Source of the DNA: Dehalococcoidia bacterium
GTDB taxonomy: Bacteria > Chloroflexota > Dehalococcoidia > Lucifugimonadales > UBA3495
Direction: 5' to 3'
DNA: 64,000 nucleotides
NCBI GenBank assembly: GCA_034423195.1
Contig: DAOUIZ010000034.1
Coordinates: 2,023 to 66,022, forward strand
Shown: positions 1 to 64,000 of the stretch, piece by piece
Layout: each line of letters begins with the position of its first letter
Position numbering within the stretch: position 1 is the stretch's first letter
The notes under the pieces: model-generated
What the model was told of the DNA's origin: nothing
What the model saw: only the letters and a program-made list of their open reading frames with translations
Databases searched by the model: none
Made by a program: the position numbers and the translations under genes

Positions 1-2
1 GC

Positions 3-494
3 ATGATGGAAATGCGCAGCAAGGCCCGCCGTCTCTCCCTGGAGCACGGGTTGGACCTGCTGGTTGTCGACTACCTTCAATTGGTGCAGGGCAGCAACCG
101 GGGCCGGGTCACAGAAAACCGGGTCATGGAAATCAGCGAAATCTCCCGGAATATCAAGGGAATGGCCCGGGACCTGAACGTGCCGATAATCACCTGCTCC
201 CAGCTCAGCCGGGTGGTGGAGAACCGGCCCGGCCACCGCCCCCAGCTCTCCGACCTCCGCGACAGCGGCAGCATCGAGCAGGATGCGGACATAGTTCTGT
301 TCATCTACCGGGAGGACGCCTACTACACCGAGGAGGAATGGGACCAGCATTTCCCAGGCCGGGCCTACCCCCGCAACATTGCCGAGATCATCCTGGCCAA
401 GCACCGCCACGGCCCCACCGGCAGCGTCCGCCTCCGGTTCCGGGACAACCTGGTCCGGTTCGAGTCCCTGGTAGCCCGACAGGGTGAGTTCTGA
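3..494 (+). CDS. dnaB: Replicative DNA helicase DnaB, C-terminal RecA-like domain (N-terminus lies left of the window)
   Basis: ORF is open to the window edge. Motifs [54 protein letters not shown] and [11 protein letters not shown] are typical of the DnaB-family C-terminal ATPase. Confidence 0.9.
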
Positions 495-1258
495 TGACTT
501 CCCGGGAAGACGGCGCCCCGCTGGTGATGCCCGATGGGGAATTTCAGGGGTTCCCCCGGGGCGTCCGCGCCACGCCGATTCCCGACCCGTTCCTGGGCGT
601 GTTGCTGGAGGGAATTGACGACCTGGCCGAGCTGAAAGTGACCCTGCGGGCCTTCTGGCTGGCCGCGCAGAGGAAGGGACCCCTCCCAGCTGTCCCCCTG
701 GACGAATTCCTCAACGACCGGGTCCTGGTGGAGGGTCTGAGGGGCCAGGAGCGGCCGGCTGGCGATGCCATCCGCCGGGGACTGGATGCGGCCGTCAGCC
801 GACGAACGCTGCTGCGGTTCAGGGACGGCAAGGGCGCCATCCATTACGCCGTCAACACTGAACCCAACCGGCAGGCCGTCGGAGCCGGGCAACCGGTACC
901 GGCCCAACAGGAGCCCGTTGGAAGCGGCCTGCCCTACGAACCGACCAACCGAGCCAGACCGAACATATACGCCCTTTACGAAAACAACATCGGCACCATG
1001 ACGCCCATGGTTGCCGAGCAATTAAAGGAAGCCGAAGGCGAGTATTCCCAGGCGTGGATCCGGGAAGCCTTCGAAATCGCTGCATCCCGCAACAAGCGCA
1101 GCTGGGGATACATCGCGGCCATCCTGCGAAGCTGGGCCGAAGAGGGGAGGGAAGATGGAAAGTCTAGGCGATATTCTCCGGAGAATAACCGAGAGAGATA
1201 CATCGAGGCACTACGTCGACGGCGCGGTGACCTTCCCGGAGGCACCGGACCGGGCTGA
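494..1258 (+). CDS. DnaD-domain replication/primosome protein (DnaD or replisome-organizer-like)
   Basis: ATG overlaps the dnaB stop (TGATG at 492-496). The C-terminal segment AWIREAFEIAASRNKRSWGYIAAILRSWAEEG resembles the DnaD C-terminal domain signature. The gene sits between a DnaB helicase and a DnaC/DnaI-type loader. Confidence 0.6.
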   Translation: MTSREDGAPLVMPDGEFQGFPRGVRATPIPDPFLGVLLEGIDDLAELKVTLRAFWLAAQRKGPLPAVPLDEFLNDRVLVEGLRGQERPAGDAIRRGLDAAVSRRTLLRFRDGKGAIHYAVNTEPNRQAVGAGQPVPAQQEPVGSGLPYEPTNRARPNIYALYENNIGTMTPMVAEQLKEAEGEYSQAWIREAFEIAASRNKRSWGYIAAILRSWAEEGREDGKSRRYSPENNRERYIEALRRRRGDLPGGTGPG

Positions 1259-2549
1259 CGTTTGCCCCGACTGCAACGGGGCCGGCTGGGTTGGGCGGGC
1301 CGTTCCCGTAGGCCACCCGGACTTTGGACAGGCCTTCCCGTGCCGCTGCCAGGCGGAAAGCGAACCAGCCGCCCGGCTCGCCGCGCTCCGCCGCTACAGC
1401 AACCTGGGACCCCTGGGCCGGATCACTTTCGCCGGCACCCGGATCGAAGGCCCCCTGCCCGATGCCGGCAGCCAGGACCAGTTCCAGCAGGCCATGGCCG
1501 CGGCCGTGGCGTTCGCCGAAGACCCCCACGGATGGCTGGTGTTCACCGGCCCCAGCGGGTCCGGGAAAACCCACTTGGCCGTTGCCGTCACCAACCGCTG
1601 TATCGAACTGGGGTTCACCGCTTTCTTCATAGTGGCCGCCGACCTTCTCGACCACCTGCGGGCTACCTACGCGCCGGATAACCCGGTCACTTACGACGAA
1701 TTGTTCGACCAGGTGCGGAATGTCCCGCTGCTGGTCGTGGACGACCTGAACACCGCGACCGCCACGCCCTGGGCCCAGGAAAAGCTGTTCCAGATAGTGA
1801 ACCACCGCTTCAATGCCCAACTGCCCACCGTCATCACCGTCCGGGGCCCGCTGGAACGACTGGATGAAAGCCTCCGTACCCGCATCGAGTCCTCGGACGG
1901 CTTCTCCCGCGTCATGCAGTTGGGCCAGTACAATACCCGCCTCGCCCGCCGGATCGGAGACCTCCCGGCGGATATGCTCCGCAGGATGACCTTCGCCGGC
2001 TTCGATCAGAGGGGCGCGGCGGGAGCAACGTCCGAACAGCAGGGGTTTCTCGCCGATGCCTACCGGAAGGCGGTCGTATTCGCCTCGTATCCCAACGGCT
2101 GGATCCTGTTCAGCGGTCCTCCCGGCACGGGCAAGACCCACCTGTCCGTCGCCATGGCCGGGGAACTGATCCAGAAGGGAGAGGCGGTATTCTTCGCCTT
2201 CGTTCCCGACCTTCTGGACCACCTGAGAACGAGTTTCAGTCCCAACAGCCCCGTCACCTACGACGAACTGTTCGAGCAGATCAAGACGGTGCCGGTCCTG
2301 ATCCTGGACGACTTGGGCGCCGAGAGCAGCACGTCGTGGGCCGAGGAGAAGCTGTACCAGATCGTCGTTTACCGTTACGAAAAGACCCTCCCCACCATCA
2401 TCACGACGACGTATGGGGTGGAAGAACTGGACAAGTCCAAGCCCAGGCTTGCTTCAAGGATCATGGACTCCATGGTTGTCGATGTAATCGGCGTAGACGC
2501 CCCCGACTACCGGGGCCATCGCCGCGTTGATCCGCCTGTGGGCCGGTAG
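1155..2549 (+). CDS. DnaC/DnaI-type AAA+ helicase loader with N-terminal zinc ribbon and two tandem loader ATPase modules
   Basis: GGAGG lies about 5 nt upstream of ATG 1155. CPDC...CRC cysteine motif at the N-terminus. Two Walker A motifs (GPSGSGKTH near nt 1548, GPPGTGKTH near nt 2115) and two Walker B motifs (LLVVDDL, VLILDDLG). The two halves align over about 189 aa. Confidence 0.8.
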   Translation: MESLGDILRRITERDTSRHYVDGAVTFPEAPDRADVCPDCNGAGWVGRAVPVGHPDFGQAFPCRCQAESEPAARLAALRRYSNLGPLGRITFAGTRIEGPLPDAGSQDQFQQAMAAAVAFAEDPHGWLVFTGPSGSGKTHLAVAVTNRCIELGFTAFFIVAADLLDHLRATYAPDNPVTYDELFDQVRNVPLLVVDDLNTATATPWAQEKLFQIVNHRFNAQLPTVITVRGPLERLDESLRTRIESSDGFSRVMQLGQYNTRLARRIGDLPADMLRRMTFAGFDQRGAAGATSEQQGFLADAYRKAVVFASYPNGWILFSGPPGTGKTHLSVAMAGELIQKGEAVFFAFVPDLLDHLRTSFSPNSPVTYDELFEQIKTVPVLILDDLGAESSTSWAEEKLYQIVVYRYEKTLPTIITTTYGVEELDKSKPRLASRIMDSMVVDVIGVDAPDYRGHRRVDPPVGR

Positions 2550-2655
2550 ACGTTTTCGGGAAAAGTCTGGGACGACGGGACCGCCCGGGGGGATAGCTCC
2601 GGGCGGTCCTGGAAATGGCCTGTCTCGTGGCCGGGAGGGTGGAAGTGGATGGAGC

Positions 2656-3693
2656 CTACAGGGGCAGCCCCACCGCCTGGCCGGACTGGGCGCTCCGGGT
2701 TACGGCTTCGGTGAACTCCATGTAGTGGACGCCGACGCTGAAGGGAGTGCGGGTTATCGGTTCGTGGCCCCGGATGGCGCTGGCGAACTCCTCTTCCACC
2801 CTCCAGTGGTGACGCCCGTCCTCGGGGTTGGGAATCTCGGAAAGCTGGGAGTCACCCCGCCTGCCCCCGTGGACGTTCTGCTGCTGGTCGACGTAGAGAG
2901 TCCCTTCACTGCCGTAAATCCAGAACTGGGTTCCGGGGGCCAGGCCGGTGACTGCGCTGACCCGAATGTGGGCCTGCCCGCCGGTGACCAGTTGGCACAG
3001 GACATCCACGTGGTCGGGGATGGTGATGTCCTGCCAGTTGCCGTCGTCGTCGAGCCGCCGGGGCACGTTGACCTGGGTCATGGCCATAACCCTGGTGGCC
3101 GGTCCGACCCACCGGATCAAGGCCTCGTAGATGATGCCCATGTTCATGATGTTGAAGCCGCTGAGAGCCCGGTCCTGCCGCCAGTGCATGGGGCTGTCCG
3201 TGTCGACGAAGCCGGTCCCCAGAGCCTGCACTTCCACGGCCAGAATGTCACCGACATAGCCCTCCCCGATGAGCTTCATCAGCAGCCCGTCCACCTTGAA
3301 GGTGGTGGGAGACGGGACTATCTGGGCAATCTGCCCGGGATGGGCCAGGGAGGCTTCCAGCATGGCGCGGGCGTCCGCGACGCTGGAGGCCATGCGGGCT
3401 TCGCAAAGGACGTGCTTGCCCTTTTCCAGGGCCGCCACCGTGAGAGTTCGGTGCATGTAGGGCCAGGTGCCGATGCACACGGCGTTGATGTCCGGGTCTT
3501 CCAGCAGTTCCCGCCAGTTGTCATAAACCCGGGGAATGTTGAAGGCGTCGGCCACCACCTGTCCCGACTGGCGGGACCGGTTGGCGACGGCGAGCACTTC
3601 CAGCCCGTCAATCTTCTGGAACCCGGGCAGGTGCCGGTCTCTCGTGTTGCGGCCCGCACCAATAAGCCCTACTCTGACAGCGTCGTCAGCCAT
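2656..3693 (-). CDS. Gfo/Idh/MocA family NAD(P)-dependent oxidoreductase
   Basis: N-terminal Rossmann motif VRVGLIGAGRNTRDRHLPGF. Typical HVLCEARMA segment. Start placed at ATG 3693, preceded by GAGGAGG; the ORF track starts 33 nt further upstream. Confidence 0.85.
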   Translation of the reverse strand: MADDAVRVGLIGAGRNTRDRHLPGFQKIDGLEVLAVANRSRQSGQVVADAFNIPRVYDNWRELLEDPDINAVCIGTWPYMHRTLTVAALEKGKHVLCEARMASSVADARAMLEASLAHPGQIAQIVPSPTTFKVDGLLMKLIGEGYVGDILAVEVQALGTGFVDTDSPMHWRQDRALSGFNIMNMGIIYEALIRWVGPATRVMAMTQVNVPRRLDDDGNWQDITIPDHVDVLCQLVTGGQAHIRVSAVTGLAPGTQFWIYGSEGTLYVDQQQNVHGGRRGDSQLSEIPNPEDGRHHWRVEEEFASAIRGHEPITRTPFSVGVHYMEFTEAVTRSAQSGQAVGLPL

Positions 3694-3911
3694 GCTTGTC
3701 CTCCTCGCGCCTGATCGGTTTGTCACGGAAATAATGGGTGCCGGGTCGGGCCCGGCACCGCGCGGCCCCGATTATATGCCACCCATTTTCCCCAGTCCAG
3801 AAAGGGTTGTCTCAGCAGGTCCCCGCAACAGCGTGATGCCATGTCCGCACCAGCGCCGCCTCCAAGAATCCAGCAGGGGCCGGACTCCCGTAGGAAGGTT
3901 TTGTTCAAGCA

Positions 3912-4430
3912 ATGCGTTATAGCCCCGGGGCGAGTCGGGTTGCCGGAATGAATCCATCATGCTGGGCCGGTTTCCTGCGGAACCTCGCTCTTTCGCAGCG
4001 TTACAAGGTGGACGGTCACAGCATGTTTCCGGCGCTCCGCCACGGGCAGCATGTGGCGGCCAGGCGGTTGTCCCAGGATTCTCAGCAGGTCAGCCGCGGA
4101 AGCCTGGTGGTGTTCAGGCACCCGGTCCGCCGGGACGCTGTCCACATCAAGAGGGTCGTGGGCCTGCCCGCTGAGAGCATTTCCCTGCGGGACGGCTTGA
4201 CCTTCGTAAACGGGTTGAGGTTGGATGAACCCTACTGTCCAGTTTCCGGTATGCTCACGGGGAGAACTCGGGGAGAGTGGCTGATGGATGACGACGAGTA
4301 TTTCTTGATGGGGGACAACCGCTCGGACAGCGAGGACAGCCGTCGGTATGGGCCGGTCGGTCGTCATCTAATCGCAGGCGTCGTGTGGCTGCGTTACTGG
4401 CCACCCTCGAAATGGGCCAGGTTCCAATGA
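3912..4430 (+). CDS. lepB: S26 family signal peptidase I (short form, no obvious N-terminal membrane anchor)
   Basis: Catalytic Ser box GHSMFPAL, Lys box HIKRVVGLPAE and box E GDNRSDSEDSRRYGPV. The start is uncertain (ATG 3912 or ATG 3948). Confidence 0.8.
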   Translation: MRYSPGASRVAGMNPSCWAGFLRNLALSQRYKVDGHSMFPALRHGQHVAARRLSQDSQQVSRGSLVVFRHPVRRDAVHIKRVVGLPAESISLRDGLTFVNGLRLDEPYCPVSGMLTGRTRGEWLMDDDEYFLMGDNRSDSEDSRRYGPVGRHLIAGVVWLRYWPPSKWARFQ

Positions 4431-4637
4431 GCCTGCCAAACTCCCGGTGGCTCTTCGGACCGGCCTGGTTCCGCGTATCGGGAGGGCGGCATTAACGGGC
4501 AGGTATCGGGCATCCTGGCGACCTGGAAGGCCCGTTGGCAGGAACGGACGCGGGGTTGGCTGGCCCAGTCCAATCCGACCGACCGGCGTTGGCGCCTGCT
4601 GGCGTACTCGGTCCTGCGGGGACTTTTCACCAACGAC

Positions 4638-5435
4638 ATGCCTCATTACGCGGCGGGGCTGGCCTACTACGCCATTTTCTGCATGTTCCCGCTGGTGCTC
4701 GGGTTTCTGGCGATTCTCGGGTTGAGCCTGCAGTTTCAAGACCTGCAGCCCAGGTTCCTTGAGTTCGTATCCCGGAGCATCCCGGGGTCGGCGGACTTCA
4801 TCGAGGACAACATCCCCCAGATTGTCAGGTTCCGCAATGCGGTGGGAATCGGGGCGATAATCGGAATGTTCTGGCTGGGGCGGGCCGTTTTCGCTGCCGC
4901 CGCCAGGGCCATCAACCGGGCATGGGGAATAACCAAAGACCCGCCCTTCTACTGGCAGTTTCCCCAACAGATTGGGATGACCATGACGCTGGGAAGCCTG
5001 CAGATCCTTTCCATGATGGCCACCTCCCTCATCCAGTTGGCCAATAATGAGGCCATCAGCGTTTTCGGGCGGAGACCTCTGCTGGAGACTGGCGTGGGTT
5101 ATGTGTCCCTGTACCTGATTCCGTTCCTGTTGACGGCAATCACGTTTGCCCTTCTCTACCGGTTCGTGCCCAACCGCCCGATGCGGTGGACCTACGTTTG
5201 GCCCGGGGTGCTTGCCGCCACGTTGCTTTTTGAATTTGCCAAATTCCTCTTCGTGGTCTACCTGGACAAGATCGCCGACTACACCCTGCTTTACGGTTCA
5301 ATGGCATCGGTGATTGTGTTCATGTTCTGGGCTTATATGTCTTCCTTCATCCTGTTGGGAGGAGCCCTGGCCTGCAGCCACTATCAGCGAATCTTCTATC
5401 CCGACCACCACGTTCTTGAACACGACATCGCGTAG
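4638..5435 (+). CDS. YihY/BrkB family inner-membrane protein
   Basis: AAGLAYYAIFCMFPLVL signature followed by multiple hydrophobic helices. The family-like N-terminal segment (RRWRLLAYSVLRGLFTND) is encoded in frame upstream of the first canonical start, so the true start is unresolved. Confidence 0.8.
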   Translation: MPHYAAGLAYYAIFCMFPLVLGFLAILGLSLQFQDLQPRFLEFVSRSIPGSADFIEDNIPQIVRFRNAVGIGAIIGMFWLGRAVFAAAARAINRAWGITKDPPFYWQFPQQIGMTMTLGSLQILSMMATSLIQLANNEAISVFGRRPLLETGVGYVSLYLIPFLLTAITFALLYRFVPNRPMRWTYVWPGVLAATLLFEFAKFLFVVYLDKIADYTLLYGSMASVIVFMFWAYMSSFILLGGALACSHYQRIFYPDHHVLEHDIA

Positions 5436-5485
5436 CGGATTGACTGGTCCCGTCTTCCGGCCTGTGGGGAAAACCTGTGGGGAAA

Positions 5486-5518
5486 AGAAGAGGGCGGGTG
5501 ATTCTCCCGCCCTCTTCT
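5486..5518. terminator. Bidirectional intrinsic terminator hairpin between convergent genes
   Basis: Perfect 13-bp stem AGAAGAGGGCGGG / CCCGCCCTCTTCT with a 7-nt loop. It is flanked by an A-run on the left and GATTT on the right, and lies between the yihY-like stop and the DUF4242 stop. Confidence 0.7.
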
Positions 5519-5552
5519 GATTTCCGAGGCGATCAGGTTCCGGGAGCCGGCG

Positions 5553-5822
5553 TCAGAGCTTCCAGAAGTTACCGACCTGGCAGATCATGTCGACCTTGTT
5601 GATGGACTCCGCGGGCCAGCCGACCATGTTGATCCAATCTTCGAAGTGGGACTGCTCCACCGCCTCGCACTCGCTGATGAGCCTGCCGTTTTCTAGATCC
5701 CCGTAGACCTTGACCACCGTTGTCCGGCGGTCGGGCCGCCATTTGCGCACGGCGTCCAGCTTGCTCCGGAAATCCTCCTCGGTGATGCCTGGCACGTTGT
5801 GGATTGCGATAAATCGGGCCAT
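5553..5822 (-). CDS. DUF4242 (SCO4226-like) small protein
   Basis: 89 aa. The N-terminus MARFIAIHNVPGITEEDF and overall size match my recollection of the DUF4242 family. Confidence 0.55.
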   Translation of the reverse strand: MARFIAIHNVPGITEEDFRSKLDAVRKWRPDRRTTVVKVYGDLENGRLISECEAVEQSHFEDWINMVGWPAESINKVDMICQVGNFWKL

Positions 5823-5889
5823 AGGTTTTTCCTCACAGCGGCGGGTTCACTCCGCGAAAGCGGATGGTTGGCGGCGGGTTGGTGTCCGG

Positions 5890-6450
5890 TCAGTCGGCGG
5901 GGGGGACGAAGGGGTACGGTATGGGCGGCCCGTCCTTCAAGGGAAGGACAACCGTGGCAGTGCCGGGCATACTCTCGATGCCGTCCTGGGTCTTCATACC
6001 GATTTCCAGGTCGATGAGGCCCATGCCGTCCTTTTCCCGCTTGCCGGTGACCAGTCCCCACATGATGAGGATGTCCCCCGGCACCAGCATTGCCCGGTGT
6101 TCAAACCGGGCCTTCCATGGCCAGCCCCCAGGGGAGGTCCAATCCTTGAGGAACTGGGGCACCACGCTCTGTTTCCAGGAGCCGTGGACGAGGATGCTGG
6201 GGTTCTTGTCGTGGTTCAACCCGAAGTCCAAATCGTAGTGGATGCGGTGGAAGTTCTCTATGGCCGCGCTCCACCGGAAAAGGTGGGTGGGAGTGGGCTT
6301 GTAGATGTACTTGGGAAGCTCGTCTCCCTCGTCAATATCATCGAAGAAGACCTGTTGCTTATTCCTCATCTGGTCGGCGGTTGGGCGCTCGTTGCGCCGC
6401 CAGATTTCTTCCGGCTCCATCTGGAGCAGTTCTTCCAATGGCGTGGTCAT
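5890..6450 (-). CDS. MaoC-like (R)-specific enoyl-CoA hydratase, hot-dog fold
   Basis: FHRIHYDLDFG..NPSILVHG hydratase motif region. Adjacent to a MaoC N-terminal-type partner gene. Confidence 0.8.
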   Translation of the reverse strand: MTTPLEELLQMEPEEIWRRNERPTADQMRNKQQVFFDDIDEGDELPKYIYKPTPTHLFRWSAAIENFHRIHYDLDFGLNHDKNPSILVHGSWKQSVVPQFLKDWTSPGGWPWKARFEHRAMLVPGDILIMWGLVTGKREKDGMGLIDLEIGMKTQDGIESMPGTATVVLPLKDGPPIPYPFVPPAD

Positions 6451-6495
6451 GGCGTTACCTTCCTCAGCAACCTTGCGGTCAGGGAGCAGCGATGG

Positions 6496-7047
6496 CTAAC
6501 GGCGGATGGTGGAGGCGCGGGTGATGCACAGCACCTCGTCGTCCTGGTTCCAGTACCTGGTTTCCCTGGTGATAATCAGGAAAGGACGGCCGTCGCGGCC
6601 CACCCGCTCCCGGATGTCGGAGTAACTGTTCTGAAAGAAAACCTTGTCGCCGATGCTGGGGTACTGGAAGATTTCCAGTTCATTCCCCGCGTTGAGGACC
6701 CGCACCAAGCCGGTGGGCACCGGGGGAAGCTCCCCGGGGCGCTGGACGGAGCCGATCCCATCCGACTCGGGATTCTCCTCGAAGGCGCGGGTGATGGCAT
6801 CCTCCTGGTCAGGCGGGATCCGGCTGCTCAGGTAGCTGACCATGATGGGTGGGGTGGTGATTTCGCCGTAGCGGGAGTTCCTGGCGTATTCTTCGTCCCA
6901 GTACATAGGGTCCGGGTCCATGACTGCCTGGGTAAAGCGGCGGAGGTACTCGGCGTCCACCACTCCCCACGACTCTACGATCTCGCCGGCTACGCCGATC
7001 ATGGCCTTGACTTCGGGGGTAAGAGCGGACTCGGTTTGCTGGGTCAT
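6496..7047 (-). CDS. MaoC_dehydrat_N-type hot-dog protein (non-catalytic partner of a heteromeric hydratase)
   Basis: The length and sequence pattern (IGVAGEIVESWGVVDAEYLRRFTQAV..) are typical of the N-terminal hot-dog half. Separated from the catalytic half by 45 nt. Confidence 0.7.
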   Translation of the reverse strand: MTQQTESALTPEVKAMIGVAGEIVESWGVVDAEYLRRFTQAVMDPDPMYWDEEYARNSRYGEITTPPIMVSYLSSRIPPDQEDAITRAFEENPESDGIGSVQRPGELPPVPTGLVRVLNAGNELEIFQYPSIGDKVFFQNSYSDIRERVGRDGRPFLIITRETRYWNQDDEVLCITRASTIRR

Positions 7048-7137
7048 GCTTGGCTCCTCTCAGGGGAGTCTAGGTGGAGTCAGACTATCGCAGAGGCCAT
7101 TCCGAGTCAATACTGACCTCTGGACCAATGATTCCAA

Positions 7138-7159
7138 TTCCGACCACGTAGGTTCGGAA
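7138..7159 (-). terminator. Possible terminator hairpin just downstream of fic
   Basis: TTCCGACC-ACGTA-GGTTCGGAA imperfect hairpin 4 nt beyond the fic stop. The T-tract is weak. Confidence 0.3.
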
Positions 7160-7162
7160 CAA

Positions 7163-8392
7163 TTACCGTCGGCCTCTTAGCAATCTCGATAATTCCGGCA
7201 TTGCGGGGTGGTTGGCGGAAACTGCAGATGGCATCCTCTCGTACCGCTCGATTAGATCCGACTGCGACACTTCCTGCGGCCATTGAAGATTGACGCGAAG
7301 CGTCTCGTCATCCAGCAGAACAGCGTTCAGCCTGATTAACTCAACTACATCACGCAGCTGGGCCCGCGATTGATGCTTCAATCCCCTGTAGTGGTCTAAT
7401 GTTCGATCGAAGAAGGTTTCCGCGTCCATTGGGCCGCTGTCCAGCAGGGTTTCCAGCATTTGCAGCTGTCTGTCGGCCAGCACTCTGCGGCGAGGACTGC
7501 GCAGCTGCCCGAATAGGGAACGGGCAAATTCCCGGAACAGGATGCGCTGGTGGTTTTCCAGGATTTCCGACGCGACGGCGTTACAACGCTCGGTAATCCC
7601 CCGCAGCGCGAATTGCAGGAACGGGGTCAGGTCATGTCCCCGATGGCGGGACTCGTAAAGGGAACCCAGGTACTCGTCCTTGCGAGCGTAGTAGTAGTTG
7701 GACAGGCTCACCATAACCCGGTCGTTGACTCCAGCCTTGCGGAGCATGAAGGCTTCCAGGGCGCGGGCGGTGCGGCCGTTACCATCCCCAAAGGGGTGCA
7801 TGGCTCCAATGTGGTAGTGGGCGGCCATGGCTTGGACAATTTCATCGTGGTCCCTGAACTCGCCGGATATAGCCGTGCATAGGCGTGCGAAAACCTCTTC
7901 GGACTCGCTTCCGCCTTCTACTCCCCGGCATTGAGGCAATCCGAAGGTGACGTTGTGCCCGTCCCTGCGGGTCGCCCCGGGCTCACAGTGGTCGTCTTCA
8001 CAGCCGGTCACGATCCGCCGGTGGATGTCCAGAATCAACCCAGCGTTCACGGAGAGGTCAGAAGGCAGGGAAGCTATCCATTGGTAAGTCGCTTCGGCGG
8101 CCCTCAGCTGCCGCTGGGAGTAAGTCAAGTCGGAGCGGTTAGCGGCGGCTGGGGACAATGCCTCGGCTTCTTCCTGGGGCGTGAATTCAGCCCCTTCTAT
8201 CCTGGAAGTTCCCGCGGCCTCCAATCGCAGTTGTTCTTGATGCACTGCCTCGATCCATTGGGGGAGGTGGGGAAGTTGCCGCAAAACCGCCGCCGCGGTT
8301 TTGGCTTCGACCAATCGGTCGAAAATTGCCGTCTTGTCGTAGCGGACCCAGCTCTGAGGAAGGGAGTACCGGTGGACATTGGCGGTCGCCAT
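7163..8392 (-). CDS. Fic family protein (AMPylase-type), class II with N-terminal inhibitory helix motif
   Basis: Canonical Fic motif HPFGDGNGRTARAL. A [ST]xxxE[GN] motif (TSRIEG) lies N-terminal to the core. About 120 aa of C-terminal extension. Confidence 0.9.
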   Translation of the reverse strand: MATANVHRYSLPQSWVRYDKTAIFDRLVEAKTAAAVLRQLPHLPQWIEAVHQEQLRLEAAGTSRIEGAEFTPQEEAEALSPAAANRSDLTYSQRQLRAAEATYQWIASLPSDLSVNAGLILDIHRRIVTGCEDDHCEPGATRRDGHNVTFGLPQCRGVEGGSESEEVFARLCTAISGEFRDHDEIVQAMAAHYHIGAMHPFGDGNGRTARALEAFMLRKAGVNDRVMVSLSNYYYARKDEYLGSLYESRHRGHDLTPFLQFALRGITERCNAVASEILENHQRILFREFARSLFGQLRSPRRRVLADRQLQMLETLLDSGPMDAETFFDRTLDHYRGLKHQSRAQLRDVVELIRLNAVLLDDETLRVNLQWPQEVSQSDLIERYERMPSAVSANHPAMPELSRLLRGRR

Positions 8393-8483
8393 TTCCGCCT
8401 CATTTCGGGTTCATTTCCAGATTTCGTGCTCAAATAATACCAAAACTCGGGTTTCATTTCCCGTTCATTTACGCACCCATTTC
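8391..8483. repeat. Phased (C)ATTT(C) tracts immediately upstream of fic
   Basis: Copies start near 8391, 8401, 8412, 8421, 8455, 8466 and 8478, giving two triplets with 10-12 bp spacing. They lie in an AT-richer spacer. Confidence 0.6.
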
Positions 8484-8567
8484 ATGCGTAACATGGTTTC
8501 GGGGTCAAATCGGAAGAGGCAGAATTAGGGCGTATGTGCCGGCTTGGATATGGCCTGAACTCCTGTC

Positions 8568-9503
8568 CTAACCCTCTCCGAAGTGGCGCCGCAGCGTTTC
8601 CGTGAATTGTTCGGGAGTGTAATCGTACTTCTGGGTGCCGTAGGTCTGGATGACAAAGTGGGAGCAGACAGTGCCCATCATCAGGCATCGTTCCAGCGGC
8701 AGTCCCTGGATTAATCCTTTGATTAAGCCTCCACGGAAGGCGTCACCGGCTCCCGTGGGGTCCACAACGTTACTGGTGGGTATGGCCGGGACAGTCAGCG
8801 ATGTTCCGTCACTGGCGTTCAGGGAGCATCCCATTTCGCCCCTGGTGGTAATGATCGTTCCGGCGTGGTCCAGCACTTCCGAGTTGGACCAGCCCGTCTT
8901 GTCCTGGATCAATCCCAGTTCGTAGTCGTTGGAAATGAGGACGTCGGACTGGCTGATGCAGAGGCCGAGGCCTTCGCCGGTCCATACGGGAAGCGACTGT
9001 CCCGGGTCGAAGATGGTGTAGATGCCCATCTCCTTGTGGGCCCTGGTGTAGCTGGCCATGTCGTCGAGGTTGCCCGGGGCGACGATGGCGATGCAGTCCT
9101 TCGGGTCGATTCCATCGAAATCGAACCCGGAGGGTTGCTTCATCGCGCCGGGATTGAACCCGGTAATCTGGTTGTCGGCCATGTCGGTGGTGATGTAAGC
9201 GGAAGCGGTCGCCTCCTCCGGGACGACGCGAATGTCCCGGGTGCTGAGGCCGTGTTCGTCGAACCACTCGTAATAGCGGTGGTAGTCGTACCCGATGGTG
9301 GCGAGGATGCGGGGGTTCTCGCCCAGCTTGCCCAGGGAAAAGGCAATGTTTCCGGCAGTGCCGCCGAAGTTTTCGCTGAGCCCGTTGACGGTAAAGCTGA
9401 CGTTAATCATGTGGATTTTGTCCGGCATGATGTGGTCGGAGAACCGCCCGTTGAAATCCATTATGCGGTCGTAGGCGAGGGAGCCTGATACCAAAACTTC
9501 CAT
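8568..9503 (-). CDS. PfkB family carbohydrate/nucleoside kinase
   Basis: PfkB signature DPTGAGDAFRGG near the C-terminus. N-terminal GG-type motif (NFGGTAGNIA). Confidence 0.85.
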   Translation of the reverse strand: MEVLVSGSLAYDRIMDFNGRFSDHIMPDKIHMINVSFTVNGLSENFGGTAGNIAFSLGKLGENPRILATIGYDYHRYYEWFDEHGLSTRDIRVVPEEATASAYITTDMADNQITGFNPGAMKQPSGFDFDGIDPKDCIAIVAPGNLDDMASYTRAHKEMGIYTIFDPGQSLPVWTGEGLGLCISQSDVLISNDYELGLIQDKTGWSNSEVLDHAGTIITTRGEMGCSLNASDGTSLTVPAIPTSNVVDPTGAGDAFRGGLIKGLIQGLPLERCLMMGTVCSHFVIQTYGTQKYDYTPEQFTETLRRHFGEG

Positions 9504-9558
9504 AGGTCATTCGTCCTCTTGGTGAAATTTGCTCTCCCGAAGAGCGTAAAGGCGGGGG

Positions 9559-10311
9559 TCAGCAGCCGAACTTTCCGTCAATGCTGCCCCCGAAAGATAC
9601 CTGGTCGCCGGTGTCGATGCCGGAAGCAGCGGCGATACCGGAATTCACCTCCAGCACGTACAACGCCGGATGGCGCGGTGAGTAATAAGTGGGGTCGGTG
9701 CGGATTTTTTCCTCATCCTCCGGCTGGGCGTCCTTGGTGATGTCGACGACGGCGCAGTCGCTGTCTATCCAAATCATGTCCAGGGGAAAGTGCATCCGGG
9801 GCATCCAGAAGGTGTACTGGTAGGGGATCTCGTACACGAAGAGCATCCCCCGGTCTTCAGCCAGTGCCGGCCGGTCCGACAGTCCCTGCTGCCGCTTCTC
9901 CGGTGTATCAGCCACCTCGACTGCGAAGGTGACGTCCCCGAAGGAGACCAGCGGCTCGTCCGCCGCAGATGGTCCGGGGGATGGAGGTTCAAACCCGGCC
10001 GCCGTTGGGAGAGGGGTTATTGTCGGGTCCAGGACAAAAGAGGGCAAGCCGGCCGCAGAGGGGCTGATGGTCAACTCGGGGAGAGGAGTGACGGCAGGAT
10101 CCAGAACCGCCGTGGGAAGTCCGGTGGCGGCGGGACTGATTTCAAACGTGGGGGCCCGCGTTACGGCGGGACCCAGCGCTACCGGGGTGGAGAACGATGG
10201 GGCAGTCCCCGCGCCGGGCGCCACCTCACAGGCGGCGGAAAGGAAAAGCGCCGCCGCCGACAAGACCAGGGCGGCGGCAATCCAGCGGTGCAGTCGAGGC
10301 TTGCCAGTCAT
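9559..10311 (-). CDS. DUF192 domain lipoprotein with Pro/Thr-rich repeat linker
   Basis: Signal peptide with lipobox LSAAC. Internal approximately 22-aa repeat ISPAATGLPTAVLDPAVTPLPE / ISPSAAGLPSFVLDPTITPLPT. C-terminal DUF192-like core LFVYEIPYQYTFWMPRMHFPLDMIWID. Confidence 0.7.
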   Translation of the reverse strand: MTGKPRLHRWIAAALVLSAAALFLSAACEVAPGAGTAPSFSTPVALGPAVTRAPTFEISPAATGLPTAVLDPAVTPLPELTISPSAAGLPSFVLDPTITPLPTAAGFEPPSPGPSAADEPLVSFGDVTFAVEVADTPEKRQQGLSDRPALAEDRGMLFVYEIPYQYTFWMPRMHFPLDMIWIDSDCAVVDITKDAQPEDEEKIRTDPTYYSPRHPALYVLEVNSGIAAASGIDTGDQVSFGGSIDGKFGC

Positions 10312-10350
10312 AACGGATCCGCGAGACTCACCGCCTGGTTGGGGCCGCTG

Positions 10351-11136
10351 CTAGCCGACCTGCTCCCGGATGTCCTGCAGACGCTCCCGCAGGGACCGCA
10401 TCAGGACCGCGGAGGGGGGCGGAGCAACGTGGGTGTATCCCACGCCGAGTTCCTGAAGTTCTTTCGGGCCCATGGGCAGGGCGGCATGGTTCATGGGGAA
10501 CTGCATCTTGGCCTTTCCGATTCCCTTAATCTTGTCGGCCAGCTCCTTGATCCTGGCCCGGAGCTCCGGGCTGGAGGGGTCCCGGATGCCCATGTACTCG
10601 GAGAAGTCGGTGGGTCCGATGGAAACCAGGTCGACTCCCTCGAGGCCGGCGATGGCCTCAATGTCGGCGATGCCTTTCTCGTCCTCGGTCATCACCGAGA
10701 GCAGGATCTGTTCGTTGGACTGCTGCACGTGGTCGTCCCAGGAGACGGCGCCGAAGCGGGTAGCCCGGGTCCCGCCGGCGCCTCCCCGGTGGCCCAAAGG
10801 CCCGTACCGGACCGCTTCGACGGCCCGCTTCGCCCCCTCCAACCCGTCGACGTGGGGGACGATGATGCCCTCGGCCCCGGCGTCCAACAGGCGCAGGATC
10901 AGTTTCTCGTCGTTGTCCGGCACCCGGACGATGGAGGTGATGCCGACCAGGTCCGCCGCCCTAACCATCTCGGTGACGAGGGCGAGATCGAAGGTGGTGT
11001 GTTCCATGTCGATGAAGGCGGCGTCGTAGCCGGCCAGCCCGATGATTTCGACGACCTGGGGATCGGCGAACGTCACGTAGGTGCCCAGGGCGAGCTTGCC
11101 CTCGGACATCACTTTCTTGACCCGGTTCTCTCGCAT
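10351..11136 (-). CDS. HpcH/HpaI family aldolase
   Basis: DAAFIDMEHT metal/substrate motif and VRVPDND segment. Start placed at ATG 11136, preceded by AAGGAG. Confidence 0.85.
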   Translation of the reverse strand: MRENRVKKVMSEGKLALGTYVTFADPQVVEIIGLAGYDAAFIDMEHTTFDLALVTEMVRAADLVGITSIVRVPDNDEKLILRLLDAGAEGIIVPHVDGLEGAKRAVEAVRYGPLGHRGGAGGTRATRFGAVSWDDHVQQSNEQILLSVMTEDEKGIADIEAIAGLEGVDLVSIGPTDFSEYMGIRDPSSPELRARIKELADKIKGIGKAKMQFPMNHAALPMGPKELQELGVGYTHVAPPPSAVLMRSLRERLQDIREQVG

Positions 11137-11230
11137 CTTGCTTCTCCTTGAGACTATGGGCAACTCCGGCGCTACCGCGAGATATTATCCTACGCCGGGC
11201 GAGGGAGCGCCAATTGGGCCGGAGCACCTT

Positions 11231-11260
11231 TCCGGTGGCTGCCAGTCCGGTGGCTGCCAG
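11231..11260. repeat. Perfect tandem duplication, 15 nt x 2 (TCCGGTGGCTGCCAG)
   Basis: Read directly in the intergenic sequence. Confidence 0.95.
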
Positions 11261-11404
11261 CTACCCGTGGGGCCGGCCCGGGGCTGGACGTGACGGAAAA
11301 AAATGGTTTGTGGGATAAATGGGACATTTCGCGCGTTTTGAGCGTGAAACCCGGAGAAATCCCTTCCCAAGAGCGCCATTCAGGGGTTAAGACGTGACGC
11401 GAAA

Positions 11405-11463
11405 GGGACACGGATGGGACATGAATGGGACACGGTGAGACATTTTGAGACATTTTCGGGACA
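11405..11463 (+). repeat. Helically phased array of six G(G/A)GACA hexamers (candidate protein-binding array)
   Basis: Hexamers start at 11405, 11416, 11427, 11437, 11447 and 11458 (spacing 11, 11, 10, 10, 11). One extra copy at 11321. They lie in a 655-nt non-coding divergent region. Confidence 0.7.
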
Positions 11464-11791
11464 TTCCCGATGGAACAGGAAGGAACGAAAGGGTCGGGCC
11501 GCGTTCCCGAGTCCGGGCGAGACGGTCCGGCTGGAATTGGCGATTGGGATGCAGGGCGAGGGCAATCGCACCGGCGAAGGTTTTTCCATATACGGTAACG
11601 CTATACCGGACCGGCGCCGCCGTCAACGGGCAACTGTCACAAGGAGGTTGGACTGTTTGCTATCGTTCGGGGGCAGAGAGTAAAATCCGTTGCGATTCAA
11701 CGGCTGTCGGCAGGGTGGAGGAGTAGTCCATCCCCGATGCAAGCCTGGGTGGTCCAGCCGAAAGCGGACGAGGGAGACGGTCTTGAACGGA

Positions 11792-12973
11792 ATGCTGGAG
11801 GGGGTGAAAGTCCTGGACCTGAGCGAGGATGTCGCCGGTTCCTTCTGCGCCCGCCTGCTGGCCGATTACGGGGCCGATGTCCTCAAAGTAGAACCACCGG
11901 CGGGGGCGGCACTGCGCCGGTTGGGGCCCTTCTTCGAGGATGATCCCCACCCGGAAAAGAGCCTCTTCTTCCTGCTGGCGAACCTCAACAAGAAGGGCGC
12001 CACCCTGAACCTGGAGACCGTCACCGGGCAGAACATCGTCCGCCGCCTAGTGGAGCATGTCGACGTCATTGTGGAGACCTATAAACCCGGATACATTGCG
12101 TCGCTGGGCCTGGGTCACGACGACCTGGCGGAGCTGAACCCGGGCCTGGTCACCACGTCCATCACCCCCTTCGGACAGGACGGGCCCTACAGCGGTTACG
12201 AGGGCGGGGAAATCGTCGAATACGCCATGAGCATGATCATGAGCATCAGCGGCATCCAGGGGCGCGAGCCGCTGAAGCACGGCGGTTTCCAGGCGCAGTA
12301 CGAGGGGGGGCTGTTCGCGGCCGGGGCGACTTCCATGGCGCTGTTCGCCCAGTCGGTCACCGGGGTGGGCGAGCACGTCGATGTGTCGATTACCGAGTGC
12401 ATAGCATCCACCATGATGGCTACCCAGACAATCTACCCGTTCGTCGGAGGCGTCCAGGCGCGGCGGAGGGCCGAAGGCAACAATTTCGAGAACCCCATGC
12501 CCTGCAAGGACGGCTGGATTATCGTACAAGCCGGAGGGGGGGCGACCTGGGAAGACCTGGCGAATTTCTTCGAGACTCCCGAACTCCTGGAGCCCCGTTT
12601 TGCCAACCGGGCCGAGCGGGCCCGCAACGGCGCGGATATGGACCGCATCATCCTTGAATCCATCAAGGAGCGGGAGAAGTGGGAGCTTTTCCCCAAGGCC
12701 GCGGCGGCGCGGATGCTGTTCGGCATCGTGCAGACTCCCCTGGAACTGGTGGACTGCCCGCAGCTGGAGTCGCGGGGATTCTACCGGGAGGTGGAGCATC
12801 CGGTCATCGGAAACATCAAGGTGCCCGCGGAACTGTTCAAGCTGAGCGAGACCCCCTACCAGCTGAGGCGGGCAGCTCCGACGCTGGGCCAGCACAACCA
12901 GGAAATCTATGTTGAGGGACTGGGTTACAGCCAGGAGGAGTTCGTGCAGCTACGGCAGCTGAACATCATCTGA
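11792..12973 (+). CDS. Family III (CaiB/BaiF) CoA-transferase
   Basis: N-terminus MLEGVKVLDLSEDVAGSFCARLLADYGADVLKVEPP is the family signature. Start moved to ATG 11792. Confidence 0.85.
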   Translation: MLEGVKVLDLSEDVAGSFCARLLADYGADVLKVEPPAGAALRRLGPFFEDDPHPEKSLFFLLANLNKKGATLNLETVTGQNIVRRLVEHVDVIVETYKPGYIASLGLGHDDLAELNPGLVTTSITPFGQDGPYSGYEGGEIVEYAMSMIMSISGIQGREPLKHGGFQAQYEGGLFAAGATSMALFAQSVTGVGEHVDVSITECIASTMMATQTIYPFVGGVQARRRAEGNNFENPMPCKDGWIIVQAGGGATWEDLANFFETPELLEPRFANRAERARNGADMDRIILESIKEREKWELFPKAAAARMLFGIVQTPLELVDCPQLESRGFYREVEHPVIGNIKVPAELFKLSETPYQLRRAAPTLGQHNQEIYVEGLGYSQEEFVQLRQLNII

Positions 12974-13018
12974 CCCGCCCAGGCAACCGCATCAACTCCG
13001 TCCCGAGGTGGAGCCGCA

Positions 13019-14374
13019 ATGCCCAGACTGCCATTGGAAGGCATTCGTGTTTTGGATTCCACGTACGTTTTTGCCCTGCCCTACACGGGGGGGCAACTGG
13101 CGGACCTGGGAGCCGAGGTTATCAAGGTGGAGGGTCCGGGGCGGCCTGACATCACCCGCACCGGAGGGCTGTACGGCACCTTCCCCGATAATGAACTGGG
13201 GGAAGAGTGGTGGGACCGTCCCTCGACGTACAACCTGCTCAACCGGGGGAAGCGTTCCGTGACCCTGGATATGGCCACGGAAAGGGGGCGGGACCTCTTC
13301 CGGGAGCTAGCAGCCGTCAGCGACGTTGTGATGGAGAACTTTACTCCCCGGGTGATGCGGGGCTGGGGGCTGGACTACCCGAATCTCAGGAAAATCAAGC
13401 CGGACATCATCCTGGTCTCCAACACCGGGTACGGGCATGGCGACGGGCCGTATTCGGGCTATCCGGCCCAGGCGACCACCCAAGAAGGGACTCACGGGCA
13501 TTGCTGGGTGACGGGCTACAAGGACGATGAACCATCCAAGGCCGGGCGTTCCTTCGTCGACTTTCTTTCCACATGGACGGCGGTGTTCGCCATCGGAGGG
13601 GCGCTGCGATACCGGAATCTCACCGGAAAGGGGCAGTGGGTGGACATCGGGATGTACCAGGCGGGGGTGATGTTCCTGTCGGAATACATCATGGACGCGA
13701 TTGCCAACGGCCGGGAGGGGGAGCGCATCGGGAACCGCCATCCTTACTTCGCTCCCCAGGGATGCTATCCATGCCGGGGAGAGGACCAGTGGGTGGTGTT
13801 GTCCGTCGCCGACGACCACCAGTGGGAGAGCCTGTGCCGGGTGATGGGCCGGGATGACCTGGTGGAGAGCGGCCGTTTCGCCGGCATCCTATCGCGCCAG
13901 CGCAGCCACAATGAAATCGACGAGATAATTTCCGAGTGGACCCGGGGGTTGGACCGCTACGAGGCGATGCACGCTCTGCAGGAGAACGGAATCGCCGCCG
14001 GCCCGGTGTTTAACAGCAGGGACGTACACTTTGATCCCCACTACAAGGAGCGCAACTTCCTGGAGCGGGTGGAGTTTGCTCCGGAGCGGAAGATGGGCAC
14101 CCGGCTCATCATGGGACGGCCCTACAAGTTCTCCAACACGCCCATGAAGATACGATGGCCCGCGCCCCAGTTCGGGGAAGGGAACGAGCATTTCCTCAAG
14201 GGAGTGCTGGGAGTCGAACCATCCCGGTACGACGGCCTCGTGGAAGACGCCATCATCGCCTCCGTCCCCACTTCCGGCGAGCCCGCGCCCACACCGCACC
14301 CGGAGGAATCGGTGGCCCGGGGGCTGCTGGCCGGCTGGGACCCGGACTACCGGGAGCGGCTTGGCCTTTCTTGA
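13019..14374 (+). CDS. Family III (CaiB/BaiF) CoA-transferase
   Basis: LEGIRVLDSTYVFALPYTGGQLADLGAEVIKVEGP signature. 45 nt downstream of the previous CoA-transferase. Confidence 0.85.
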   Translation: MPRLPLEGIRVLDSTYVFALPYTGGQLADLGAEVIKVEGPGRPDITRTGGLYGTFPDNELGEEWWDRPSTYNLLNRGKRSVTLDMATERGRDLFRELAAVSDVVMENFTPRVMRGWGLDYPNLRKIKPDIILVSNTGYGHGDGPYSGYPAQATTQEGTHGHCWVTGYKDDEPSKAGRSFVDFLSTWTAVFAIGGALRYRNLTGKGQWVDIGMYQAGVMFLSEYIMDAIANGREGERIGNRHPYFAPQGCYPCRGEDQWVVLSVADDHQWESLCRVMGRDDLVESGRFAGILSRQRSHNEIDEIISEWTRGLDRYEAMHALQENGIAAGPVFNSRDVHFDPHYKERNFLERVEFAPERKMGTRLIMGRPYKFSNTPMKIRWPAPQFGEGNEHFLKGVLGVEPSRYDGLVEDAIIASVPTSGEPAPTPHPEESVARGLLAGWDPDYRERLGLS

Positions 14375-14410
14375 CACCCTTTCCGGGGCGGGGCTAATCT
14401 AAATTGACGG

Positions 14411-14482
14411 GGGCCTGTAGCTCAGTGGTAGAGCAACCGGCTCATAACCGGTAGGTCGTAGGTTCGAAACCTGCCAGGCCCA
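14411..14482 (+). tRNA. tRNA-Met (anticodon CAU; elongator-type, or possibly Ile2 if lysidinylated)
   Basis: Cloverleaf built by hand: acceptor GGGCCTG/CAGGCCC, anticodon stem ACCGG/CCGGT, loop CTCATAA, T-arm GTAGG-TTCGAAA-CCTGC, discriminator A. CCA is not encoded. Confidence 0.9.
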
Positions 14483-14528
14483 CTTTCATTCCTACTATTA
14501 CAACCCGCTCCGCAAGAAGCCCTGGGAA

Positions 14529-14593
14529 CTGGACCGGCGGCGCATTGCATCCCTCGTGATTCCCTCGTGATGATGGGATGGCCGCCGGTCCAG
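14529..14593. repeat. 13-bp perfect inverted repeat (CTGGACCGGCGGC / GCCGCCGGTCCAG) enclosing an 11-nt x 2 tandem repeat (TCCCTCGTGAT, 14550-14571)
   Basis: Read directly. Located between tRNA-Met and the 3' end of the MscS gene. Confidence 0.9.
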
Positions 14594-14624
14594 CCCGTGT
14601 CACGGTATCCGTGCGTCTGCCGGG

Positions 14625-15842
14625 CTAGACGTCCGGCCTGTCCCCAGCCCCGGCCGGCGGGTTGGAGGGCAAAGGCCCCTGGCCTGGAGTAATGGCCGGC
14701 GGAGGCGGGACTTGGGGTGGCCGCTGGGCGGCGTCCAAGGACGTCCAGCCGTCCGGCAAGTGCAGGGTCCGCACCGGGTAGTTGATGGTGATGCCCTCGG
14801 CGGCGAGTCGGGAGTGCAGTTGCTTGATGAGCTCGCTGCGCACGGCGAACCCGGCCAGGCGATTCTCCGCCCTTATAACCATATAGAAATTGATGTTGCT
14901 CTCCCCAAAGGCTTCATAGCGGAAGAGCGGTTCGGATTCCCGATGGGCGCCGGGATGCTCCTGGAGCACGCGCTCCATCACGTCCATTCCGACGGCCTCC
15001 ACCAGGTGAAGGTCGCTATCGTAGGAGACTCCGCAGGCGACAACCATGTCCAGCGGGTCCTCGGGCTTGCTGTAATTGGTGATGATGGTTTCGGCAAAAA
15101 GGGAGTTGGGAACCACCACCAGATTGTTGGTCCAGGTGCGAAGGCGGGTGCTGCGCCAGTTGACGTCCACCACGTAGCCGCTGATCCCGTTCGCCATCTC
15201 GACATAGTCGCCCGCGCTGACGACGCCTTCGGTCAGTACGTAGGTGCCGGCAAACAGATTGCTCAGGGTGGGCTGCACGGCCAATGCGACGGCCAGGCCG
15301 CCGATGCCGAGACCGGCAACCAGGGGCGTGATGTTCATGCCAACAATGTCCAGGCACAACATGGCGGCGACGGTGATGGTGAATGCCAGGACCCCGCGAC
15401 GGACGAGGGGGAGCATCCAGTTGCTGGAGTGAATCTGACCGGAGATGCGGAGATGGGCCCCCAGCCATGACAGAGCCGCGGAGGCGACGCCGTTGAACAG
15501 CGCGGCCCCGATGAGGACGGCGAGGATGGCGCTGACTTTGTTCACCAGGTCCTGAACCGCGGGAGGCGGCGAGAGGGTGGTCAACGCGAGGTACATACCG
15601 GACAGGAGGACGAAGGCCGTTGCCGGAACTCTTACGGCGGCCACCGTTTTCACGTCAAAATTGGCTCCCCTTATGATGGAGAGCCGGAGCAGCCGCTGAA
15701 AGAGTACCCTGCTGAACAGAATGGCGGTGATGATGGCCGCCGCCAGAATAATACCGCTGACCAGCAGGTCAACCCAGTGAATCGTGGCGCTGGCAACCCA
15801 TTCGGAAAAAGCCTGCCACCAGGCACTGATATATTCCGTCAT
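14625..15842 (-). CDS. Mechanosensitive ion channel (MscS family)
   Basis: Several N-terminal TM helices followed by the MscS core LFAGTYVLTEGVVSAGDYVEM..GYVVDVNWRSTRLRTWTNNLVVVPNS. Confidence 0.85.
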   Translation of the reverse strand: MTEYISAWWQAFSEWVASATIHWVDLLVSGIILAAAIITAILFSRVLFQRLLRLSIIRGANFDVKTVAAVRVPATAFVLLSGMYLALTTLSPPPAVQDLVNKVSAILAVLIGAALFNGVASAALSWLGAHLRISGQIHSSNWMLPLVRRGVLAFTITVAAMLCLDIVGMNITPLVAGLGIGGLAVALAVQPTLSNLFAGTYVLTEGVVSAGDYVEMANGISGYVVDVNWRSTRLRTWTNNLVVVPNSLFAETIITNYSKPEDPLDMVVACGVSYDSDLHLVEAVGMDVMERVLQEHPGAHRESEPLFRYEAFGESNINFYMVIRAENRLAGFAVRSELIKQLHSRLAAEGITINYPVRTLHLPDGWTSLDAAQRPPQVPPPPAITPGQGPLPSNPPAGAGDRPDV

Positions 15843-15891
15843 TTCAGCGTCATTTCAGATCGACCGTCATGTTCCCGGGGCAGGAGGCCGG

Positions 15892-16386
15892 CTAGCTGCG
15901 GTTCTGGACGACGAGGGTGTTTACCATCTTGTCATGGAGGGTCTGGCGCTGCTGGTCCCAGAGCGGCCAGAGGTGGTCGACCACGGTGTAGACCCCGCCG
16001 GTGATGGAGGAGAGGACACCGCCGAGCAGTCCCTTGATGACGAACTCGCGGAGGAAGGTATAACCCCAGCCGGAGGGGTCTCCATTGTCCCGGACCACCC
16101 GGATTCCCACCAGTTGCTTGCCGGGAGTCTGCCCGTTCTTCAAGGCCACCAGCCACCAGATAACGTATCCGGCGGCCAGCAGGAATCCGACGGCCCCCAG
16201 CACCAGGAGGATGACGGCCAAGCCGCGGGAGCCGGATGCATTGCTGTCGCCAAAGGCGAATATCAAGCCTGCGACCAGGAGCCCGGCTCCTGCCGCTAAT
16301 GGCAAGTAGAACATCACGGTGTCCAGGATGTAGGCCAGGAGACGCTGCAGGAAGGTCGCCAGCGTTAACGCTCCAGTTTCTTCCAT
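15892..16386 (-). CDS. RDD family membrane protein
   Basis: FLQRLLAYILD start of the RDD domain, two or three TM segments, and a conserved R..D..D pattern (VVRDNGDPSGW). Confidence 0.65.
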   Translation of the reverse strand: MEETGALTLATFLQRLLAYILDTVMFYLPLAAGAGLLVAGLIFAFGDSNASGSRGLAVILLVLGAVGFLLAAGYVIWWLVALKNGQTPGKQLVGIRVVRDNGDPSGWGYTFLREFVIKGLLGGVLSSITGGVYTVVDHLWPLWDQQRQTLHDKMVNTLVVQNRS

Positions 16387-16645
16387 GGTGAACTCCTCAA
16401 CCCGTGGAATGGCGCAGGCCGCGGCCGGGGTTGGAAACCCGGCACTCCGCTGCCAGTTTTATGCGAAATGACCGGGCGGGGATGGCAGGGCAGTTCCGCC
16501 GGGTTTCAGTCAGTATGCCCAGTATGCAATGATACGTCTGCTGCAAATGAGAAGACATCACGCCGAGAGAGTACGGCGATACGAGGCCAGCGGCGAAAGG
16601 GCAGGGGGAAAAAGGGGAGGTTATGCCCGATGGGGCTTGAGGGTT

Positions 16646-16722
16646 TGGAGGCGACGGGCGGATTCGAACCGCCGAATAGAGGTTTTGCAGACCTCCGCCT
16701 TAGTCCACTTGGCTACGTCGCC
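16646..16722 (-). tRNA. tRNA-Cys (GCA), CCA encoded
   Basis: Acceptor GGCGACG/CGTCGCC, anticodon stem GAGGT/ACCTC with loop CTGCAAA, T-arm GGCGG-TTCGAAT-CCGCC, discriminator U. Confidence 0.9.
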
Positions 16723-16764
16723 CCAGTGTGCGCTTCACGCCGGTGCGCGGAACTTTCCCGCGCT

Positions 16765-16851
16765 TGGTGCCGAGGGCGGGACTTGAACCCACACGGGCTT
16801 TCGCCCACGGCCCCCTCAAGACCGCGTGTCTACCAATTCCACCACCTCGGC
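16765..16851 (-). tRNA. tRNA-Leu (GAG), long variable arm, CCA encoded
   Basis: Acceptor GCCGAGG/CCTCGGC, anticodon stem CGGTC/GGCCG with loop TTGAGGG, long variable arm, T-loop TTCAAGT. Confidence 0.9.
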
Positions 16852-17116
16852 CCGTCGGCGCACGAGAAATTATACCACAAGCCCCGGCGGGCCAAGAATA
16901 GGGGCAATCGGGTCCGGGTTCTGGAAACCGCAGGTGCGGCGGCAACCCACGACGCCCGGTGACCGCCGTTGGCCGGAGCCGGCACAAGGAGGGCGGGGCC
17001 GGGTTTGCCACAGGACTTTCCCTGCGGAACTCTCCGCGTTGCTATAATGGCGGCGATGCCGGGATGGTACTGATATGCCGCCAAACACCTCGCGAAACGC
17101 CCGGGGCAGGCAGGTG

Positions 17117-17437
17117 ATGCTCCACACCTACGACAACGAGCCGATGGCCCGGATGGCGGAGCAACGCCTGCGTTCCGAGGGGGTTCCCGCAATGGTCCGC
17201 AGCCTGCATGGTGGCCCCGGCCTGTGGGGGTCGGCTTTCAACCTTCCCCACGGCCTGTATGTCTTCCAGGCCGACGAACCGAAGGCCAGGGAATTGCTGG
17301 GGCTGGATGCCGCAGAATTCGGGGACAATGAGGGGGCGTCGTCCAGGCGGGGGTCCTTCGGGCTGGTATTGTTCGTGGTGGGAATTGTCCTGGCGCTCAC
17401 GCTCACCGCGCCGGTGTGGGCTTCCCTGTTCAGGTAG
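17117..17437 (+). CDS. DUF2007-like small protein with C-terminal TM helix
   Basis: MLHTYDNEPMARMAEQRLRSEGVPAMV resembles the DUF2007 (putative signal-transducing) fold opening. Hydrophobic tail GLVLFVVGIVLALTL. Confidence 0.5.
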   Translation: MLHTYDNEPMARMAEQRLRSEGVPAMVRSLHGGPGLWGSAFNLPHGLYVFQADEPKARELLGLDAAEFGDNEGASSRRGSFGLVLFVVGIVLALTLTAPVWASLFR

Positions 17438-17440
17438 GGG

Positions 17441-18169
17441 TTGAAACCAGGCCCGGCTACGGGTTTCCAGGAGGTTAGAACGTTGTCGGTCCGCTACGGT
17501 GTGTCCATTGTGGTGCAACCATCATTCATTGCCGGGCTCCACCGGGCCAGGCAACTGGTCTGCAACCAGTACGGATGCTGGGCGGCGGAGATGCATATGG
17601 CCCACCTGCCGCTGATCGACTACTTGGTTTGCACCGACGAGTTGGCGCCAACGGTGGATGCGGGCCTGGAGCAAGCTGTGGAGGAATTCAACAAGGACGA
17701 CCGGCTGGTCCTGTTGTCCCGGCGGCCAGTGGCTGCGGTTGCGGATGAGTCCGGCCACCTGTACGTCCCGTTTGAGGATGCGGGAAACGATCTGCCAGGG
17801 CTGGGACGACGAGGGAGGTCCAGGCGCGGGGAGCCAGCCAAGACGGTGCGGCAACTGCGGGAAGCCGTTTTGCGGGTGGCCGCAGGCGTAACCGGGGCGT
17901 CTCAAACCCACCAGGCCGAGATGCTGGAACGTCCGGTCAGGTTCGACCTGATGCGTTTCGCCAATCTGCCGCCCCGGGTTTTTCAGAGCGCGGCCAACTT
18001 CGCCGCGGGGGTGGTGGAGGGCGTGGACCTGCCGGAGACCACCTTTCCGGTGGAAATGGTCCTGATCCGGCTGGAGTCCGACGCAGCGGGGGATGACTGG
18101 AGCGCCGGAGGTTGGGCTGCCGACCTGCGATGGCAACTGGTCAACGCATACCCGTTCCGGTACGGATGA
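17441..18169 (+). CDS. Hypothetical protein (weak resemblance to the 2H-phosphoesterase/LigT C-terminal pattern)
   Basis: High third-position GC and an ordinary amino-acid composition, in contrast to the antisense 231-aa ORF. No firm motif recognised. Confidence 0.4.
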   Translation: MKPGPATGFQEVRTLSVRYGVSIVVQPSFIAGLHRARQLVCNQYGCWAAEMHMAHLPLIDYLVCTDELAPTVDAGLEQAVEEFNKDDRLVLLSRRPVAAVADESGHLYVPFEDAGNDLPGLGRRGRSRRGEPAKTVRQLREAVLRVAAGVTGASQTHQAEMLERPVRFDLMRFANLPPRVFQSAANFAAGVVEGVDLPETTFPVEMVLIRLESDAAGDDWSAGGWAADLRWQLVNAYPFRYG

Positions 18170-18238
18170 CCTTCGGGCAGTCGTGAAGGCGGGAAATGGC
18201 ACCAATGCCCCGGCCATCCGCTTTCAATTGGGCTATCT

Positions 18239-18264
18239 TTCAGTCAGGCTATTCAGTCAGGCTA
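18239..18264. repeat. Perfect tandem duplication, 13 nt x 2 (TTCAGTCAGGCTA)
   Basis: Read directly. Ends 4 nt before the GAGGAGG ribosome-binding site of the PEP-mutase-family gene. Confidence 0.95.
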
Positions 18265-18283
18265 TAACGAGGAGGACGCGACG

Positions 18284-19162
18284 ATGAGCACTTCAGAAAT
18301 GACCATTACCAAGCCCACGGCTAAGTTGAGGGGAATGCTCAATTCGGAGGGATTGATCGTGGCTCCCTTCGTGATGAACGGCCTGCACGCGAGGATCGCC
18401 GAGTCGGTGGGCTTCAACGCGGTGTACATGACGGGCGCGGGCACCGCGGCGGAGCGGGGGTTTCCCGACGTGGGCTGGCTGACCATGACGGAAATGGTCG
18501 CCAACGCCAAGTACATCGCCAACGCCGTGGACATTCCGGTGGTGTGCGACGCCGATACGGGATACGGCAACGCGCTGAACGTGCAGCGGACGGTGCGGGA
18601 GTACGAGGCCGCCGGGGTGGCGGGGATTCACATTGAGGACCAGGTGTTTCCCAAGAAGTGCGGGTTCTTCGAGGGGAAGCAGGTGGTTTCGATGGAGGAG
18701 CATGTCCAGAAGATACGGGCGGCTCTGGATGCCCGCCGTGACCCGGATTTTGTCATCATCGCCCGCTGCGACGCCTACGCCGTTACGGGCTGGGAGGACA
18801 CGGTGCGCCGGTGCCGGGCCTACCGGGATGCCGGGGCGGACATGGTCTTCGTGGACGGAATCAAGACCCTGGACGACCTGCGGAACTACGCCGACGACCT
18901 TCCCGACATGCCCCGGATGTACAACGGCGACCTGACTTCGACCCAGGAAGTGGAAGCGCTGGGCTACAAGCTGATGATCTGCGGCAGCACCATCTGGCTC
19001 ATTTACAAGCAGCTGCTGGAAGCCTTCACCGAGTTGAAGAACGACGGGCGGGTGGACCCCAGCCGGTACGGGACCCGCTGGGACGTGGCGGGGCTGCTGG
19101 GCCTGGACAACGTGTACGAGCTGGAACGCAAGTACGGGGTGACCGAGGCCCCGGTGGGATGA
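18284..19162 (+). CDS. Isocitrate lyase/PEP mutase superfamily enzyme (2-methylisocitrate lyase / oxaloacetate decarboxylase-like)
   Basis: DADTGYGNALNVQRTVREYEAAGVAGIHIEDQVFPKKCG core motif. Confidence 0.85.
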   Translation: MSTSEMTITKPTAKLRGMLNSEGLIVAPFVMNGLHARIAESVGFNAVYMTGAGTAAERGFPDVGWLTMTEMVANAKYIANAVDIPVVCDADTGYGNALNVQRTVREYEAAGVAGIHIEDQVFPKKCGFFEGKQVVSMEEHVQKIRAALDARRDPDFVIIARCDAYAVTGWEDTVRRCRAYRDAGADMVFVDGIKTLDDLRNYADDLPDMPRMYNGDLTSTQEVEALGYKLMICGSTIWLIYKQLLEAFTELKNDGRVDPSRYGTRWDVAGLLGLDNVYELERKYGVTEAPVG

Positions 19163-19207
19163 ACTGAGACCACGGAGGACATTCACCGTTAGGGGGGGAG
19201 GTATATT

Positions 19208-19534
19208 ATGCCCCGTTTTCTGGTACAGGCTTCTTACAACCGCGAAGGAATATCAGCCCTGATTGCCAACCCGCAGGACCGGGCGGCGGCGATACGGCAA
19301 ATGGTTGAAGGGATGGGCGGGAAGCTGGAGAGCTTCGACTACGCTTTCGGCGACTATGACGTGGTAGCCATTGGCGAATTTCCCGACAACATCAGCATGG
19401 CCGCCGTATCGATGGCCGTCTCGGCCGCTGGGGCGGCCAGAAATATCAAGACCACTCTCCTGCTGCCGGTGGAGGAAGCAATAGAAGCCATGAGAAAGGC
19501 GGGGTCGGTGGGCTACCAGCCCCCCGGCAGCTAG
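19208..19534 (+). CDS. GYD domain protein
   Basis: 108 aa. The pattern MPRFLVQASYNREGISALI..GGKLESFDYAFGDYDVVAI is characteristic of the GYD family. Confidence 0.7.
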   Translation: MPRFLVQASYNREGISALIANPQDRAAAIRQMVEGMGGKLESFDYAFGDYDVVAIGEFPDNISMAAVSMAVSAAGAARNIKTTLLLPVEEAIEAMRKAGSVGYQPPGS

Positions 19535-19583
19535 GAGGAGCGGCAGTCGCCGCCTCCTGACTGTATCGCATCCGTCGTTTTAA

Positions 19584-19643
19584 CCCCATCCTGGCCCCCG
19601 CCTACGCGGGGGCCAGGCTCTTCCACCGTCAAGGGGGAAGGGA
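19584..19643 (+). repeat. Double-hairpin intergenic repeat, copy A (3' of the LLM gene)
   Basis: CCCCATCCTGGCCCCCGCCTACGCGGGGGCCAGGCTCTTCCACCGTCAAGGGGGAAGGGA. About 85 % identical to copy B at 20657-20717, in the same orientation. Confidence 0.85.
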
Positions 19644-19659
19644 ATCTTGGGATGGTTTC

Positions 19660-20613
19660 TTATTCCTGGGGGATGAGGGGCATGACCTCGCGGGAGAACT
19701 GCTCCATCCCTTCCTGCTGGGCGGGTACGCTGTCGCCGGGGAAGCTGAGGATGAAGTTGGAGACTCCCAGGTCCTGGTACTGGCGGAGGTCGGCGGCGAT
19801 CTGTTCCGGCCGTCCCTGCATCATGGGGCGGACCGGGTCGGCGGGGGCGGCGAAGGATACGTTGATGCTGAAGCAGATGTCCACCGCATTCTCGGGACGC
19901 CCGGCCTGTACGCTGAGGCGGCGGAGGCGGGCAATCTTGGCTGCCATCTCCTCGGGCTCCAGGATGGCGGGGGGGCGGAGGCCGATGGGCATCCACCCGT
20001 CGCCCAGCTCGGCGGCGCGGCGGATGGCCGGTCCCGTGTGACCGCCGACCCAGATGGGAGGGTGGGGCTCCTGGACGGGTTTGGGCAGGAAACCGGCTCC
20101 CGCCACATCGTAGTATTCCCCGTGGAACTCGGGGTTGTCGCTGGTCCAGAGCTCCTTGAAGAGGCGGATGTAATCGTTGGTGACTGCGCCGCGCTGGGCG
20201 AAGGTGTCGAGGCCGAGGGCGCGAAATTCCTCTTCCATCCAGCCGACGCCGGCTCCCAGAATCAGGCGTCCGCCGGAGAGGACATCGAGGGTCGCCAGCA
20301 TCTTGGCGGTGAGGACCGGGTTGCGGTAGGGGAGGATGAGGACGTGGGTGCCGAGCCGGACGCGGTGGGTGCAGCCCGCCAGGAAGTTCAGGGTTGAGAT
20401 GGGCTCGTAGTAGGGCTGGTCCGGGGTGAAGGTGGCGACACCGTCGGCGGAGTAGGGGTAGAAGGAGCTGACTTCCCGGGGGAGGATGATGTGGTCGCTG
20501 ACCCATACCGAGTCGAATCCCAGGTCCTCGGCGCGCTGGGCTATGGAACGGAGGTTGTCCGGGCTGGCCAGAGGCCCCCGGCTGGGTGCGGAGCATCCGA
20601 AAGTTGTGGGCAT
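19660..20613 (-). CDS. Luciferase-like monooxygenase (LLM) class, probably F420-dependent oxidoreductase
   Basis: LGFDSVWVSDH, GGRLILGAGVGW and the overall LLM TIM-barrel pattern. Confidence 0.85.
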   Translation of the reverse strand: MPTTFGCSAPSRGPLASPDNLRSIAQRAEDLGFDSVWVSDHIILPREVSSFYPYSADGVATFTPDQPYYEPISTLNFLAGCTHRVRLGTHVLILPYRNPVLTAKMLATLDVLSGGRLILGAGVGWMEEEFRALGLDTFAQRGAVTNDYIRLFKELWTSDNPEFHGEYYDVAGAGFLPKPVQEPHPPIWVGGHTGPAIRRAAELGDGWMPIGLRPPAILEPEEMAAKIARLRRLSVQAGRPENAVDICFSINVSFAAPADPVRPMMQGRPEQIAADLRQYQDLGVSNFILSFPGDSVPAQQEGMEQFSREVMPLIPQE

Positions 20614-20656
20614 GAGCGGTCTCCTTGTTATGGGGTGGGTGAGGATTGAGTTTTCA

Positions 20657-20717
20657 CCCCCATCCTAACCCCCGGCTACCCGGGGGCAGGCTCTTCCCCC
20701 GCCCAAGGGGGAAGGGA
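20657..20717 (+). repeat. Double-hairpin intergenic repeat, copy B (5' of the LLM gene)
   Basis: CCCCCATCCTAACCCCCGGCTACCCGGGGGCAGGCTCTTCCCCCGCCCAAGGGGGAAGGGA. Hairpin 1 closing pair is swapped relative to copy A (C-G to G-C). Confidence 0.85.
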
Positions 20718-20787
20718 CTAAGGGGGTGTGTGAGAATGGGTGTCCTAAGTTGGAGACATGCGAAATGGGAACGAGACGGGGGTCTGG

Positions 20788-20853
20788 ATTCCCGCCCCTT
20801 TCCCTCCTTCGTCGTCCCTCCTCAGTCGCCAGGGGCAGGCTCTGCGCGGGAAT
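20788..20853. repeat. 8-bp inverted repeat ATTCCCGC ... GCGGGAAT with a 50-nt spacer containing a third fragment (GGGGCAGGCTCT) of the 19.6/20.7-kb repeat
   Basis: Read directly. Confidence 0.8.
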
Positions 20854-20966
20854 GACGGGAAAGATGTTGGGCGTGGGAAACAGAGTAGTGGGATAGCTGA
20901 CGGGTACATCCGGGCTGGCCGAGTCCAGGTGGGCCGTATCCCGACTAACCTGTTCCGGGGCGTATG

Positions 20967-21323
20967 TTACAGCAGGGCCTCGACCTTTTCGACGAACCGC
21001 TCCACCGCGTCGAGGTCTTCGCCCACTTCCTCGGCTGTCATGGAGTCTTCGTAGAAATTGATGTGCAAGCCACTTGCGATCCCGAACAACCGGCGGATTT
21101 CGCGGTCACTCGATTTGTTGATGACGGCACGCAGAACCGGAAAAAGCTGGGAGTGCCGCTCGTGGTCCAGCCCGTTCTGATCCGCAAATGCCTTCATGAT
21201 CGTGGCAGCCGCCCCCCAACCTTTCTCGGCGGCTTGTTCGAGATCACCGGCGGCGAGTTCTTCCCGGGCCTTGACCAGAAAGCCGCGGCTGCGCTCCCGG
21301 TAGCTGCGCTTCTGTTGCACCAT
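20967..21323 (-). CDS. PaREP1-like (HEPN-superfamily) small helical protein
   Basis: SRGFLVKAREELAAGDLEQAAEKGWGAAATIMKAFA ... ASGLHINFYED matches my recollection of the PaREP1 family pattern. Start moved to the internal ATG 21323. Confidence 0.55.
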   Translation of the reverse strand: MVQQKRSYRERSRGFLVKAREELAAGDLEQAAEKGWGAAATIMKAFADQNGLDHERHSQLFPVLRAVINKSSDREIRRLFGIASGLHINFYEDSMTAEEVGEDLDAVERFVEKVEALL

Positions 21324-21532
21324 CGAGGCTCCCTCGTACAAGGTGTTGACTGCTTTCCGGTGGCGGGGTGTGGCCGGTTTGAGCACGGCGGCGGCGCCCC
21401 GCCGCCACCGGGAGTATACCACCCGAGGTTGACCGCGCGGAAATTGACATCCTGTAAACCCCCGTCGTTCCTGCGCCGCCCGACCGGGAACGCGCTGCGG
21501 CTTCCCGTTATATTACAAAAACTCACAGAAAA

Positions 21533-21576
21533 TTGGGTGAAAAGTTACGCCTATGTTACAATTTGGGTGATACAAT
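21533..21576 (+). promoter_or_regulatory. Candidate sigma70-type promoter(s) for the giant surface-protein gene
   Basis: TTGGGT (21533-21538), an 18-nt spacer, then TACAAT (21557-21562). A second TTGGGTGA / TACAAT unit follows at 21563-21576. Confidence 0.3.
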
Positions 21577-21589
21577 GTCTCGTGGCGGC

Positions 21590-21608
21590 CCTGATACCGG
21601 GTATCAGG
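21590..21608. promoter_or_regulatory. Perfect 19-nt palindrome CCTGATAC-CGG-GTATCAGG in the leader of the giant gene
   Basis: Read directly. About 80 nt upstream of ATG 21688 and downstream of the TACAAT boxes. Confidence 0.5.
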
Positions 21609-21687
21609 TGATGGCTGGTTGCGATACCGGCCCCGGCCGCCGCCGGCTGCCCGGATGCGCCGGCAACCCCCCCGCGAGGTCTCCAGA

Positions 21688-24600
21688 ATGAAGCTCCGTT
21701 ACCTGCTCCCCAAACTCCGCCTGGGCGTGGCTGCTGTTGCGCTGCTGGGCCTGCTGGCCGCTGCCGCGACGGCGGCTTTTTTGCTTCCTGGGGCCGCTCG
21801 GGCCCAGGAGGAACCAGAGTACAAATACATTGATTTGGTAATGCTTTATGAACACGGGCCTTCCAGTAACCGCAGAGATGTTGTATACCGTGTTCAAAAT
21901 AATGGGACCGCGACAGCCACCGGCGTGACCGTATCATTTCTGCTCGAGGGCTTGGAAGCAAGTGCTGCGGATTTAGGCTCCAGCATTACAGGCATAGAGA
22001 CTGTGAACAATATCAACCAGAGGCTTACATGGGAGATTGGCACTATACCACCGGGGGGCATCACCATAAATCCAGTGGTATTCAGCACAACACTCCACTC
22101 TAATACTCCCACGCTGTCTGTCGGCGAATACCGGGTCGGAGTCATAAACGCCACAGCTTCCTCAATTGAGCCTGAACCGGATTTATTGATGGGCAATAAC
22201 GTCATAAAATTATATTCATTTGCTTATACAATTCCCCCAGCGTCATCCGAACACATGTCGCGTAATAGGCTGGGGCTCCTGCTGTCCGTAGACGACCTAC
22301 GGCCGGACGCAGGAGACGATGTGACCTTCAGCTTGACCGCCCATAACTTCAATCCTGGGGCTACTGTTGGCTTCTCCTACGCAATCACAGATATAACTAT
22401 CAAGATGGAATTATCCGATGGACTGGAATTCTCCTCGGGCGGCCAGTCCATAACCTGGCGGCCGGACCCAGTGGATACTCGTCTTCAGTATGACCCTAAT
22501 CTTGACTTTCCCGCTTCTCGGGAAATTGATATACAGGCGCGACTGACCTCGAACAGCCTGGACGAAATCCCGCTGAGGAAGCGGTGCATCACCGCCTGGG
22601 TGGAGAACAGTAGCCCCCCACCCACCCTGAGTTACGCCCTAGGCAGCCTCAAGCAATGCCTGGGCGGCCCGCCGGTACTGCTTGAGGAAGGCTCGGTAGC
22701 CTTTTTGACGTCGTTCCCTTGCATAGATGACAGCCATACCGATGCCCATCAATGCGAGAGCGTTCCCGGTGTTGCCGTAGCTGCGCGCCTGCCTTCTCGT
22801 CACGCAGATTACGTAGAATCCGGTGACTTCGACGCTAACCTGCGTTCCCATGGCGTGGGGCGCACGGACGAATTGGCAGCTGGTAGTACTAAGCGCACAG
22901 TCTTCCTGGACCCTGAGTCCGTCTTCATTCAAGTCAAAGACCCCGAGGGGCGCGTCCAGGACAGCCACTCACATAGCGTTTCTGACATTTCCTGGCAAAC
23001 GGCTAGAAAGGCTATCAGCGGAAAGAATCGCGCGGTGGATGGCGTAACGATAACCTACACGCGGAAGGACATCAAAGACAAAGATGCGTGGAATTCCCTG
23101 GGTCCCCGAACTCTGACCGTCACCAGGGCGGATGGAACGACGCCAGGAAAAGTGAAAATCCGTCTGAACAGCAGCGGAAACCAATTCTTTGATCTCAGCT
23201 CTGGGACGGCGACAAAAAACGCCTTTAATATAACCTCGGTGAGTACGTCGGTAACTCAGTATTTTGCCGAATTCGAGACGCTGGGCACTTATTTCATAGA
23301 CTATTCTTTAACGCTCACAGACTCCAGCAGCAACGCATACACCGACTCGGGCCGCTACACCTTCCACGTCGGCCCCATAGCGGAACTGGAGGTGCGGGAC
23401 GGCGGGGCCAGCCCTCACGCCGCCGCCGGCGAGAGCGCGCTGACGATAGTCGCCCTGAACAACGGGCCGGACACGGCCCCCGCCGCGCGGGTGACCGGGC
23501 TGCCCACCAGGGCGAAAGCGCTCCACACCAGCCAGGGCAGCTACGATCCGGATACCGGGGTATGGAACTTAGGCGAACTGGAGGACAAGGACTTTCGCCG
23601 GGCGACGGGCAGACCCGAGGGGGCCACGCTGGTCCTGAGCGCGGCTGACGGAGACACGGCCGAAGTAGCCATTGCCAACTCGCAAGACTACCAGGTGTGC
23701 ATCGACAGCAGCGCCGAGGACGTGGACCTCTCTTCCCCTTCCGAGACTGCCTGCACCACCGAGGACTCCACCAACACCTGGCACACCACTCCCTACTACG
23801 ACCACATTGCCGGCAACAACACGGCGGTCATCACGGCGGCCCGGGGCACGGACGGCGTCGGGCCGGGCGTGCCGGCCAACCCCAGGGCGCAGACCGGGGC
23901 CACCGCCGTGATGTGGGACAAAGTCGACCTGCTGTACGGCCTGCCGGTGGAGCGCTACGAGGTGCAGTGGCTGGGCAACGGCTGGACCACGCTGGACCGG
24001 GCGGTGTACGGGACCCGGTACGGGGATGCCGCGCCCAGCGGGCGGCGGGACTACCGGGTGCGGGCGGTGAACGCGGCGGGGACGCCGGGCCCCTGGTCCC
24101 GCAGCACCGCCACGGTGCAGGCCGGCCAGGCCGGCCCGCCGGTCAACCTGAGAGCGCAGGCCGACGGCAACAACGCCATCGACCTGTTCTGGGACGCGCC
24201 CGAGGACGCGGGCGGGTCGGCCGTCACCGGCTACACGGTGCAGTGGTCCACGGAGGAGACCGGTCCCTGGAACAACGCGGGCAGCGCGACGGACCTCACC
24301 TTCAAGCACCGGGGGCTGCAGGTCGGGGCGGTGCGGTGGTACCGGGTGGCGGCACGGAACAGCGGCGGCCTGGGCCATTGGTCGGAGTCGGTGATGGGGC
24401 AGACGGTGTCCGGCGTCCCCGACGCGCCCACCCTGACGGCCAGGACCCTGTCCGACTACGAAATAGAGCTGACCTGGAACCAGCCGAAGGACAACGGGCA
24501 GCCCATCACCGGCTACCAGGTGGAGTTTTCGTCCGACGGCTCGGCGGAAAGCTGGAGCCGGCTGTCCGCGCCGGGGGCTGACGCCATCACCCACACCGAC

Positions 24601-25962
24601 GACACCCTGCCGGCCAACACCCGGCGTTACTACCGGGTGCGGGCGGTGAACAGCGTGGGCGGCGGGGCCTGGTCGCGGACGGTTTCGGCCATCACCCAGC
24701 TCACTCCGCCCGACGCGCCGTCGCTGACCAGCGTGGATGCAGACGGCCCCAACGCCATCATGGTGACCTGGCGCGAGCCCCACCATGTGGGCGACCTGAG
24801 CATCACCCAGTACCAGGTGCAATATGCCAAGAACCAGTACTCCGAGATCTGGCGCGGCCCGGCCACGCTGTCCGGCTCCACCCGGTCCTGGCGTCACACC
24901 GGGCTGAAGCCGGGGGAGACCTGGCACTACCAGGTGCGGGCCAGCAACGGCGGCGGCCGCTGGAGTCCCTGGTCCTATTCCCTGTCGGCGACGACGGCTG
25001 CGGACAACGCCCCCAAGCCCGTGAGCGGCTTCAGCGCCCGGTACGACAAGGACCTGGACCAGATCACGCTGACGTGGAACGACTCCTCCACCTCCGACGC
25101 GACAACGTGGTACGAGCTGGACCGGTCAGAAGACGGCAGCGACTGGCGCATGTTGAGTTCCAATCCGAGTTGCAGCGAGGGGAAGTGCTTCTATGCGGAT
25201 ACCGACCTGTGGCCCGGGGCCAAGCTGTACTACCGGGTCCGGGCGGCTAACATTCACGGTGAGGGACCGTGGTCCGGCCAGCAGTCGGCGACGAGGCCGC
25301 CCAATCCGCCGGGCGAGCCCCGGATCAACTGGATGGAATCCGACGGGTCCAACCACATCGTCATCGAATGGGAGCCGCCCTACGACGACGGCGGCGCGGA
25401 CATCACCGGGTACCGGCTGCTGTGGTGCCGGGCCCTGGACGGCGCGGACGACAACCCCTGCCTGCTGGGGGAGAGCAACTCTCCGGCCGATCCGCCGCGA
25501 TACAGCGCTATCTCACTGGGGGCGTCGGCGCGGACCTACACCCACTCCGTCAGTCCCGGATACTTCTACTACTACCTGCTGCGGGCGACCAACGGCGGCA
25601 ACCGCTGGAGCGAGTGGCAGGAACCCGACATCCAGTATGCCAGGACGTATGCTGGGGTGCCCTCCGCGCCGGGCCTGACGGCCCGGGCCGTGGATTCCAG
25701 CCAGATCAAGCTGACCTGGACCAGGCCCAATTCCTACGGCTCAGAGATCAACAGCTACTGGCTGTACGTGTACTACGAGGGGGACAAGCTGTACGACTGG
25801 GACAACATCCTGGACGTCCTGACCATCCAGGGCAGCGAGGCCGAATACACCATCGAGGGCCTGGCTCCCGAGACCACCCGCTACTTCCGCATCCGCGCCC
25901 TCAACGACAACGGGGAGGGCAAATACTCCGTGCTGCGGCAGGCCACGACGCCTGCCAACTGA
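21688..25962 (+). CDS. Giant secreted surface/adhesin-like protein: signal peptide, about 3 DUF11/CARDB-like repeats, 7 tandem fibronectin type III domains
   Basis: MKLRYLLPKLRLGVAAVALLGLLAAAATAAFLLPGAARA signal peptide. DUF11-like endings (TWEIGTIPPGG; YDPDTGVWNLGELE). Seven FN3 modules, each ending in a Y(Y)RVRA.N..G.G.WS-type strand. No C-terminal anchor seen. Confidence 0.85.
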   Translation: MKLRYLLPKLRLGVAAVALLGLLAAAATAAFLLPGAARAQEEPEYKYIDLVMLYEHGPSSNRRDVVYRVQNNGTATATGVTVSFLLEGLEASAADLGSSITGIETVNNINQRLTWEIGTIPPGGITINPVVFSTTLHSNTPTLSVGEYRVGVINATASSIEPEPDLLMGNNVIKLYSFAYTIPPASSEHMSRNRLGLLLSVDDLRPDAGDDVTFSLTAHNFNPGATVGFSYAITDITIKMELSDGLEFSSGGQSITWRPDPVDTRLQYDPNLDFPASREIDIQARLTSNSLDEIPLRKRCITAWVENSSPPPTLSYALGSLKQCLGGPPVLLEEGSVAFLTSFPCIDDSHTDAHQCESVPGVAVAARLPSRHADYVESGDFDANLRSHGVGRTDELAAGSTKRTVFLDPESVFIQVKDPEGRVQDSHSHSVSDISWQTARKAISGKNRAVDGVTITYTRKDIKDKDAWNSLGPRTLTVTRADGTTPGKVKIRLNSSGNQFFDLSSGTATKNAFNITSVSTSVTQYFAEFETLGTYFIDYSLTLTDSSSNAYTDSGRYTFHVGPIAELEVRDGGASPHAAAGESALTIVALNNGPDTAPAARVTGLPTRAKALHTSQGSYDPDTGVWNLGELEDKDFRRATGRPEGATLVLSAADGDTAEVAIANSQDYQVCIDSSAEDVDLSSPSETACTTEDSTNTWHTTPYYDHIAGNNTAVITAARGTDGVGPGVPANPRAQTGATAVMWDKVDLLYGLPVERYEVQWLGNGWTTLDRAVYGTRYGDAAPSGRRDYRVRAVNAAGTPGPWSRSTATVQAGQAGPPVNLRAQADGNNAIDLFWDAPEDAGGSAVTGYTVQWSTEETGPWNNAGSATDLTFKHRGLQVGAVRWYRVAARNSGGLGHWSESVMGQTVSGVPDAPTLTARTLSDYEIELTWNQPKDNGQPITGYQVEFSSDGSAESWSRLSAPGADAITHTDDTLPANTRRYYRVRAVNSVGGGAWSRTVSAITQLTPPDAPSLTSVDADGPNAIMVTWREPHHVGDLSITQYQVQYAKNQYSEIWRGPATLSGSTRSWRHTGLKPGETWHYQVRASNGGGRWSPWSYSLSATTAADNAPKPVSGFSARYDKDLDQITLTWNDSSTSDATTWYELDRSEDGSDWRMLSSNPSCSEGKCFYADTDLWPGAKLYYRVRAANIHGEGPWSGQQSATRPPNPPGEPRINWMESDGSNHIVIEWEPPYDDGGADITGYRLLWCRALDGADDNPCLLGESNSPADPPRYSAISLGASARTYTHSVSPGYFYYYLLRATNGGNRWSEWQEPDIQYARTYAGVPSAPGLTARAVDSSQIKLTWTRPNSYGSEINSYWLYVYYEGDKLYDWDNILDVLTIQGSEAEYTIEGLAPETTRYFRIRALNDNGEGKYSVLRQATTPAN

Positions 25963-26215
25963 GGATGGGCGGCGGGTGGAACGGGGTTGCCGGAGCGCCA
26001 GGACTGGTCTGACCGGCAACTGGGTAGAGGGGCAGGGACGATCCCACCCGCCGTCAGTCCAGCAACAAAGGCATCCAGGTGGTCATGTGTGGTAAGGTGC
26101 TGCCGGAAATGACAGCGGCCTGGGCCAAGGCTGAAGCCGCTGTCAACGAGGCGTCGGCGATCCCCGTTCCGGGCGACTCCGGCGCCCCAACTTGCAGCAA
26201 CCGGAGATTCGGCAC

Positions 26216-27250
26216 ATGACCATTGGCTTCACGAAGGTACGAGCCTGGCTGCTGATCCTGTCCGCGGCCCTGGTCTCGCCGGCAATTTTGCTCTCCCTCG
26301 CCTGCGGCGGGGGAGACAACACCCTGACCGTGTACTCGGGGAGGTCGCAAAACCTGGTGAACCCCATCCTGGACAGGTTCATCGAAGACAGCGGGATCAA
26401 TATACAGGTGAAGTACGCCGGCAGCTCGGCCATCGCCGCCACGATCCTGGAAGAAGGCGAGAACACGCCGGCTGACGTGGTGTTCCTGCAGGACCCGGGA
26501 TCGCTGGGCAGCCTGGCCCACGCCGGCCTGCTGGGAGAAATCCCCGAGGAACTGCTGGACAGGGTGGCGTCGGGGTTCCGCTCACCGGCGGGACAGTGGG
26601 TCGGCACGTCAGGACGGGCCCGCACGGTGGTATACAACACATCCGCCATTGATCCGGAAAAGGACCTGCCAGACTCCATCCTGGGTTTCGCCGCCCCGGA
26701 GTGGGAGAACCGGGTCGGCTGGGCGCCATTGAACGCTTCCTTCCAGTCCTTTGTCACGGCGTTCCGGCTGAAGTGGGGTGATGAGGCGGCCCGGGCGTGG
26801 CTGGAAGGCATCCACAACAACGGGGCCCGCCAATACTCCAACAACACGACCACCGTGGCCGGCGTGGCCCGGGGCGAGGTGGACGTGGGGTTCGTGAACC
26901 ACTACTACCTGCAGAGGTTCCTGGAGGAAGAAGGGGAAGGGTTCGGCGCGAGGAATCATTTCCTGGGGGGCGGAGACCCCGGCGCGCTGGTGCTGGTGGC
27001 CGGGGCGGGGATAACCAAGACCACCAAGAACCGGGAAGGAGCGGAGCAACTCGTTGGATACCTCCTTTCCGAAGAGGCGCAGACCTACTTCGCCGAGACG
27101 ACCAAGGAGTACCCGCTCATTGAGGGGGTGGAACCCGTGGGCGACCTGCCTCCGCTGGAGTCGCTGGAACCACCAGAGGTGGACCTGGGCAACCTGACCG
27201 ATTCCCGGGGCACGCTGTCCTTGTTGCGGGAGGTGGGCATCATACCGTGA
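26216..27250 (+). CDS. ABC-transporter Fe(3+)-type periplasmic substrate-binding lipoprotein (FbpA/AfuA-like)
   Basis: Lipobox LSLAC. TVYSGRSQNLVNPILDRFIEDSGINIQVKYAGS..ADVVFLQDPGSL pattern of iron(III)-binding proteins. Confidence 0.75.
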   Translation: MTIGFTKVRAWLLILSAALVSPAILLSLACGGGDNTLTVYSGRSQNLVNPILDRFIEDSGINIQVKYAGSSAIAATILEEGENTPADVVFLQDPGSLGSLAHAGLLGEIPEELLDRVASGFRSPAGQWVGTSGRARTVVYNTSAIDPEKDLPDSILGFAAPEWENRVGWAPLNASFQSFVTAFRLKWGDEAARAWLEGIHNNGARQYSNNTTTVAGVARGEVDVGFVNHYYLQRFLEEEGEGFGARNHFLGGGDPGALVLVAGAGITKTTKNREGAEQLVGYLLSEEAQTYFAETTKEYPLIEGVEPVGDLPPLESLEPPEVDLGNLTDSRGTLSLLREVGIIP

Positions 27251-27381
27251 CGGTGGGACAATACCTCGCGGGCAACCGGGGGTTGGCTCCTGCTAAGTCA
27301 GATAGTGCGGGATCACCCTGCGGCCCCTTGCCCAATATCCGATGACGCCCGACCACCGGGGAATCTTGACCGTTCCAGGGG

Positions 27382-28559
27382 ATGGGGATGCGTTCAGCGG
27401 TTGAGGATGAGGTCAGAGAGCTGATCCGGCAGCATGGGCGGATTACATTTGCCCGGTTCATGCGGGCCTGCCTGTACTCTCCCGATGGCGGCTTTTATTC
27501 CGCCCGGGACGGCGGGATCAACAACCACTTTGGAACCTCTCCCACCAGCCACCCGGTCTTCGGGGCCCTGATAGCAAGGCAACTGGAGCAGATGTGGCGC
27601 CTCCTGGGAGAGCCTGCCGTTTTCCATGTTATCGAGGTGGGGTCCGGCGACGGCGCACTGGCCCGGTCCATCGCGGATACCTGCCGGGGTATAAATCCCC
27701 GGTTCGCCAGGGCGCTTTACTACGTCGCGGCGGACTACGAGCCTGGATTGGTCCAACTGCCTGAACACACCCTTGGCTGGGTCTCCGAGGCCGGAGATTC
27801 AATCTCCCCAGTGGAGGAAGGCCCGGACCTGGCAATCCAGCGGGTCAGGGCCGAGGGACTCAGGGCGTTCCGGAATGTCGTCGGCTGCGTCCTTTGCAAC
27901 GAGTTGGTCGACAACTTCCCGGTCCACCGGTTCGCGATCCAGGAAGGAAGGGTCAAGGAGGTCTACGTCACATTGGAGAACGGGAATCTCGCCGAAGTCC
28001 TGGAGAGCCGTCTTCGCCCTGCATCGAAGACAGGCTGGCCGGCCTGGGCCTGTCCCTGCCCGAAGGGTATCGGGGCGAGGTCAACCTGGCCTTGGAGGAC
28101 TGGACCCGCCAGATTTCCGTGGCCCTGGACCGGGGGGTTGTCCTCACCATCGACTACGGTGAGGCGGCCGCCGACCTCTACTCCCCGCAGAACGCCGGCG
28201 GCACGCTGGTCTGTTACAACCGGCACGCCGCGGGCAGCGACCCGTACCGGGACATTGGGCGGCAGGATATTACCTGCCAGGTGGACTTCACATCCCTCAT
28301 GCGTATGGGCGACCGGCACGGCCTGGCCGCCGTGGGCTACACCACGCAGAGCCGGTTCCTGGAGAACCTGGGATTCTCCGGTTTCCTCGATGCGCTGCCG
28401 GAGCAGGGTCTATCCCACGCCCGAACGGAACTGAACCGGATGGCCATGATGACCCTGGTGGACCCGGAGGAGTACGGCGACTTCAAGGTACTGGCCCAGG
28501 CCAAGGGGATCGCCCCGGGCATGGAACTCCTGGGATTTAAGGGACAGGCTGAGCTCTAG
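27382..28559 (+). pseudogene. MidA/NDUFAF7-type (DUF185) SAM-dependent methyltransferase interrupted by a frameshift near 28003-28008
   Basis: The N-terminal half is in one frame (RITFARFMRACLYSPDGGFYS...VTLENGNLAEVLE). The C-terminal half is in the -1 frame (EPSSPCIEDRLAGLGLSLPEGYRGEVNLA...VVLTIDYG...). The junction lies at CTGGAGAGCCG. Confidence 0.75.
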
Positions 28560-29851
28560 CTCGGGTGCTTGCTGAGCATTATGAAGCCGCAGCTGTCCGG
28601 GGTGTTGCAGCCCGCCAGGGCAGTGTCGGCCCGGCCCGTCACCTGCCGCGGCCCTGCCGTCCCCCGAAGCTGCTCAAGGCTGTCCGAGAAGAGGCATGAC
28701 CGGGTGCGTCCCGTCCCGTTGTTTCCGCCGCTGGAAAGGAAGGGATGGGGGCCTTCGACCCGGATGTCCTCGGCGTAGAAGTCGTGGGCCTCGCCCCACT
28801 TGACGCCGTGCCACTGGAAGCCTTCGAGGAACTGCTGGGTGAAGGTGAGGTAGCCGTCGTATGGGTTGAATATATCAACATCGTCAGGCCCCAGCCCGGA
28901 ACCTTCCCACATCTTCCGGGCCAGGCTGGCGACCGCCTCCTGGTGTTCCTCCAGGGTTGCCATGGTGCTCCTGCCCCGGCCGTTGTTCTGGGCATGGTTG
29001 AGGACGTAGGCGGGCTTTTGCCGCAGGTCCCTGGCCCGCTCGGCGGTGGTGAATATGAAGGCGGCGCAGGTATTGACCGGCCGGTCACAGTCATAAATCA
29101 CCAGCGGCTCCTCGATCACCCGCCCGTTCAGGTAGTCCTCGCGGGTGAGCTGATAGGGCTCGTGGAGAGCGTAGTACCCCCAGGGAGTCATCAGGCCGTT
29201 CCGGCGCAGGTTCAGGCAGAGCGGGGCCAGGCCGTCGTGGGACTTGCCGTATTTCTGGCAGTACTGCAGGAAGACCACCAGGTTGTTGAACATGGCGCCG
29301 TTCTGATAGCCCCAGGGCAGGGAAAAGGCGCTGGCGCCGGGGGCCTCCTGGTTGAGGTTCTGGGGATTGTTGTGCCCGTACCGGCCTTCAAGATTGACCA
29401 TCGGGTACCACACCAGGGCGGTCTCGCATAGTCCGTCACCGACCGCCTGGGCGGCCAGGCCCATCATCGGGCCGATGTAGGGCGCGTCGGACTTGAGATA
29501 CTTGACATTCTTCAACCCCAGCTCCCGCTGTATCCAGTCGGCTGAGGTGTAGGTCAGGCCGTCTTCCGTGTCGTAGGGGGGGTCGAAATAGGGGCGGGGC
29601 GCCCAGGTCTGCTCGGCGCGGGTCTCCCGGCTGGTGATAAGCCCGTCAATGTCGTCCAGCGACAGGCCCGCGTCGGCAATCGCCTTCAGGCATGCCTCCT
29701 TGGTCAAGCCGCCGCAGCTCCGGTCCATGGTCACGCCGTCCCAGCGCCGGTCGATGTGAGACTGGCCCCAACCGACAACGGCGACCTTGCCCCGGTGCTC
29801 CCAGACTCCCATGCCTTCCCGGTTTCTCATCCAGCTTGTGTCGCTAACCAT
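28556..29851 (-). CDS. Thiolase-fold protein of the SCP-x/Ltp-like (non-canonical) type
   Basis: The length and C-terminal pattern (GGNNGTG...) are thiolase-like. No obvious VxxxC(S/A)(S/G) nucleophile motif. Adjacent to a DUF35 gene. Confidence 0.7.
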   Translation of the reverse strand: MVSDTSWMRNREGMGVWEHRGKVAVVGWGQSHIDRRWDGVTMDRSCGGLTKEACLKAIADAGLSLDDIDGLITSRETRAEQTWAPRPYFDPPYDTEDGLTYTSADWIQRELGLKNVKYLKSDAPYIGPMMGLAAQAVGDGLCETALVWYPMVNLEGRYGHNNPQNLNQEAPGASAFSLPWGYQNGAMFNNLVVFLQYCQKYGKSHDGLAPLCLNLRRNGLMTPWGYYALHEPYQLTREDYLNGRVIEEPLVIYDCDRPVNTCAAFIFTTAERARDLRQKPAYVLNHAQNNGRGRSTMATLEEHQEAVASLARKMWEGSGLGPDDVDIFNPYDGYLTFTQQFLEGFQWHGVKWGEAHDFYAEDIRVEGPHPFLSSGGNNGTGRTRSCLFSDSLEQLRGTAGPRQVTGRADTALAGCNTPDSCGFIMLSKHPS

Positions 29852-29954
29852 CTCAGCTCCCTCGTGCCCTCTGCGCTATTGGCCGTGTCCTGAGTTCCGT
29901 TCCCCCTCCGGGGCCGCTCACCTCCGGGGTCGTGTCCGGCTCACTGGGGGCGGG

Positions 29955-30383
29955 CTAGGTGACCACCTGCCACTCGTGGACCAGCTGGCCGTTGCTGGTT
30001 TCTTCAAATATCAGTTCCACCTGGGCTCCAACCGGCACCTCGCCCGGCGGGGTGCCCGGAAGGTTGGACAGAAAGTTGATGCCCGGGTCCTCGTCCAGGG
30101 TTATCACCGCGAAGTTGATGGGCTGCGCCGACCGGAACCCCCTGATGCGGGAGTCGCGGATCACCATGTAGACGTCGATATGGCCCTTGCCTTCGACCTC
30201 TTTCCATTCCAGGTTGTCGGCGGAGCCGCACTTGTTGCACCGCTGGGCGGGCGGATAGTGCAGCCTCGCGCAGGCGGTGCAGTTCTGCAGGACCAGCCGC
30301 CGCTCGTTGCAGGCATCCCAGAAGGGCTTGGTCAGTTCATTTGGAACCGGGGCGGGTCTCTCAAGTCCTGGAATGGTTGACAT
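29955..30383 (-). CDS. DUF35 Zn-ribbon/OB-fold acyl-CoA-associated protein
   Basis: PFWDACNERRLVLQNCTACARLHYPPAQRCNKCGS rubredoxin-like CxxC..CxxC motif plus an OB-fold tail. Start at ATG 30383, preceded by GGGAGGGGAG. Confidence 0.85.
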   Translation of the reverse strand: MSTIPGLERPAPVPNELTKPFWDACNERRLVLQNCTACARLHYPPAQRCNKCGSADNLEWKEVEGKGHIDVYMVIRDSRIRGFRSAQPINFAVITLDEDPGINFLSNLPGTPPGEVPVGAQVELIFEETSNGQLVHEWQVVT

Positions 30384-30547
30384 GGTTCTCCCCTCCCGTG
30401 GGCTCTGGCATACCGCGTTGGCATTTCCTGTGCAATCCAACGCGGATTATATGTAGAGGATTTTTGCAGGTCAAAGGTGCTTGCCGGCCCTGGCCGGATT
30501 CGGCCCTGCGCCCGCCGGAGTCGCGGGCCAATATCCGGGCCGGAATG

Positions 30548-30937
30548 CTAGTCCCCGGCCGTTTTCCCGTTGATCCACGGCTCGGCATGGCCGGCGTCCA
30601 TCAGGACGAAATGGAACCCGGCCTCCAGGGCAAACTGGCGGTCCAGCTCCGTATCGCCCACGTGGTAGTAATCCTCGGCGGGAAAACGGGACTTCACGGC
30701 CGGGAGGTCCTGCTTGGCCGAGACGAAGCTGACCTCGATGCCGTGCCGGTCCCAAATGGCCTGCTGCACCGGAAGCGGCCGGTCGGAGGAACTGCCGATG
30801 ATGCACCCATGCTCCCTGGCCTTCCTGACCATGCTCATGGTAATCGGCCCGGGAGGGTCTCCCGCTTCCAGGGTCCCGTCTATGTCGAAACTGACTAATA
30901 CTGGCAAGAACGGTCTCCCTTCCATGATTTGAGGCAC
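30548..30937 (-). CDS. Small HAD-superfamily hydrolase
   Basis: Motif I FDIDGTL and motif IV-like GDTELD. 129 aa. Confidence 0.65.
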   Translation of the reverse strand: MPQIMEGRPFLPVLVSFDIDGTLEAGDPPGPITMSMVRKAREHGCIIGSSSDRPLPVQQAIWDRHGIEVSFVSAKQDLPAVKSRFPAEDYYHVGDTELDRQFALEAGFHFVLMDAGHAEPWINGKTAGD

Positions 30938-30965
30938 GAATTTGACTCGTGTTGAGGGCGCCGGC

Positions 30966-33440
30966 CTACGGCTCTCCGCCGGCCGAAGGGTCCGCCCACT
31001 GGACGATTCCCCGCGCCCCCAGGTCCTCGATTTCCGCGTCGCCGTACCCGATTTCCCGCAGCAGGGGCCTGGTGTGCTGTCCGACCTGGATGGAGGTGCG
31101 GTAAAGCCCCGGGGTCAGGGAAAACTCGACCAGCCCGCCGTAACGCAGGTACTTGCCGACATACGGGTGCTCCACCTCAACGCTCAGGGCATTGGCCTTG
31201 GCGTGGGGATGTTCCGCGTAGAACTCTCCTTCCAGGGCTTCGTCGGCCTGGACGCAGCCGATGTCCGCCGCGATGAGCAGCTCTTCCCACTCGGCGGCGG
31301 TTCGGGCGGCGAAGATTGCCGCGATTTCGGCGATCAGGGCTTCGTCGTTGGCCTGCCGGGCCTCTCGGGTTGAGAAGCGGGGATCGGCCAGCAGTTCTTC
31401 CCGCTGCACGGTGCGGCAGAATGTTTCCCACTCGTCCTGGAACAGGCAGCCGAGGAACACCCAGCCCTCCCGGCAGCGGTAGAGACGGTACAGGGCATGG
31501 AGGCCATGCAGCTCTTCGTCGGGCATGGCGATGGGAGGTCGGTTGGCGTGGTCGTAATACTCGTCCGCATTGGTCCAGGCGTTGGCGTTGAGCATGGTGA
31601 CGTGGACGGGCTGGCCCCTGCCGGTGAGGTCCCGCGCCCGGAGGGCCAGGATGATACCCGTGGCAACCGCCGGCGAGGTGTTCTGGTCCGGCCCCCAGTT
31701 GGATTTCATAATCCAGCGGGTGGCCTCGACGGTCTCCTCAACATCCAGCTCCTGTTCGGGAGGCGGGGGCATGCCCCGGCCCATCTGCCGCATGGCGCCG
31801 CCCATGATGGCGCCGGGAATGGGATGGGCGCCGGGCCGGCGGGCGTGTTCCCCGTGTTCGCCATAGGTCCCCATCCAGACGTGGACCAGGCGGGGGTTGA
31901 GCTCCCGGCAGGTCTCCCAGTCAACGCCGAGACGCTCCGGGACGCCGAGGCGGAAGTTGTGCGACAGCACATCGGCCCTGGCGATGAGCCTGTGGACAAT
32001 CTCCCTGCCTTCCGGGGTCTGGAGGTCAACCTGGATCCCTTCCTTGCCGGCGTAGGTCCTTGGCTCGGCTATCGCCTGGGCGGTGGAGCGCCTGCCCTCA
32101 TCCAATCGCCGGTCGGTGGCGTCCAGCTTGATGACCCGCGCCCCCAGGTCTGCCAGAAGGGCGGCGGCGTAGGGCCCGGCCTGGATTGTCGCCAGGTCCA
32201 GGATGGTGACACCTGACAGGGGGTGGGCCGGCGCGTCAGATCCGGGGATGTCGGACAGGCCGCTGCCCTCTGCGGCTGCGGCAGGCGGCAGGCGTCCCAG
32301 CACTTCCGCGTTGTGCTGTCCCACGTCGGGGGCAGGGCCGCTGGGCTCCCCCGGGGTGTCCCTGAAATCCACCAGGGGGGCCAGGGTCCGCATCGGGCCC
32401 ACGCGGGGATCATTGACCGTTGCCACTGTGTTGTTGGCGGCCACCGCAGGATGGTCCATGGCCTGGACGCTGGTGCGGTACGGCTCGGCGGCGATGTTGC
32501 CGTCCTGGAGGTAAATCTCCATCCATTCGCTGGCGGTCTTCTCCAGCTGGCTCTTCAGTATCTCCCGCCGCAGGAGCTCCCGGTTCTCCAGGTCTATGGC
32601 GGGGACTCTGGCGAACCGGTCGTCCTCCAGCAGGTGCCCCAGCCCGATGGCCTGGAGATGCCCCTGGATGTGCGGGACCCTCTGGTTGGCGTGCTGCAGC
32701 CAGGTGCCCTCCCGGGTCCGCACCGGAACGTATCCCACCGAGGATAGGCCGCGGGCGCCGCCGGGCCTGCCGGGGAAGCGCTGCGGGTCCCGGCGCCGGA
32801 GCTGCATATTCACCAGTCCGCCGTCGCCGGCGTTGTTGTCATGGGGAGAGGCCAGGCTCTGGACGATGCTGGTCTGGACCCATTGCCCGCGCCCGCACTG
32901 GTCGCGCACACGGAGGGCGCCGATGATTCCCCGCACCGCGGCCTGGCTGGCGTGCCAGCTTCCGGTGTACACCGCCGAGTACACCGGGCCTTCCCGGTTG
33001 GGCTGTCCCTGCAGGTTTAGCATCCGGCCCGCCTTGGCCGCAACGACGCCCTCGTACCCCTTCACCCGCCGGAGCGGCCCCTCCTGCCCAAACCCGGTGA
33101 TGGAGCAGTAGACCAGCCCGGGGTAAAGTCCCGACAGGGCATCATACCCCAAGCCCCATTCGTCCATGTCCCCGGGACGGAAAGACTCGACCAGAACGTC
33201 GGCGTTGCCGGCCAGCCGGATGGCCTGCTCCCGGCCTTCCCCGGTGGCCAGGTCCAGCACGACGCCTTTCTTGCCCCGGTTCCATGAAATCCAGCCGGGC
33301 TGGAAGCGGAAGGGGTCTCCCCCGGGAGGTTCAACCTTGATCACATCGGCCCCGTAGTCGGCCATTACCAATGTGCAGATGGCCCCCGGCATCCCCAATG
33401 AGAAATCCAGAACGGTTAGGCCAGTACATGGTCCTGCCAC
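30966..33440 (-). CDS. Tandem-fused double family III (CaiB/BaiF) CoA-transferase, 824 aa
   Basis: Two complete family signatures: LTVLDFSLGMPGAICTLVMADYGADVIKVEPPGG (N-terminal half) and GVTILDLATIQAGPYAAALLADLGARVIKLD (C-terminal half). Confidence 0.85.
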   Translation of the reverse strand: MAGPCTGLTVLDFSLGMPGAICTLVMADYGADVIKVEPPGGDPFRFQPGWISWNRGKKGVVLDLATGEGREQAIRLAGNADVLVESFRPGDMDEWGLGYDALSGLYPGLVYCSITGFGQEGPLRRVKGYEGVVAAKAGRMLNLQGQPNREGPVYSAVYTGSWHASQAAVRGIIGALRVRDQCGRGQWVQTSIVQSLASPHDNNAGDGGLVNMQLRRRDPQRFPGRPGGARGLSSVGYVPVRTREGTWLQHANQRVPHIQGHLQAIGLGHLLEDDRFARVPAIDLENRELLRREILKSQLEKTASEWMEIYLQDGNIAAEPYRTSVQAMDHPAVAANNTVATVNDPRVGPMRTLAPLVDFRDTPGEPSGPAPDVGQHNAEVLGRLPPAAAAEGSGLSDIPGSDAPAHPLSGVTILDLATIQAGPYAAALLADLGARVIKLDATDRRLDEGRRSTAQAIAEPRTYAGKEGIQVDLQTPEGREIVHRLIARADVLSHNFRLGVPERLGVDWETCRELNPRLVHVWMGTYGEHGEHARRPGAHPIPGAIMGGAMRQMGRGMPPPPEQELDVEETVEATRWIMKSNWGPDQNTSPAVATGIILALRARDLTGRGQPVHVTMLNANAWTNADEYYDHANRPPIAMPDEELHGLHALYRLYRCREGWVFLGCLFQDEWETFCRTVQREELLADPRFSTREARQANDEALIAEIAAIFAARTAAEWEELLIAADIGCVQADEALEGEFYAEHPHAKANALSVEVEHPYVGKYLRYGGLVEFSLTPGLYRTSIQVGQHTRPLLREIGYGDAEIEDLGARGIVQWADPSAGGEP

Positions 33441-33868
33441 GGTTCACCTCTCCTGCCAGTTATCCGGGATCATGCTCGGGCAAGCATCCGGGCCGTTCCT
33501 CCGGCAGCCTGACCTTCTCCGGCGTTGGCGCCGCCTGGCTTGGGGAATGACGTTCATCCGGTTTCGCCGCCCTGTACCGGAAACCGTCAACGCCCGCCAA
33601 TGCGGGTAGTATACAACGCCCAAATTCAGGAATGGCTGCCGGAGCCCCCGCCCGGGCCGGGACGGGGAAAATAGCCCAACCTTCAAAAGTATCGCCAAAC
33701 AGGGTAAGATGGGTGGCGTTCAGACCCGCCCCCCGACCTGCTTCCATGACCGACCGGGGCAAGCTGGGCACAAACCAAAGGCCAGCCCTCCGGCAAGTCA
33801 CCGAAACACCCCGGGGAATCCTCGGAGTCTACCCGGCCGGCCCGCCTGCACGAGGATTTACCCCACCT

Positions 33869-35005
33869 ATGCCGGATTTCATCCCGGATTCCACCAACGT
33901 TGCCCCAACCCGCCCGACATCCCAACCAACAACTCCGGCCGGCCCGGTCGCAGACTTCGCCGAACTGCCCCGCCGCATTCGGGAAGCGGGGTTGATGGAG
34001 CGTCAGCGCGGCTACTACACCATCAAGATTGTATCCACGCTTGCCATGCTCGCCCTGAGCATCGCCCTCTTGCTGGTGGTGGACAATTTCTGGTTCCAGC
34101 TGGCCAACGCCGCATTCCTGGCTTTCGTGTTCGGACAGATAGGCTACATCGGCCACGATGCCGGGCACCTGGCGGTCTGCCGGTCGAACCGGGGAAACCG
34201 GCTGATCGGTTACGGCGTCTGCTTCCTGTTGAGCATGAGCCAGTCGTGGTGGCTCACCCAGCACAACCAGCACCACCGCACTCCCAACGACCTGGATGAC
34301 GACCCCCACACCCTGATGCCGGTGCTGGCCTTCTCCGAGGAAAAGGCCGGCAGCAAGCGGGGCGTGGTGCGGTGGCTGGTGGGCTATCAGGCCTTTTATT
34401 ACGTGCCGATGCTGATGCTCGAAGGTCTGGGGATCCGGCTGGCGAGCCTCCAGTTCCTGATCGGGGAGAGGAAGGCGAGGCAATACCTCCCCGACTTCAG
34501 CCTGATGGCGCTGCACTTCGTCCTGTATTTCGGCCTGCTCTTCTACGCGCTGACTCCCTGGCAGGTGCTGGCCTTTGCCCTGGTCCACCAGGGACTGTTC
34601 GGGCTGTACTACGGGCTGGTGTTCGCTCCCAATCACAAGGGAATGCTGATTCTGGACAAGGACAAGCCCCTGGACTTCGTGCGCACCCAGGTGCTCACCA
34701 CCCGCAACGTCAAGCCCAACTTCCTGGTGGACCTGATGTACGGCGGGCTGAATTACCAGATAGAGCACCACCTGTTCACGATGATGCCAAGGAAGAACCT
34801 GGGAAAGGCCAGGCCCATCGTCAAGGAGTTCTGCCGGCAGCAGGGCATTCCCTACTACGAGACCGGAACGTTCCAGTCCTACCGGGAGATTCTCAGCTAC
34901 ATGCACCAGGTCTCGTCCATTCTCAGAACCGGGTCGAAACCACCGGCCAAGATGGAAGGCGGCAGTCCCGCAGCCGTTAATTCCGGTGCAGCCGCCACCG
35001 GGTAG
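33869..35005 (+). CDS. Membrane fatty-acid desaturase, front-end-like (third His box QxxHH), no cytochrome b5 domain
   Basis: His boxes HDAGH, HNQHH and QIEHH, with 4 or more TM segments. Start moved to ATG 33869. Confidence 0.8.
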   Translation: MPDFIPDSTNVAPTRPTSQPTTPAGPVADFAELPRRIREAGLMERQRGYYTIKIVSTLAMLALSIALLLVVDNFWFQLANAAFLAFVFGQIGYIGHDAGHLAVCRSNRGNRLIGYGVCFLLSMSQSWWLTQHNQHHRTPNDLDDDPHTLMPVLAFSEEKAGSKRGVVRWLVGYQAFYYVPMLMLEGLGIRLASLQFLIGERKARQYLPDFSLMALHFVLYFGLLFYALTPWQVLAFALVHQGLFGLYYGLVFAPNHKGMLILDKDKPLDFVRTQVLTTRNVKPNFLVDLMYGGLNYQIEHHLFTMMPRKNLGKARPIVKEFCRQQGIPYYETGTFQSYREILSYMHQVSSILRTGSKPPAKMEGGSPAAVNSGAAATG

Positions 35006-35107
35006 GACTGCTTGGCAATCACGCCGGAGAGGCCGCTTGGCCAAACCGCCTGAAGAGGCCCCCGGGGATATTGCCCCGGCGGCTCCAGACATGACCGTGG
35101 GGTGTAG

Positions 35108-35791
35108 ATGAAGCCCTGGCTGCTGCTCGGCCGAGCCCAAACCCCCGGGGGAGGAGCGGAGCTCCTTCTGTACCAGCGGGACTCCGAGTTCTCGCTTAAA
35201 GCGGACAACCAGGAACTCATGAACAGCCGGGTCTACGGTTCGGAGGAAGCGATGGCCAGGCTGGGCTGCCAGCGCCTGGGAAAGCGTCCGGGGGCCCGCG
35301 TTCTGATCGGGGGCCTGGGCATGGGCTACTCGGTGAGGACGGCGCTGGACATCCTCGGACAGGATGCCCGGGTCGTGGTTGCGGAGCTGGTTCCGGCCGT
35401 GGCGGAATGGAACCGGGGAGTCCTCGCCGGCCTGGCGGATCATCCTCTTGACGACCCCCGGACCGAACTCCGTGAAGCAGACGTCGCCGAGGTGATAAGG
35501 GAAGCCCAGGGTGGCTACGACGCCATCCTCCTTGACGTTGACAATGGGGCGGAGGCGATTGTCCGGGAGGGCAACAACTGGCTATACAGCCCGCCGGGGC
35601 TGGCCGCTATCCATGGGGCCCTGCGTCGCAACGGAGTATTGGCGGTGTGGTCCGCCGCTCCCCAACCGGCGTTCGTCAAACGGCTGAGCCGTGCCGGCTT
35701 CGGCGTGGAGGAAGTAAAGGTGCGGGCGCGGGGCGGAAGCAGCCGCAAGGGCGGAGCCCATCACGTCGTCTGGGTAGCAACGCGTGGTTGA
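35108..35791 (+). CDS. Spermidine synthase-like class I methyltransferase-fold protein
   Basis: VLIGGLGMGYSVRTAL glycine-rich loop, ILLDVDNG acidic motif, family-typical length. Confidence 0.6.
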   Translation: MKPWLLLGRAQTPGGGAELLLYQRDSEFSLKADNQELMNSRVYGSEEAMARLGCQRLGKRPGARVLIGGLGMGYSVRTALDILGQDARVVVAELVPAVAEWNRGVLAGLADHPLDDPRTELREADVAEVIREAQGGYDAILLDVDNGAEAIVREGNNWLYSPPGLAAIHGALRRNGVLAVWSAAPQPAFVKRLSRAGFGVEEVKVRARGGSSRKGGAHHVVWVATRG

Positions 35792-35986
35792 CCGGGGGGA
35801 CCGGCCTGCCCTCCAGACCTGGGCGGGGAGGAGTGGCAGTCGGTTACCCGCTCCCCGGAACCGTTGTCCCTGCTGCCCTTTCCCCGTTTGACGCTGGTGA
35901 CGGCGAGTGATAGCGTTGGCCGAAATAGTTGGCGTGACTGGGGTCTCATCCGGGCTGTCCGGGGCCGAGTCCCCAAGGAGCGAAGC

Positions 35987-37045
35987 ATGAAATTCGGCCT
36001 GATGATGGAATGCGACTACCGGGAAGGCAGGACCCAGGCGGAGGCCTTCGACGAGGCTTTCGCCACCGCCACCAGCGCGGAGGAATGGGGCTTCGACGGC
36101 GTGTGGCTGGCAGAGCGGCACTTCGCCCCGCCGGGCAGCGGGCGGGCGATTCCCTCGGTGGTGGCCTCGCCGTTGATATTCGCCACCGCGATAGCGGCCA
36201 GGACCAGCAGCATCCGGGTGGGCACCGCGGTGCTGGTGCTGCCCCTGGGCCACCCGGTACGCATGGCCGAGGAGGTGGCCACCCTGGACAACATCAGCCG
36301 GGGAAGGCTGGACCTGGGCATCGGCCGCAGCGGGTTTCCCTGGGCGTATGACGGGTACGACATACCATACTCGGAGAGCCGGGAACGGTTCATGGAGTAT
36401 TACCAAGTGATGAAGCTGGCCTGGACCGAAGACCGCTTCTCCTACGAGGGCGACCACTACAACTTCCGCGACGTCTGCCTGGTGCCCAAACCCTTCCAGC
36501 AGCCCCATCCGCCGCTGCGCTACGCGGCATCCACCCGGGAAACCTTCGCCGACATGGGACGGCTGGGCATACCCATATTCGCCGGGCTGGGCGGTTCCCC
36601 GGTGTCCGATGTGGCCGAAGCCATCTCCGAGTACCGGGCGGCCTGGAAGGACGCCGGGCATCCGGGCGAGGGCGACGTGATTCTCCGCGTCGGCATCTAC
36701 GTGGCCGAGGACATGGACCGGGCCGTGACCGAACCCCGCGAAAGCACCATGAGCTACTACAACCGCATCCGCCAGGGCCTGATCCAGACGGCAACCTCCT
36801 TCGGAGGAGAGCGTAGGGTGCAGCGGGCGGAACGGCTGGCCAACATGACCTATGAGGACGCACTGGAAGACCGCCTCATCTATGGCACCCCTGACTCGGT
36901 GGCCCAGCGGCTGGAAGAGTGGCGCGACCTCCTGGGGCTGTCGGGCGTCATCATGGAGCCCAACGTGGGCGGCACCGTATCGCCGGAGCTATTGGACAAT
37001 TCGGCCCGGCTGTTCGGGCAGGAGGTAGCTCCCCGGTTCCGGTAA
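35987..37045 (+). CDS. Luciferase-like (LLM class) flavin/F420-dependent oxidoreductase
   Basis: MKFGLMMECDY..WGFDGVWLAERHF..GRLDLGIGRSGFP. AAGGAG lies 6 nt upstream of ATG 35987. Confidence 0.85.
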   Translation: MKFGLMMECDYREGRTQAEAFDEAFATATSAEEWGFDGVWLAERHFAPPGSGRAIPSVVASPLIFATAIAARTSSIRVGTAVLVLPLGHPVRMAEEVATLDNISRGRLDLGIGRSGFPWAYDGYDIPYSESRERFMEYYQVMKLAWTEDRFSYEGDHYNFRDVCLVPKPFQQPHPPLRYAASTRETFADMGRLGIPIFAGLGGSPVSDVAEAISEYRAAWKDAGHPGEGDVILRVGIYVAEDMDRAVTEPRESTMSYYNRIRQGLIQTATSFGGERRVQRAERLANMTYEDALEDRLIYGTPDSVAQRLEEWRDLLGLSGVIMEPNVGGTVSPELLDNSARLFGQEVAPRFR

Positions 37046-37181
37046 CCAAGGGCGGGCATCGTCAAGAAGCCGGCCGCGGGAGGCAACGAAAAGGGGGACG
37101 CCTGGCGAACCTCCTTTTCCATAACCCGTCACCTTTACAGCCCGTCACCGGAAATTTCATCGCTGTCCGGGAGGACCATAC

Positions 37182-38054
37182 TTGTCCCAATATCCCCAGG
37201 ACAAACGGATAACCGTCAACGGCCTCGACTTTCACTACCGGGACTGGGGTGGCTCGGGCCGTTCCCTGGTGCTCCTGCACGGGCTGGCCTCCACCTGTCA
37301 TATCTGGGACCTGGCGGCCCCCATCCTGTCAAAGGACTACTCTGTGGTGGCCCTGGACCAGAGGGGCCACGGCGAGAGCGCCAAACCCGATGAGGGCTAC
37401 CACTTCGCCTCGGTGGCCCATGACCTGCGGGGGTTCATCCGGGGAATGGGATTGGAACGGCCCATCATCGTCGGGCATTCCTGGGGCGGCGACGTGGCGC
37501 TGGAGTTTGCGGTGTCCCATCCTTCGGAAACCAGCGGCCTCTGCCTTGTGGACGGCGGCATGATCGAACCTTCGGCCCGGTACACAACCCTGGAGGAGAC
37601 CCGGCAGCAGATGGCCCCTCCCGTTCTCGCCGGCATGACGGTGGACCAGTTCCTGGAGCGCATCCGCAACGGCAACCAGGCCCGCATGATGACGCCCCGG
37701 GTGGAGGAGGCGATTCTCGCCAACTTTGCCCGCCTGGAGGACAATACCATCCGTCCCCAGCTCAGCCGGGAGAACCACATAAGGATCATTGAAGCCCTGT
37801 GGGACCACCACCCTCCCCGGCTGTATCCCCGGGTGGAGTGTCCGGTGCTGCTCCTGCCCGCCCGGCAGCGGGACAACCCGGCAGCCGCGGAAAGGGTGGA
37901 GCGAAGGGAAACCGGCGTCGCCGCTGCCGCCGAGTCCATTCCGCGGAGCAGGGTGGTCTGGCTGGAGGACAGCGTCCACGACGTACCCCTGCAACGCCCG
38001 GAGTTGGTGGCCAGTGTCGTGAGGGAACATATCGAGGAGGGGTTCTTCGGGTAA
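37182..38054 (+). CDS. Alpha/beta-fold hydrolase
   Basis: HG oxyanion motif LVLLHGLAS and nucleophile elbow VGHSWGG. Confidence 0.8.
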   Translation: MSQYPQDKRITVNGLDFHYRDWGGSGRSLVLLHGLASTCHIWDLAAPILSKDYSVVALDQRGHGESAKPDEGYHFASVAHDLRGFIRGMGLERPIIVGHSWGGDVALEFAVSHPSETSGLCLVDGGMIEPSARYTTLEETRQQMAPPVLAGMTVDQFLERIRNGNQARMMTPRVEEAILANFARLEDNTIRPQLSRENHIRIIEALWDHHPPRLYPRVECPVLLLPARQRDNPAAAERVERRETGVAAAAESIPRSRVVWLEDSVHDVPLQRPELVASVVREHIEEGFFG

Positions 38055-38215
38055 GGAATCAGCGCAAGTCTGCCGGGACGTTTCGCAGTTTAGCAACCGG
38101 GTAATCGTCACCCCTCATCCTGACCACCGCCACTGACCACCGCCTTCACGGAGCAGGGATTCTTGAGGCAGTTTCTGATAAGGTCTGTTGACCACGTAGA
38201 GAGGGAGGAAAAGAG

Positions 38216-39094
38216 ATGACAACCGTAGGAACGGGGAAATATACCTACCAGCTCATTGAGAACTGGGCAAAGCTGCCCGACGGACAGACCTTTGGCAACA
38301 CCAGCGCAGTGACGACCGACTCCCGGGATCGGGTGTACGTCTTCCAGAGGAAGGACCCGCCGGTGATGATTTTCGACCGGGAGGGCAATTTCCTGGACTC
38401 CTGGGGCGCCGGGGTAATCACCGATCCCCACGGGATCTGCATTCACGACGACATCGTCTATGTGACCGACCGGTCCGACTCGGTGGCCCTGAAGTTCACC
38501 CTGGAAGGCAAGCCCCTCCAGGTCCTGGGCGACCGGGGCGTCCACTCGGACACCGGCGGCGAGCGTCCGGGTGACCTGGTTCCCCGGGCCGCCGGCCCCT
38601 TCAACTACCCCACCGAGCTGGTGCCCGCGCCCTCCGGCGACCTCTATGTCTCCGACGGGTACCGGAACGCCCGGGTGCACCGCTTTTCCGGGGATGGCCG
38701 GCTGATTTCGTCCTGGGGAGAGCCGGGGAAGGAGGGGCCGAACCAGTTTCACCTGCCCCACAGCATCCTGGTGGACGAGGAAGGAACGGTGTTCGTCTGC
38801 GACCGGGAGAACAGCCGCATCCAGGTCTTCTCTTCCGACGGGCAGTTCCGCGAGATGTGGTCCGACCTGCGCCGCCCCCTGGACATATCCATGGACCGGG
38901 ACGGCGTTCTCTGCGTCAGCGAAGGCGCGGTCAACGGGCTGTCGGCCCGGGTCAGCCTGCTGGACAAGCACGGCAGCGTGGTGGCCCGCTGGGACGCCAA
39001 CTCGGCCCACGGAAGCTGGATTGACGCCCACGGCGACATCTACATGGCCCTGGGCGCAATGGAGCGGGTGGACAAGTACGTCCGGCAGGGGTAG
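38216..39094 (+). CDS. NHL-repeat six-bladed beta-propeller protein (peptidyl-hydroxyglycine lyase-like)
   Basis: Repeated units: DRVYVFQR, IVYVTDRSDSV, LYVSDGYRNARVHRF, VFVCDRENSRIQVF. Confidence 0.75.
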   Translation: MTTVGTGKYTYQLIENWAKLPDGQTFGNTSAVTTDSRDRVYVFQRKDPPVMIFDREGNFLDSWGAGVITDPHGICIHDDIVYVTDRSDSVALKFTLEGKPLQVLGDRGVHSDTGGERPGDLVPRAAGPFNYPTELVPAPSGDLYVSDGYRNARVHRFSGDGRLISSWGEPGKEGPNQFHLPHSILVDEEGTVFVCDRENSRIQVFSSDGQFREMWSDLRRPLDISMDRDGVLCVSEGAVNGLSARVSLLDKHGSVVARWDANSAHGSWIDAHGDIYMALGAMERVDKYVRQG

Positions 39095-39177
39095 CCCTGC
39101 CGCCTCGTCAAAGTGGCGCGTCATGCCTAGCCCGTAAATCCACGCTGGAATTGGACACTGGGAGAGGTCAACTGAAG

Positions 39178-39990
39178 ATGGAATACCGCAAACTTGGCAA
39201 CCTGGACGTTTCAGCCATCGGCCTGGGAACGCTGCGGACCTTCGACGTCACCGGCGGCGACGAGATAGCCGTGCGAAGGCAGATTGTGGACAACTGCCTG
39301 GACAGCGACGTCAACCTGATCGACACCGCCGCCTGGTACGGCCACGCGGAGCAGGTCGTGGGCGAGATCACCGAGGACCTGCGGGACCAGTTCTACATCG
39401 CCACCAAGGTCCGCACCGAGGGCAAGGAGGCCGGCGAGGCCCAGATTGCCCAGTCCTTCGAGGCGTTGCAGACGGACTACATCGACCTCTTCCAGGTCCA
39501 CAACATGATCGACTGGCAGACTCACCTGCCCACCCTGGAGCGGCTCAAGGACGAGGGCAAAATCGGCATGGTCGGCGTCTCGGCCATGGTCCCCGAGGCC
39601 TATCCCACCATCATGGACCTGATGCGCGAAGGGCGGGTGGACGCCGTCCAGATTCCCTACAACGTGCTGAACCGGAGCGTTGAGGATGAGCTGCTGCCCC
39701 TGGCGGAAGAGCTGGGCACCGGAATACTGGTGATGGAGCCGCTCCAGAAGGGCCGTTACGTCCTGGAGCTGAAGCAGCAGCCCGACCTTACGCCGCTGCG
39801 GGACTACGGCATCAACACCTGGGCCCAGGCCCTGCTGGCCTGGGTCATATCCGACCGGCGGGTGAGCTCGGCCATACCCACCACCTCCCGCCCGGAGCGC
39901 ATCCGGGAAAACGCCCAGGCCGCCGCGGCCGCCGAACTGCCCCAGCAGTTCCGCGACTACATCCGCTCCGAGGCGGAGCGTTGCCTCTGA
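39178..39990 (+). CDS. Aldo/keto reductase
   Basis: MEYRKLGNLDVSAIGLGT, IDTAAWYG, VQIPYNVLNR. Confidence 0.85.
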   Translation: MEYRKLGNLDVSAIGLGTLRTFDVTGGDEIAVRRQIVDNCLDSDVNLIDTAAWYGHAEQVVGEITEDLRDQFYIATKVRTEGKEAGEAQIAQSFEALQTDYIDLFQVHNMIDWQTHLPTLERLKDEGKIGMVGVSAMVPEAYPTIMDLMREGRVDAVQIPYNVLNRSVEDELLPLAEELGTGILVMEPLQKGRYVLELKQQPDLTPLRDYGINTWAQALLAWVISDRRVSSAIPTTSRPERIRENAQAAAAAELPQQFRDYIRSEAERCL

Positions 39991-40047
39991 ACGGCTCGCC
40001 GCACAAAGGCGATTGCGGAAAGGTGGCTGCAGAAAGGTGATTTAAGG

Positions 40048-40830
40048 ATGCAACTGGAAGGCAAAGTCGCCCTGGTAACCGGAGGCGCCCGCGGGTTGGG
40101 CCGCTCCATGGCCCTGGCCTATGCCCGCGAGGGAGCGGACATTGCCATCGTGGCCCGCACTCCTTCGGAGCTGGACGCGGTGGGCCGGGAAATACACGCC
40201 CTCGGCCGCCGCTGCCACACCGTCAACGCTGACCTGGCCACCAGAGAGGGCGCCAATCGAGCAGCCCGGGAGACCATCACCGAGTTGGGGAAGATAGACA
40301 TCCTGGTCAACAACGCCGGCGGATACCGCCTCTTCACCAACGACCTGACCCACTCGGTGACAGTCCTGGACATCACCGAGGAGGAGTGGCGGCGAGTGCT
40401 GGAGTCGAACTTGACCACCACTTTCCTTGCCTGCAAGGCGGTCCTGCCCCACATGATGGAACGCCGCTGCGGCGTCATCATCAACCTGACCTCAAGGAAC
40501 GTCGCCCGCCGGGGGCGCGCCGGCCAGGCGTCCTACGGGGCTGCCAAGGCGGCGGTGGAGCGGCTGAGCGAGGCGCTGGCGGACGAGGTTAAGGACTTCG
40601 GCATCGCCGTCAACATCCTCGATCCCGGCTGGAACCTTACCAGGCCCAACGACGACTACGACGATGAAGTCCACAGGCGAATGAGGTTGCCCGACGACAT
40701 TGCCGAAGCCGCCGTTTTCATGGCCCGGCAGACCCCGGAAACCATGACCGGCCAGTTGGTCTCCGCGCCGGAGTACGACGAAGAGCACGGCATACAGCGC
40801 CTTTCAGCATACGACCGCCTCCACGCCTAG
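40048..40830 (+). CDS. Short-chain dehydrogenase/reductase (SDR)
   Basis: TGGARGLG cofactor motif, NNAG, catalytic YGAAK. Confidence 0.9.
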   Translation: MQLEGKVALVTGGARGLGRSMALAYAREGADIAIVARTPSELDAVGREIHALGRRCHTVNADLATREGANRAARETITELGKIDILVNNAGGYRLFTNDLTHSVTVLDITEEEWRRVLESNLTTTFLACKAVLPHMMERRCGVIINLTSRNVARRGRAGQASYGAAKAAVERLSEALADEVKDFGIAVNILDPGWNLTRPNDDYDDEVHRRMRLPDDIAEAAVFMARQTPETMTGQLVSAPEYDEEHGIQRLSAYDRLHA

Positions 40831-41011
40831 TTTCGATCCGGGGAGCCACATCCCGGTCAGCCCATCCGCCAGGGCTGACTGCATTGACAACCTGTGCCGA
40901 GGGGGGGCGCACAACCCTTCCCTCTTTACTAAAGGTTGCCGCTTTCGCCCCCAATTCAGGAAACTTTTCTGAGGGGACTGGCGGCTCCATTTCTCCAGGA
41001 CTCCAATGGGA

Positions 41012-41785
41012 CTATCCTCCAAACCGGAACAGTGTTGCCGCAGTCTTGGCAAAGATCCATTCCCTGTCCTCGTCATTCCTGATTACGTGCTCCATCAACA
41101 GCCGCAGGCAATTGCCGTATCCCTCCCGTTCGGCGACATGGGGATAGTCGCTGCCCCACATGAGCCGCTGCGCTCCAAATGACTCGACGGCCATCTCAAT
41201 TACCGGAGGAATATCCTGGAAGGGGGCCTCCGGTTGCGGGAAACGCTGGGGGCGTGGGCAAATTTCCCCCAGCCCGGGGATCTTCATGTAGACGTTGGGG
41301 TATTGGGCGAGGGACAACACTCGCCGGAACATATCGTAGGGCGCAACAGCATCCTCCATCCGGCATCCCAGGTGTTCGAGGACGATTTTCAGGTTGGGCA
41401 GGGATTCCACGATGTTGCGAAAGTGGCCAGAAACGGAGTCTTCGACCCGGCGGCGCACGCTGACTACCAGGCCCAACTCGTCGGCTTTCTGCCAGATGCT
41501 CGCCGGGTCGCCCGGGCTCAGCCGGACTCCCTCGGCTCCCCGCTGCGCCCATTCTTCCAGTTGGGCAGGCGCCTCCGGCAAGAGGGGATCCACCGTTGCC
41601 ACCACCGAAAAGCGGCCCGGGAAGCGTTGGGCGCATTCGAGCAAATAGGGATTAAGCGAATCAACCATCCCCAGCGGTATTAGCAACGCCTTCTCCACGC
41701 CGTTTCTCAGCAACGAGTCCAAAGCCGGTTCAATTGGCTCATAGTAGAAGTGCGCGGCATGGCAGTGGGAGTCTATTATTTGCAT
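41012..41785 (-). CDS. Amidohydrolase_2 family metal-dependent hydrolase/decarboxylase
   Basis: N-terminal MQIIDSHCH metal-binding motif and C-terminal WGSDYPH. Confidence 0.8.
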   Translation of the reverse strand: MQIIDSHCHAAHFYYEPIEPALDSLLRNGVEKALLIPLGMVDSLNPYLLECAQRFPGRFSVVATVDPLLPEAPAQLEEWAQRGAEGVRLSPGDPASIWQKADELGLVVSVRRRVEDSVSGHFRNIVESLPNLKIVLEHLGCRMEDAVAPYDMFRRVLSLAQYPNVYMKIPGLGEICPRPQRFPQPEAPFQDIPPVIEMAVESFGAQRLMWGSDYPHVAEREGYGNCLRLLMEHVIRNDEDREWIFAKTAATLFRFGG

Positions 41786-42050
41786 CGTCCTATTGGCCTA
41801 CCAACTTTGAAATAAGGGTACAGGGACTTGAGCTTGATGTGGGCGTCATGGGTGGTGAAACGCCAGTCTGTCGGCTTCTACATCGTACATCCATCATTTC
41901 GAGTGTGGTAGGCCGCTAGCTGCGCGACGTTTCTATCCAGGTGGACGCGCCATTGGACACAGGACTGTGGATTTACCAGGATGGGCGGGAGCGTGGTGGC
42001 TGGAGAAAGTGTTTGCGCCAGCGCCTTGGTGGAATTGCGTTGCCTGCATT

Positions 42051-42069
42051 TATGTGGTAAAAGTACATA
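42051..42069. promoter_or_regulatory. Palindromic TATGT-N9-ACATA element abutting the padR start (possible PadR operator)
   Basis: Read directly. The known PadR operators I recall are ATGT-N8-ACAT, so the spacing here is off by one. Confidence 0.3.
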
Positions 42070-42070
42070 T

Positions 42071-42514
42071 ATGGAGCCACAAGACCCTTGGGCCGGGCAC
42101 CGGCTGCCGAAGAATTTTATGACTCCGTGGATCCTGCTGGTGCTGAAGCAGTGGAGCGTCCACGGGTACGTCATCATGCAGCAGCTGAACCGGATGGGGT
42201 TCCCTGAAGTGGACCATCCGACGCTTTACCGGGAGCTCCGACGGCTGGAGCGGGAGGGGCATGTATCCTCGGAGTGGCAGACGGACGGGAGCGGCCCGGC
42301 CAAGCGGGTATACAGCATCACCGAAGCGGGGGAGGAGCTGCTGAAGGGATGGAGTGAGGTGGTGTCGGGGTATCAGAGGATGATCAACGGGTTTTTTGAT
42401 TTGTACTCCCAGTTTTTTGGCTTTCCCGCCGAGGCGGCGCATTCCGGGGACGAGGATTCCCCGGGAGATGGCGGTGATTCGGCGAAGGAAGGAAGCCCGG
42501 ACAGTGTCCAATAG
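42071..42514 (+). CDS. PadR family transcriptional regulator
   Basis: ILLVLKQWSVHGYVIMQQL...TLYRELRRLEREGHVSSEW...KRVYSITEAG winged-helix pattern. Start moved to ATG 42071. Confidence 0.8.
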   Translation: MEPQDPWAGHRLPKNFMTPWILLVLKQWSVHGYVIMQQLNRMGFPEVDHPTLYRELRRLEREGHVSSEWQTDGSGPAKRVYSITEAGEELLKGWSEVVSGYQRMINGFFDLYSQFFGFPAEAAHSGDEDSPGDGGDSAKEGSPDSVQ

Positions 42515-42533
42515 TAACGGAGGAAAAGGAACC

Positions 42534-43046
42534 ATGGCGGACAAGATGAACGAGGCATCCCAGGCGGTGTTCAAGGCGCAGAACGAGTTGGCCGGGAAGG
42601 GATTTTCGGCGGCCGCAGCGGGCTTTGATCAGATGACCGGGATGGTCAAGAGCGGGGCCGAGGCTTCCCAGGTTGAAGCCCGGGAGGCCCGGCAGGCCTG
42701 GGATGGGATGATGTTGTATGCCCAGACCCGCAACGGCAAGGTATTGGAGTTGGCCAGGGAAATGACTGCTGTTCCGGCGTCCGGCGGTGCCCGGGTGAAA
42801 CCGGAAGTACGCGAGTTGGTCCGGGAAATCATGGATGGTGACGCCGGGTTTTACGGGGCCTGCGCCGAGTACGTGACGGGAGTGGAACAGCGTCGGGTGG
42901 AGCTCGTGGCCGGAATGCTCAGAACAAACACCGCCCTGATGGAGTCGGGACAGGAAGTGGTGAAGAGCGCCTTTGACTACGGGCAGGCGTTGATGGGGTG
43001 GTCGGCGGCGATGGTCAAGGGGACTCCGGCCCCAGAGCAGGAGTAG
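42534..43046 (+). CDS. Phasin-like hypothetical protein (helical, Ala/Glu/Gln-rich)
   Basis: GGAGGA RBS upstream of ATG 42534. All-helical composition. Position between padR and phaC. Confidence 0.45.
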   Translation: MADKMNEASQAVFKAQNELAGKGFSAAAAGFDQMTGMVKSGAEASQVEAREARQAWDGMMLYAQTRNGKVLELAREMTAVPASGGARVKPEVRELVREIMDGDAGFYGACAEYVTGVEQRRVELVAGMLRTNTALMESGQEVVKSAFDYGQALMGWSAAMVKGTPAPEQE

Positions 43047-43139
43047 CGGGGATCGTCATTCTCCGGTTCTCCAACCCACCGGGGTAGGGATTTCTGCGGC
43101 TATTTCCGGTTCCCGACAGAGGGGCGAGGAGGCGTTGCC

Positions 43140-44228
43140 TTGGTTGATTCAACAGAGTTTGCGGCTCAATTCCAAGAAGACCTGAAGAAGAACATGGAGC
43201 GGGTCCAGACCCTGTTCGACTCCTTCGTCACCAACCCGAGCGACCCTCCGGTGGGGGCCACTCCGTCGCAAGTCATCTGGAAGCGGGGCAAGACCAGGCT
43301 GCTCAGGTATGCGCCGGGGCGGCACAAGACCAATCCCCTGCCCTATTTCATCGTTCCCTGGCTGGGGATAAGCCGTCCCTACGTTTTGGACCTTTTGCCC
43401 GGGAACAGCATGATCGAGTACCTGGTGAACCAGGGACACGACGTTTACCTGCTGGACTGGGGAGAGATCGCCGAGGAAGACAAGGAACTGGGGTTCGAGG
43501 AAGCCGTCTTCAACATTATTCCGAGGGCTCTCGAGCAGATCCTGGAAACCTCGGGAGCGCGGGAGATTACATTGAACGGGCTGTGCCTGGGCGGAACGCT
43601 GGGTGCTTGCTACCTGGCCCTGAATCCGGATGCCCCGGTGCGGAATTTCGTGGCAGTGGTTGCTCCGATTGATTTTGACCAGGGCGGCATGTTCCGGGTG
43701 TGGCTGGACCAGCGGTACTTTCCCGCGGACCTGATCGTGGAGCGGTACGGCGGGCTGCCGGCCAGCCTGATGGGCACCGGCTTCAAGATGCTGCGGCCGA
43801 CGCTGGAAGCGCAAGCCATGGCTGGCCTTTGGGCCAATGCCCATCGTCCGGGGTATATTGAAAGCTACAAGGCGATGAACCGCTGGGCCAACGACTTTAT
43901 CGGGATGCCGGGGCAGTTCTTCAGGGAGCTGGCAAAGGACCTGTACGGCAGCAACCGGCTGGTGCGGGGAGAGTTCGTTCTGAACGGCCAGGCGGTTGAC
44001 CTGAAGCGCATCGTCCAGCCCCTGCTTGTGGCCGCCGCCAGCCAGGACTACATCGTTCCGTCGCCAGCGGCGGAGGGACTGATGAACGCCGTGGGCAGCG
44101 CGGATAAGGAGTTTGTGGAACTGCCGGGAGGGCATATCTCGGTGTTTTCCGGGCGGCAAGCCCACCAAACCCTGTGGCCCAAGATAAATGAGTGGGTGCT
44201 GGCCCATTCTGCGGCACCGGCCGACTGA
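43140..44228 (+). CDS. phaC: Class III poly(3-hydroxyalkanoate) synthase catalytic subunit PhaC
   Basis: About 360 aa alpha/beta hydrolase with lipase-like box GLCLGG (Cys nucleophile). Followed by a phaE-like gene. Confidence 0.85.
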   Translation: MVDSTEFAAQFQEDLKKNMERVQTLFDSFVTNPSDPPVGATPSQVIWKRGKTRLLRYAPGRHKTNPLPYFIVPWLGISRPYVLDLLPGNSMIEYLVNQGHDVYLLDWGEIAEEDKELGFEEAVFNIIPRALEQILETSGAREITLNGLCLGGTLGACYLALNPDAPVRNFVAVVAPIDFDQGGMFRVWLDQRYFPADLIVERYGGLPASLMGTGFKMLRPTLEAQAMAGLWANAHRPGYIESYKAMNRWANDFIGMPGQFFRELAKDLYGSNRLVRGEFVLNGQAVDLKRIVQPLLVAAASQDYIVPSPAAEGLMNAVGSADKEFVELPGGHISVFSGRQAHQTLWPKINEWVLAHSAAPAD

Positions 44229-44285
44229 CCTTCCTCCAGCTTATGCCCATTCCCAGTTGAGTTAGTCCACAAGGGAGACTTCCCC

Positions 44286-44990
44286 ATGACTACGCGCGAA
44301 ACCGGAACCAGCGACAACAGTTCGGCGGGTGGGGGCAACGCGTCCGCCGCCTTCGATGCCTGGCAGGAGATGTTCAGGAAATCGGCGGAAGCGTGGGCGC
44401 AGGCAGCCCCGGGGTTCCCCGGATTTGCTTCCCCCGGGCCAGGGGCAACGCCCTTCGGGGGGTGGCCTTTCGCGGTTCCCCCATTCGGGAGGGGCGGCAG
44501 CACGGTGCCGGGGATGGATGGGCCGTTCCAGGGATTCAACGTGGATGGGCTGACGCGGATGTGGCAGCAGCTTTACCAAGTGTGGGCGGAGCAGGCACGG
44601 CAGATGATGGCCGACCCCACTTTCCCACAGAGCTTGTCGGAAGCTGAAAGGCAGTGGGCACAGGGGTTGGAATCGCTGGCGTCTACTTTTGCCAAGTCGA
44701 TGAGCACGGAAGAATTTTCGCAGGCGCTGGGCAAATACATGGAGCAGGCGCTGGTCTGGCAGGGAAAGCTGACCAGGGAAAGCAATCCGCAGATGGACGC
44801 CGCCCTGCGGGCATGGAACGTGCCATCGCGGGCACAGATTGACCGGTTGTTTGAACGGGTTATTGGTCTGGAGGGACAGATCGAGTCCCTGTCAGATGAG
44901 GTCCGAAAGCTCCAGGCCACTGTTGATGCCGCCACCACGGCGCGGCGGGCAACGTCCGCACCGGCCAGTCCAGCGGAACCGGGAGCCTGA
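44286..44990 (+). CDS. phaE: Class III PHA synthase subunit PhaE-like protein
   Basis: C-terminal NVPSRAQIDRLFERVIGLEGQIESLSDEVRKLQ resembles the conserved PhaE box. Immediately downstream of phaC. Confidence 0.6.
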   Translation: MTTRETGTSDNSSAGGGNASAAFDAWQEMFRKSAEAWAQAAPGFPGFASPGPGATPFGGWPFAVPPFGRGGSTVPGMDGPFQGFNVDGLTRMWQQLYQVWAEQARQMMADPTFPQSLSEAERQWAQGLESLASTFAKSMSTEEFSQALGKYMEQALVWQGKLTRESNPQMDAALRAWNVPSRAQIDRLFERVIGLEGQIESLSDEVRKLQATVDAATTARRATSAPASPAEPGA

Positions 44991-45151
44991 CCGGAAACGC
45001 AGGAGAAGCCCCCCGTTTAGAACCCGTTTCCCGCGTACCGCTCCCTGAACCGGGGGTCCCGCTCTCGGAAACCCGGGGAAGGCATCCTGTCGTGATGGTC
45101 TCCCCGGGTTCGCACGTCTGGGTTGGCGTGGCTGGGTTGGCGGAGCCGATG

Positions 45152-45240
45152 TTCACCAAACTTTCACCAAGGACTAGGCATCGCGATGCTTCAGGCAGAT
45201 ATATGATACTGCCTATGATTGGCACTTCACCTATTTTCAC
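45152..45240 (+). promoter_or_regulatory. Two pairs of phased TTCAC direct repeats flanking a 6-bp-stem palindrome upstream of amt
   Basis: TTCACCAA at 45152 and 45163 (11-nt period). TTCAC at 45226 and 45236 (10-nt period). AGGCAG-N10-CTGCCT at 45193-45214. amt ATG at 45320. Confidence 0.4.
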
Positions 45241-45319
45241 GTTGGGGTTAAACTAAGGCCGCGGGTAAACTGATGAGAAGCGGCGCCCCGGTCGACCCAG
45301 CCGGCGCCACCGGAGGTCG

Positions 45320-46546
45320 ATGGACTCAGGCGATACAGCATGGATGCTGTCATCGACAGCGTTTGTCCTCTTTATGACTCTGCCGGGGCTGGCCCTGGTA
45401 TACGGGGGGCTGGTAGCCTCCAAGTCGGTCCTTTCCGTAGTCATCCAGTGTTTCGCGATCTCCGCCTTGGCCAGTGTGATCTGGCTGTCGGTGGGGTACA
45501 GCATGGCCTTCGGAGAGAGCCTGTTCTGGTTCATAGGCACCCTGGAAAACGCCTTCTTTCTAGGGATAGCGCCGGAGACAGTCCACCCAGAAACCCCCAA
45601 CCTGCCCGAGATGGTGTTCGTCATCTTCCAGATGACCTTCGCGATGATTGCTCCGGCGATAATTTCGGGCGCCTACGCGGAGCGGATGAAGTTTCCGGTG
45701 GCGCTGGTGTTCAGCGGGTTGTGGTCGCTGCTAGTGTATATTCCCATCTGCCACTGGGTGTGGGGCGGGGGCTGGCTGGACCAGATGGGGGCGATGGACT
45801 TTGCCGGAGGCCTGGTGCTGCACGCCAACGTGGGAGCGGCGGCGCTGGTGGCGTCGATAATCGTGGGCCGTCGCCTGGGGTTTCCCAACGAGATTGCGCC
45901 GCCCCACAACCCCGGGATGACGGCAGCGGGGACAGGGATGCTGTGGGTGGGGTGGTTCGGGTTCAATGGCGGAAGCCAGTTTGCCGCCGACGGCGAGGCC
46001 GGGATGGCGATTGCCGTGACCCACATTTCCGCGTCGGCCTCTGCCCTTACCTGGATGGTGCTGGAATGGGTAACGAGGCGGTACGCATCGCTGATCGGCA
46101 CGGTGACCGGCGTAATCGCCGGGCTGGCGGCGGTTACGCCGGCGTCGGGGTACATTGGGCCGATTGGTGGACTTATCTTGGGGTCGGCGGCCAGCCTGGT
46201 CTGTTTCTTCGCCGTTGGTATAATAAAGCGCAAGCTGAACATTGACGACGCACTGGATGTTTTCGCGGTGCATGGGCTGGGAGGTATCATAGGCGTGTTG
46301 CTGGTGACTTTCCTGGCATTGCCGATCTTCGGGGGCCAGGGTTATCCGGTGGAGGGGCGGGATGTCCACGTTCAGCTGGGGGTGCAGGCCCTGGGAGTCG
46401 CAGCCTCCATGGCATGGGCTGGGCTGTTCACCTTCATCATACTGAAGGTGCTGGACCGGGTCATGGGCGGGGCCCGGGTGGATGAGGAGGACGAGCTGGT
46501 GGGACTGGACCTGGCGGCTCATGGAGAACGGGGATACGACATTTAG
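45320..46546 (+). CDS. amt: Ammonium transporter (Amt family), copy 1
   Basis: MDSGDTAWMLSSTAFVLFMTLPGLALVYGG. Twin-His pore motifs DFAGGLVLHANVG and VFAVHGLGGIIG. GGAGG RBS. Confidence 0.9.
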   Translation: MDSGDTAWMLSSTAFVLFMTLPGLALVYGGLVASKSVLSVVIQCFAISALASVIWLSVGYSMAFGESLFWFIGTLENAFFLGIAPETVHPETPNLPEMVFVIFQMTFAMIAPAIISGAYAERMKFPVALVFSGLWSLLVYIPICHWVWGGGWLDQMGAMDFAGGLVLHANVGAAALVASIIVGRRLGFPNEIAPPHNPGMTAAGTGMLWVGWFGFNGGSQFAADGEAGMAIAVTHISASASALTWMVLEWVTRRYASLIGTVTGVIAGLAAVTPASGYIGPIGGLILGSAASLVCFFAVGIIKRKLNIDDALDVFAVHGLGGIIGVLLVTFLALPIFGGQGYPVEGRDVHVQLGVQALGVAASMAWAGLFTFIILKVLDRVMGGARVDEEDELVGLDLAAHGERGYDI

Positions 46547-46564
46547 GGTAAAATTGGGCGTGGG

Positions 46565-46951
46565 ATGAATGGTCCGATTCGCGCGGTGAACACCAAACAG
46601 GAGGTCGAGCTATTGAACGTAGAGAAGTGGTGGGAACGGGGAAGTTTGGTTGTAGCCACCGAAGGGCGGGTGAACGGGCTGAATGCGGCCGAGTACCGGC
46701 GCATGCTGGACGATGCTCTGGAGGAGGACAGTTCGGCGGTAGTCCTGAACTTTGAGAGGCTTTCGTACATCAGCAGCGCGGGGCTGCGGGTGGTGCTGCA
46801 AGTGGCAAAAAGTCTGCGCCGACGCGGAGCGAAATTTGCCGCGTGCAACCTGGACGGTCCGGTGTTGGAAGTGTTCGTCACCGTTGGGTTTGACCGGATA
46901 ATCCCCCTGCACGGTTCGGTGGATTCCGCGGTGGCATCATTCTCGGAGTAG
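46565..46951 (+). CDS. STAS-domain protein (anti-sigma-factor antagonist, SpoIIAA/RsbV-like), copy 1
   Basis: LSYISSAGLRVVL phosphorylatable-serine loop. 18 nt downstream of amt. Confidence 0.8.
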   Translation: MNGPIRAVNTKQEVELLNVEKWWERGSLVVATEGRVNGLNAAEYRRMLDDALEEDSSAVVLNFERLSYISSAGLRVVLQVAKSLRRRGAKFAACNLDGPVLEVFVTVGFDRIIPLHGSVDSAVASFSE

Positions 46952-46969
46952 CCTGCTCGGAGTAACCTG
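46942..46969. repeat. Near-perfect tandem duplication, 14 nt x 2 (CTCGGAGTAGCCTG / CTCGGAGTAACCTG), spanning the STAS stop codon
   Basis: Read directly. Followed by a further TAACCTG at 46973. Confidence 0.9.
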
Positions 46970-47084
46970 GAATAACCTGCCAACGCCGGTGCTGAAACGG
47001 TTCTGGAATTAACCCGGCCGCCGCCGGTGAGCGCAGATTCAGCGACTTTCATTAATTGGATGTAACCTAAACAGGATGTAATCT

Positions 47085-48248
47085 ATGCCCGATGGATTCA
47101 AGATTCTGGTAGTAGACGACGAGCCGGACCTGGAACCGCTGGTGCTGCAGCGGATGAGGAGACATATCCGGTCGGGGAAATACTCCTTCGTATTTGCCCG
47201 CAACGGCCTGGAAGCCCTGGACCTGCTTCAAGCCGAGGATGATATCGACATGGTGGTGTCGGACATCAACATGCCGCAGATGGACGGGCTGACTCTCCTG
47301 GAGCAGATCCCCAAGGTGGACCCGAATATCCGGTCAATCATCATCTCGGCCTACGGCGATATGAAGAACATCCGGACCGCCATGAACCGGGGCGCCTTCG
47401 ACTTCGTCACCAAGCCGTTGGACTTCGAGGACCTGCAGATAACCATTGACCGCACCCTGATGCACCTGACGGAGTGGCGGGATGCACTGTCGTCCCGGGA
47501 CAAGCTGGTGGCGCTGCAGAACGAGCTGGACATCGCCCAGAAGATGCAGCAGTCCATTCTGCCGACCCAGTTTCCCAAGGGAGCGGACTACGAGGTCTAC
47601 GCCAACATGGACCCGGCCCGCAACGTGGGCGGGGACTTCTATGACGTGATCCGGCTGGACAACGACTGCTTGGGGCTGGCCATTGCCGATGTTTCGGACA
47701 AGGGCGTGCCGGCGGCGTTGTTCATGATGTCCAGCCGCACCCTCCTGAAGGGATCAGCCATCGGCACCCCGGACCCGGGAGACGTGCTGGATGAGGTGAA
47801 CACGCTGCTGTGCGAGGACAACGAAGCGGAGATGTTCGTAACCCTGTTCTATGGTGTGTACGACCCCGCAACCGGCAAGTTGACCTATTCCAACGGCGGC
47901 CACAACACTCCGGTGGTCCTGCACCCGGACGGGAGTTCGGAGCTTCTGCCTCTGACCGGCGGGATTGCGCTGGGGGTGATGCCGGGAATGCCCTACGGCA
48001 CGGAGGAGATCGCTCTCCAGCCGGGGGACGCCCTGATCCTGTATACCGACGGCATCAGCGAGGCCATGAACGAGGTTAGTGAAGAGTTTGGAATGGACCG
48101 GCTGGCCGAGGTGCTGTCCCGGACGAAGACCAGGAACGCCAAGGAACTGAACGAGGAGATTTTCGCGGGTGTCAGGGAGTTTGTTGGCGACACGCCGCAA
48201 TCGGACGACATCACCTGCCTGACGATTTGCCGGAACGGGGCTGCGTAA
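47085..48248 (+). CDS. Response-regulator receiver fused to PP2C/SpoIIE-type serine phosphatase (RsbU-like)
   Basis: REC: ILVVDDEPD..VVSDINMPQMDG..FDFVTKP. PP2C: GGDFYDV...IADVSDKGVPAALFM...LYTDGISEA...DDITCL. Confidence 0.9.
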   Translation: MPDGFKILVVDDEPDLEPLVLQRMRRHIRSGKYSFVFARNGLEALDLLQAEDDIDMVVSDINMPQMDGLTLLEQIPKVDPNIRSIIISAYGDMKNIRTAMNRGAFDFVTKPLDFEDLQITIDRTLMHLTEWRDALSSRDKLVALQNELDIAQKMQQSILPTQFPKGADYEVYANMDPARNVGGDFYDVIRLDNDCLGLAIADVSDKGVPAALFMMSSRTLLKGSAIGTPDPGDVLDEVNTLLCEDNEAEMFVTLFYGVYDPATGKLTYSNGGHNTPVVLHPDGSSELLPLTGGIALGVMPGMPYGTEEIALQPGDALILYTDGISEAMNEVSEEFGMDRLAEVLSRTKTRNAKELNEEIFAGVREFVGDTPQSDDITCLTICRNGAA

Positions 48249-48667
48249 TGAGCTCGACGCTTGCGCTGAAGGTTGAAACCAGACTGGAGGAACTGCAGCG
48301 AATTGCTGCTGCGGTCGATGAATTGGCGGAGCAGGAATCGTGGCCGCCGGGGATGGCCGCACGGGTGAACCTGGTCATCGAGGAATTCGGAATCAACGTC
48401 ATGAACTACGGGTACGATGAAGGAGTCCACACCTTCGACATCAACCTGAGTTCCGATGACGGGTTGTTGACAATAGAGATAATCGACGACGGGAAGCAGT
48501 TCAATCCCCTGGAGGATGCTCCCGAACCCGATACGGAGTCGTCGATCGAAGACCGGCCAATCGGAGGGCTGGGGCTCTTTCTCGTGCGGACGATGACGGA
48601 AGACCTGCAATACCGCTGGGAAGATTCGAAGAACCATTCCACCATGGTGATGCGGATAAGCGAATGA
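48248..48667 (+). CDS. RsbW/SpoIIAB-like serine protein kinase (HATPase_c_2, anti-sigma-type)
   Basis: N-box VIEEFGINVMNYG, G1 IIDDGKQFNP, G2 GGLGLFLVRTM. The ATG overlaps the upstream stop (TAATG). Confidence 0.75.
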   Translation: MSSTLALKVETRLEELQRIAAAVDELAEQESWPPGMAARVNLVIEEFGINVMNYGYDEGVHTFDINLSSDDGLLTIEIIDDGKQFNPLEDAPEPDTESSIEDRPIGGLGLFLVRTMTEDLQYRWEDSKNHSTMVMRISE

Positions 48668-50001
48668 TCCCTCTCCGTACCCAGTTGTTGACGGCAATGC
48701 CCATGTCGCTGGTCCTGGGTGGGGCATTTCTGATCCTGTCGACAATGTTCGGCGGCCTGGGACAATTCATCCACGAAGCAGAGTCTCCCGTCGACCTCGC
48801 CCATCCGGTGGAACTGGCACAGTTCTTGGGTCAAGAAATGACCCCAACGGAGGGAGAAGCATCGGAAACCCGGGTCGGGGATGGGTCAAGTTCAGGAGGC
48901 ACCCACGGAGTGGGAAGCGACCGGGTTGTCTTTGGGCAATCGGCGGCGTTGACGGGACCGGCGGCGGAGCTGGGAACCAACATGAAGCTGGGGATAGAGG
49001 CCGCATTCCACGAGGTTAACGAAACAGGAGGCGTTCACGGGCGTCGCCTGGAGTTGACATCCCGGGACGACGCCTATGAACCGGAGGCAGCGATAGCGAA
49101 CACCCGCTACCTGATACGAGAGGAGCGGGTGTTTGCTTTGATCGGAGCCGTGGGGACCCCCACTTCGCGCTCCGCCACGCCGGTGGCCCTGGAAGCCGAG
49201 ATCCCGTATATCGCTCCCTTCACCGGCGCGGCTTTTTTGCGGGAAACGAAGTGGAAGAATATCGTGAACCTGCGGGCGTCGTACAACCAGGAAACCGAGG
49301 AAATGGTCGCCCAGCTGCACGACGGTTTGGGCTTGAACCGGATCGCGGTCCTCTACCAGGATGACTCGTTTGGAAGGGCCGGTTTCCACGGGGCAACCCG
49401 GGCGATGAACAAGCGGGACATAGAGCCGGTTTCGGTCGGCTTGTATCCGCGCAATACCCTGGCGGTCAAGACCGCTCTGTTGGACCTGAGGAGGGGAGAT
49501 CCGGAAGCGGTGATCCTGGTGGGGGCGTACAGGCCGGTATCCGCGCTGATCCAATGGGCTCGCCGCACTGGGCTTGATCCGGTCTTCATCAACATTTCCT
49601 TCGTGGGGAGCAACGCCCTGGCTCAGGAGCTGGGTCCGGCCGGGAAGGGGATATTTGTCACGCAGGTCGTTCCGTTCCCCTGGGATACATCGGTCCCCGT
49701 GGTCCGGGAATACCACAGTGCCCTGGAAACCTACTTCCCGGGGACTGAACCGGGGTTCGTATCCCTGGAAGGCTACCTGGCCGGACGGATGGCGATCGCG
49801 GGACTGGAGGCGTGCGAGACGGAGTTAACCAGGGAATGCTTCCTCCAGGCCCTCAGGGATGCCGAAGACGTGGACCTGGGGGGCTTTGGTTTGAGCTTCG
49901 GATTTGGTGACAACCAGGGCTCGGACAAGGTGTATCTCACTGCCATAGGGAGCGACGGGCAGTATCATCCCATCGAGACGCTGCGGGACCCAGTGCCATG
50001 A
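48664..50001 (+). CDS. LivK/AmiC-type (type I periplasmic binding fold) substrate-binding protein with N-terminal membrane anchor
   Basis: VVFGQSAALTGPAAELGTNMKLGIEAAFHEVNETGGVHGRRLEL..DDAYEP pattern. ATGA overlap with the kinase gene. Confidence 0.8.
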   Translation: MIPLRTQLLTAMPMSLVLGGAFLILSTMFGGLGQFIHEAESPVDLAHPVELAQFLGQEMTPTEGEASETRVGDGSSSGGTHGVGSDRVVFGQSAALTGPAAELGTNMKLGIEAAFHEVNETGGVHGRRLELTSRDDAYEPEAAIANTRYLIREERVFALIGAVGTPTSRSATPVALEAEIPYIAPFTGAAFLRETKWKNIVNLRASYNQETEEMVAQLHDGLGLNRIAVLYQDDSFGRAGFHGATRAMNKRDIEPVSVGLYPRNTLAVKTALLDLRRGDPEAVILVGAYRPVSALIQWARRTGLDPVFINISFVGSNALAQELGPAGKGIFVTQVVPFPWDTSVPVVREYHSALETYFPGTEPGFVSLEGYLAGRMAIAGLEACETELTRECFLQALRDAEDVDLGGFGLSFGFGDNQGSDKVYLTAIGSDGQYHPIETLRDPVP

Positions 50002-52445
50002 ACAGTGAAAACGATTTTCCGGGCAGCAAGTTGCTCAACCGGCTTCGCGGGCGCCTGAACAACTGGCGCCTCCAGGGCCGGGAACGGTACCGCCAGTGGC
50101 TGGAACAGGATCAACAACAACCCGCCACCGTGGAGACGGCTGTGTATGAGGATTTGCCGGAGAGTCTGGGAAGTCCTGAGCAGGGAGTACGGGAACACGC
50201 CGCACGGCTGACCGCGGAGCAGAGATCCGCCCAGGCGGCCGTCCTGGACGACCGAAGTCTGCTGCAACGGGTCCTGCACGCCAGGTTCCGGCTTTCCACC
50301 CAATTCTACATGGGTATCGGAGTGGCGGCCCTGCTGACCCTGGCCGCCAGTCTCGTTGGTTGGTTTTCCTTCGACCGGATGGGCCAAGCCCAGGACAGGG
50401 TGAACGAAAAGCACATTCCCGAAATGGCCGCCGCGTTCGAAATTGCCGAATACAGCAGTGCGCTGGTGGCGGCGGGGCCGCGCATGGCCACCGCCGAAAC
50501 GCCGGAAGATGTGGAGGTGATATACGACGGGATAGTGGCGTCACAGGGGGAGATCCAAAGCCAGTTGAACCTCCTGGGCGTGACGGATGTCGAAGATGAA
50601 CGCTTCCAGACGATCCTTGAACGCTCGGGGAATCTGATCAGCAACATGCAGGTGATTCGTACCCACAAGTTCGAACTGTTCCGGCAAGCGGAGGCCAGGG
50701 AGTCGCTGTCGGCTGACCTGGCGGAGATACGGGGCCGCCTGGATAACACGCTGGTGCCGGCTATCGACGAGCAGCTTTTCTATACCATTACGGGTTACCG
50801 GGACCTGGAGGCTGCACCAAGTGATTTCACGGCGCATTTTTCTGAGGATGAGTTGAGCCGCTACCGCTACCTGACGGAACTCCAGGCCGACGCCAACATC
50901 GCCACCGAGTTGCTGGCCAATGCCTTTACGGTGTCCGACCCGTCCTTCCTGGAACCCCTCCGTGAGCGGTTTGAAACGACCATCAACCGCATTGAACGCA
51001 ACTTGGGAGCCCTGGAAGGGTCGCCGGTCCATGAGGAGCTGGCGCCGGTGTTTGCCGATTTGGGCCGGTTCAGCCTGGGTGCGAGCAGCGAATTCAACCT
51101 GCTGGAGAGAGAGCTGCGCCTGGAGGAAGACCTGCGGGACGTTCTGTCGGAAAATCAGAGCGAAGCCGTCGCGCTGATCCAGGAAGTGGATAGCCTAGTT
51201 GTTGACGCAATGGACAGCGCCCAATCCGCAACAGTCGAATCCAGCATCGTCATACTGGAAGGCCGGACCCTTTTGCTGGCTATTACGGGCATCAGCATTG
51301 GAGGCGCGTTTCTGGTGGCCTGGCTCCTGGTGGGCAGGGTGCTGCTGAGGCGAATCCAGATGCTGTCGGACTGGATGCGCCGGATGGCGGGGGGAGAGCT
51401 GGACTCTCGGGTCGAGATTGGAGGCAATGACGAGGTTACCGACATGGCGGCAGCCCTGGAGGTCTTCCGGCGTCACGCGCTGGAGGTGCAGCGGCTCAAC
51501 CTTGTGGAGAGCCTGGCGGAAGAACTGCAGGGGAAGAACGACGAGCTTGAGTCGGTGCTCCATGACCTGCGGCGTGCCCAGGACCAGGTGGTGATGCAGC
51601 AAAAACTGGCCGCGCTGGGCGAGCTCACCGCCGGGGTGGCGCACGAGATCCGCAATCCGCTGAACTTCGTGAAGAACTTCTCCGAGTCATCCCAGGAGCT
51701 GCTGGATGAGCTGAGGGACGCGCTCAAGGAGTCGGCTGACGAACTCGACGACGAACAGCAGTCACTGATCAATGATATTACTGATGACCTGGACTCGAAC
51801 TTCGAGCGCATCCTGTCTCACGGGGAGCGGGCGAACCGGATCGTCACCGATATGCTGATGATGAGCCGGGGGGAGGCGGAATTCCGCAGCACCGCCATCA
51901 ACACCCTGTTGGATGAGCACGCCAGGCTGGCCTTCCACAGCGCCCGGGCGACGGACCCGAATTTCCAGCTTGACCTGAGGGATGACTTTGACGCCGAGGC
52001 CGGGGATATCCAGGCGATACCCCAGGACCTGGGCCGGGTCTTCCTGAACATGGTGACCAACGCCTGTTACGCCACGAACAAGAAGCGACTGGAACTGGAG
52101 GAGGCCGGAGAGACTTACTACCCGGCTCTGACGCTCGGCACCAAGCGGCAGGGGGACCGGGTCCTGGTCAGCATTCGGGACAATGGGCCCGGAATACCGG
52201 AGGAAGTGGTGGAGAAGATGTTCCTCCCCTTCTTCACGACCAAGCCGACGGACGAGGGAACGGGACTGGGCCTGGCGATTTCCAGCGACATCATCCGGGA
52301 GCACGGCGGCTTCATACAGGTAAACACCGAGCTCGGGGAATACACGGAGATGCTCATCGACCTCCCCGTGGAACCGGCCGCGGCCAGGCTGGAAGCGGAT
52401 GGGGATGGGGCCACCGTGGCGGTTTCGGAACCGGTGTCCGACTAA
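49998..52445 (+). CDS. Membrane sensor histidine kinase: 2 TM helices, about 300-aa extracytoplasmic domain, HAMP, coiled coil, HisKA, HATPase
   Basis: TM helices near aa 105 and 435. HAMP around MRRMAGGELDSRVEIGGNDEVTDMAAALEVF. H-box AHEIRNPLNF, N-box NMVTNACYAT, G1 RDNGPGI, G2 GTGLGLAIS. ATGA overlap with the binding-protein gene. Confidence 0.9.
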   Translation: MNSENDFPGSKLLNRLRGRLNNWRLQGRERYRQWLEQDQQQPATVETAVYEDLPESLGSPEQGVREHAARLTAEQRSAQAAVLDDRSLLQRVLHARFRLSTQFYMGIGVAALLTLAASLVGWFSFDRMGQAQDRVNEKHIPEMAAAFEIAEYSSALVAAGPRMATAETPEDVEVIYDGIVASQGEIQSQLNLLGVTDVEDERFQTILERSGNLISNMQVIRTHKFELFRQAEARESLSADLAEIRGRLDNTLVPAIDEQLFYTITGYRDLEAAPSDFTAHFSEDELSRYRYLTELQADANIATELLANAFTVSDPSFLEPLRERFETTINRIERNLGALEGSPVHEELAPVFADLGRFSLGASSEFNLLERELRLEEDLRDVLSENQSEAVALIQEVDSLVVDAMDSAQSATVESSIVILEGRTLLLAITGISIGGAFLVAWLLVGRVLLRRIQMLSDWMRRMAGGELDSRVEIGGNDEVTDMAAALEVFRRHALEVQRLNLVESLAEELQGKNDELESVLHDLRRAQDQVVMQQKLAALGELTAGVAHEIRNPLNFVKNFSESSQELLDELRDALKESADELDDEQQSLINDITDDLDSNFERILSHGERANRIVTDMLMMSRGEAEFRSTAINTLLDEHARLAFHSARATDPNFQLDLRDDFDAEAGDIQAIPQDLGRVFLNMVTNACYATNKKRLELEEAGETYYPALTLGTKRQGDRVLVSIRDNGPGIPEEVVEKMFLPFFTTKPTDEGTGLGLAISSDIIREHGGFIQVNTELGEYTEMLIDLPVEPAAARLEADGDGATVAVSEPVSD

Positions 52446-52553
52446 CTTCCCTCTTGGACCAGGGGCCTGGACCGGGGCTTGGGGCGCAGGCGATGTTTTC
52501 GGGGCGCTCCCGCACCTGGCGGGCAACGCGCCGGCGGGGAAGCGGAAACGGCC

Positions 52554-53492
52554 CTAGACGGGATATTCGAAGTAGGCGCTGGTGATGTGGAAGTGGAGGT
52601 CGCGACAACCCCGGTTTATCTGTTCGAGCAGTTCGTCCCGGTCGTCCCGGTCGGGCCATTCGTAATGGACCAGGGAAGCCAGTCGCCCGGCCAGCCGCCG
52701 GATGGCCTCCCCCTGCCTCGGGATGGGGCCGGTGCCGATGCGGGCAATCTGCTCTGCAATACCGTCGAGGGACCGTCCTACGGAGGATGGCAGGCTCGGG
52801 TCGGTAACGAGGAGGTCCAGGGCGTTCCCCGGCAGGACCTCGCCCCCATAACGGCGGTTGTGGGCTTCAAAGGCGTGACATAAATGCAGTAGGGTGGCCC
52901 AGTCCGCCCCGTCATTCATGGGGTCCGCGGAAATCTGGTTGAGCAGCAGCGCCGCCCATATCTGGGAGCGCTCGATGTAGCGGCCCAGCTGCATGAAGTT
53001 CCACCCATCGTCCCGGTACATGGTGGATACCGCCACGCCTACAAAAGTGTGTATCTCCGCTGCGGTCTCCTGGAAGAAACTTTCCGGGGACGTCTGCCAG
53101 ATGTCGAGGATGCCTATCTGGCGCATACGCAGGTAGGCCAGGTTCAGGCGGGTCCACATCTCGCCGCTGATGCAGTGGCGCATCTGGCGGGCATTTTCCC
53201 GGCCCTGGGAGAAGCAGCTCCATATCGAGTCGGGATTGGACAGATCGAAGGTGAGGTCGTCGGTCAGGGTGTAGGAATCGGCCAGAATGTAGTTATCCTC
53301 GCCGAACTCGAGGCTCCCGTGGGGAGGTTCCCGGTCCATGCTGCCGTAGATCCGGCTCCAGCCGAAGTAGATATCGCGGGCGGGCCGGTCCACCAGGGCT
53401 TCGACCTGGAACCGCAGCAAGTGGCACAGCAACTCGGCCCGCTCGAGGTAGCGGCCCATCCAGTACAGACCCTGGGCGCTTCTGGAGAGCAT
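52554..53492 (-). CDS. Alpha-E domain protein (DUF403)
   Basis: MLSRSAQGLYWMGRYLERAE is the hallmark N-terminus. About 310 aa, helical. Confidence 0.85.
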   Translation of the reverse strand: MLSRSAQGLYWMGRYLERAELLCHLLRFQVEALVDRPARDIYFGWSRIYGSMDREPPHGSLEFGEDNYILADSYTLTDDLTFDLSNPDSIWSCFSQGRENARQMRHCISGEMWTRLNLAYLRMRQIGILDIWQTSPESFFQETAAEIHTFVGVAVSTMYRDDGWNFMQLGRYIERSQIWAALLLNQISADPMNDGADWATLLHLCHAFEAHNRRYGGEVLPGNALDLLVTDPSLPSSVGRSLDGIAEQIARIGTGPIPRQGEAIRRLAGRLASLVHYEWPDRDDRDELLEQINRGCRDLHFHITSAYFEYPV

Positions 53493-53497
53493 GGAGG

Positions 53498-54928
53498 TCA
53501 GCCTTCCTCGTACTGTTCCGGCATCAGGACGAATTCGGGGTAGGCCTCGATGCCGAGTTCACCGGCGTCCTGCCCGAGATGTTCAACAACCGTGGAGACC
53601 CGGGCTCCGAGGGTCAGGTCAAAGCCCTTCCACAGGGCAAAGGAAACGGTGAAGGTGAAGGCCCCCACGGCACCGATTCCGGCCAGCTGCGCCACGATGT
53701 CGCCGCCCGCGACGATGCAAACGGCGAGGGTTCCCCAGATTCCGGCGAAGAGATGGGCGGGAATGGCTCCGACGACGTCGTCGATCTTCAGCACTTCGAG
53801 GAGCTTGATGCCGCCGGTGCAGACAACGCCGCCGATGGCCCCGATGATGATCGCCCAGTAGTGTTCGGTGATGTCGGGCCCGGCGGTTATGGAGACCAGT
53901 CCGGCGATGGCTCCGTTGAGCACGGCGATGAGGTCAATGCGGCCGAAGACCATGCGGGACAGGACCAGCGCGGCGATCACCCCGGCCGCCGCCGCCAGGT
54001 TGGTGTTGACCAGGACATTGGCCATGGCCACCACGTCCACGGCGCTCCCCAGGGCAAGCTGGGAACCGCCGTTGAACCCGAACCAGCCGAACCAGAGGAT
54101 GAATACTCCCAGGGTGACGGCGACCACGTTGGACGGCGTGGTAGGATTGGCGCCCCCGTCCCGGCGGAACTTTCCGAGGCGGGGCCCGACAATGATGGCG
54201 CCGGCCAGCGCGGCCCACCCCCCGGTGCTGTGTACGATGGTGGAGCCGGCGAAGTCCTGGAATCCCATCTTGTCCAGCCACCCGCCTCCCCAGGTCCAGG
54301 CGCCCACGACAGGGTAGATGAAGGCGGTCAGGAGGAGGGTAAAGAGGAAGAAGGGCCACATTTTGACCCGCTCGGCGAGGGTGCCGGACACGATGGAGGC
54401 GGTGGTGGCGACGAACACCATCTGGAAGAACCAGTCCGACATGGTGGAGTATCCGGACTCCAGCACTGTGCCAAGTCCGCTGGCGTCCCCATCGAGAAGG
54501 GCGAGTTCTTCGGGAGAGGAGCCGTAGAAGAAACGGAAGGACCCGATAATGCCCTGCACATCGACGTACATCAGGTTGTAGCCGATGATGAAGTAGGCCA
54601 GACCGGCGATGGAGTAGAGGCCGATGTTCTTGAGGCAGATCATGGAGGCGTTCTTGGTGCGGACTGAACCGGACTCCAGCATGGTGAACCCGGCGCACAT
54701 CCACATGACCATTGCGCCCCAAAGAAGGAACGAGAATGTGTTGAAGACGAAGCGAAGCTCCTCGTCGCTGGATGCGAAGGCCACGCCGGAGTGGCCGAAG
54801 AAGACTCCGACGGGCACCACTGCGGCGGCGAGGAGGAGAAGCCTGGCCCGTCGGGGCGCCAGCGCCAACCGGGTGAAAACCCCAAACGCGCGATGACTGT
54901 TCACGTTTATGCCCGGGGAATGCAGCAT
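53498..54928 (-). CDS. amt: Ammonium transporter (Amt family), copy 2, with N-terminal signal-peptide-like extension
   Basis: AGFTMLESGSVRTKN, DFAGSTIVHSTGGWAAL, AIPAHLFAGIWG. 5-nt gaps to both flanking genes. Confidence 0.9.
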   Translation of the reverse strand: MLHSPGINVNSHRAFGVFTRLALAPRRARLLLLAAAVVPVGVFFGHSGVAFASSDEELRFVFNTFSFLLWGAMVMWMCAGFTMLESGSVRTKNASMICLKNIGLYSIAGLAYFIIGYNLMYVDVQGIIGSFRFFYGSSPEELALLDGDASGLGTVLESGYSTMSDWFFQMVFVATTASIVSGTLAERVKMWPFFLFTLLLTAFIYPVVGAWTWGGGWLDKMGFQDFAGSTIVHSTGGWAALAGAIIVGPRLGKFRRDGGANPTTPSNVVAVTLGVFILWFGWFGFNGGSQLALGSAVDVVAMANVLVNTNLAAAAGVIAALVLSRMVFGRIDLIAVLNGAIAGLVSITAGPDITEHYWAIIIGAIGGVVCTGGIKLLEVLKIDDVVGAIPAHLFAGIWGTLAVCIVAGGDIVAQLAGIGAVGAFTFTVSFALWKGFDLTLGARVSTVVEHLGQDAGELGIEAYPEFVLMPEQYEEG

Positions 54929-54933
54929 ATCGG

Positions 54934-56367
54934 TCAGTCCTCCAGCACCCAGAAATCCTTGCCGCCGCCCCCTTGGCTGGAGTTGACGACCAGGCTGCCC
55001 CGTCGGAGCGCCACCCGGCAGAAGGCCCCCGGGACGATGCGGGTGCGCTGTCCCTGGAGAACGAAGGGGCGCAGGTCGACGTGGCGGGGCTCAAAGCGGC
55101 CCTCGATGAGACAAGGGGCCCGGGAGAGGGCCAGAACGGGCTGGGAGATGAAGTCGGCCGGGTCGGAGCGGATCTCCCTCGCGTAGTCTTCGCGCTCCCC
55201 GGCGGTTGAATGGGGGCCGATAAGCATCCCGTAACCCCCGGAGCCTCCGACGCGCTTGACGACCAGGTCCTGGAGATTGTCCAGGGTGTACTCAAGGCCC
55301 TCGGGCCGGCGGCAGAGGTGGGTCTCCACGTTGGAGAGGAGGGGTTCCTCGTTCAGGTAGTAGCGCACCATGTCGGGGACGAAGGCATAGACGCTTTTAT
55401 CATCGGCCACCCCGGTCCCGGGGGCGTTGGCCAGGGTGACGTTGCCGAGCTGGCAACAGCGGAGGAGCCCGGGGACGCCCAGCAGGGAGTCGGGCCGGAA
55501 GACCGTGGGGTCCAGGAAATCGTCGTCCACCCGGCGGTATATCAGGTCGACGCGCTTGAGTCCGTCGGTGGTGCGCATGAAGACGAAATCATCCCGGACC
55601 TGGAGGTCCTGTCCCTCCACCAATTCCGCTCCAAGTTCGTGGGCCAGGAAGACGTGCTCGTAGAAGGCGGAGTTGTAAACGCCGGGAGTGAGCAATGCGA
55701 TGGAGGGGTTGGACATTTCCCGGGGGGCCAGTTCCAAGAGGGTGTCGCGGAGTTCCTGTCCATAGTGCTCGACCTCCCGAACTCTCATGCTCCTGTACAG
55801 GCGGCGGAGACTGGCCTTGGCCGCCTTGCGGTTGGCCAGCATGTAGGACACGCCAGAGGGAACCCGGAGATTGTCCTCCAGGACGTGGAACCCGTCGTTG
55901 GTGCGTACGAGGTCGGTGCCGCAGATGGCTACCCACGTGCCGCATGGGGCCGAGAACCCCCGCATTTCCTCACGGAATTGAGGGCAGCCGTAGATGATGT
56001 CCGCCGGAATCACACCGTCGGCGAGGATGCGGGCGTCGTTGTAAATGTCCTGGAGGAAGAGGTTGAGGGCCTTCAGGCGTTGGGTGAGGCCCAGTTCCAG
56101 TTGCTTCCAATCGGATGCTGCCAGGAGCCTGGGAAGGCAGTCTATGGGGATGATCCTCTCTTCGGCTTCTTCATCGCCGTAGACCGTGAAGGTGATGCCT
56201 TCGTTGGAGAACGAGCGGTTGACCCGCTCGTGGATGCTGGTTAGCTCGGGGCCGGAGAGTTCAGAGAGGGTATCGTAGAGCTGCTGGCAATGTTCCCTGG
56301 GCGCGCCGTCCGGAAGGAACATTTCATCGTAGATTGCGGGGTCCAGCCCGTAGCCAACAAAATCCAC
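54934..56367 (-). CDS. Circularly permuted type 2 ATP-grasp protein (DUF404/DUF407 family)
   Basis: 477 aa. NAPGTGVADDKSVYAFVPDMVRYYLNEEPLLSNVETHLC and C-terminal GGGGKDFWVL match my recollection of this family. Paired with an alpha-E gene in the same operon. Confidence 0.8.
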   Translation of the reverse strand: MDFVGYGLDPAIYDEMFLPDGAPREHCQQLYDTLSELSGPELTSIHERVNRSFSNEGITFTVYGDEEAEERIIPIDCLPRLLAASDWKQLELGLTQRLKALNLFLQDIYNDARILADGVIPADIIYGCPQFREEMRGFSAPCGTWVAICGTDLVRTNDGFHVLEDNLRVPSGVSYMLANRKAAKASLRRLYRSMRVREVEHYGQELRDTLLELAPREMSNPSIALLTPGVYNSAFYEHVFLAHELGAELVEGQDLQVRDDFVFMRTTDGLKRVDLIYRRVDDDFLDPTVFRPDSLLGVPGLLRCCQLGNVTLANAPGTGVADDKSVYAFVPDMVRYYLNEEPLLSNVETHLCRRPEGLEYTLDNLQDLVVKRVGGSGGYGMLIGPHSTAGEREDYAREIRSDPADFISQPVLALSRAPCLIEGRFEPRHVDLRPFVLQGQRTRIVPGAFCRVALRRGSLVVNSSQGGGGKDFWVLED

Positions 56368-56611
56368 GGCAACAGTCCGTCAGTTTTCTCCGGTGTGACT
56401 ACCGGGGCGGGGTAACATGCTCTTTTCAGGAGGGTTTCCGAGGCTTGGTCCTCGCCCGGGATTCAGGTGCTCGTTCACCCCGGTTTCCTTCACTTGCCAG
56501 CGAGTTGCCAAGGACAGCATGGAGCGGGGCCGGAATCCGGGTCTGGTATCCCTGGCAACAGCTCCCGGGCCGGCGGCGCGGGAGGGCCGCCGGTTGCGCG
56601 ACAGGTCTGGA

Positions 56612-56950
56612 TCAACCGGAGAAGCTGGCAATGGCATCGGGCTGGGAACCCCAGACCGGGATGATCTTGTCGAACCCGCTGATTTCAAACACCTCGCGGA
56701 TGGGGTCGGAAAGGGAACAAACGGCGAGTTCGGTACTTTGACGCTGAAGGGCCTTGGTGGTCATGAGAATGACCCGGAGCCCGGCGCTGCTGATGTAAGA
56801 AAGATCCGCCAGGTCCAGTACCACGCCCCTGTCGTCGGTGCTGATAGCCTCGCTGAGGTCTCCCTGGAACTCCTGAGCGTTGGAGCCGTCGAGACGCCCC
56901 TGGGGCTTGGCGATCAGTATCCCATTTTCCCGAACGATTCCTAGTTCCAT
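56612..56950 (-). CDS. STAS-domain protein (anti-sigma-factor antagonist-like), copy 2
   Basis: LSYISSAGLRVILM loop identical in core to copy 1. Start moved to ATG 56950, preceded by AAGGAG. Confidence 0.8.
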   Translation of the reverse strand: MELGIVRENGILIAKPQGRLDGSNAQEFQGDLSEAISTDDRGVVLDLADLSYISSAGLRVILMTTKALQRQSTELAVCSLSDPIREVFEISGFDKIIPVWGSQPDAIASFSG

Positions 56951-57032
56951 TACCAATCTCCTTAGGAGCGTCTTTAGCGCAAGTTGAAGGGAAGCGGGGA
57001 GCCCCGGCAAAGGTGAAGGCGGATAGCGGAAC

Positions 57033-57092
57033 GGGCCTCCCGATAACTCTACTATGGGGTTTGACTTGGTTTTAGTGGGGCCTCCCGATAAC
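57033..57092. repeat. Perfect 15-nt direct repeat GGGCCTCCCGATAAC x 2 (57033-57047, 57078-57092) upstream of STAS copy 2
   Basis: Read directly. 45-nt period, 83-142 nt upstream of the STAS2 start. Confidence 0.9.
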
Positions 57093-57688
57093 GTAACGGC
57101 CACACCTAGAGTTAGATTATACCCTACAATCCATGGTTGAGAGCAATATATAAGATAGACAGTTACAGCCAGGCATTCTCCCTACCGAATGCAGGGGACA
57201 TAGTCTTTCCGGTGGTCCACATCTCGTTGAAGCCTGAATGAGGGTTCCTGGGCTAGACGCGTCCATGTTGAGACTGATGAACGGGGAAAGGTGAGACTGG
57301 ACTGGGAAGACGCAGAGCCATGCTACACGGACGCAATCTACAAGTCAACGACTTGCCTGAGAGAAGCGCGTAATTCATATCCTAAGGTGGAGCTCGTTAT
57401 TTGGAGAGAATTACCGGGACTTCTTCGTGGGATGATCCTCTTGATCCGTAAATCTAGATCATCCTATAGAACTCGCATTCAGGCTACCCAAGGATTCGGG
57501 TGCAGGTCACCTCACCTGAGGCAGCGAACGCGAACGGGACTTGCAGGAACTACTCTGGGGCTTTCGATTTTCGGGGAATCGCCGCATAATTCCCGTGCAG
57601 GGGGCTCTACCCCTCACTGCATCCGGGCGCTGCGTTTGCATGAGTGAAAAGTATGCCCGTCAACTTTGGGGGAGTTTCGGACTTAGCC

Positions 57689-59524
57689 ATGCTCAGGCTC
57701 CTCAGCGTCACCAACTTCGCCACAATAGAGCAGCTCGAGGTTGAGTTGGGACCCGGGTTCAGCGTGCTGACCGGTGAGACGGGGGCTGGCAAGTCGATCA
57801 TCGTGGATGCGCTGAGCCTTCTGCTCGGAGGACGGGCCGATCTCGACACGGTACGTTCCGGTGCACGCCAGTCCAGGGTAGAAGGCATCTTCCTGCTTAG
57901 CCTGGACATCTCTCGGAAGATCAAAGCTGCCCTGAATGACTATGGAATTGACGTTGACGAACAGGAGTTAATTCTCGCCCGGGAAATTAACCTGGACGGC
58001 CGCAACACCTGCCGGGTGAACGGTCGAATCGTACCTCTCAGGGTATTGAGCACGCTGGCCCAACACCTGGCGGACATCCATGGACAAAACCAGCATCTGT
58101 CCCTTCTCCGCGCACGGGAGCACATGGACATCCTGGACAGGTATGCCGGGTTGTTGCGACTCCGCTCCGAGGTGGCAGAGGCGGTCCACCAGCTAACGCG
58201 AGTGCGCCAGGAACTGGACCGCCTGCAGAAGGATGGCGCAGAGCGTGCTCGACAAGTGGATTTTCTGAGATATCAAGTGGATGAGATCAGCTCCGCAAAT
58301 CTGCGTCCCGGTGAAGATGACGACCTGGCGCTGGAGAGAGACCGGGTGGCCAACGCAGAGCGAATCATCACACTGTCAGACCACGCCTACGGAGCGTTAT
58401 ATGATAGCTTTGACCGCCACGATTCGGTGATAGACCTGATAGGGCAGGTGTCTGCAGACCTTTCCCAATTGGGGAGACTGGACCCCACATTGAGCCAGAA
58501 CCTTGAGTCCGTAGATGCCATCATGTCCCAGGTGGAAGAATTGGCGCGCGCACTGCGCAGCTATCGTGACGGCATCGAATACAGCCCGGAACGTCTTCAG
58601 GAGATTGAGGGCCGGTTGGACTTGATCAACAGTCTAAAAAGGAAGTACGGCGGTTCCATCGGAGAAATCCTGGCCTTCGGCGAGACGGCCTCCCAGGATC
58701 TGCAAAATCTGGATCACACCGAAGAGCGTGTGGAGGGATTGGAGTCACGGGAGACGGACCTCGAAAGGGAGGTCGGCATCCTTGCGGGGCAACTCTCCGA
58801 AGCCCGCCAACAGGCCGCCACGCGTTTGGCTGAAGCGATAGAAGAGGAGGTCGCCGGGCTGGCTTTGGGACACGCCCAGGTGTTAGTGGACATTCGTCAA
58901 GCAGAGTCGAAGGATGGTGTGCCGGTTGGGACCGTGGGTACGGTACCGGATTCAACACCCGGTTCGGGTGGGCAATCTGAAAGGTGGCTCGCGTTCAACG
59001 GGACGGGCATAGACTTAGTGGAATTCTTGATCTCGCTGAACCCGGGCGAACCGCCACGGCCGCTTTCCAGGATCGCTTCTGGAGGAGAAACGTCCAGGCT
59101 GATGCTTGCCATTAAGACCATCCTGTCGACGGCCGACGAGATACCGATGCTCGTGTTCGACGAAATCGATGCGGGGATAGGTGGTCGAGTCGGGAGTGTC
59201 CTGGGTCAGAAACTGTGGGGCCTGTCCGAGACCCATCAGGTGCTATGCGTAACTCACCTCCCCCAAATAGCCTCCTACGCAGACCACCACAGCAAGGTTG
59301 CGAAACTTGCCTCAGATGGAAGGACCGTGACATCGGTGGAGGACCTCAATGGTGAGACCAGGGTGAGGGAACTGAGCCAGATGCTGGGCTCAGATAGCGG
59401 CGCAACCCGCACCAACGCCTTGGAGATGCTAAAACAGGCGGAAAGCTGGAAGGAGAGCAAGAGGGCCTCCCCCGTCCAGGAAACTCTTCGGTGGTCTCAG
59501 GAGACCGTACAGGATCCGGGTTAG
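57689..59524 (+). CDS. recN: DNA repair protein RecN
   Basis: MLRLLSVTNFATIEQLEV..LTGETGAGKS Walker A, long coiled coil, SGGETSRLMLAIK signature, MLVFDEIDAGIGG Walker B. Start moved to ATG 57689. Confidence 0.9.
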   Translation: MLRLLSVTNFATIEQLEVELGPGFSVLTGETGAGKSIIVDALSLLLGGRADLDTVRSGARQSRVEGIFLLSLDISRKIKAALNDYGIDVDEQELILAREINLDGRNTCRVNGRIVPLRVLSTLAQHLADIHGQNQHLSLLRAREHMDILDRYAGLLRLRSEVAEAVHQLTRVRQELDRLQKDGAERARQVDFLRYQVDEISSANLRPGEDDDLALERDRVANAERIITLSDHAYGALYDSFDRHDSVIDLIGQVSADLSQLGRLDPTLSQNLESVDAIMSQVEELARALRSYRDGIEYSPERLQEIEGRLDLINSLKRKYGGSIGEILAFGETASQDLQNLDHTEERVEGLESRETDLEREVGILAGQLSEARQQAATRLAEAIEEEVAGLALGHAQVLVDIRQAESKDGVPVGTVGTVPDSTPGSGGQSERWLAFNGTGIDLVEFLISLNPGEPPRPLSRIASGGETSRLMLAIKTILSTADEIPMLVFDEIDAGIGGRVGSVLGQKLWGLSETHQVLCVTHLPQIASYADHHSKVAKLASDGRTVTSVEDLNGETRVRELSQMLGSDSGATRTNALEMLKQAESWKESKRASPVQETLRWSQETVQDPG

Positions 59525-59883
59525 ATCTCGAATCTCTCGCACGCTTACAGGGTGGACTGTTTCATTCAGTTTCCGGCACCCAATCAGCATCGCAGAAAGT
59601 TGGGGGCCCGTGAAATCCTTGAGGGGACTGCTGGAGGGGAGAATTTCAGCCGTTCGAACCTCGGATATGTCAGTACACAAAGAACGGCAAAAAGGGAGTT
59701 GGTTAAACGAGACCTCGGCAAGTCCAAAACCGGCCGGGTTCTCACTGCTCGAACGGTGGAACCGGCGGGAGAGTGAAGGACAGGGGCCGGGATCCCTAGA
59801 AGCAACCCCGGTGTAGTGGTTTATACCAGCCGATACCAGCCCCATTAACCGGCCATTGAAGCACAATATCGTTGATATTGAAG

Positions 59884-59972
59884 CGGAGGGAGTGGGATTC
59901 GAACCCACGATCCCGGTTTCCCAGGATAAGCGCTTAGCAGGCGCCCGCACTAGACCACTATGCGATCCCTCC
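59884..59972 (-). tRNA. tRNA-Ser (GCU), long variable arm, CCA not encoded
   Basis: Acceptor GGAGGGA/TCCCTCC, anticodon loop CTGCTAA, T-arm GTGGG-TTCGAAT-CCCAC, discriminator G. Confidence 0.9.
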
Positions 59973-60258
59973 AAGGCTCGGGAGCCCAATATATCAGAAC
60001 CGCCTCAACCCGACAATAAACCAAAGCCCTAATCCACCGAAAAGATGTCTGTGGAGGCGGGCTGGGACGACAACAGTGCTTCCGGCTTCGGGGATGACGG
60101 TCTTTGAAACAGAATGCCGACTCGGAACGAGGGGCGCCCAAGAGATGCTACCGCACGAGAAGCCTGACCGTATCCATGGCGCCTTCAACGGCCGCAGGTC
60201 ATTAATCAGATACGGGAAAACGTGCTCACCGAGGCCAACATCTGCGGATTGGTGAAGC

Positions 60259-60334
60259 TGGTGGAGATAGGGGGGCTCGAACCCCCAACCTCGGCATTGC
60301 GAACGCCGCGCTCTCCCAGTTGAGCTATATCCCC
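60259..60334 (-). tRNA. tRNA-Ala (CGC), CCA encoded
   Basis: Acceptor GGGGATA/TATCTCC with the G3:U70 identity pair, anticodon loop TTCGCAA, T-arm GGGGG-TTCGAGC-CCCCC. Confidence 0.9.
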
Positions 60335-60515
60335 ACTTGCGGTGCGGAACCGGAGGTTTCCGGTTTTAGGGGCCGGACCCGCCGGCCGACTGGTCATCCA
60401 TCCCAGAGGGCTGCCGCTAATACCCTGGATGGGCGTGACTTGTCCAAAAGGGCTGCGCGGCAGAAGGATGGTACAGGAATGGTAAGTCCCGCCGACGAAT
60501 GGTGTCAAGGCGTGG

Positions 60516-61205
60516 TCAAGAGGACGGGCGGGGCGGCAGGACTCCGGTCAGCCAGGGAACGAGGTCGTTGATGACGGCCGGGGGGATTTCGTGTCCCATG
60601 GGGTATTCGTGGTAGCTAAGGGCGTAGCCTTCCTCTTCGAGGAAATCGCGGGCGGCCTGGGCAGTGTCCATGGAGATCATGGGGTCGTGGTCGCCGTGGG
60701 CGATGAAGATGGGCTGTTCCCGGTTGTCGGGGAGCCTGGCCTTGAGGATATCCCGGTCGGGGAGGGTGGCGCTGAGGGCAGCGAGGCCGGCGAAGACGTG
60801 GGGACGGTCCAAGCCGCAGCGGTAGGTCATTCCGCCGCCCTGGGAGAAACCCATTAGTACGGCATTTCCCGGGGCTGTGCCGAACTGGGCGAAGATGTCG
60901 TCGAAGTAGGCGGCAACCTGTTCCTCGGCTTTCTGGAAGTCCTCGGGCTGGGCCTGCCCCCGGGGAGGGTGCCAGCCGTATCCAACCATGCCGAGGCCGA
61001 CGTTGAAGGGAATGGGCGCGTTGGGGAGGCTGTAAACATAACCTTCCCGGTGGATGGAGGGGGCCAGTCCGGCGAGGTCGCGCATGTTGGCGCCGAAACC
61101 GTGGAGCAGAATGACCAGCGGGTAGGCGGCGTCTTCCCGATAGTCGTCGGGATAGATATTCAGGTAGGCCAGGGACTGGCCCTGGTGCTGTTCAGCTTTC
61201 ATCAA
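60516..61205 (-). CDS. Phospholipase/carboxylesterase family alpha/beta hydrolase
   Basis: LVILLHGFGAN, nucleophile elbow GFSQGG, late HG..D and H motifs (IAHGDHDPM, MGHEI). Confidence 0.8.
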   Translation of the reverse strand: MMKAEQHQGQSLAYLNIYPDDYREDAAYPLVILLHGFGANMRDLAGLAPSIHREGYVYSLPNAPIPFNVGLGMVGYGWHPPRGQAQPEDFQKAEEQVAAYFDDIFAQFGTAPGNAVLMGFSQGGGMTYRCGLDRPHVFAGLAALSATLPDRDILKARLPDNREQPIFIAHGDHDPMISMDTAQAARDFLEEEGYALSYHEYPMGHEIPPAVINDLVPWLTGVLPPRPSS

Positions 61206-61539
61206 AGCCCCTTTTGGCGGGAATGCAGAGTCATCCTAACACGAGAGGGCCAGAAACGCCGGTGGTCCTGATGGGAAGAAAAAATCTGCCCTATTCTGCC
61301 TCATTTTGTCCCATTCCCAGAGGTGTGGAGAGGGCTGGACTCCCGAATTGGGGCTCATTCCGTTCCGTTTTGCGCTATGGAGCCGGGATGGGCACCGAAG
61401 GGGAAGGCAACGCCGGGCCGGAAGGTCGTGCGGACAGAATCCATGGGTCCATAGTAGTGAGGCGGCTGCGGGGTTGGCAAGGGGGAACTGTCAGCAATCC
61501 GGGGCGAGGACGGGAGAAACGGCCGAGTTTTTGCACTTT

Positions 61540-61586
61540 CATGTTGGTGCTTCCGACCTGCATGATAGTGCTGTTTCACCAACATG
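61540..61586. repeat. Perfect 10-bp inverted repeat CATGTTGGTG ... CACCAACATG (27-nt spacer) in a 514-nt divergent intergenic region
   Basis: Read directly. Confidence 0.9.
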
Positions 61587-61719
61587 CTGGTGCTTTCGGC
61601 GGGTGGGACAGCCCAGGCGTCTGACCCCGGCGCTGTCCGGTCGGGAGCGGTGGGTTACAATGGCGGTACCAGTCCTGGTTGGATGGTTTCCGTCCCGGGT
61701 TGGATAGCGGGGAGGATTT

Positions 61720-62067
61720 ATGGCGAGCATATTGCATCTTATTGACCGGGCGAGCTGGGACGAGTCCCGGAGCAAGGGGGAGCATCGTCCCGAGTCGCTG
61801 GCCAGCGAGGGGTTCATCCACTGTTCGCAGGATGAGGAGCAGATGCTGCGGGTGGCGTACCGGCTCTACCCGGGAAGGGATGACATGATGGTCCTAGACG
61901 TGGACACGGATCGGCTGGAGGCGCCGGTCAAGCGGGAGCCGAGCCGGTCGGGGGAGATTTATCCGCACATCTACGGGCCGCTGAACCTGGCGGCGGTGGA
62001 CAAGGTGTGGCGGCTGGCGTTGGATGCCGACGGAGGGTATTCGCTGGAACCGGAATCAGGCGTCTGA
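61720..62067 (+). CDS. DUF952 domain protein
   Basis: ILHLIDRASWDES..EGFIHCSQDEEQ..YPHIYGPLNLAAV is the typical DUF952 pattern. Confidence 0.75.
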   Translation: MASILHLIDRASWDESRSKGEHRPESLASEGFIHCSQDEEQMLRVAYRLYPGRDDMMVLDVDTDRLEAPVKREPSRSGEIYPHIYGPLNLAAVDKVWRLALDADGGYSLEPESGV

Positions 62068-62073
62068 CGCCTC

Positions 62074-63015
62074 GTGATCGGTGGGACTTATACGGCGGCG
62101 GAGGTCGAGGAAATCCGGCGGGCGATTGCCTCCCTGGAAAGCCGGCCTGCTGCCGAACAAGGGGCGGCGGAGGCTGCCGTTGCCGAGGGGAACTGCCCAC
62201 CGCCGCTGGCCTCGCTGTGGGGGCTGTCCGCGGAGAATCCGCCGTTGTTCGAGCGATTGTGCGGGGATAGCAAGGCCCTGACCTACTCCATTTTTGGGTT
62301 CTTCCCGAGAGTACACGATTGGGTCTACGGGCAGGAAGTCCCTCCGGCGGTGGCGTGGGAAGGGCGGACGCGGGGGTTGGTCGCCCTGTTGGATAACGGA
62401 GATGACGGGGCGGCGGTCAAGCCCAAGCAGAGCCGGCGGGAGGACGAGATTGCGGGGATCGCCGGGGAACTGGGGGTGGGTCCCGCACAACGAGAGAGCC
62501 TGACCGGGTTCCTGTGCGAGGACCTGGTGCGGGGGAGGTACTTCACAGAGCTGTCGGTCGAGGGGGTTGCGGAGGAGTCCTGGCTGGAAATGGGGCAAGG
62601 GCTGGGTCGGATGCTGGCAGCTCTACACGGCCGGGGAGTCTGCTACAACGACGCGACGTTCTCGGACCCGGAGGGGCGGTCGCACCTTCTGGCCGACGAG
62701 GACGGTGGGTTGACGTTGATTGACTTCGGGGTTTCGGTGCTGCTGGACCGGCATCCGCAGCTGGAGGGGGAGGAGGTGTTCAACCTGCTGCGGACCGATC
62801 CCATGTTCCGGGTGTTCCGGGGCATGGCCTCAAGTCCCGAGGATATCCAGAGGTTGGTGTACGATTACGGGCGGAAACTGGCGGGGACCAGCAAGGAAAG
62901 TATCCTCTCGCGGGACCTGCGGTTTGCGGAGCAGGGCATCGGGTTCGTCTCCCAGAGGATGGGGGAGCGTGTTGGCGCGCTGGTGGCTACGGGGTTCCGG
63001 GAGGGCTATGGGTGA
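62074..63015 (+). CDS. Protein-kinase-like fold protein (Kdo/RIO/Bud32-like) with atypical catalytic loop
   Basis: LAALHGRGVCYNDATFSDPEGRSHLLADEDGGLTLIDFGVS resembles the catalytic loop plus DFG region. HxD is replaced by YND. GTG start 6 nt after the DUF952 stop. Confidence 0.45.
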   Translation: MIGGTYTAAEVEEIRRAIASLESRPAAEQGAAEAAVAEGNCPPPLASLWGLSAENPPLFERLCGDSKALTYSIFGFFPRVHDWVYGQEVPPAVAWEGRTRGLVALLDNGDDGAAVKPKQSRREDEIAGIAGELGVGPAQRESLTGFLCEDLVRGRYFTELSVEGVAEESWLEMGQGLGRMLAALHGRGVCYNDATFSDPEGRSHLLADEDGGLTLIDFGVSVLLDRHPQLEGEEVFNLLRTDPMFRVFRGMASSPEDIQRLVYDYGRKLAGTSKESILSRDLRFAEQGIGFVSQRMGERVGALVATGFREGYG

Positions 63016-63101
63016 GAGCGGCGGGGAAGCCGAGGGGAAAAATGACGGGCCGCTTCCTGTGCGGCCCGTTTGCTGTTCGGGGTTATGCCGGTGCGAGGGT
63101 T

Positions 63102-63899
63102 TTACTGGGTGAGGAGGTACTGGACGAGGGCTTCTACGTCGGCGTCGGAGAGGTTCGCGGCGGTGACCAGGGGGGCCATGACGCCGGGTGAGCAGGCGGT
63201 GCCAGCACCGGTCACGCAGCCCTCTTCGATGAAGGCGTCGGGTTCAAGGATGGACTCGCGGAGGTAGTCCTCGGCGGACATGCCGGACTTGCGGGTGGCG
63301 GCATCGGCGCCGATGCCGGTGAGGGCAGGTCCTAAGACGCCGATTTCGGAGACGCCGGCGATGATGTGGCAGGTGTAGCACTGACCGTTGCCGAGGAAGA
63401 TGGCCTCGCCATCGCCACCACCGGCGGCGGCCGGAGCGGCGGGTTCAGCAGAGGCGGAGGGCTCGGCCGGGGTCCCAGCAGGGTCCGGGGAAGCGGCCGG
63501 TGCGGGAGACGCCGGTTCGGGGGCGTGGCTAGCTTCGGGGTCGTAGGGGACGGCGTGGGCCTGGGCGTAATCCCGGGGGGTTGGCTGGAAGGAGCCGAAC
63601 AGTCCCAGGACGGCTGACACGACCAGGAGGGCGAGGAACAGTCCGGCGAGGAACACGGTGGTGAACATCCTGGGGTCGAACCGCAAGTGCATGTACCAGC
63701 CGATGACGATGGCGAACTTGAGGATGGACAGGATGAAGAGGGGCGCCACCACCAGCGAGGACCCCTGCAGGGACTCGGGGACGATGATGAAGAACTCGAC
63801 TGCCGTGATGACGAACAGGATGATGGCAATGAAGACGTACTGACGGAACGTGGGGTGGTGTCCCCCATCGTGATGCTCTTCGGAGTGGTGGGCGCTCAT
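63102..63899 (-). CDS. Prokaryotic cytochrome oxidase subunit IV-like membrane domain fused through a Pro/Ala linker to a class I cytochrome c domain
   Basis: His-rich N-terminus plus 3 TM helices (HPTFRQYVFIAIILFVITAVEFFII...). Linker APEPASPAPAASPDPAGTPAEPSASAEPAAPAAA. Heme motif CYTCH with a downstream Met region. AAGGAG RBS. Confidence 0.7.
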   Translation of the reverse strand: MSAHHSEEHHDGGHHPTFRQYVFIAIILFVITAVEFFIIVPESLQGSSLVVAPLFILSILKFAIVIGWYMHLRFDPRMFTTVFLAGLFLALLVVSAVLGLFGSFQPTPRDYAQAHAVPYDPEASHAPEPASPAPAASPDPAGTPAEPSASAEPAAPAAAGGGDGEAIFLGNGQCYTCHIIAGVSEIGVLGPALTGIGADAATRKSGMSAEDYLRESILEPDAFIEEGCVTGAGTACSPGVMAPLVTAANLSDADVEALVQYLLTQ

Positions 63900-63912
63900 T
63901 AAACCGTGCTCC

Positions 63913-64000
63913 TTAGGTGGGAAGGACCGTCAACGAGGACTGGAGTAAGGCGTGGGACTCGGCCGCCACGGGGCCGCTGTCGAATCCGCCAACCAGGTAC
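63913..64000 (-). CDS. 3' end of an unidentified gene running off the right edge (upstream neighbour of the CoxIV-like gene)
   Basis: Open frame ending in TAA at 63913-63915 (…HALLQSSLTVLPT*), 13 nt before the next ATG. Too short to identify. Confidence 0.3.
   Translation of the reverse strand, partial: YLVGGFDSGPVAAESHALLQSSLTVLPT

Follow-up and report, generated by a model that had tools for sequence, protein, structure and literature searches.

A phased repeat array between divergent catabolic genes of a Dehalococcoidia bacterium, read as a putative docking site in a dispersed control region of TerS type

In SPP1, the pac region overlaps gene 1 at its promoters, its RBS and the 5' part of its coding region (PMC6316719), and a reference cited in that paper carries a title according to which the terminase represses its own synthesis. 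The HTHs of a TerS ring are set about one turn of DNA apart, and the DNA is believed to be wound around the ring (PMC4737164). The window analysed here, a stretch of 64,000 nucleotides from a contig of a Dehalococcoidia bacterium, contains a phased repeat array belonging to a family with a comparable layout. As in the case of SPP1/SF6 pac and G1P, an HTH protein of TerS type is encoded behind, or overlapping, its own multi-repeat region, which includes a promoter and the 5' end of the gene (PMC6316719). Unlike in SPP1/SF6, each genome has three paralogous genes, which are chromosomal and do not lie beside TerL; short, sequence-specific cores make up the repeats and appear to obey a recognition code; and the control region has been copied about 70 times, all three array classes included, in front of ordinary host genes.

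A second point of reference are the putative mobile promoters and the Correia and ERIC elements, in which, as here, homologous upstream sequence precedes non-homologous genes and varies in presence between close relatives (PMC3575422). The present elements differ in having an identifiable source gene and a phased array matched to the product of that gene. Short direct repeats on one helix face, at 10-11 bp, are also shared with Pho boxes and OmpR arrays, iterons and R1 parC, but the present array is wrongly placed relative to the regulated promoter, precedes functionally unrelated genes, occurs many times on the chromosome and has no gene for a response regulator, Rep or ParR associated with it. 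Packaging by RcGTA takes place without a specific site. In common with RcGTA-type agents and domesticated phage sets, TerL, portal, putative protease and capsid genes are scattered in the chromosome, and a promoter module of the same type heads TerL and the protease/capsid genes; unlike in RcGTA, there are TerS-like paralogues, presumably sequence-specific, together with dispersed arrays that would be their cognate sites.

The divergent spacer and its modules

The array is located between an aldolase gene (hpcH) and a CoA-transferase gene. The features of the locus are as follows (window coordinates).

10351-11136, minus strand: HpcH/HpaI-family aldolase gene (Pfam PF03328, E=1.4e-24), the gene at which the element points
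11184-11213, minus strand: proximal promoter of the aldolase gene itself, TTGGCG-N18-GATAAT, predicted by consensus scan, outside the element
11231-11260, no strand assigned: 15-nt perfect tandem repeat (TCCGGTGGCTGCCAG twice), particular to this genome, outside the element
11296-11352, minus strand: module 2, the gene-proximal end of the element, aligned in 12 full-length copies
11394-11463, minus strand: array with six GRGACA cores on the plus strand, which on the minus strand read AAAATGTCYC, and a seventh, degenerate core
11467-11593, minus strand: variable promoter-array spacer, with a paralogue identity of 0.29, which is background
11598-11639, minus strand: promoter module TGACAG-N7-TTGACG-N17-TAGCGT, sigma-70-like by sequence, with TGACAG at 11639-11634, the -35 TTGACG at 11626-11621, a 17-nt spacer and the -10 TAGCGT at 11603-11598
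11657-11686, plus strand: the CoA-transferase gene's own promoter, TTGCTA-N18-TAAAAT, predicted by consensus scan, outside the element and conserved in all eight genomes of the genus
11792-12973, plus strand: family III CoA-transferase gene (Pfam PF02515, E=2.7e-90), the divergent neighbour, toward which the element does not read

An earlier sequence-only reading had described the spacer as free of credible ORFs, with a drop in GC content, and both observations hold. The GC content dips to 0.515 at 11300-11499, compared with 0.60-0.72 around it, and the spacer ORFs (87-93 aa) have a GC3 of 0.59-0.62 versus 0.82-0.88 in the flanking genes, from which it follows that the spacer is without a credible gene. 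A small peptide gene within the array was considered and rejected, since ORFs with a GC3 of about 0.6 are open there merely because the repeat is devoid of stop codons. The six same-strand hexamers, GGGACA or GAGACA on the plus strand, start at 11405, 11416, 11427, 11437, 11447 and 11458, i.e., at steps of 11, 11, 10, 10 and 11 bp, and span 11405-11463; together with a further plus-strand GGGACA at 11321-11326 they lie exactly where that reading had placed them. GTGACG at 11394-11399, in phase with the array, is a degenerate seventh unit and corresponds to a good GGGACA in the relative G005. In the window as a whole GRGACA is not enriched (72 matches versus 82.6 expected); at that density, about 5.6e-4 for each position and strand, the Poisson chance of six copies within 59 bp is about 2e-12 per interval of this length.

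Within an element of about 345 nt (approximately 11296-11640), which is to be read on the minus strand, the array is the module in the middle. In this orientation, the promoter comes first; the variable spacer follows, then the AAAATGTCYC units, of which there are six to seven, and after them a TTTCACGCTCAAAA box, the AAATGTCCC unit and the A-tract. A plus-strand reading was dropped, as no consistent downstream gene was found for it and the opposite orientation resolved the matter. Transcription would be predicted to start near 11591; in a strict scan for the E. coli-type consensus, the module, with its -10 of TAGCGT, does not pass. Inside the variable spacer a weak terminator-like hairpin is found at 11494-11510. 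Module 2 consists, on the minus strand, of the TTTCACGCTCAAAA box (11336-11349), a AAATGTCCC unit, a degenerate unit and the terminal A-tract, a T-run on the minus strand at about 11298-11306, where element copies end.

The element is situated between two flanking promoters, which are both conserved with or without it, and is directional toward hpcH only; the aldolase gene is the first co-directional gene and starts 477 nt past the promoter module. The CoA-transferase orthologues are 84-97% identical, with the same divergent arrangement in 8/8 genomes. At the aldolase promoter, whose region is 69% invariant among the four closest genomes, a ATTATCCTAC block is present in seven of the eight genomes, including three of the four element-less ones, with G003 deviating. 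The tandem repeat at 11231-11260 and the repeated words GACGTGACG(C)GAAA and ATRAATGGGACA, to which attention had been drawn earlier, do exist in the spacer; the three orthologous copies compared have kept neither the tandem repeat nor the first GACGTGACG word, and the stretch 11221-11289 is just 23% invariant among orthologues.

If the element promoter fires, the array would come to lie at about +125 to +190 of a long 5' leader, presenting UGUCYC every 10-11 nt, and an RNA-level role has to be weighed, for instance in the loading of Rho or in the attachment of an RNA-binding protein. The transcribed strand is rich in C and poor in G (GC skew of +0.27 to +0.28 on the plus strand), and the array is largely unpaired in the predicted fold. 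Against this, searches of the spacer with Rfam covariance models, at gathering as well as permissive thresholds, returned no match above E=1 quality, the fold stability of the putative leader is not significant (z=-1.5), the period of 10-11 bp is that of the DNA helix, and the class-specific cores co-vary with a DNA-binding helix, as described below. An RNA element is therefore considered very improbable.

Dispersal within the genome and variation among relatives

The array at hpcH is a member of a family. The element class has 22-23 copies in the genome, 12 of which align across the full length of about 350 nt. Arrays of the GRGACA type (at least three units at 9-12 bp spacing) number 18 genome-wide versus none in a reversed-sequence control, and the promoter module has 50 genome matches versus two in controls. 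Array classes differing in their cores, three in all, together amount to about 70 arrays or copies. The sequence-only reading had named as points against it absence of the array from syntenic loci of close relatives and lack of the motif elsewhere; the former applies to some relatives, whereas the motif array is strongly recurrent throughout the genome. Between copies, the promoter, the array and module 2 retain an identity of 0.59-0.65, with the variable spacer at 0.29; the mean pairwise identity is 0.59 for module 2 versus 0.30 in the flanks, and 0.65 for the array versus 0.29 in the adjacent spacer.

The copies show a clear orientation bias: 39 of 44 promoter modules are co-directional with the next gene, and in tandem-gene contexts, the ratio is 19 versus 3 (p=8.6e-4). 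Gene-less copies always contain the promoter. The genes downstream of the copies are functionally unrelated and diverse; going by their N-terminal sequences, we take them by eye to include ffh, gatB, thrC, proC and thiG. The distance between promoter and array ranges from about 95 to 190 nt among copies, which argues against a precise promoter-occlusion operator.

From these data it can be judged how far a locus-specific operator for a response regulator of the OmpR/PhoB/GlnR type, or an iteron or centromere, would explain the array. Direct repeats at 10-11 bp spacing are common to all of these, and TGTCYC-AAAA-TGTCYC has what we take to be a superficial likeness to a Pho box. The OmpR/PhoB architecture, which had been suggested for the array, fits neither in position nor in the coherence of the regulon: about 22 dispersed copies stand before functionally unrelated genes, half of the genus lacks the array in this spacer, and the array, instead of being placed at a -35, follows the element's own promoter and precedes the hpcH -35 by about 190 nt. 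The parallel drawn with iterons and ParR-type centromeres is to be abandoned as well, given the many chromosomal copies and the want of adjoining rep or par genes, the neighbours being the aldolase and the CoA-transferase. This group of explanations is hardly credible. Of the proposal that a cooperative binding array controls the two divergent operons, a phased multi-site docking array remains the best reading; it would not be a private operator, with some 22 copies, absence from four of eight genomes and a direction toward hpcH alone.

As to its insertion status, the element is present in the hpcH/CoA-transferase spacer of four of eight congeners and represents an insertion. Upstream of thiG, G000 and G007 have a copy where G004 and G005 have a clean empty site; at other loci the empty sites are those of G007 or G004. 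At the thiG site, comparison of filled and empty states revealed neither terminal inverted repeats nor a target-site duplication, and the element is thus not MITE-like. Since both hpcH and thiG retain promoters of their own, the cassette is regarded as an add-on. Among the four orthologous copies, the invariant fraction is 0.76 for the promoter, the best-kept stretch of the whole divergent spacer, 0.67 for the array and 0.71 for module 2, versus 0.52 and 0.23 elsewhere; within the array, the cores are not significantly better kept than the positions between them (27/36 versus 17/30 invariant, p=0.13), a point against the docking reading.

It is conceivable that the TerS-like gene has had its 5' region spread by a non-transposase route as a drifting repeat, with the array a relic of no present host function and copies tolerated only where an outward promoter is harmless. 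The occupancy of the window locus in only 4/8 genomes and the clean empty sites at thiG and elsewhere would agree with drift, as would the class of putative mobile promoters (PMC3575422), homologous upstream sequence before non-homologous genes being variable between close relatives here too; counter-selection against antisense promoters could by itself yield the orientation bias. G007 provides a further point, for it keeps eight class-A arrays, the hpcH locus included, while its positional orthologue of the HTH gene described below is only 46% identical, with an SRST helix and ACACA-type units of its own; arrays can evidently persist without an obvious cognate protein. On the other hand, the retention of promoter, array and module 2 amid spacers decayed to background is hard to obtain without selection on the modules, the orthologous copies repeat this pattern, and array classes track recognition-helix residues. 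Drift without function is, on balance, unlikely, though it deserves serious consideration.

TerS-like proteins as candidate partners of the arrays

The sequence-only reading had found no gene for a cognate binding protein adjacent to the array. This is true locally, and a candidate exists on another contig, where a master copy of the element directly precedes the gene of a 143-aa HTH protein (C15:30362-30790), the start codon being about 25 nt past the A-tract. A stretch of 32 nt at the promoter-proximal end of the window array is identical to C15:30941-30972 in this master copy. Two paralogues of the HTH protein, on contigs C23 and C46, are each encoded behind an array of their own, different class. 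A TerS-like gene next to repeats is found at the master copy and at both paralogues, and the element in the window is best read as the 5' control region of the TerS-like HTH gene, copied to another place without the gene itself.

By profile comparison, the wider protein family is homologous to TerS and the class-A member weakly so. The PHROGs family phrog_2538 ("terminase small subunit") is matched by 63 of 66 family members; the class-A protein itself gives a weak match to the TerS profile (E 2e-3 to 3e-5), the strong ones coming from paralogues and the wider family. A PDB profile search returned Sf6 gp1 (E about 3e-4) and PaP3 TerS, and in an AF2 model (pLDDT 83) the predicted fold is an HTH plus a long helical hairpin, with 2ao9 as the best Foldseek match (probability 1.0, E=3e-3). 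For the HTH proteins, NCBIfam and PADLOC returned only matches of a generic kind, at the level of the HTH; partner proteins of about 95 aa had no match in Pfam, PHROGs, NCBIfam or PADLOC. When a genome collection was scanned with a narrow alignment of the protein, eight loci were obtained, three of them new, with the promoter module present and no obvious arrays.

The residues of the recognition helix co-vary with the repeat cores over about 15 lineages: xRRT is paired with TGnCYC, xRST with ..ACA, NRNT with TGnAGC, and HRAT with GCGACA. Within the genus, class-A arrays number 15 in G004 and 15 in G005, eight in G007, three in G002 and none in G001, G003 and G006; the best identity of the class-A protein is 75% in G004, 81% in G005, 46% in G007 and 40% in G002, and G001, G003 and G006 have only distant paralogues.

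With a probability of roughly 55%, the array would serve for docking of the class-A TerS-like protein, which would gate read-through from a portable, phage-type promoter. Being one of about 22 dispersed copies, it is probably a docking site of that protein and not a private switch of two operons. In this scenario, the HTH protein encoded on C15 would form a ring of TerS type with its HTH motifs one helical turn apart; the ring would bind or wrap the phased cores, by analogy with SPP1/SF6 TerS at pac with repression of its own promoter; docking would gate read-through from the element promoter into the HpcH-aldolase operon, and some 20 other operons with the same cassette would be controlled likewise. 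Occupancy of the cores by the protein, activity of the promoter and the sign of any effect on expression are inferred.

If this holds, a phage packaging module (TerS, pac-like repeats and promoter) would have become a portable control cassette rewiring dozens of ordinary metabolic genes in a group of bacteria that is uncultured and of ecological importance. Paralogous ring-forming HTH proteins with matched cores would then offer a tractable system for the reading of DNA by small terminases, a question open for pac phages. Dispersed repeats, mobile promoters and a possible GTA-like system would be connected in Dehalococcoidia in a concrete way that can be tested. If it does not hold, the array is still a member of a lineage-specific repeat family and not a locus-specific switch.

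Phage head genes and a second element

The genome also encodes head and packaging proteins of phage type. On contig C61, a TerL with an N-terminal zinc finger and HTH (C61:56671-58590; phrog_2, E=3.3e-37), a portal (PF04860, 1.7e-68) and an HK97-type capsid protein (PF05065) are found, along with an ORF which we take, by eye, to be a putative prohead protease. No TerS-like gene adjoins them, and a separate zinc-ribbon ORF lies upstream of TerL. The Pfam models Terminase_2, Terminase_6N, TerL_ATPase and TerL_nuclease were all negative across the genome; as TerL was found among the ORFs upstream of the portal and was confirmed with PHROGs, these negatives are considered failures of sensitivity. 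A promoter module, TGACAG-N7-TTGACA, heads both the TerL gene and the protease/capsid block, so that one type of module is common to TerS-like, TerL, portal and capsid genes and to the dispersed elements.

These genes lend some substance to the view that the array is a pac-like site of packaging initiation, at which the TerS-like protein would dock and recruit TerL, with a cut nearby and headful packaging of chromosomal DNA into GTA-like particles; the approximately 70 arrays of three classes would then be packaging entry points along the chromosome. The TerS likeness of the protein family, an arrangement of array, promoter and gene 5' end that copies SPP1 pac, the set of TerL, portal, putative prohead protease and HK97-type capsid, and the shared promoter module would all fit. 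However, none of the three TerS-like genes adjoins TerL, which has its own zinc finger/HTH and the zinc-ribbon ORF upstream; gene-less copies invariably include the promoter and have a strong tendency to face the same way as the genes downstream, neither of which a pac site needs; and the orientation of the elements is not biased with respect to local GC skew (19 versus 26, p=0.37). Packaging initiation is accordingly judged quite unlikely, and docking with gated read-through is retained as the preferred reading. A wider and decidedly speculative proposal, to which we give little credence, is that an abundant marine/sponge lineage of Dehalococcoidia has domesticated small terminases as a small family of ring proteins, each with a recognition code and a phased array of its own, and has seeded about 70 of the matching cassettes; since the cassettes, TerL and the capsid block share a promoter type, the arrays could on this view be either entry points for GTA-like packaging or a phage-derived global regulon switched on along with it.

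At approximately 61279-61494 on the minus strand, the window contains a further element, whose repeats are of a different class. The recurrence of the word AATGGGACA near 61300, noted earlier in connection with the array at hpcH, is confirmed; the word belongs to this other-class element, which has three units, AATGGGACA, AATGAGGCA and AATAGGGCA, and a promoter module of its own.

Architecture and dispersal of the array-bearing element

Between the HpcH/HpaI aldolase gene (minus strand) and the two family III CoA-transferase genes (plus strand), GGGACA or GAGACA hexamers start on the plus strand at 11405, 11416, 11427, 11437, 11447 and 11458, with a further GRGACA copy at 11321, just as the sequence-only reading had placed them. 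The 15-nt tandem repeat it had described (11231-11260), the duplicated flanking words and the drop in GC content, with a low point of 0.515 over the array, are present as well; the tandem repeat and the first GACGTGACG word of the spacer occur only in the source genome among the four orthologous copies compared. ORFs of the spacer have a GC3 of about 0.6 versus 0.82-0.88 in the flanking genes. Since GRGACA is not enriched over the whole window (72 matches versus 82.6 expected), six same-strand copies within 59 bp are far beyond chance.

A genome-wide search for such phased arrays, which the sequence-only reading had suggested, revealed that they are recurrent. The source genome (3.27 Mb, 76 contigs, 63.8% GC) contains 18 arrays of at least three units spaced 9-12 bp, while the reversed-sequence control contains none. 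By motif scan and nhmmer, the array of the window (class A) was found with its flanks at 22-23 loci, 12 of which are alignable across approximately 350 nt. Two other array classes (B and C), one of the GGACA/GTCC type with inverted arms and one of the GCnnCATTT type, keep the 10-11-bp period and differ in their cores. All classes terminate in a common 22-nt module, which on the opposite strand reads as a sigma-70-like promoter, TGACAG-N7-TTG(A/C)CA-N17/18-TAnnnT (50 matches in the genome versus 2 in composition-matched controls). The next gene is co-directional with this module in 39 of the 44 modules that could be scored, at a median distance of about 410 nt, and within tandem-gene contexts the bias amounts to 19 versus 3 (p=8.6e-4). 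Therefore, the element of the window is taken to run on the minus strand, toward the aldolase gene.

Features of the element and its neighbourhood
11657-11686, plus: CoA-transferase gene's own promoter, TTGCTA-N18-TAAAAT, outside the element
11639-11634, minus: TGACAG of the promoter module
11626-11621, minus: -35 region, TTGACG
11603-11598, minus: -10 region, TAGCGT
between the -10 region and the array, minus: variable spacer
11463-11394, minus: array, six AAAATGTCYC units and one degenerate unit
11352-11296, minus: module 2, comprising TTTCACGCTCAAAA box, AAATGTCCC unit and terminal A-tract
11213-11184, minus: aldolase gene's own promoter, TTGGCG-N18-GATAAT, outside the element
11136, minus: start of the aldolase gene

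Identity between paralogous copies amounts to 0.65 in the promoter, 0.65 in the array and 0.59 in module 2; the spacer, at 0.29, does not exceed the unrelated flanks (0.30). Between promoter and array, a weak terminator-like hairpin (11494-11510, minus strand; TCGGGAACGCGGCCCGA, then CCCTTTCGTT) could attenuate read-through or be noise.

The window holds a second family member of a different array class (61279-61494, minus strand), which accounts for the AATGGGACA word that the sequence-only reading had located near 61300.

Features of the second element
61494-61488, minus: CTGACAG
61480-61475, minus: -35 region, TTGCCA
61456-61451, minus: -10 region, TACTAT
61315-61286, minus: three units, AATGGGACA/AATGAGGCA/AATAGGGCA, then a T-run

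About 80 nt past it starts a 229-amino acid gene (61202), whose N-terminal sequence suggests an alpha/beta-hydrolase. Other lineage-specific repeat families are found at several loci (e.g., the G001 and G002 spacers, L004 and L005; C46:10400-10900; C34:~109400), among them a palindromic unit GGGGTTTGGGGGAT(G/T)CATCCCCCAAACCCC, tandem CGTCGTTCCTGCGGAGGCAGGAACCC units, and GGCACCAnCATGgTGGTG arrays that follow some of the class-C elements.

Insertion status among relatives

Throughout the eight genomes of the genus, the close relatives being deposited as Dehalococcoidia MAGs, the aldolase and CoA-transferase genes lie side by side in divergent orientation. The element is an insertion in their spacer. 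Conservation of the array at this locus, raised as a check by the sequence-only reading, holds for the four closest genomes (the source genome, G004, G005 and G007) and not beyond them: in G001, G003 and G006 the spacer is without the element, and in G002 (L005, G002:C1:4684900-4687700) it carries a class-B-type element with GGACA/TGTCC arrays around CACGCTC. The G002 element was acquired independently at this site and, being oppositely oriented, would point at the CoA-transferase gene. The CoA-transferase promoter is kept in eight of eight genomes and the aldolase promoter block in seven, including three of the four without the element. The earlier proposal of an operator serving two divergent operons is not borne out, because the array is one of 22-23 dispersed loci, points at the aldolase gene only, and leaves both neighbours their own promoters; a locus-specific operator, an iteron or a centromere is most improbable.

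Invariant positions among the four orthologous copies make up 0.76 of the promoter, 0.67 of the array and 0.71 of module 2, compared with 0.52 of the spacer and 0.23 of the region past the element (11221-11289). For the orthologous copies of this single locus, the difference between core and inter-core conservation is without significance (p=0.13). A tolerated, drifting repeat is rather unlikely.

Other copies are likewise indels between close relatives. The class-A copy upstream of thiG (C66:~65550-66400, L026-L028) is present in the source genome and G007 and cleanly absent from G004 and G005; it sits between the terminator of the upstream gene and thiG's own promoter and putative TPP riboswitch. 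Comparison of filled and empty sites revealed neither target duplication nor inverted ends for this copy.

The source gene and an apparent recognition code

One class-A copy, on contig C15, leads directly into a small HTH gene (C15:30362-30790), which encodes 143 amino acids from the ATG after the A-tract; gene callers predict 189 amino acids, with a start inside the array. By tblastn, two paralogues were found in the genome, one directly behind a class-B array (C23), the other directly behind a class-C array (C46). Behind both paralogues lies a gene of about 95 amino acids (C23:90329-90616; C46:11415-11705), a partner that the class-A gene lacks; the two partner genes are paralogous (30% identity) and have no match in Pfam, PHROGs, NCBIfam or PADLOC.

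Pfam assigns only generic HTH domains to the protein. Searched with a profile, 1.8 billion representative proteins yielded about 4100 related clusters; 63 of 66 diverse members hit PHROG 2538 "terminase small subunit", and many hit other small-terminase (TerS) PHROGs. The class-C paralogue scores 5e-9. Against PDB sequences, the profile found Shigella phage Sf6 gp1 (E about 3e-4 to 1e-3, ranked after spurious HEAT-repeat matches) and Pseudomonas phage PaP3 TerS (0.014). The AlphaFold model (mean pLDDT 83; residues 41-150 >95, first 40 of low confidence) shows an HTH with a long helical hairpin behind it; Foldseek matches it best to 2ao9 (probability 1.0, E=3e-3), a Bacillus cereus prophage protein with nine chains in the solved structure. 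In TerS rings, HTH motifs lie about one DNA turn apart, and the rings presumably wrap some 100 bp of DNA (PMC4737164), which provides a geometric rationale for docking of a TerS-like protein on the array. In phage SPP1, the promoters of gene 1, the ribosome-binding site and the 5' coding region all overlap with pac (PMC6316719), and the terminase is said to repress its own synthesis, according to the title of a reference cited therein.

Most homologues fetched across the order share one layout, i.e., promoter module, CCGCCACTGAGGC leader, three units, A-tract and gene, the units being AAATG plus 4-5 variable bases, 10-11 bp apart; in three homologues at greater distance the promoter module is retained, and obvious arrays were not found there. 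The variable bases follow the two residues flanking the invariant Arg of the recognition helix.

Recognition helices and unit cores
xRRT: TGnCYC cores (five lineages, including class A)
xRST: ..ACA cores (five lineages)
NRNT: TGnAGC cores
HRAT: GCGACA cores

Class-A array counts parallel the class-A protein across genomes.

Class-A arrays and class-A protein in the relatives
G004: 15 arrays; orthologue, 75% identity
G005: 15 arrays; orthologue, 81% identity
G007: 8 arrays; homologue, 46% identity
G002: 3 arrays; homologue, 40% identity
G001, G003, G006: 0 arrays; distant paralogues only

One caveat is the positional orthologue in G007 (L010, G007:C2:1314300-1315600; 46% identical, same divergent neighbour gene), whose recognition helix is SRST and whose units are of the ACACA type. 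Specificity seems to have switched here, which would have orphaned the eight class-A arrays of that genome, leaving them without an obvious partner. That the window array is a copy of the control region of the TerS-like gene is almost certain. Beside this correspondence of helix and unit, action of the array at the RNA level is very unlikely.

Phage-derived genes and the proposed role of the array

On contig C61, phage-derived genes form two detached blocks, each headed by a TGACAG-N7-TTGACA promoter module.

Phage-derived genes on C61
block 56500-60737: large terminase (TerL) with N-terminal zinc-finger and HTH (phrog_2, 3.3e-37)
same block, about 800 nt further downstream: portal gene (PF04860, 1.7e-68)
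block 28960-35422, about 30 kb from the TerL block: putative prohead protease ORF (read by eye)
same block, after the protease ORF: HK97-type capsid gene and four further ORFs

The large terminase escapes the standard Pfam TerL models; upstream of it lies a 65-amino acid CxxC...CxxC ORF. Because the same promoter module heads these blocks, the dispersed cassettes are probably co-expressed with the phage-derived gene set, which keeps alive a role of the array as a pac-like entry site for packaging. That role is unlikely.

Preferred is a scenario in which the class-A TerS-like protein would dock on the phased array, and docking would gate transcription that starts at the promoter of the element and reads through into the hpcH operon. 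With protein binding, promoter activity and direction of effect all inferred, its probability is put at roughly 0.55.

A full-text literature search retrieved no paper in which small terminases and SAR202 are named together. Among published concepts, TerS-pac recognition and "putative mobile promoters" (PMC3575422) come nearest. Interest lies mainly in the apparent recognition code and in the seeding, across the genome, of a control cassette derived from a phage.

The recA promoter (C35:~41984) shares with the elements the TGACAGTTGCCCG motif ahead of the -35 region. Between its -35 and -10 regions lies a palindrome, CGAACAC-N8-GTGTTCG, possibly an SOS-type operator; GAAC-N4-GT(G/A)C-like boxes occupy the equivalent place in more distant TerS-like genes (G019, G022).

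Follow-up and report, generated by a model that had tools for sequence, protein, structure and literature searches.

In the RsbK-RsbY-RsbV-RsbW-SigB system of B. cereus and the RsbU/V/W and SpoIIE/AA/AB systems of B. subtilis, a STAS protein phosphorylated on serine works with a HATPase_c_2 kinase and a PP2C phosphatase, and RsbY joins the phosphatase to a receiver domain under a dedicated histidine kinase. In the TorT-TorS and LuxP-LuxQ pairs, a histidine kinase relies on a binding protein. Partner-switch-like modules with non-sigma outputs include HptB-HsbR-HsbA of Pseudomonas, SypE-SypA of Vibrio and HenR/All4160 of Anabaena, in the last of which the STAS domain acts directly on an enzyme (PMC8256260, PMC6482189, PMC13555669). 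In Pseudomonas putida, nitrogen starvation induces the ATP-grasp/Alpha-E/transglutaminase (TGase) operon (PMC5666114, PMC6376114), and in marine metagenomes the domains of this operon co-vary with those of urea metabolism (PMC3597751).

Here, the window denotes the whole 64-kb stretch of DNA that was analysed. The sequence-only reading had described six co-directional genes in it, and sequence reading together with Pfam confirmed six forward-strand open reading frames with the expected domains (45320-52445). The first, amt1 (45320..46546, +), encodes an AmtB-type ammonium channel of 408 aa without a signal peptide (PF00909, E 5e-107; TIGR00836, 407 bits), which matches E. coli AmtB structures at E 6e-91 and keeps the equivalents of AmtB F107, W148, D160, H168, F215, S219 and H318 as well as the C-terminal region. 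Downstream lies the gene for a single-domain STAS protein, STAS1 (PF01740), first read as 46565-46951 (+), 18 nt beyond the amt stop codon (TAG, 46544-46546). That gap holds from ATG 46565, which would give 128 aa; however, a perfect AGGAGG (46599-46604) stands 8 nt before TTG 46613, a start that gives the standard family length of 112 aa, so STAS1 probably spans 46613..46951 (+) and the real gap is probably 66 nt. The junctions had been called tight, which does not hold for STAS1 and the phosphatase gene, separated by 133 nt.

This phosphatase, REC-PP2C (47085..48248, +; PF00072 and PF07228), is a receiver fused to a SpoIIE/PP2C serine phosphatase, with 67–69% identity to its orthologues. Its gene overlaps (TAATG, 48246-48250) that of an RsbW-like serine kinase of the HATPase_c_2 type (48248..48667, +; ATG at 48248, 139 aa; PF13581, E 1.8e-23), which in turn overlaps (ATGA, 48664-48667) the gene for a membrane-anchored type I solute-binding protein (48664..50001, +; Peripla_BP_6, PF13458, E 5e-56). 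The latter has a hydrophobic N-terminal helix (residues 7-33), its closest solved structure is 4kv7 (E 1e-72), and no ABC transporter partner is encoded nearby. A second ATGA (49998-50001) leads into the gene for a sensor histidine kinase (49998..52445, +; HAMP-HisKA-HATPase_c by Pfam), in which transmembrane segments at about 102-125 and 416-451 flank an extracytoplasmic domain of about 290 aa, and which gives sub-threshold matches to TorS (PF21689, 22 bits; TIGR02956, 156 bits). All three overlaps were found at the genes for which they had been reported. The catalytic motifs are likewise intact, as had been noted: in the LSYISSAGL of STAS1, the second serine of ISSAGL aligns with SpoIIAA Ser58, and this phospho-site serine is at least 95% conserved (n = 80 STAS family members); REC-PP2C orthologues show no variation in the PP2C Asp motifs, the REC acidic pocket, Asp60 or Lys110; and the G1 and G2 boxes of the RsbW-like kinase are conserved in 76 orthologues.

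Upstream of amt1, motif count and conservation pointed to a direct repeat, GTTCACCAAAC/TTTCACCAAGG (45151..45172, +). The window has one instance of the pattern TTCACC-N5-TTCAC, where 0.03 would be expected, and the repeat is kept between variable flanking bases in two relatives (L005 and L006) and was not found in more distant loci; it could be a binding site for a regulator of the OmpR/PhoB type. Between this repeat and amt1, about 66 nt before the start codon, we read a promoter-like block (TTCACC, a 17-nt spacer and TAAACT; 45226..45254, +) that a consensus scan did not call; the block holding it is fully conserved in the same two relatives.

Half of the locus, absent from the earlier six-gene description, is a convergent operon on the reverse strand (52554-56950, −) that abuts the histidine kinase gene. 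It comprises genes for a second STAS protein, a circularly permuted ATP-grasp amidoligase, a second ammonium channel and an Alpha-E domain protein. STAS2 (56612..56950, −), located by tblastn and ORF reading, is family-typical, with 112 aa and a TIGR00377 score of 80 bits; STAS1 sits on a long branch in the family tree. A protein identical to STAS2 (P0028) occurs on 31 contigs in an unchanged neighbourhood. The STAS2 gene lies 244 nt upstream of that for the amidoligase (CP_ATPgrasp_2; 54934..56367, −; PF14403, E 1e-153). Amt2 (53498..54928, −; PF00909, E 6e-96) is of the ‘marine subtype’ (TIGR03644, 512 bits against a cut-off of 514), and among solved structures it is nearest to the sensor Amts 8qj3 and 6eu6. 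The amt2 gene is embedded between the CP_ATPgrasp and Alpha-E genes, a placement found in 11 other loci, and the Alpha-E gene (52554..53492, −; PF04168, E 3e-64), last in the operon, begins 5 nt past its stop codon. The nitrogen-starvation link of the ATP-grasp/Alpha-E operon fits this association with Amt.

Neither tblastn of the 64-kb window nor Pfam scans of its main ORFs returned a PII, SigB-type or RpoE-type match, which bears out the earlier statement that glnK and sigma factors are absent from it. Across 80 related loci, no sigma gene recurs within 10 kb of the cassette and no SigB-type match was found at any locus; a lone RpoE-like match was seen in L052 (1/80), about 4 kb upstream of the STAS gene. 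Within this range, the module appears to lack a sigma gene of its own, as had been proposed.

These relatives are uncultured marine bacteria of diverse phyla, represented by species-level MAGs with at least nine phylum labels, and the cassette varies little among them. Five genes make up the conserved unit, encoding the STAS protein, REC-PP2C, the RsbW-like kinase, the solute-binding protein and the HAMP kinase. The phosphatase is 60–75% identical across the 80 MAGs, which cover 14 class- or phylum-level lineages. A core of REC-PP2C, binding protein and histidine kinase is present at 76 of the 80 loci, RsbW at 73 and STAS at 70, and gene order and overlapping start and stop codons, including the 4-nt overlap between the binding-protein and histidine kinase genes, are kept in other phyla.

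Upstream of the cassette, Amt is the most frequent family, and Amt genes lie within 10 kb of the cassette at 25 of the 80 loci, against a chance expectation of about 1–2%, a rough estimate from gene density. The CP-ATP-grasp/Alpha-E operon lies within the same distance at 18/80 loci, and CP_ATPgrasp is the top family directly downstream (13/75 relatives). Of the 80 cassettes, 48 (60%) have neither amt nor an ATP-grasp or Na/H-CBS gene within 10 kb, so linkage is facultative and the gene for the target could lie elsewhere. An amt gene is directly upstream of STAS, and co-directional with it, at 12/80 loci. The STAS-linked Amt1 proteins form an exclusive clade (STAS follows in 11/11; 40/40 bootstraps) that includes the window Amt1 and L090, the sole STAS-downstream case among 80 independently sampled metagenome Amt1 loci. 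The linkage of amt to the partner-switching genes, as the earlier proposal required, is thus conserved and recurrent in relatives. Only three residues are specific to this Amt1 clade, all within transmembrane helices, and no docking signature appears on the cytoplasmic face. The Amt2 proteins likewise form an exclusive clade.

The sequence-only reading took amt genes to be almost universally linked to glnK and placed STAS in the glnK slot. Linkage to glnK is in fact about 53% (42/80) among the nearest metagenomic Amt1 relatives, and three members of the Amt1 clade (L014, L068 and L074) have the order amt-glnK-STAS, which makes STAS an add-on and not simply a GlnK replacement. Where STAS lies apart from the phosphatase gene (L049, L068, L074), it is directly downstream of amt or amt-glnK. 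STAS-Amt linkage takes at least five architectures: Amt1 upstream, Amt2 upstream, Amt2 downstream of the histidine kinase, an amt-STAS pair convergent to the cassette, and such a pair with no cassette. STAS also pairs with genes other than amt, and its cassette-less copies are found beside Amt1 (L090), a Na/H-exchanger-CBS transporter (L003, L175) or the CP-ATP-grasp/Alpha-E/TGase operon (L179).

We tentatively read the locus as a self-contained, sigma-less partner-switching cassette whose STAS output acts on neighbouring non-sigma targets, an interpretation that we hold at slightly below even confidence. The membrane-anchored binding protein would report an extracytoplasmic ligand, probably a nitrogen compound, to the TorS-like HAMP histidine kinase, which would govern the receiver domain of REC-PP2C; the RsbW-like kinase would add phosphate to the conserved STAS serine and REC-PP2C would remove it. 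This chain, as first proposed, fits the gene order and the 4-nt overlaps kept across phyla; the phosphotransfer from histidine kinase to receiver, the STAS phosphorylation cycle, the identity of the ligand and the STAS target are steps that we infer. The small STAS proteins would be the diffusible output, acting post-translationally on non-sigma targets encoded beside their genes, which in the window would be Amt1 for STAS1 and the CP-ATP-grasp/Amt2/Alpha-E operon for STAS2, and the physiological role would be to tune ammonium or nitrogen acquisition. STAS may plausibly control Amt directly. The recurrent placement of STAS by ammonium channels and by further genes for nitrogen or cation uptake suggests an undescribed control of ammonium uptake; we found no publication on such a system, in agreement with the earlier claim of novelty, and partner-switch-like modules with non-sigma outputs are already known (PMC13555669, PMC8256260).

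The same classical trio of STAS protein, HATPase_c_2 kinase and PP2C phosphatase would also suit a conventional anti-sigma system, in which the RsbW-like protein sequesters a sigma factor whose gene lies elsewhere in the genome and the amt and ATP-grasp genes are a regulon or co-regulated neighbours untouched by STAS. That 60% of cassettes stand alone agrees with this, and the sigma search covered the window and the cassette surroundings; nevertheless, we consider it unlikely, since the only sigma-like match near any of the 80 cassettes is the one in L052, since 60–75% identity over at least nine labelled phyla is hard to square with a lineage-specific, never co-located sigma factor, and since cassette-detached STAS genes adjoin transporters or the ATP-grasp operon. 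Alternatively, the transporters could be inputs, with Amt (and Na/H-CBS) transceptors capturing or releasing STAS or the phosphatase through substrate-dependent conformations, so that the switch integrates ammonium with the binding-protein ligand and has its output elsewhere, for example on ATP-grasp/Alpha-E. The ammonium receptors Sd-Amt1 and Ks-Amt5 are the solved structures closest to Amt2, a natural Amt-HAMP-PP2C fusion exists in SAR11 (PMC11796062), and Amt-kinase and Amt-cyclase receptors have been characterised (PMC5764959, PMC11152129). However, no transducer is fused to either Amt, the Q and D[F/T] of the N1/N2 receptor signature (PMC11152129) are missing from Amt2, and Amt1 is an ordinary AmtB-type channel whose pore residues are all present, which makes this reading quite improbable. 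We regard as highly unlikely the absence of any functional link, with amt and ATP-grasp carried along on a mobile or syntenic segment that related symbionts share. Most loci do lack the linkage, and many carriers are from comparable habitats, perhaps with recent gene transfers in common (L046 and L052 are 97% identical despite different phylum labels); against this stand the variety of STAS-Amt architectures and the recruitment of two Amt subfamilies, each as an exclusive clade.

Compared with known systems, the window resembles the Anbu-type CP-ATP-grasp/Alpha-E/transglutaminase operon in joining CP_ATPgrasp_2 and Alpha-E (PMC5666114, PMC6376114), but it has neither the Anbu protease nor a transglutaminase gene, which follows ATP-grasp/Alpha-E in several relatives, and it has amt2 inserted between the two and a STAS gene ahead of them. 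As in TorT-TorS and LuxP-LuxQ, a binding-protein gene accompanies that of a kinase whose periplasmic sensor domain is large and helical and, here, weakly matches that of TorS. The window, however, has a LivK/AmiC-type binding protein (Peripla_BP_6) and a kinase without the receiver and HPt domains found in TorS, and this kinase is partnered by a phosphatase instead of a DNA-binding regulator. The proposed coupling of an Amt module to cytoplasmic signalling recalls the sensor Amts Ks-Amt5, Sd-Amt1 and the SAR11 fusion (PMC5764959, PMC11152129, PMC11796062), of which the last joins Amt to the phosphatase superfamily of the cassette (PMC11796062). Amt2 is closest to sensor Amts among solved structures, yet both window Amts stand alone and the N1/N2 signature is not matched, so any coupling would be in trans. 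As with AmtB-GlnK, amt is directly followed by the gene for a small soluble signalling protein whose covalent modification state would set its activity, but STAS is unrelated to PII and would use serine phosphorylation in place of uridylylation or effector binding, and, unlike in a plain AmtB-GlnK pair, three relatives carry both proteins.

The HsbR, SypE and HenR modules share a receiver-controlled PP2C that sets STAS phosphorylation and a STAS output other than a sigma/anti-sigma pair, as proposed here; none of them is linked to ammonium channels, the Na/H-CBS transporter or the CP-ATP-grasp operon, and the kinase, phosphatase, binding protein and histidine kinase of the cassette are encoded by four separate, translationally coupled genes. 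Like the Bacillus Rsb and SpoIIE systems, the cassette has a STAS protein with a phosphorylatable serine, a HATPase_c_2 serine kinase and a PP2C phosphatase, and, like RsbY, this phosphatase is receiver-fused and would be governed by a dedicated histidine kinase. It differs from them in having no sigma gene in or near the window locus, nor recurrently in the 80 relatives, in taking its input through a solute-binding protein, and in that the two STAS paralogues of the window adjoin transport and amidoligase genes.

All six forward-strand genes of the sequence-only reading were recovered, with their domains, by ORF calling and domain scanning: the ammonium channel gene amt1 (45320–46546), a STAS gene (STAS1, first called at 46565–46951, with an alternative TTG start at 46613; PF01740), a gene encoding a receiver domain followed by a SpoIIE/PP2C phosphatase (REC-PP2C, 47085–48248; SpoIIE domain PF07228, E 2e-54), an RsbW-like HATPase_c_2 kinase gene (48248–48667; PF13581, E 1.8e-23), a Peripla_BP_6 binding-protein gene (48664–50001) and a HAMP-HisKA-HATPase_c histidine kinase (HK) gene (49998–52445), the last five of which we call the cassette. 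Direct reading of the sequence confirmed the TAATG junction of the phosphatase and kinase genes (48246–48250) and the ATGA overlaps of kinase with binding protein (48664) and of binding protein with HK (49998). These four genes are translationally coupled; the 4-nt start/stop overlaps were found again in distant relatives, and that between the binding-protein and HK genes is kept across phyla. Tight spacing had been claimed throughout, but 133 nt separate STAS1 from REC-PP2C. Likewise, the 18-nt amt–STAS gap is correct for the ATG at 46565; however, because the TTG at 46613 is preceded by a perfect AGGAGG 8 nt upstream and yields a STAS protein of 112 aa, the family-standard length, the gap is probably 66 nt. 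From amt1 to the HK gene, no convincing terminator emerged from a consensus scan, and terminator-like sites were no commoner than in shuffled sequence. Directly 5' of the REC-PP2C start codon, a tandem duplication of about 16 nt (AAACAGGATGTAATCT, 47055–47084), seen by comparison with the related loci L005, L170 and L171, copies the ribosome-binding region of this gene.

Upstream of amt1, we observed a direct repeat, GTTCACCAAAC/TTTCACCAAGG (45151–45172), unique in the window (0.03 expected), and, between it and amt1, a promoter-like block (TTCACC, 17 nt, TAAACT; 45226–45254); both are kept in L005 and L006 while the flanking bases differ. In form, the repeat is similar to the sites of OmpR/PhoB-type response regulators and is a candidate only. 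Directly upstream of amt1, at 41912–44990, lies a cluster, syntenic in the same two loci, that encodes a PadR regulator, a class-III-like PHA synthase (PhaC) and two proteins of 216 and 234 aa with no Pfam match. Elsewhere, the window carries four CoA-transferase III genes, one of them encoding a double-domain protein of 825 aa, as well as three luciferase-like monooxygenases, a Fic protein and a PaREP1 protein, and its sole Rfam matches are five tRNA genes (14411–14482, 16649–16851 and 59884–60334). A 1455-aa protein (21595–25962, + strand) contains several fibronectin type III and DUF11 domains; eukaryote-like repeat proteins of this kind have been reported for sponge symbionts.

The catalytic motifs, originally judged intact, are also kept among relatives. 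The STAS loop serine aligns with SpoIIAA Ser58 and is at least 95% conserved across 80 family members, as are the G1 and G2 boxes of the RsbW-like kinase, a protein that matches the RsbW equivalog weakly (26 bits) and no PDB sequence at E 0.1 or better. The PP2C metal-binding residues D184, D202, D322 and D374/D375 are invariant among orthologues, together with the catalytic residues of REC, which is fused to the phosphatase in one protein. The binding protein is membrane-anchored (TM at residues 7–33), its nearest structure is 4kv7, an uncharacterised LIV-type protein, and ORF clustering and flanking-gene Pfam censuses revealed no ABC transporter gene recurrent among cassette neighbours. The extracytoplasmic domain of the HK, about 290 aa long, is weakly TorS-like, scoring below threshold against TorS models in the window protein (PF21689, 22 bits, cut-off 27; TIGR02956, 156 bits, cut-off 676), while the HK orthologues of L002 and L178 have stronger precomputed TorS-type matches.

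By scanning the phosphatase alignment against one genome per GTDB species, we obtained 80 loci whose REC-PP2C proteins are 61–75% identical to that of the window, with nearly all cross-lineage pairs at 60–75% identity. The carriers are all MAGs of uncultured marine bacteria from at least nine labelled phyla, the record titles naming Dehalococcoidia and other Chloroflexota, Acidimicrobiia, Rhodothermales, Latescibacterota, Spirochaetia, Gemmatimonadota, Acidobacteriota, Alphaproteobacteria and Opitutales; bin and family names point to sponge symbionts in many cases (see also PMC11706023). In tblastn mapping, REC-PP2C, binding protein and HK occur together in 76 of the 80 loci, the RsbW-like kinase in 73 and STAS in 70. 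Two REC-PP2C proteins labelled Latescibacterota (L046) and Gemmatimonadota (L052) are 97% identical, which indicates that either the gene was transferred very recently or a record is wrongly binned or labelled. Plasmid carriage was rejected, the best plasmid matches (Parabacteroides, Runella) being 44–49% identical and lying in unrelated contexts from which STAS, RsbW and the binding protein are all missing; the cassette also gave no PADLOC match to a defence system.

As the sequence-only reading had stated, the window contains neither a sigma factor (tblastn with SigB and RpoE, and Pfam scans of the main ORFs, the latter with no Sigma70-family match) nor glnK (GlnK tblastn and the same scans, which detected no PII). 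Across the 80 cassette loci, tblastn gave no SigB-type match, and the sole sigma-like match was RpoE-like, about 4 kb upstream of the STAS gene in L052. Against the further proposal that STAS takes the slot of glnK, a PII gene lies between amt and STAS in three loci of the Amt1 clade. In two alphaproteobacterial loci (L068, L074) this GlnK is canonical, with R47 and Y51, and in L014 a divergent PII-like protein (9015–9335; PF00543, 37 bits) shares 29% identity with E. coli GlnK and has an altered T-loop. Since these three members retain PII, STAS supplements amt-glnK in some lineages and is not a simple substitute for GlnK.

Tail to tail with the HK gene, we found a second operon, on the minus strand, overlooked in the first reading. 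It comprises STAS2 (56612–56950, 112 aa), a CP_ATPgrasp_2 gene (54934–56367; PF14403) after a 244-nt gap, amt2 (53498–54928), encoding a second ammonium channel of 476 aa that matches PF00909 only and the TIGR03644 'marine subtype', and an Alpha-E gene (52554–53492; PF04168). Only 5 nt separate amt2 from its neighbour on each side, and the same placement between CP_ATPgrasp and Alpha-E is seen in a further 11 loci, which span several phyla. To our knowledge, an ATP-grasp amidoligase operon with its own ammonium channel has not been described before. Transglutaminase (TGase), present in several relatives, had no tblastn match in the window, and Pfam scans of the window gave no proteasome-family match for an Anbu protease. 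STAS2 is nearer the family consensus than STAS1, and an identical protein is found on 31 public contigs with an unchanged neighbourhood. Between STAS2 and CP_ATPgrasp lies a sigma-54-like −24/−12 element, TGGCAA-N5-TGGCA (56495–56510, minus strand TGGCAACTCGCTGGCA), of which L171 keeps both the GG and the GC but L170 has lost the GC; the window encodes no enhancer-binding protein. An operon of the ATP-grasp/Alpha-E/TGase type is induced under nitrogen starvation in Pseudomonas putida (PMC5666114, PMC6376114), and in marine metagenomes the domains of this operon co-vary with those of urea metabolism (PMC3597751).

The linkage of amt to partner-switching genes is conserved in relatives, with an Amt gene within 10 kb of the cassette in 25 of the 80 loci, CP_ATPgrasp or Alpha-E in 18 and a Na/H-exchanger-CBS transporter (Na/H-CBS) in three, plus one degraded copy; 48 loci (60%) have none of these within that distance. 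In Pfam censuses of the nearest flanking genes, Ammonium_transp ranked first upstream (8/77) and CP_ATPgrasp first downstream (13/75). Amt1 lies upstream of STAS in six loci (L010, L015, L017, L018, L022 and L027), whereas Amt2 is upstream of STAS in L042 and L044, downstream of HK in L008, L054 and L084, and within the ATP-grasp operon in 11. Furthermore, in L049, L068 and L074 the STAS gene stands apart from the phosphatase gene, directly after amt or amt-glnK and convergent to the cassette. When sampling was performed from the STAS side, cassette-less STAS genes were found beside Na/H-CBS (L003/L004, L175/L176), CP-ATP-grasp/Alpha-E/TGase (L179) and Amt1 (L090), and a single sampled STAS gene (L007) had no Na/H-CBS, ATP-grasp-operon or Amt1 neighbour. 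STAS is paired recurrently, and in a clade-specific manner, with Amt and the ATP-grasp operon. The Na_H_Exchanger+CBS transporter beside family STAS genes (L003, L052, L173, L175; 553 aa, 59–74% identical across taxa) is in some loci encoded between STAS and REC-PP2C and in others beside a cassette-less STAS gene; the degraded copy is in L046 (8746–9876). All-against-all ORF clustering and the censuses yielded, as further conserved neighbours, just Amt, CP_ATPgrasp, Alpha-E, TGase, Na/H-CBS, DUF502 and SRAP. A DUF502 membrane protein gene is convergent to the HK gene in 9 of 75 loci (including L035, L057, L069, L075, L077, L079 and L080, at about 15.0–16.0 kb; also L177, 13660–14397) and a SRAP peptidase gene in five, neighbours that may reflect shared synteny and not function.

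Amt1 (408 aa) is a standard AmtB-type channel with a match to E. coli AmtB at E 6e-91; aligned to that protein, it keeps every pore residue, the twin histidines, the Phe gate and the C-terminal region. An independent scan of metagenome contigs with the Amt1 alignment showed that, among the 80 nearest relatives, glnK adjoins amt in 42 and STAS lies downstream in one, L090, which is also the closest (67% identity). A neighbour-joining tree built from 117 Amt sequences, with 40 bootstrap replicates, placed the 11 STAS-linked Amt1 proteins, including that of L090, in an exclusive clade (40/40), and the 19 Amt2 proteins tied either to the cassette or to the ATP-grasp operon in another (40/40). Just three residues are specific to the STAS-linked Amt1 clade; all lie inside TM helices and none on the cytoplasmic face, so a docking signature is absent. 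An N1/N2-type receptor assignment was rejected for Amt2, which reads C-X6-E-X15-N-X2-L-Y against the signature Q-X6-E-X15-N-X2-D-[F/T] (PMC11152129). Eukaryote-style control through C-terminal phosphorylation was also rejected for both channels: the position that we take to correspond to T460 of plant AMT1 is occupied by Ala in Amt1 and by Gly in Amt2.

In our model of the system, the membrane-anchored binding protein would pass a ligand signal to the HK, which would phosphorylate REC, the cassette's sole receiver domain; the phosphorylation state of STAS1 and STAS2 would be determined jointly by REC-PP2C and the RsbW-like kinase, and the two STAS proteins would act on non-sigma targets encoded beside their genes. 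In Anabaena, a REC-PP2C/STAS switch is known whose direct target is an enzyme (PMC13555669), and SAR11 bacteria have Amt-HAMP-PP2C fusions (PMC11796062). A sigma factor encoded elsewhere in the genome may instead be the partner; that the cassette is so highly conserved among phyla yet has no sigma gene speaks for a target that either travels with it or is universal. The Amt proteins could also be sensors that feed the switch and not its targets: among solved structures, those closest to Amt2 come from the ammonium receptors Sd-Amt1 and Ks-Amt5, whereas sensor Amt receptors (AmR) have a fused cytoplasmic transducer and both Amt proteins here consist of PF00909 only. In its most specific form, our model has small STAS proteins, phosphorylated or not, docking in trans on the cytoplasmic face of the AmtB clade, Amt2 and Na/H-CBS and gating them, which we put forward tentatively and consider rather unlikely. 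The linkage is missing from most loci, and the Amt1 clade has no cytoplasmic residues of its own.

None of the components is new in kind; the novelty lies in a partner switch that has no sigma factor, is driven by a binding protein and is linked to ammonium channels, to a cation antiporter and to the CP-ATP-grasp operon. The sequence-only reading was not aware of any description of such a system; full-text searches on ammonium transporters with partner-switching components found none either, and Amt receptor papers make no mention of STAS or PP2C partners. Control of ammonium channels is thought to occur mainly via PII (GlnK) in prokaryotes and via C-terminal phosphorylation in eukaryotes. If our model is correct, a partner-switch STAS driven by a two-component sensor would be a third mode, and one of the many partner-switching modules without a sigma factor would gain a function. 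In its most specific form, the model would place ammonium uptake under PII-independent, post-translational control, and the STAS proteins would correspond, as separate proteins, to the STAS domain fused to SLC26/SulP transporters. The unusual conservation of the cassette (60–75% identity) across at least nine labelled phyla suggests gene sharing and an important role where a host supplies nitrogen waste. The long-unexplained CP-ATP-grasp/Alpha-E operon, in turn, is linked to a defined sensory input and an ammonium channel, leaving its function more open to experiment.

Compared with known systems, Amt1 resembles the channel of AmtB-GlnK, whereas the adjacent glnK is missing in the window; relative to AmR receptors, Amt2 deviates from the N1/N2 signature and Amt1 is AmtB-like. 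With the Anbu-type CP-ATP-grasp/Alpha-E/TGase operon, the window shares CP_ATPgrasp and Alpha-E but not TGase or the Anbu protease. Rsb-type partner switching has in common with the cassette a single-domain STAS with a phosphorylatable serine, a HATPase_c_2 kinase and a PP2C with metal-binding Asp; however, its modules classically come with a cognate sigma gene, which neither accompanies the cassette in the window nor recurs in the 80 loci. As in TorT/TorS, a binding-protein gene is paired with a kinase gene and no ABC transporter, and, as in the RsbK–RsbY type, REC is fused to PP2C and served by a dedicated, co-located HK, found with it in 76 of the 80 loci.

Follow-up and report, generated by a model that had tools for sequence, protein, structure and literature searches.

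An anti-sigma factor can have several antagonists, as in the case of SigF of M. smegmatis (PMC10950880), and PPM phosphatases can sharply discriminate among STAS substrates (PMC11418112). The Anbu/ATP-grasp/Alpha-E operon of P. putida is induced by nitrogen limitation, according to work cited in PMC5666114. In the present study, we analyzed a stretch of DNA of 64,000 nucleotides (the 64-kb window) in which a partner-switching set lies among genes for ammonium transport and an ATP-grasp enzyme. The locus is a derived, split, and lineage-specific form of a widespread, horizontally shared cassette.

Two convergent operons

The gene inventory of the first-pass annotation was confirmed by Pfam in the window: there are two Amt genes, two stand-alone STAS genes, one RsbW-type kinase, and one receiver-PP2C protein. 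Pfam and tblastn agreed on a single HATPase_c_2 kinase and a single Response_reg+SpoIIE protein, and tblastn searches of the complete 64-kb window with each of the ten proteins gave no additional copy. Neither a sigma-like gene nor a PII match was found within the window, and thus no PII gene lies beside Amt1.

The plus-strand operon begins with Amt1 (45320..46546; 408 aa), an AmtB-type ammonium channel (PF00909, 358 bits; TIGR00836, 407 bits) for which E. coli AmtB was the best-matching solved structure (E = 6e-91). STAS1 (46565..46951, plus strand; 128 aa; PF01740/PF13466) starts 18 nt past the Amt1 stop codon and occupies the canonical place for STAS, ahead of the phosphatase. This receiver-PP2C/SpoIIE-type Ser phosphatase (47085..48248, plus strand; 387 aa; PF00072, 88.6 bits, and PF07228, 184.7 bits, full length) is followed by the anti-sigma-like GHKL Ser kinase of the RsbW/SpoIIAB type (48248..48667, plus strand; 139 aa; PF13581, HATPase_c_2, 83 bits), whose start shares 1 nt with the phosphatase stop codon. 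The gene of a LivK-type ligand-binding protein, membrane-anchored or periplasmic (48664..50001, plus strand; 445 aa; PF13458, 191 bits), has a 4-nt overlap with the end of the kinase gene; the best structure for the protein was 4KV7 (1e-72), ahead of binding proteins of the Leu/Ile/Val, amide, and urea types. The sensor histidine kinase (49998..52445, plus strand; 815 aa), again overlapping by 4 nt, consists of a TorS-like extracytoplasmic sensor followed by HAMP, HisKA, and HATPase_c (Pfam) and lacks both receiver and HPt domains. It matched TorS (TIGR02956) over residues 107-796 at E = 8.6e-46, below the equivalog cut-off, and the Pfam TorS_sensor_domain at a sub-threshold level. The overlaps of 1-4 nt between phosphatase, kinase, binding-protein, and histidine kinase genes indicate one translationally coupled unit.

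STAS2 (56612..56950, minus strand; 112 aa; PF01740, 71.7 bits, and PF13466) heads the opposing operon. The first-pass annotation had extended it to 57103, which we correct to 56950: gene callers place the start at the ATG at 56950 in all related contigs, a conserved AAGGAG lies 7 nt upstream, and DNA conservation is 76-78% in 56951-57103 versus 94-97% inside STAS2. Beyond an intergenic gap of 244 nt (56368..56611, minus strand; 78-80% conserved among related lineages) follows a circularly permuted ATP-grasp amidoligase (54934..56367, minus strand; 477 aa; PF14403, 512 bits; PF04174, 460 bits; PDB 3N6X, E = 3.7e-164). Amt2 (53498..54928, minus strand; 476 aa; PF00909, 322 bits) has an N-terminal signal region and is inserted between the ATP-grasp gene and Alpha-E, the partner of circularly permuted ATP-grasp proteins (52554..53492, minus strand; 312 aa; PF04168, 218 bits, full length; dN/dS 0.04-0.07). 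This ATP-grasp/Alpha-E enzyme system is enigmatic. Amt2 is of the 'marine subtype' (TIGR03644, 512.1 bits against a cut-off of 514), and its best structures were the sensor Amts Sd-Amt1 (8QJ3, 1e-67) and Ks-Amt5 (6EU6, 3e-57); the published N1/N2 receptor signature was not found in it.

The operons converge on a spacer of 108 nt (52446..52553), as previously noted, between the histidine kinase stop ending at 52445 and the Alpha-E stop codon at 52554-52556. One weak terminator-like hairpin (52477-52491) was detected there; the spacer did not fold better than shuffles (z = 0.01), and blastn against the diverged relatives L094-L099 gave no match. A conserved non-coding region upstream of Amt1 (45152..45240, plus strand) contains TTCAC direct repeats, TTCAC-N6-TTCAC at 45152-45167 and TTCAC-N5-TTCAC at 45226-45240, together with a weak -35/-10-like pair (TTCACC-17-TAAACT). 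The first repeat type occurs once in the 64-kb window at an expectation of 0.07, and the blocks are invariant in two relatives (L092 and L093). We presume that the repeats could bind a winged-helix regulator encoded elsewhere. On the other side, a promoter scan of the conserved STAS2 leader and promoter region (56951..57348, minus strand) gave TTGACT-17-TAGCAT (57348-57320), a perfect TATAAT inside 57124-57114, and the Shine-Dalgarno sequence AAGGAG (56963-56958). These blocks are invariant in five lineages, the flanks beyond them differ, and the folding energy of the leader was not better than that of shuffles (z about 0).

The same ten-gene layout was found again on at least six independent contigs, some of them long-read and larger than 1 Mb, which excludes an assembly artefact. 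It is retained in five lineages at 90-93% nucleotide identity (DNA divergence of 7-10%), and purifying selection acts on each of the ten genes, as judged from dN/dS across the double-STAS lineages. The annotation had asked whether both operons stay adjacent in relatives, and they do so in every sampled double-STAS lineage, including those with different outer flanks. The double-STAS layout is thus rare but stable.

The core cassette and its nitrogen-related neighbors

The conserved unit comprises five genes, namely STAS, receiver-PP2C, RsbW-like kinase, LivK-type periplasmic binding protein, and TorS-like histidine kinase. This core is present in species of at least nine phyla at 61-75% identity, a range that also holds for the receiver-PP2C protein (dN/dS 0.06-0.09), and has apparently spread among many phyla by horizontal transfer, often in sponge symbionts. 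In our survey of 80 species-level loci, with neighbors scored within 10 kb, receiver-PP2C, binding protein, and histidine kinase were kept in 76, RsbW in 73, and STAS in 70. The binding-protein gene adjoins that of the histidine kinase in 76 of the 80, and six loci retain PP2C, binding protein, and histidine kinase alone, which supports the pairing of histidine kinase and PP2C. More than one STAS gene is present in only 2/80 loci; multi-STAS versions elsewhere carry three (L040) or two (L025).

The association of the partner-switching set with Amt and ATP-grasp/Alpha-E genes is real and far above chance. An Amt gene was found in 25/80 loci and ATP-grasp/Alpha-E in 18/80, in at least seven distinct gene orders, while every other flanking family reached at most 11 loci. 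As a control, 72 generic ATP-grasp loci (859 kb) contained neither Amt nor cassette genes. Among relatives, an AmtB-type Amt upstream of STAS recurs as an addition to the core, as does a block of circularly permuted ATP-grasp, (marine-type Amt), Alpha-E, and (transglutaminase), which is linked to the full core in many phyla. The order ATP-grasp-Amt2-Alpha-E occurs in 10/80 genome loci (L016, L018, L023, L027, L038, L039, L048, L054, L055, and L064) and also in L003. The ATP-grasp protein belongs to a clade of 66-80% identity from cassette-bearing genomes and sponge metagenomes; generic homologues reach at most 55%. In the window, this block forms a separate convergent operon with its own conserved promoter region and a second STAS at its head.

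In 12/80 loci, STAS is immediately preceded by an Amt gene of the same orientation, which is Amt1 in nine and Amt2 in three. Amt1 orthologues of 56-69% identity are located upstream of STAS in L012, L016, L017, L019, L020, L024, L029, L070, and L076. PII genes stand between Amt1 and STAS in L016, L070, and L076, indicating that STAS is not simply a GlnK replacement. The idea that both add-ons would co-occur in related genomes did not hold for most relatives: within 10 kb, 55/80 cassettes have no Amt, 62/80 no ATP-grasp, and 50/80 neither, so the core must be able to signal to an unlinked target.

Two STAS proteins from different branches of one family

The shared LSYISSAGLRV core and the similar C-termini (VFxxxGFDxIIPxxGSxxxAxASFS) that had been seen in both STAS proteins are present, and the proteins share 48% identity over 104 aa. 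Among 22 aligned family members, Y-SSAGLR is invariant and L, S, and I are at least 90% conserved; the motif is thus a family marker rather than a sign of a private relationship. In the family tree, STAS1 groups with Amt1-linked cassettes (L012, L015, L017, and L024), and the nearest relatives of STAS2 are L042, L050, and L041 (69-71%). The tree thus places the two in different clades, and the operon-heading STAS2 stems, on this evidence, from another family branch than STAS1.

By sequence, STAS1 is the divergent copy and STAS2, which leads the ATP-grasp/Amt2/Alpha-E operon, the family-typical one. STAS2 S55 and D21 align with SpoIIAA S58 and D23. STAS1 keeps the Ser (predicted phospho-Ser S71; S55 in STAS2) and carries N37 in place of the family's invariant Asp, which is D in 79/80 members. 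STAS1 is the only one of the 80 with N in GR(I/V)DG, it also deviates at five near-invariant positions, and N37 is fixed in all double-STAS lineages. Selection shows that both STAS genes are functional: dN/dS is 0.12-0.16 for STAS1 and 0 for STAS2, the most constrained of the ten genes (0 nonsynonymous versus 10-19 synonymous changes), and the STAS2 protein shows 100% identity across at least 20 contigs at a DNA identity of 94-97%.

The single kinase has kept the GHKL catalytic residues. Invariant positions are E46, N50, D80, R103, and G106-G109, with at least 90% conservation at G55 and G82; E46, N50, G55, and the Gly box correspond to the SpoIIAB catalytic residues listed in PMC10345196. Together with the conserved phospho-Ser, this makes it plausible that one kinase/phosphatase pair serves both STAS proteins. 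Recognition of STAS2 by this pair is not guaranteed; kinases of the STAS2 cassette lineage are just 38-51% identical to the window kinase.

Possible output of the switch

Our preferred reading, to which we assign a probability of about 0.42, is that one core sets the state of both STAS proteins, which act as a post-translational output on nitrogen-acquisition proteins. This retains the branched network on one core that the first-pass annotation had proposed, as far as the cassette/Amt/ATP-grasp link and two functional STAS genes are concerned, and drops its paralogous pairings in the sense of co-duplication. We only infer that Amt1 and the ATP-grasp/Amt2/Alpha-E unit are what the STAS proteins address; the output would be either a target encoded elsewhere or the Amt and ATP-grasp proteins themselves, under direct control.

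A classical anti-sigma switch is somewhat less probable. Here, the RsbW-like protein would sequester a sigma factor or another transcription regulator whose gene lies outside the locus, STAS would only titrate the kinase, Amt and ATP-grasp would be nitrogen-regulon cargo, and two STAS proteins would add gain or buffering to one output. The kinase family profile matches RsbW (6M36, 8e-9) and SpoIIAB (1TH8, 6e-6), both anti-sigma factors, the stand-alone cassettes need an unlinked output, and SigF sets a precedent for several antagonists. The promoter-like elements conserved upstream of both operons and the TTCAC repeats before Amt1 point to transcription-level inputs. However, 78/80 loci, like the window, contain no sigma gene (one is present in 2/80), and in three of the 12 loci with adjacent Amt and STAS (L051, L070, and L076), an intact Amt-to-STAS pair lies apart from and convergent to a kinase operon that has no STAS of its own, which a pure titrator does not explain. 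The D-to-N exchange of STAS1, which falls at the position corresponding to SpoIIAA D23, is also a poor fit for a displacement-only copy.

Improbable, too, is the strict form of the original proposal, in which two Amt-STAS pairs are co-duplicated and each STAS is a dedicated regulator, STAS1 of Amt1 and STAS2 of Amt2 and the ATP-grasp unit, with one kinase and phosphatase driving both. Pairing as such agrees with the Amt-STAS adjacency for both Amt types, with purifying selection on both STAS genes, and with STAS2 identity tracking ATP-grasp identity across loci (rho = 0.51, p = 0.02, n = 20), which STAS1 identity did not. But Amt1 and Amt2 share 30% identity and come from distinct old subfamilies (AmtB-type and TIGR03644), and the STAS proteins are not sister paralogues, so that no co-duplication took place. 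Moreover, STAS2 adjoins the ATP-grasp gene rather than Amt2, multiple STAS genes are rare, and L016 combines both Amts and the ATP-grasp unit with only one STAS gene, which shows that two outputs can do without a second antagonist.

Still more improbable is STAS2 as a passenger, the remnant of a second cassette without phosphatase, kinase, binding protein, and histidine kinase, whose adjacency would be without regulatory meaning and which would now be served by an unlinked kinase or work without phosphorylation. Its separate promoter region and the resemblance of STAS2 and the ATP-grasp/Amt2/Alpha-E genes to a different cassette lineage from STAS1, kinase, and Amt1 would suit this. Against it, blastx found no remnant of deleted core genes in the 244-nt gap, the operons remain adjacent despite differing outer flanks, STAS2 is under the strongest constraint, and in many phyla, ATP-grasp blocks accompany a full core. 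That unrelated genes came together by chance, which the annotation had already considered less likely, or that the assembly is chimeric has nothing in its favor and is ruled out for practical purposes by the independent contigs, the recurrence in many phyla, and the control loci without Amt.

In the preferred reading of one core with a post-translational output, the binding protein would capture an extracytoplasmic nitrogen-containing ligand and modulate the histidine kinase, which would phosphorylate the receiver of the PP2C protein, the only response regulator of the cassette, and so set phosphatase activity. The RsbW-like kinase would phosphorylate STAS1 at S71 and STAS2 at S55, and PP2C would remove the phosphate, so that the single core would set both phosphorylation states. 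Active STAS proteins could then act post-translationally on co-expressed Amt1 and on the ATP-grasp/Amt2/Alpha-E unit, and might also relieve an RsbW-held partner encoded elsewhere. STAS2 would be the canonical switch protein; as STAS1 has lost the family-invariant Asp throughout the double-STAS clade, it may be a specialized copy, for example directed to Amt1 or competing as a kinase substrate that tunes the switch. The locus is a testable lead to phosphorylation-based nitrogen control independent of a locus-encoded PII protein. STAS proteins as output have precedents in SypA, RbaV, and BtrV (PMC8256260), and the step from binding protein to histidine kinase resembles that of TorT/TorS.

Gene content and upstream regions of the locus

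The locus at 45320-56950 contains ten genes, as confirmed by ORF listing and Pfam. On the forward strand, the AmtB-type ammonium channel gene Amt1 (45320-46546, +) is followed after 18 nt by STAS1 (46565-46951, +; PF01740), and then by the genes of a receiver and SpoIIE/PP2C protein (47085-48248, +; PF07228), an RsbW-type HATPase_c_2 kinase (48248-48667, +; PF13581), a Peripla_BP_6 binding protein (48664-50001, +; Pfam), and a HAMP-HisKA-HATPase histidine kinase (49998-52445, +; Pfam), with overlaps of 1-4 nt linking the four genes from the phosphatase through the histidine kinase. On the reverse strand, STAS2 (56612-56950, -; PF01740) is separated by 244 nt from a circularly permuted ATP-grasp gene (54934-56367, -; PF14403, PF04174), which is followed by Amt2 (53498-54928, -), an Amt of the marine subtype, and Alpha-E (52554-53492, -; PF04168), with a 5-nt gap at each junction. 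The two operons converge on a spacer of 108 nt. The gene content, the single kinase and PP2C, and the convergent spacer had already been described in the first-pass annotation and were confirmed by the ORFs, Pfam, and a search of the window, which revealed no further STAS, kinase, PP2C, PII, transglutaminase, or sigma-like genes across the 64 kb. STAS2 was assigned a length of 112 aa, rather than the 163 aa of the ORF extending to 57103, because of the conserved AAGGAG-N7-ATG start, the gene calls in relatives, and the drop of DNA conservation upstream of 56950.

The receiver-PP2C protein matches PF07228 with 184.7 bits over profile positions 2-191 of 192, and the kinase matches PF13581 with 83 bits. 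A profile of 12 kinase family members matched RsbW (6M36, 8e-9) and SpoIIAB (6e-6). E46, N50, D80, R103, and G106-G109 are invariant in this family, G55 and G82 are present in at least 90% of the members, and in SpoIIAB the counterparts of these residues are the catalytic base, the Mg ligand, and residues of the ATP lid (PMC10345196). The 815-aa histidine kinase aligns with TorS from the sensor to the ATPase (TIGR02956, E = 8.6e-46), with a score of 156 bits that is far under the equivalog cut-off of 676, and it reaches 22 bits with PF21689 (cut-off 27). No Response_reg or Hpt domain was found in it by Pfam. The binding protein is LivK-like, carries an N-terminal membrane anchor, and does not belong to the TorT family; its gene adjoins the histidine kinase gene and is translationally coupled to it. 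The ATP-grasp protein matches PF14403 with 512 bits and PDB 3N6X at 3.7e-164, and the Alpha-E protein encoded with it matches PF04168 with 218 bits. No match to the transglutaminase of the related locus L004 and no Anbu was detected in the window, and the ten genes are otherwise accounted for.

Amt1 and Amt2 share only 30% identity. Amt1 is of the AmtB type (E. coli AmtB at 6e-91; TIGR00836), and Amt2 scores 512 bits with the "marine subtype" TIGR03644 (cut-off 514), its nearest solved structures being Sd-Amt1 and Ks-Amt5 (1e-67 and 3e-57) versus 5e-27 for AmtB. A regular-expression search for QX6EX15NX2D[F/T]X54-60TX2[S/T], the published N1/N2 signature of the sensor Amt receptors (PMC11152129), found it in neither Amt1 nor Amt2. 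Of the signature residues, Amt2 retains E, N, T, and S in an alignment with Sd-Amt1, with Q replaced by C and D by L. A role of Amt2 as an N1/N2-type ammonium receptor was consequently discarded.

Upstream of STAS2, a non-coding block of about 400 nt (56951-57348, -) moves together with the locus and shows conservation across all five lineages. Within it are TTGACT-17-TAGCAT (57348-57320), a perfect TATAAT (about 57121-57116), and the ribosome-binding site and start given before. The folding energy of this leader is no better than that of shuffled sequences, and the 108-nt spacer has no significant structure by the same comparison. A structured RNA, a riboswitch, or a bidirectional terminator was thus rejected for both regions. 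Rfam had no match in the locus, and its matches in the rest of the window were tRNAs only. We also dismissed a sigma-54 promoter ahead of either operon, as the pattern count is at chance and no match is well placed. Upstream of Amt1, a TTCAC-N6-TTCAC repeat at 45152-45167 is the sole one in 64 kb, where 0.07 would be expected. Another pair of TTCAC is located at 45226-45240, the spacing of the repeats being 10-11 nt; both pairs are conserved in the loci L092 and L093. We take these direct repeats to resemble binding sites of OmpR/PhoB/GlnR-type regulators. The region directly upstream of Amt1 (41981-44990), likewise conserved in L092 and L093, encodes a PadR-like regulator and a PhaC-like alpha/beta hydrolase (PhaC_N and Abhydrolase_1), flanked by two unannotated proteins (42396-43046 and 44286-44990).

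Distribution of the cassette and its linkage to ammonium transporters

With the receiver-PP2C alignment as the query against one genome per species, we found at least 490 relatives and examined the best 80. These best 80 share 61-75% identity and stem from at least nine phyla, many of them on complete long-read chromosomes. The genomes belong to Dehalococcoidia and other Chloroflexota, Acidimicrobiia, Rhodothermales, Latescibacterota, Gemmatimonadota, Acidobacteriota, Spirochaetia, Alphaproteobacteria, and Opitutales. According to tblastn annotation, the receiver-PP2C, the binding protein, and the histidine kinase occur in 76 of the 80 loci, the kinase in 73, and the STAS in 70. Any Amt was found in 25/80 loci (Amt2 in 16, Amt1 in 10, and both only in L016), ATP-grasp/Alpha-E in 18/80, ATP-grasp with Amt2 in 10/80, and a transglutaminase in 10/80.

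The neighborhoods of the STAS homologues are single operons in the order STAS, receiver-PP2C, kinase, binding protein, and histidine kinase, followed by varying add-ons, such as ATP-grasp/Amt2/Alpha-E in L003, ATP-grasp/Alpha-E/transglutaminase in L004, and Amt2 with a flavoprotein in L008. In L008 (16248-19321) and L009 (7785-10846), Amt2 and this FMO-like flavoprotein stand behind the core in place of the ATP-grasp unit, a hint that Amt2 may transport an amine for subsequent oxidation. Six loci (L049, L053, L062, L067, L069, and L072) have a reduced cassette of PP2C, binding protein, and histidine kinase only, with kinase and STAS absent within 10 kb, and this composition ties the histidine kinase to the receiver-PP2C.

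In 12 of the 80 loci, an Amt gene lies immediately upstream of the STAS gene on the same strand. Three of these 12 have a PII gene (PF00543) between Amt1 and STAS (L016, 9015-9335; L070, 15422-15757; L076, 15315-15650), resulting in the order amt-PII-STAS, with a divergent PII copy in L016 (37.5 bits). As PII and STAS are thus not mutually exclusive, the idea that the STAS is a simple GlnK substitute is weakened. In L051, L070, and L076, the kinase operon starts at the phosphatase and lacks a STAS gene, which is instead located behind Amt in a separate convergent unit; even when apart from the kinase, the STAS stays with the Amt. Amt is connected with the core in at least seven different gene orders. 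When 3,432 flanking ORFs were clustered without bias, no other flanking family occurred in more than 11 loci; the families obtained were generic ABC-transporter components, an SDR, and a membrane protein of the DUF502 type. The link between Amt and the cassette is not chance. A hidden conserved partner gene beside the core, such as a sigma factor or a GGDEF protein, was rejected by this clustering, and tblastn with SigF, RpoE, and RpoD region 2-4 detected no sigma factor in the 64-kb window and sigma-like matches in only 2 of the 80 cassette loci.

The DUF502 gene is convergent and right behind the histidine kinase gene in ten loci, which include the closest STAS2 relatives (L026, L033, L035, L037, L042, L050, L059, L062, L069, and L078; at about 14.7-16.9 kb in each), and the eleventh member of the cluster, in L085, is located upstream of the core. 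In L005, L006, and L007 (8013-10354), an orphan STAS of the same family directly follows a Na+/H+ exchanger-CBS gene with kinase and phosphatase absent nearby, which is another transporter-STAS adjacency.

As a control from the ATP-grasp side, we analyzed homologues of at most 55% identity, amounting to 72 loci and 859 kb. These generic ATP-grasp loci always contain Alpha-E and often a transglutaminase, and none of them contains Amt or cassette genes. Among the ATP-grasp homologues at 66-78% identity, which come mostly from sponge metagenomes, six of eight loci have MKWU, LXNI, or LXNJ accessions (PMC5099237, PMC5649159), and this set includes an ATP-grasp/Amt2 locus (L100) and a second convergent arrangement (L106).

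None of the 80 loci has flanking genes in common with the window, and a taxonomic placing by flanking synteny was therefore abandoned; the nearest cassette relatives of the window are in Dehalococcoidia MAGs. Taken together, the differing flanks and the high identity between phyla indicate that the cassette has spread horizontally. Marine sponges are the origin of many of the MAGs and metagenomes concerned (RHO and SB bins, Spongiisociaceae, and the MKWU/LXNI/LXNJ assemblies), and the cassette has the look of a trait that sponge symbionts exchange horizontally. In L003, a gene for a GPP34 (Golgi phosphoprotein 3-like) protein is located just before the cassette (8531-9178); this family has lately been described as marking sponge symbiosis (PMC11706023).

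As a partner-switching system, the locus is of a known kind. What is new is the recurrent, previously undescribed coupling of such a switch to ammonium transporters and ATP-grasp/Alpha-E, with apparent inter-phylum transfer among sponge-associated bacteria; our literature searches yielded no account of an association between Amt and STAS or between ATP-grasp and a partner switch.

The two STAS proteins and the origin of the double-STAS layout

STAS1 and STAS2 are 48% identical, and the predicted phosphorylated serines, S71 of STAS1 and S55 of STAS2, align with S58 of SpoIIAA. The identical LSYISSAGLRV core, pointed out in the first-pass annotation, was considered as a mark of a special relationship between the two and rejected. 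As this loop is conserved throughout the family, with the SSAGLR residues invariant among 22 members, it says nothing specific about this pair. The proposed co-duplication of the two Amt-STAS pairings did not hold either: it is excluded, since the Amts are only 30% identical and of different subfamilies, and STAS1 and STAS2 are not sisters in a neighbor-joining tree, whose resolution with 112 residues is low. No long identical DNA tract was found between the two STAS genes (only about 79% over 53 nt), and recent gene conversion was thus dismissed.

STAS1 departs from the 85% family consensus at five positions and STAS2 at one. In particular, N37 of STAS1 is the sole Asn among 80 members, all others having Asp in the motif GR(I/V)DG, and the exchange is fixed in every double-STAS lineage. 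The replaced Asp aligns with D23 of SpoIIAA, which contacts R20 of SpoIIAB during sigma-factor release. R20 is described as a partner-contact residue of SpoIIAB in a source in which D23 is not confirmed (PMC10345196). STAS2 shows 0 nonsynonymous versus 10-19 synonymous differences, and STAS1, with a dN/dS of 0.12-0.16, is among the least constrained of the ten genes.

The two operons resemble different relatives. STAS1, the kinase, and Amt1 are similar to the lineage of L012, L015, L017, and L024 (kinase identity 60-68%), of which L012, L017, and L024 carry Amt1 on the upstream side and an ATP-grasp/Alpha-E unit that lacks Amt2. STAS2 is closest to L042, L050, and L041 (69-71%), and the ATP-grasp/Amt2/Alpha-E block to L018, L003, and L027 (77-80%), and the kinases of these STAS2-like and ATP-grasp-like relatives are only 38-51% identical to the kinase of the window. 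STAS2 identity correlates with that of ATP-grasp (rho = 0.51, p = 0.02, n = 20 loci), and no such correlation was found for STAS1. The simplest reading is that the locus would be a hybrid of a type-A core and an imported or rearranged STAS2-headed output operon. A choice of the cognate STAS from correlations with kinase identity was given up as weakly discriminating (rho of 0.52 for STAS1 and 0.45 for STAS2). Scars of a deleted second core in the 244-nt gap between STAS2 and ATP-grasp, or of a deleted transglutaminase after Alpha-E, were rejected, as blastx gave nothing significant.

More than one STAS is present in only two of the 80 surveyed loci: L040 has three tandem STAS genes preceding the phosphatase gene (8172-9904), and L025 has two in divergent orientation (8803-9967). 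The double-STAS layout of the window is rare, but five further loci, L094, L095, L097, L098, and L099, retain all ten genes in the same convergent arrangement, with nucleotide identities of about 90-93%. The exact STAS2 protein is encoded on at least 20 contigs. Outside the ten-gene block, the DNA of these five relatives differs, with RecN in some and integrase/transposase genes in others, and dN/dS is 0.04-0.18 over all ten genes. The double-STAS arrangement is stable and under selection. Integrase, transposase, IS21-type, and AlpA-like genes were seen within a few kb of the STAS2 end in several lineages (L097, 2676-5358; L099, 1100-4025; L096, 3864-6211), consistent with mobility of the ten-gene block. 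This rare lineage represents a natural experiment on a duplicated or imported antagonist that diverges under one kinase.

Proposed wiring and relation to known systems

In the chain that we favor, the ligand-bound binding protein would modulate the histidine kinase, which would set the phosphorylation of the receiver-PP2C; PP2C and kinase together would set the ratio of phosphorylated to unphosphorylated STAS for both paralogues, and the STAS, as the output, would act directly and post-translationally on Amt1 and on the ATP-grasp/Amt2/Alpha-E unit. Direct action is favored because of the conserved Amt-STAS pairing and the lack of a sigma gene, and precedents for STAS proteins as outputs exist (PMC8256260). 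We assign this proposed chain a probability of roughly 40%. The main rival explanation, which we regard as somewhat unlikely, is a classical switch whose target is a regulator encoded elsewhere, the Amt and ATP-grasp genes being neighbors under shared control; this would fit the 50 of 80 cassettes that stand alone. An extended version of the direct model appears doubtful at present: the stand-alone STAS proteins would be direct regulators of ammonium channels and of the ATP-grasp/Alpha-E amidoligase, gated by Ser phosphorylation, as a counterpart of PII/GlnK that is driven by an extracytoplasmic binding-protein sensor, passed horizontally as a unit among unrelated sponge symbionts, and split in this lineage into a canonical switch, STAS2, and an Asp-less, Amt1-tied specialist, STAS1. 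Of the interpretation in the first-pass annotation, which is supported in part, the branched circuit of one core and two STAS proteins is a reasonable, testable hypothesis, and the sharp specificity that phosphatases can show between STAS paralogues (PMC11418112) limits the model of shared STAS2 control.

If the direct wiring is true, a partner switch controls nitrogen uptake post-translationally, without a sigma factor or PII encoded at the locus; no description of nitrogen control by such a switch was found in our literature searches. For the circularly permuted ATP-grasp/Alpha-E/transglutaminase system, which has lacked an assigned function since 2009, the locus offers a handle. As the ATP-grasp operon of this clade has an internal ammonium transporter and a dedicated upstream ligand sensor, its organization points to a role of the ATP-grasp/Alpha-E system in nitrogen capture or storage. 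The 61-75% identity across phyla and the many sponge metagenomes suggest that the cassette is a horizontally traded adaptation to a host-derived nitrogen signal.

Circularly permuted ATP-grasp/Alpha-E/transglutaminase(/Anbu) operons were described by Iyer et al. 2009, as cited in PMC5666114, which also states that an Anbu/ATP-grasp/Alpha-E operon is induced under nitrogen limitation in P. putida. These operons combine ATP-grasp (PF14403/PF04174) with Alpha-E (PF04168) like the locus does, but here an Amt sits between the two and the block is coupled to a partner-switching cassette. The sensor Amts Ks-Amt5 and Sd-Amt1 (PMC5764959, PMC11152129) share with Amt2 the signaling context, but they are fused to a cytoplasmic transducer (histidine kinase or GGDEF), whereas Amt1 and Amt2 are single-domain proteins. 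In the GlnK-AmtB system, the gene of a small signaling protein likewise lies right behind amt, in the order amtB-glnK or nrgA-nrgB, and its modification state depends on a sensory pathway, as would probably also apply to the STAS. PII, however, is a uridylylated or adenylylated trimer, whereas here a STAS domain would be Ser-modified by a kinase and a PP2C.

On the sensory side, TorT/TorS and LuxP/LuxQ also have the binding protein encoded beside the histidine kinase, but TorT is replaced here by a LivK-type protein, and the receiver and HPt of TorS are absent from the histidine kinase. With RsbU/RsbV/RsbW and SpoIIE/SpoIIAA/SpoIIAB of B. subtilis, the locus shares the phosphorylated serine, predicted here, in the same STAS loop, the small Ser kinase of the GHKL type, in which the catalytic Glu, Asn, and Gly boxes are conserved, and the PPM/SpoIIE-type phosphatase. 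It differs from them in having no sigma gene in or near the operon, in the receiver domain and the dedicated binding-protein/histidine-kinase sensor proposed to drive the phosphatase, and in being tied to transporters and an amidoligase instead of a sigma regulon. Also related are the response-regulator-coupled systems with non-sigma or unknown outputs, namely HptB-HsbR-HsbA of P. aeruginosa, SypE-SypA of V. fischeri, BtrU/V/W of Bordetella, and RbaV/W/Y of Rhodobacter (PMC8256260), in which a two-component phosphorelay feeds a PP2C/kinase pair that controls how far a stand-alone STAS is phosphorylated, this STAS being the output. HsbR and SypE fuse kinase and PP2C, whereas the receiver-PP2C and the kinase are separate proteins here, the input is a co-encoded LivK-type binding protein with a TorS-like histidine kinase, and the neighbors in the genome are genes for Amt and ATP-grasp/Alpha-E.

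More than one STAS substrate for one kinase/phosphatase set, and thus a branched network as proposed here, is also found in Synechocystis icfG and the SigF system of M. smegmatis. The icfG cluster reportedly comprises one kinase, one PP2C, and two STAS phosphoproteins (Shi et al. 1999). SigF of M. smegmatis has several antagonists (PMC10950880). In contrast to both, the STAS genes of our locus head different convergent operons and belong to different family branches, and one of the two proteins lacks the Asp.
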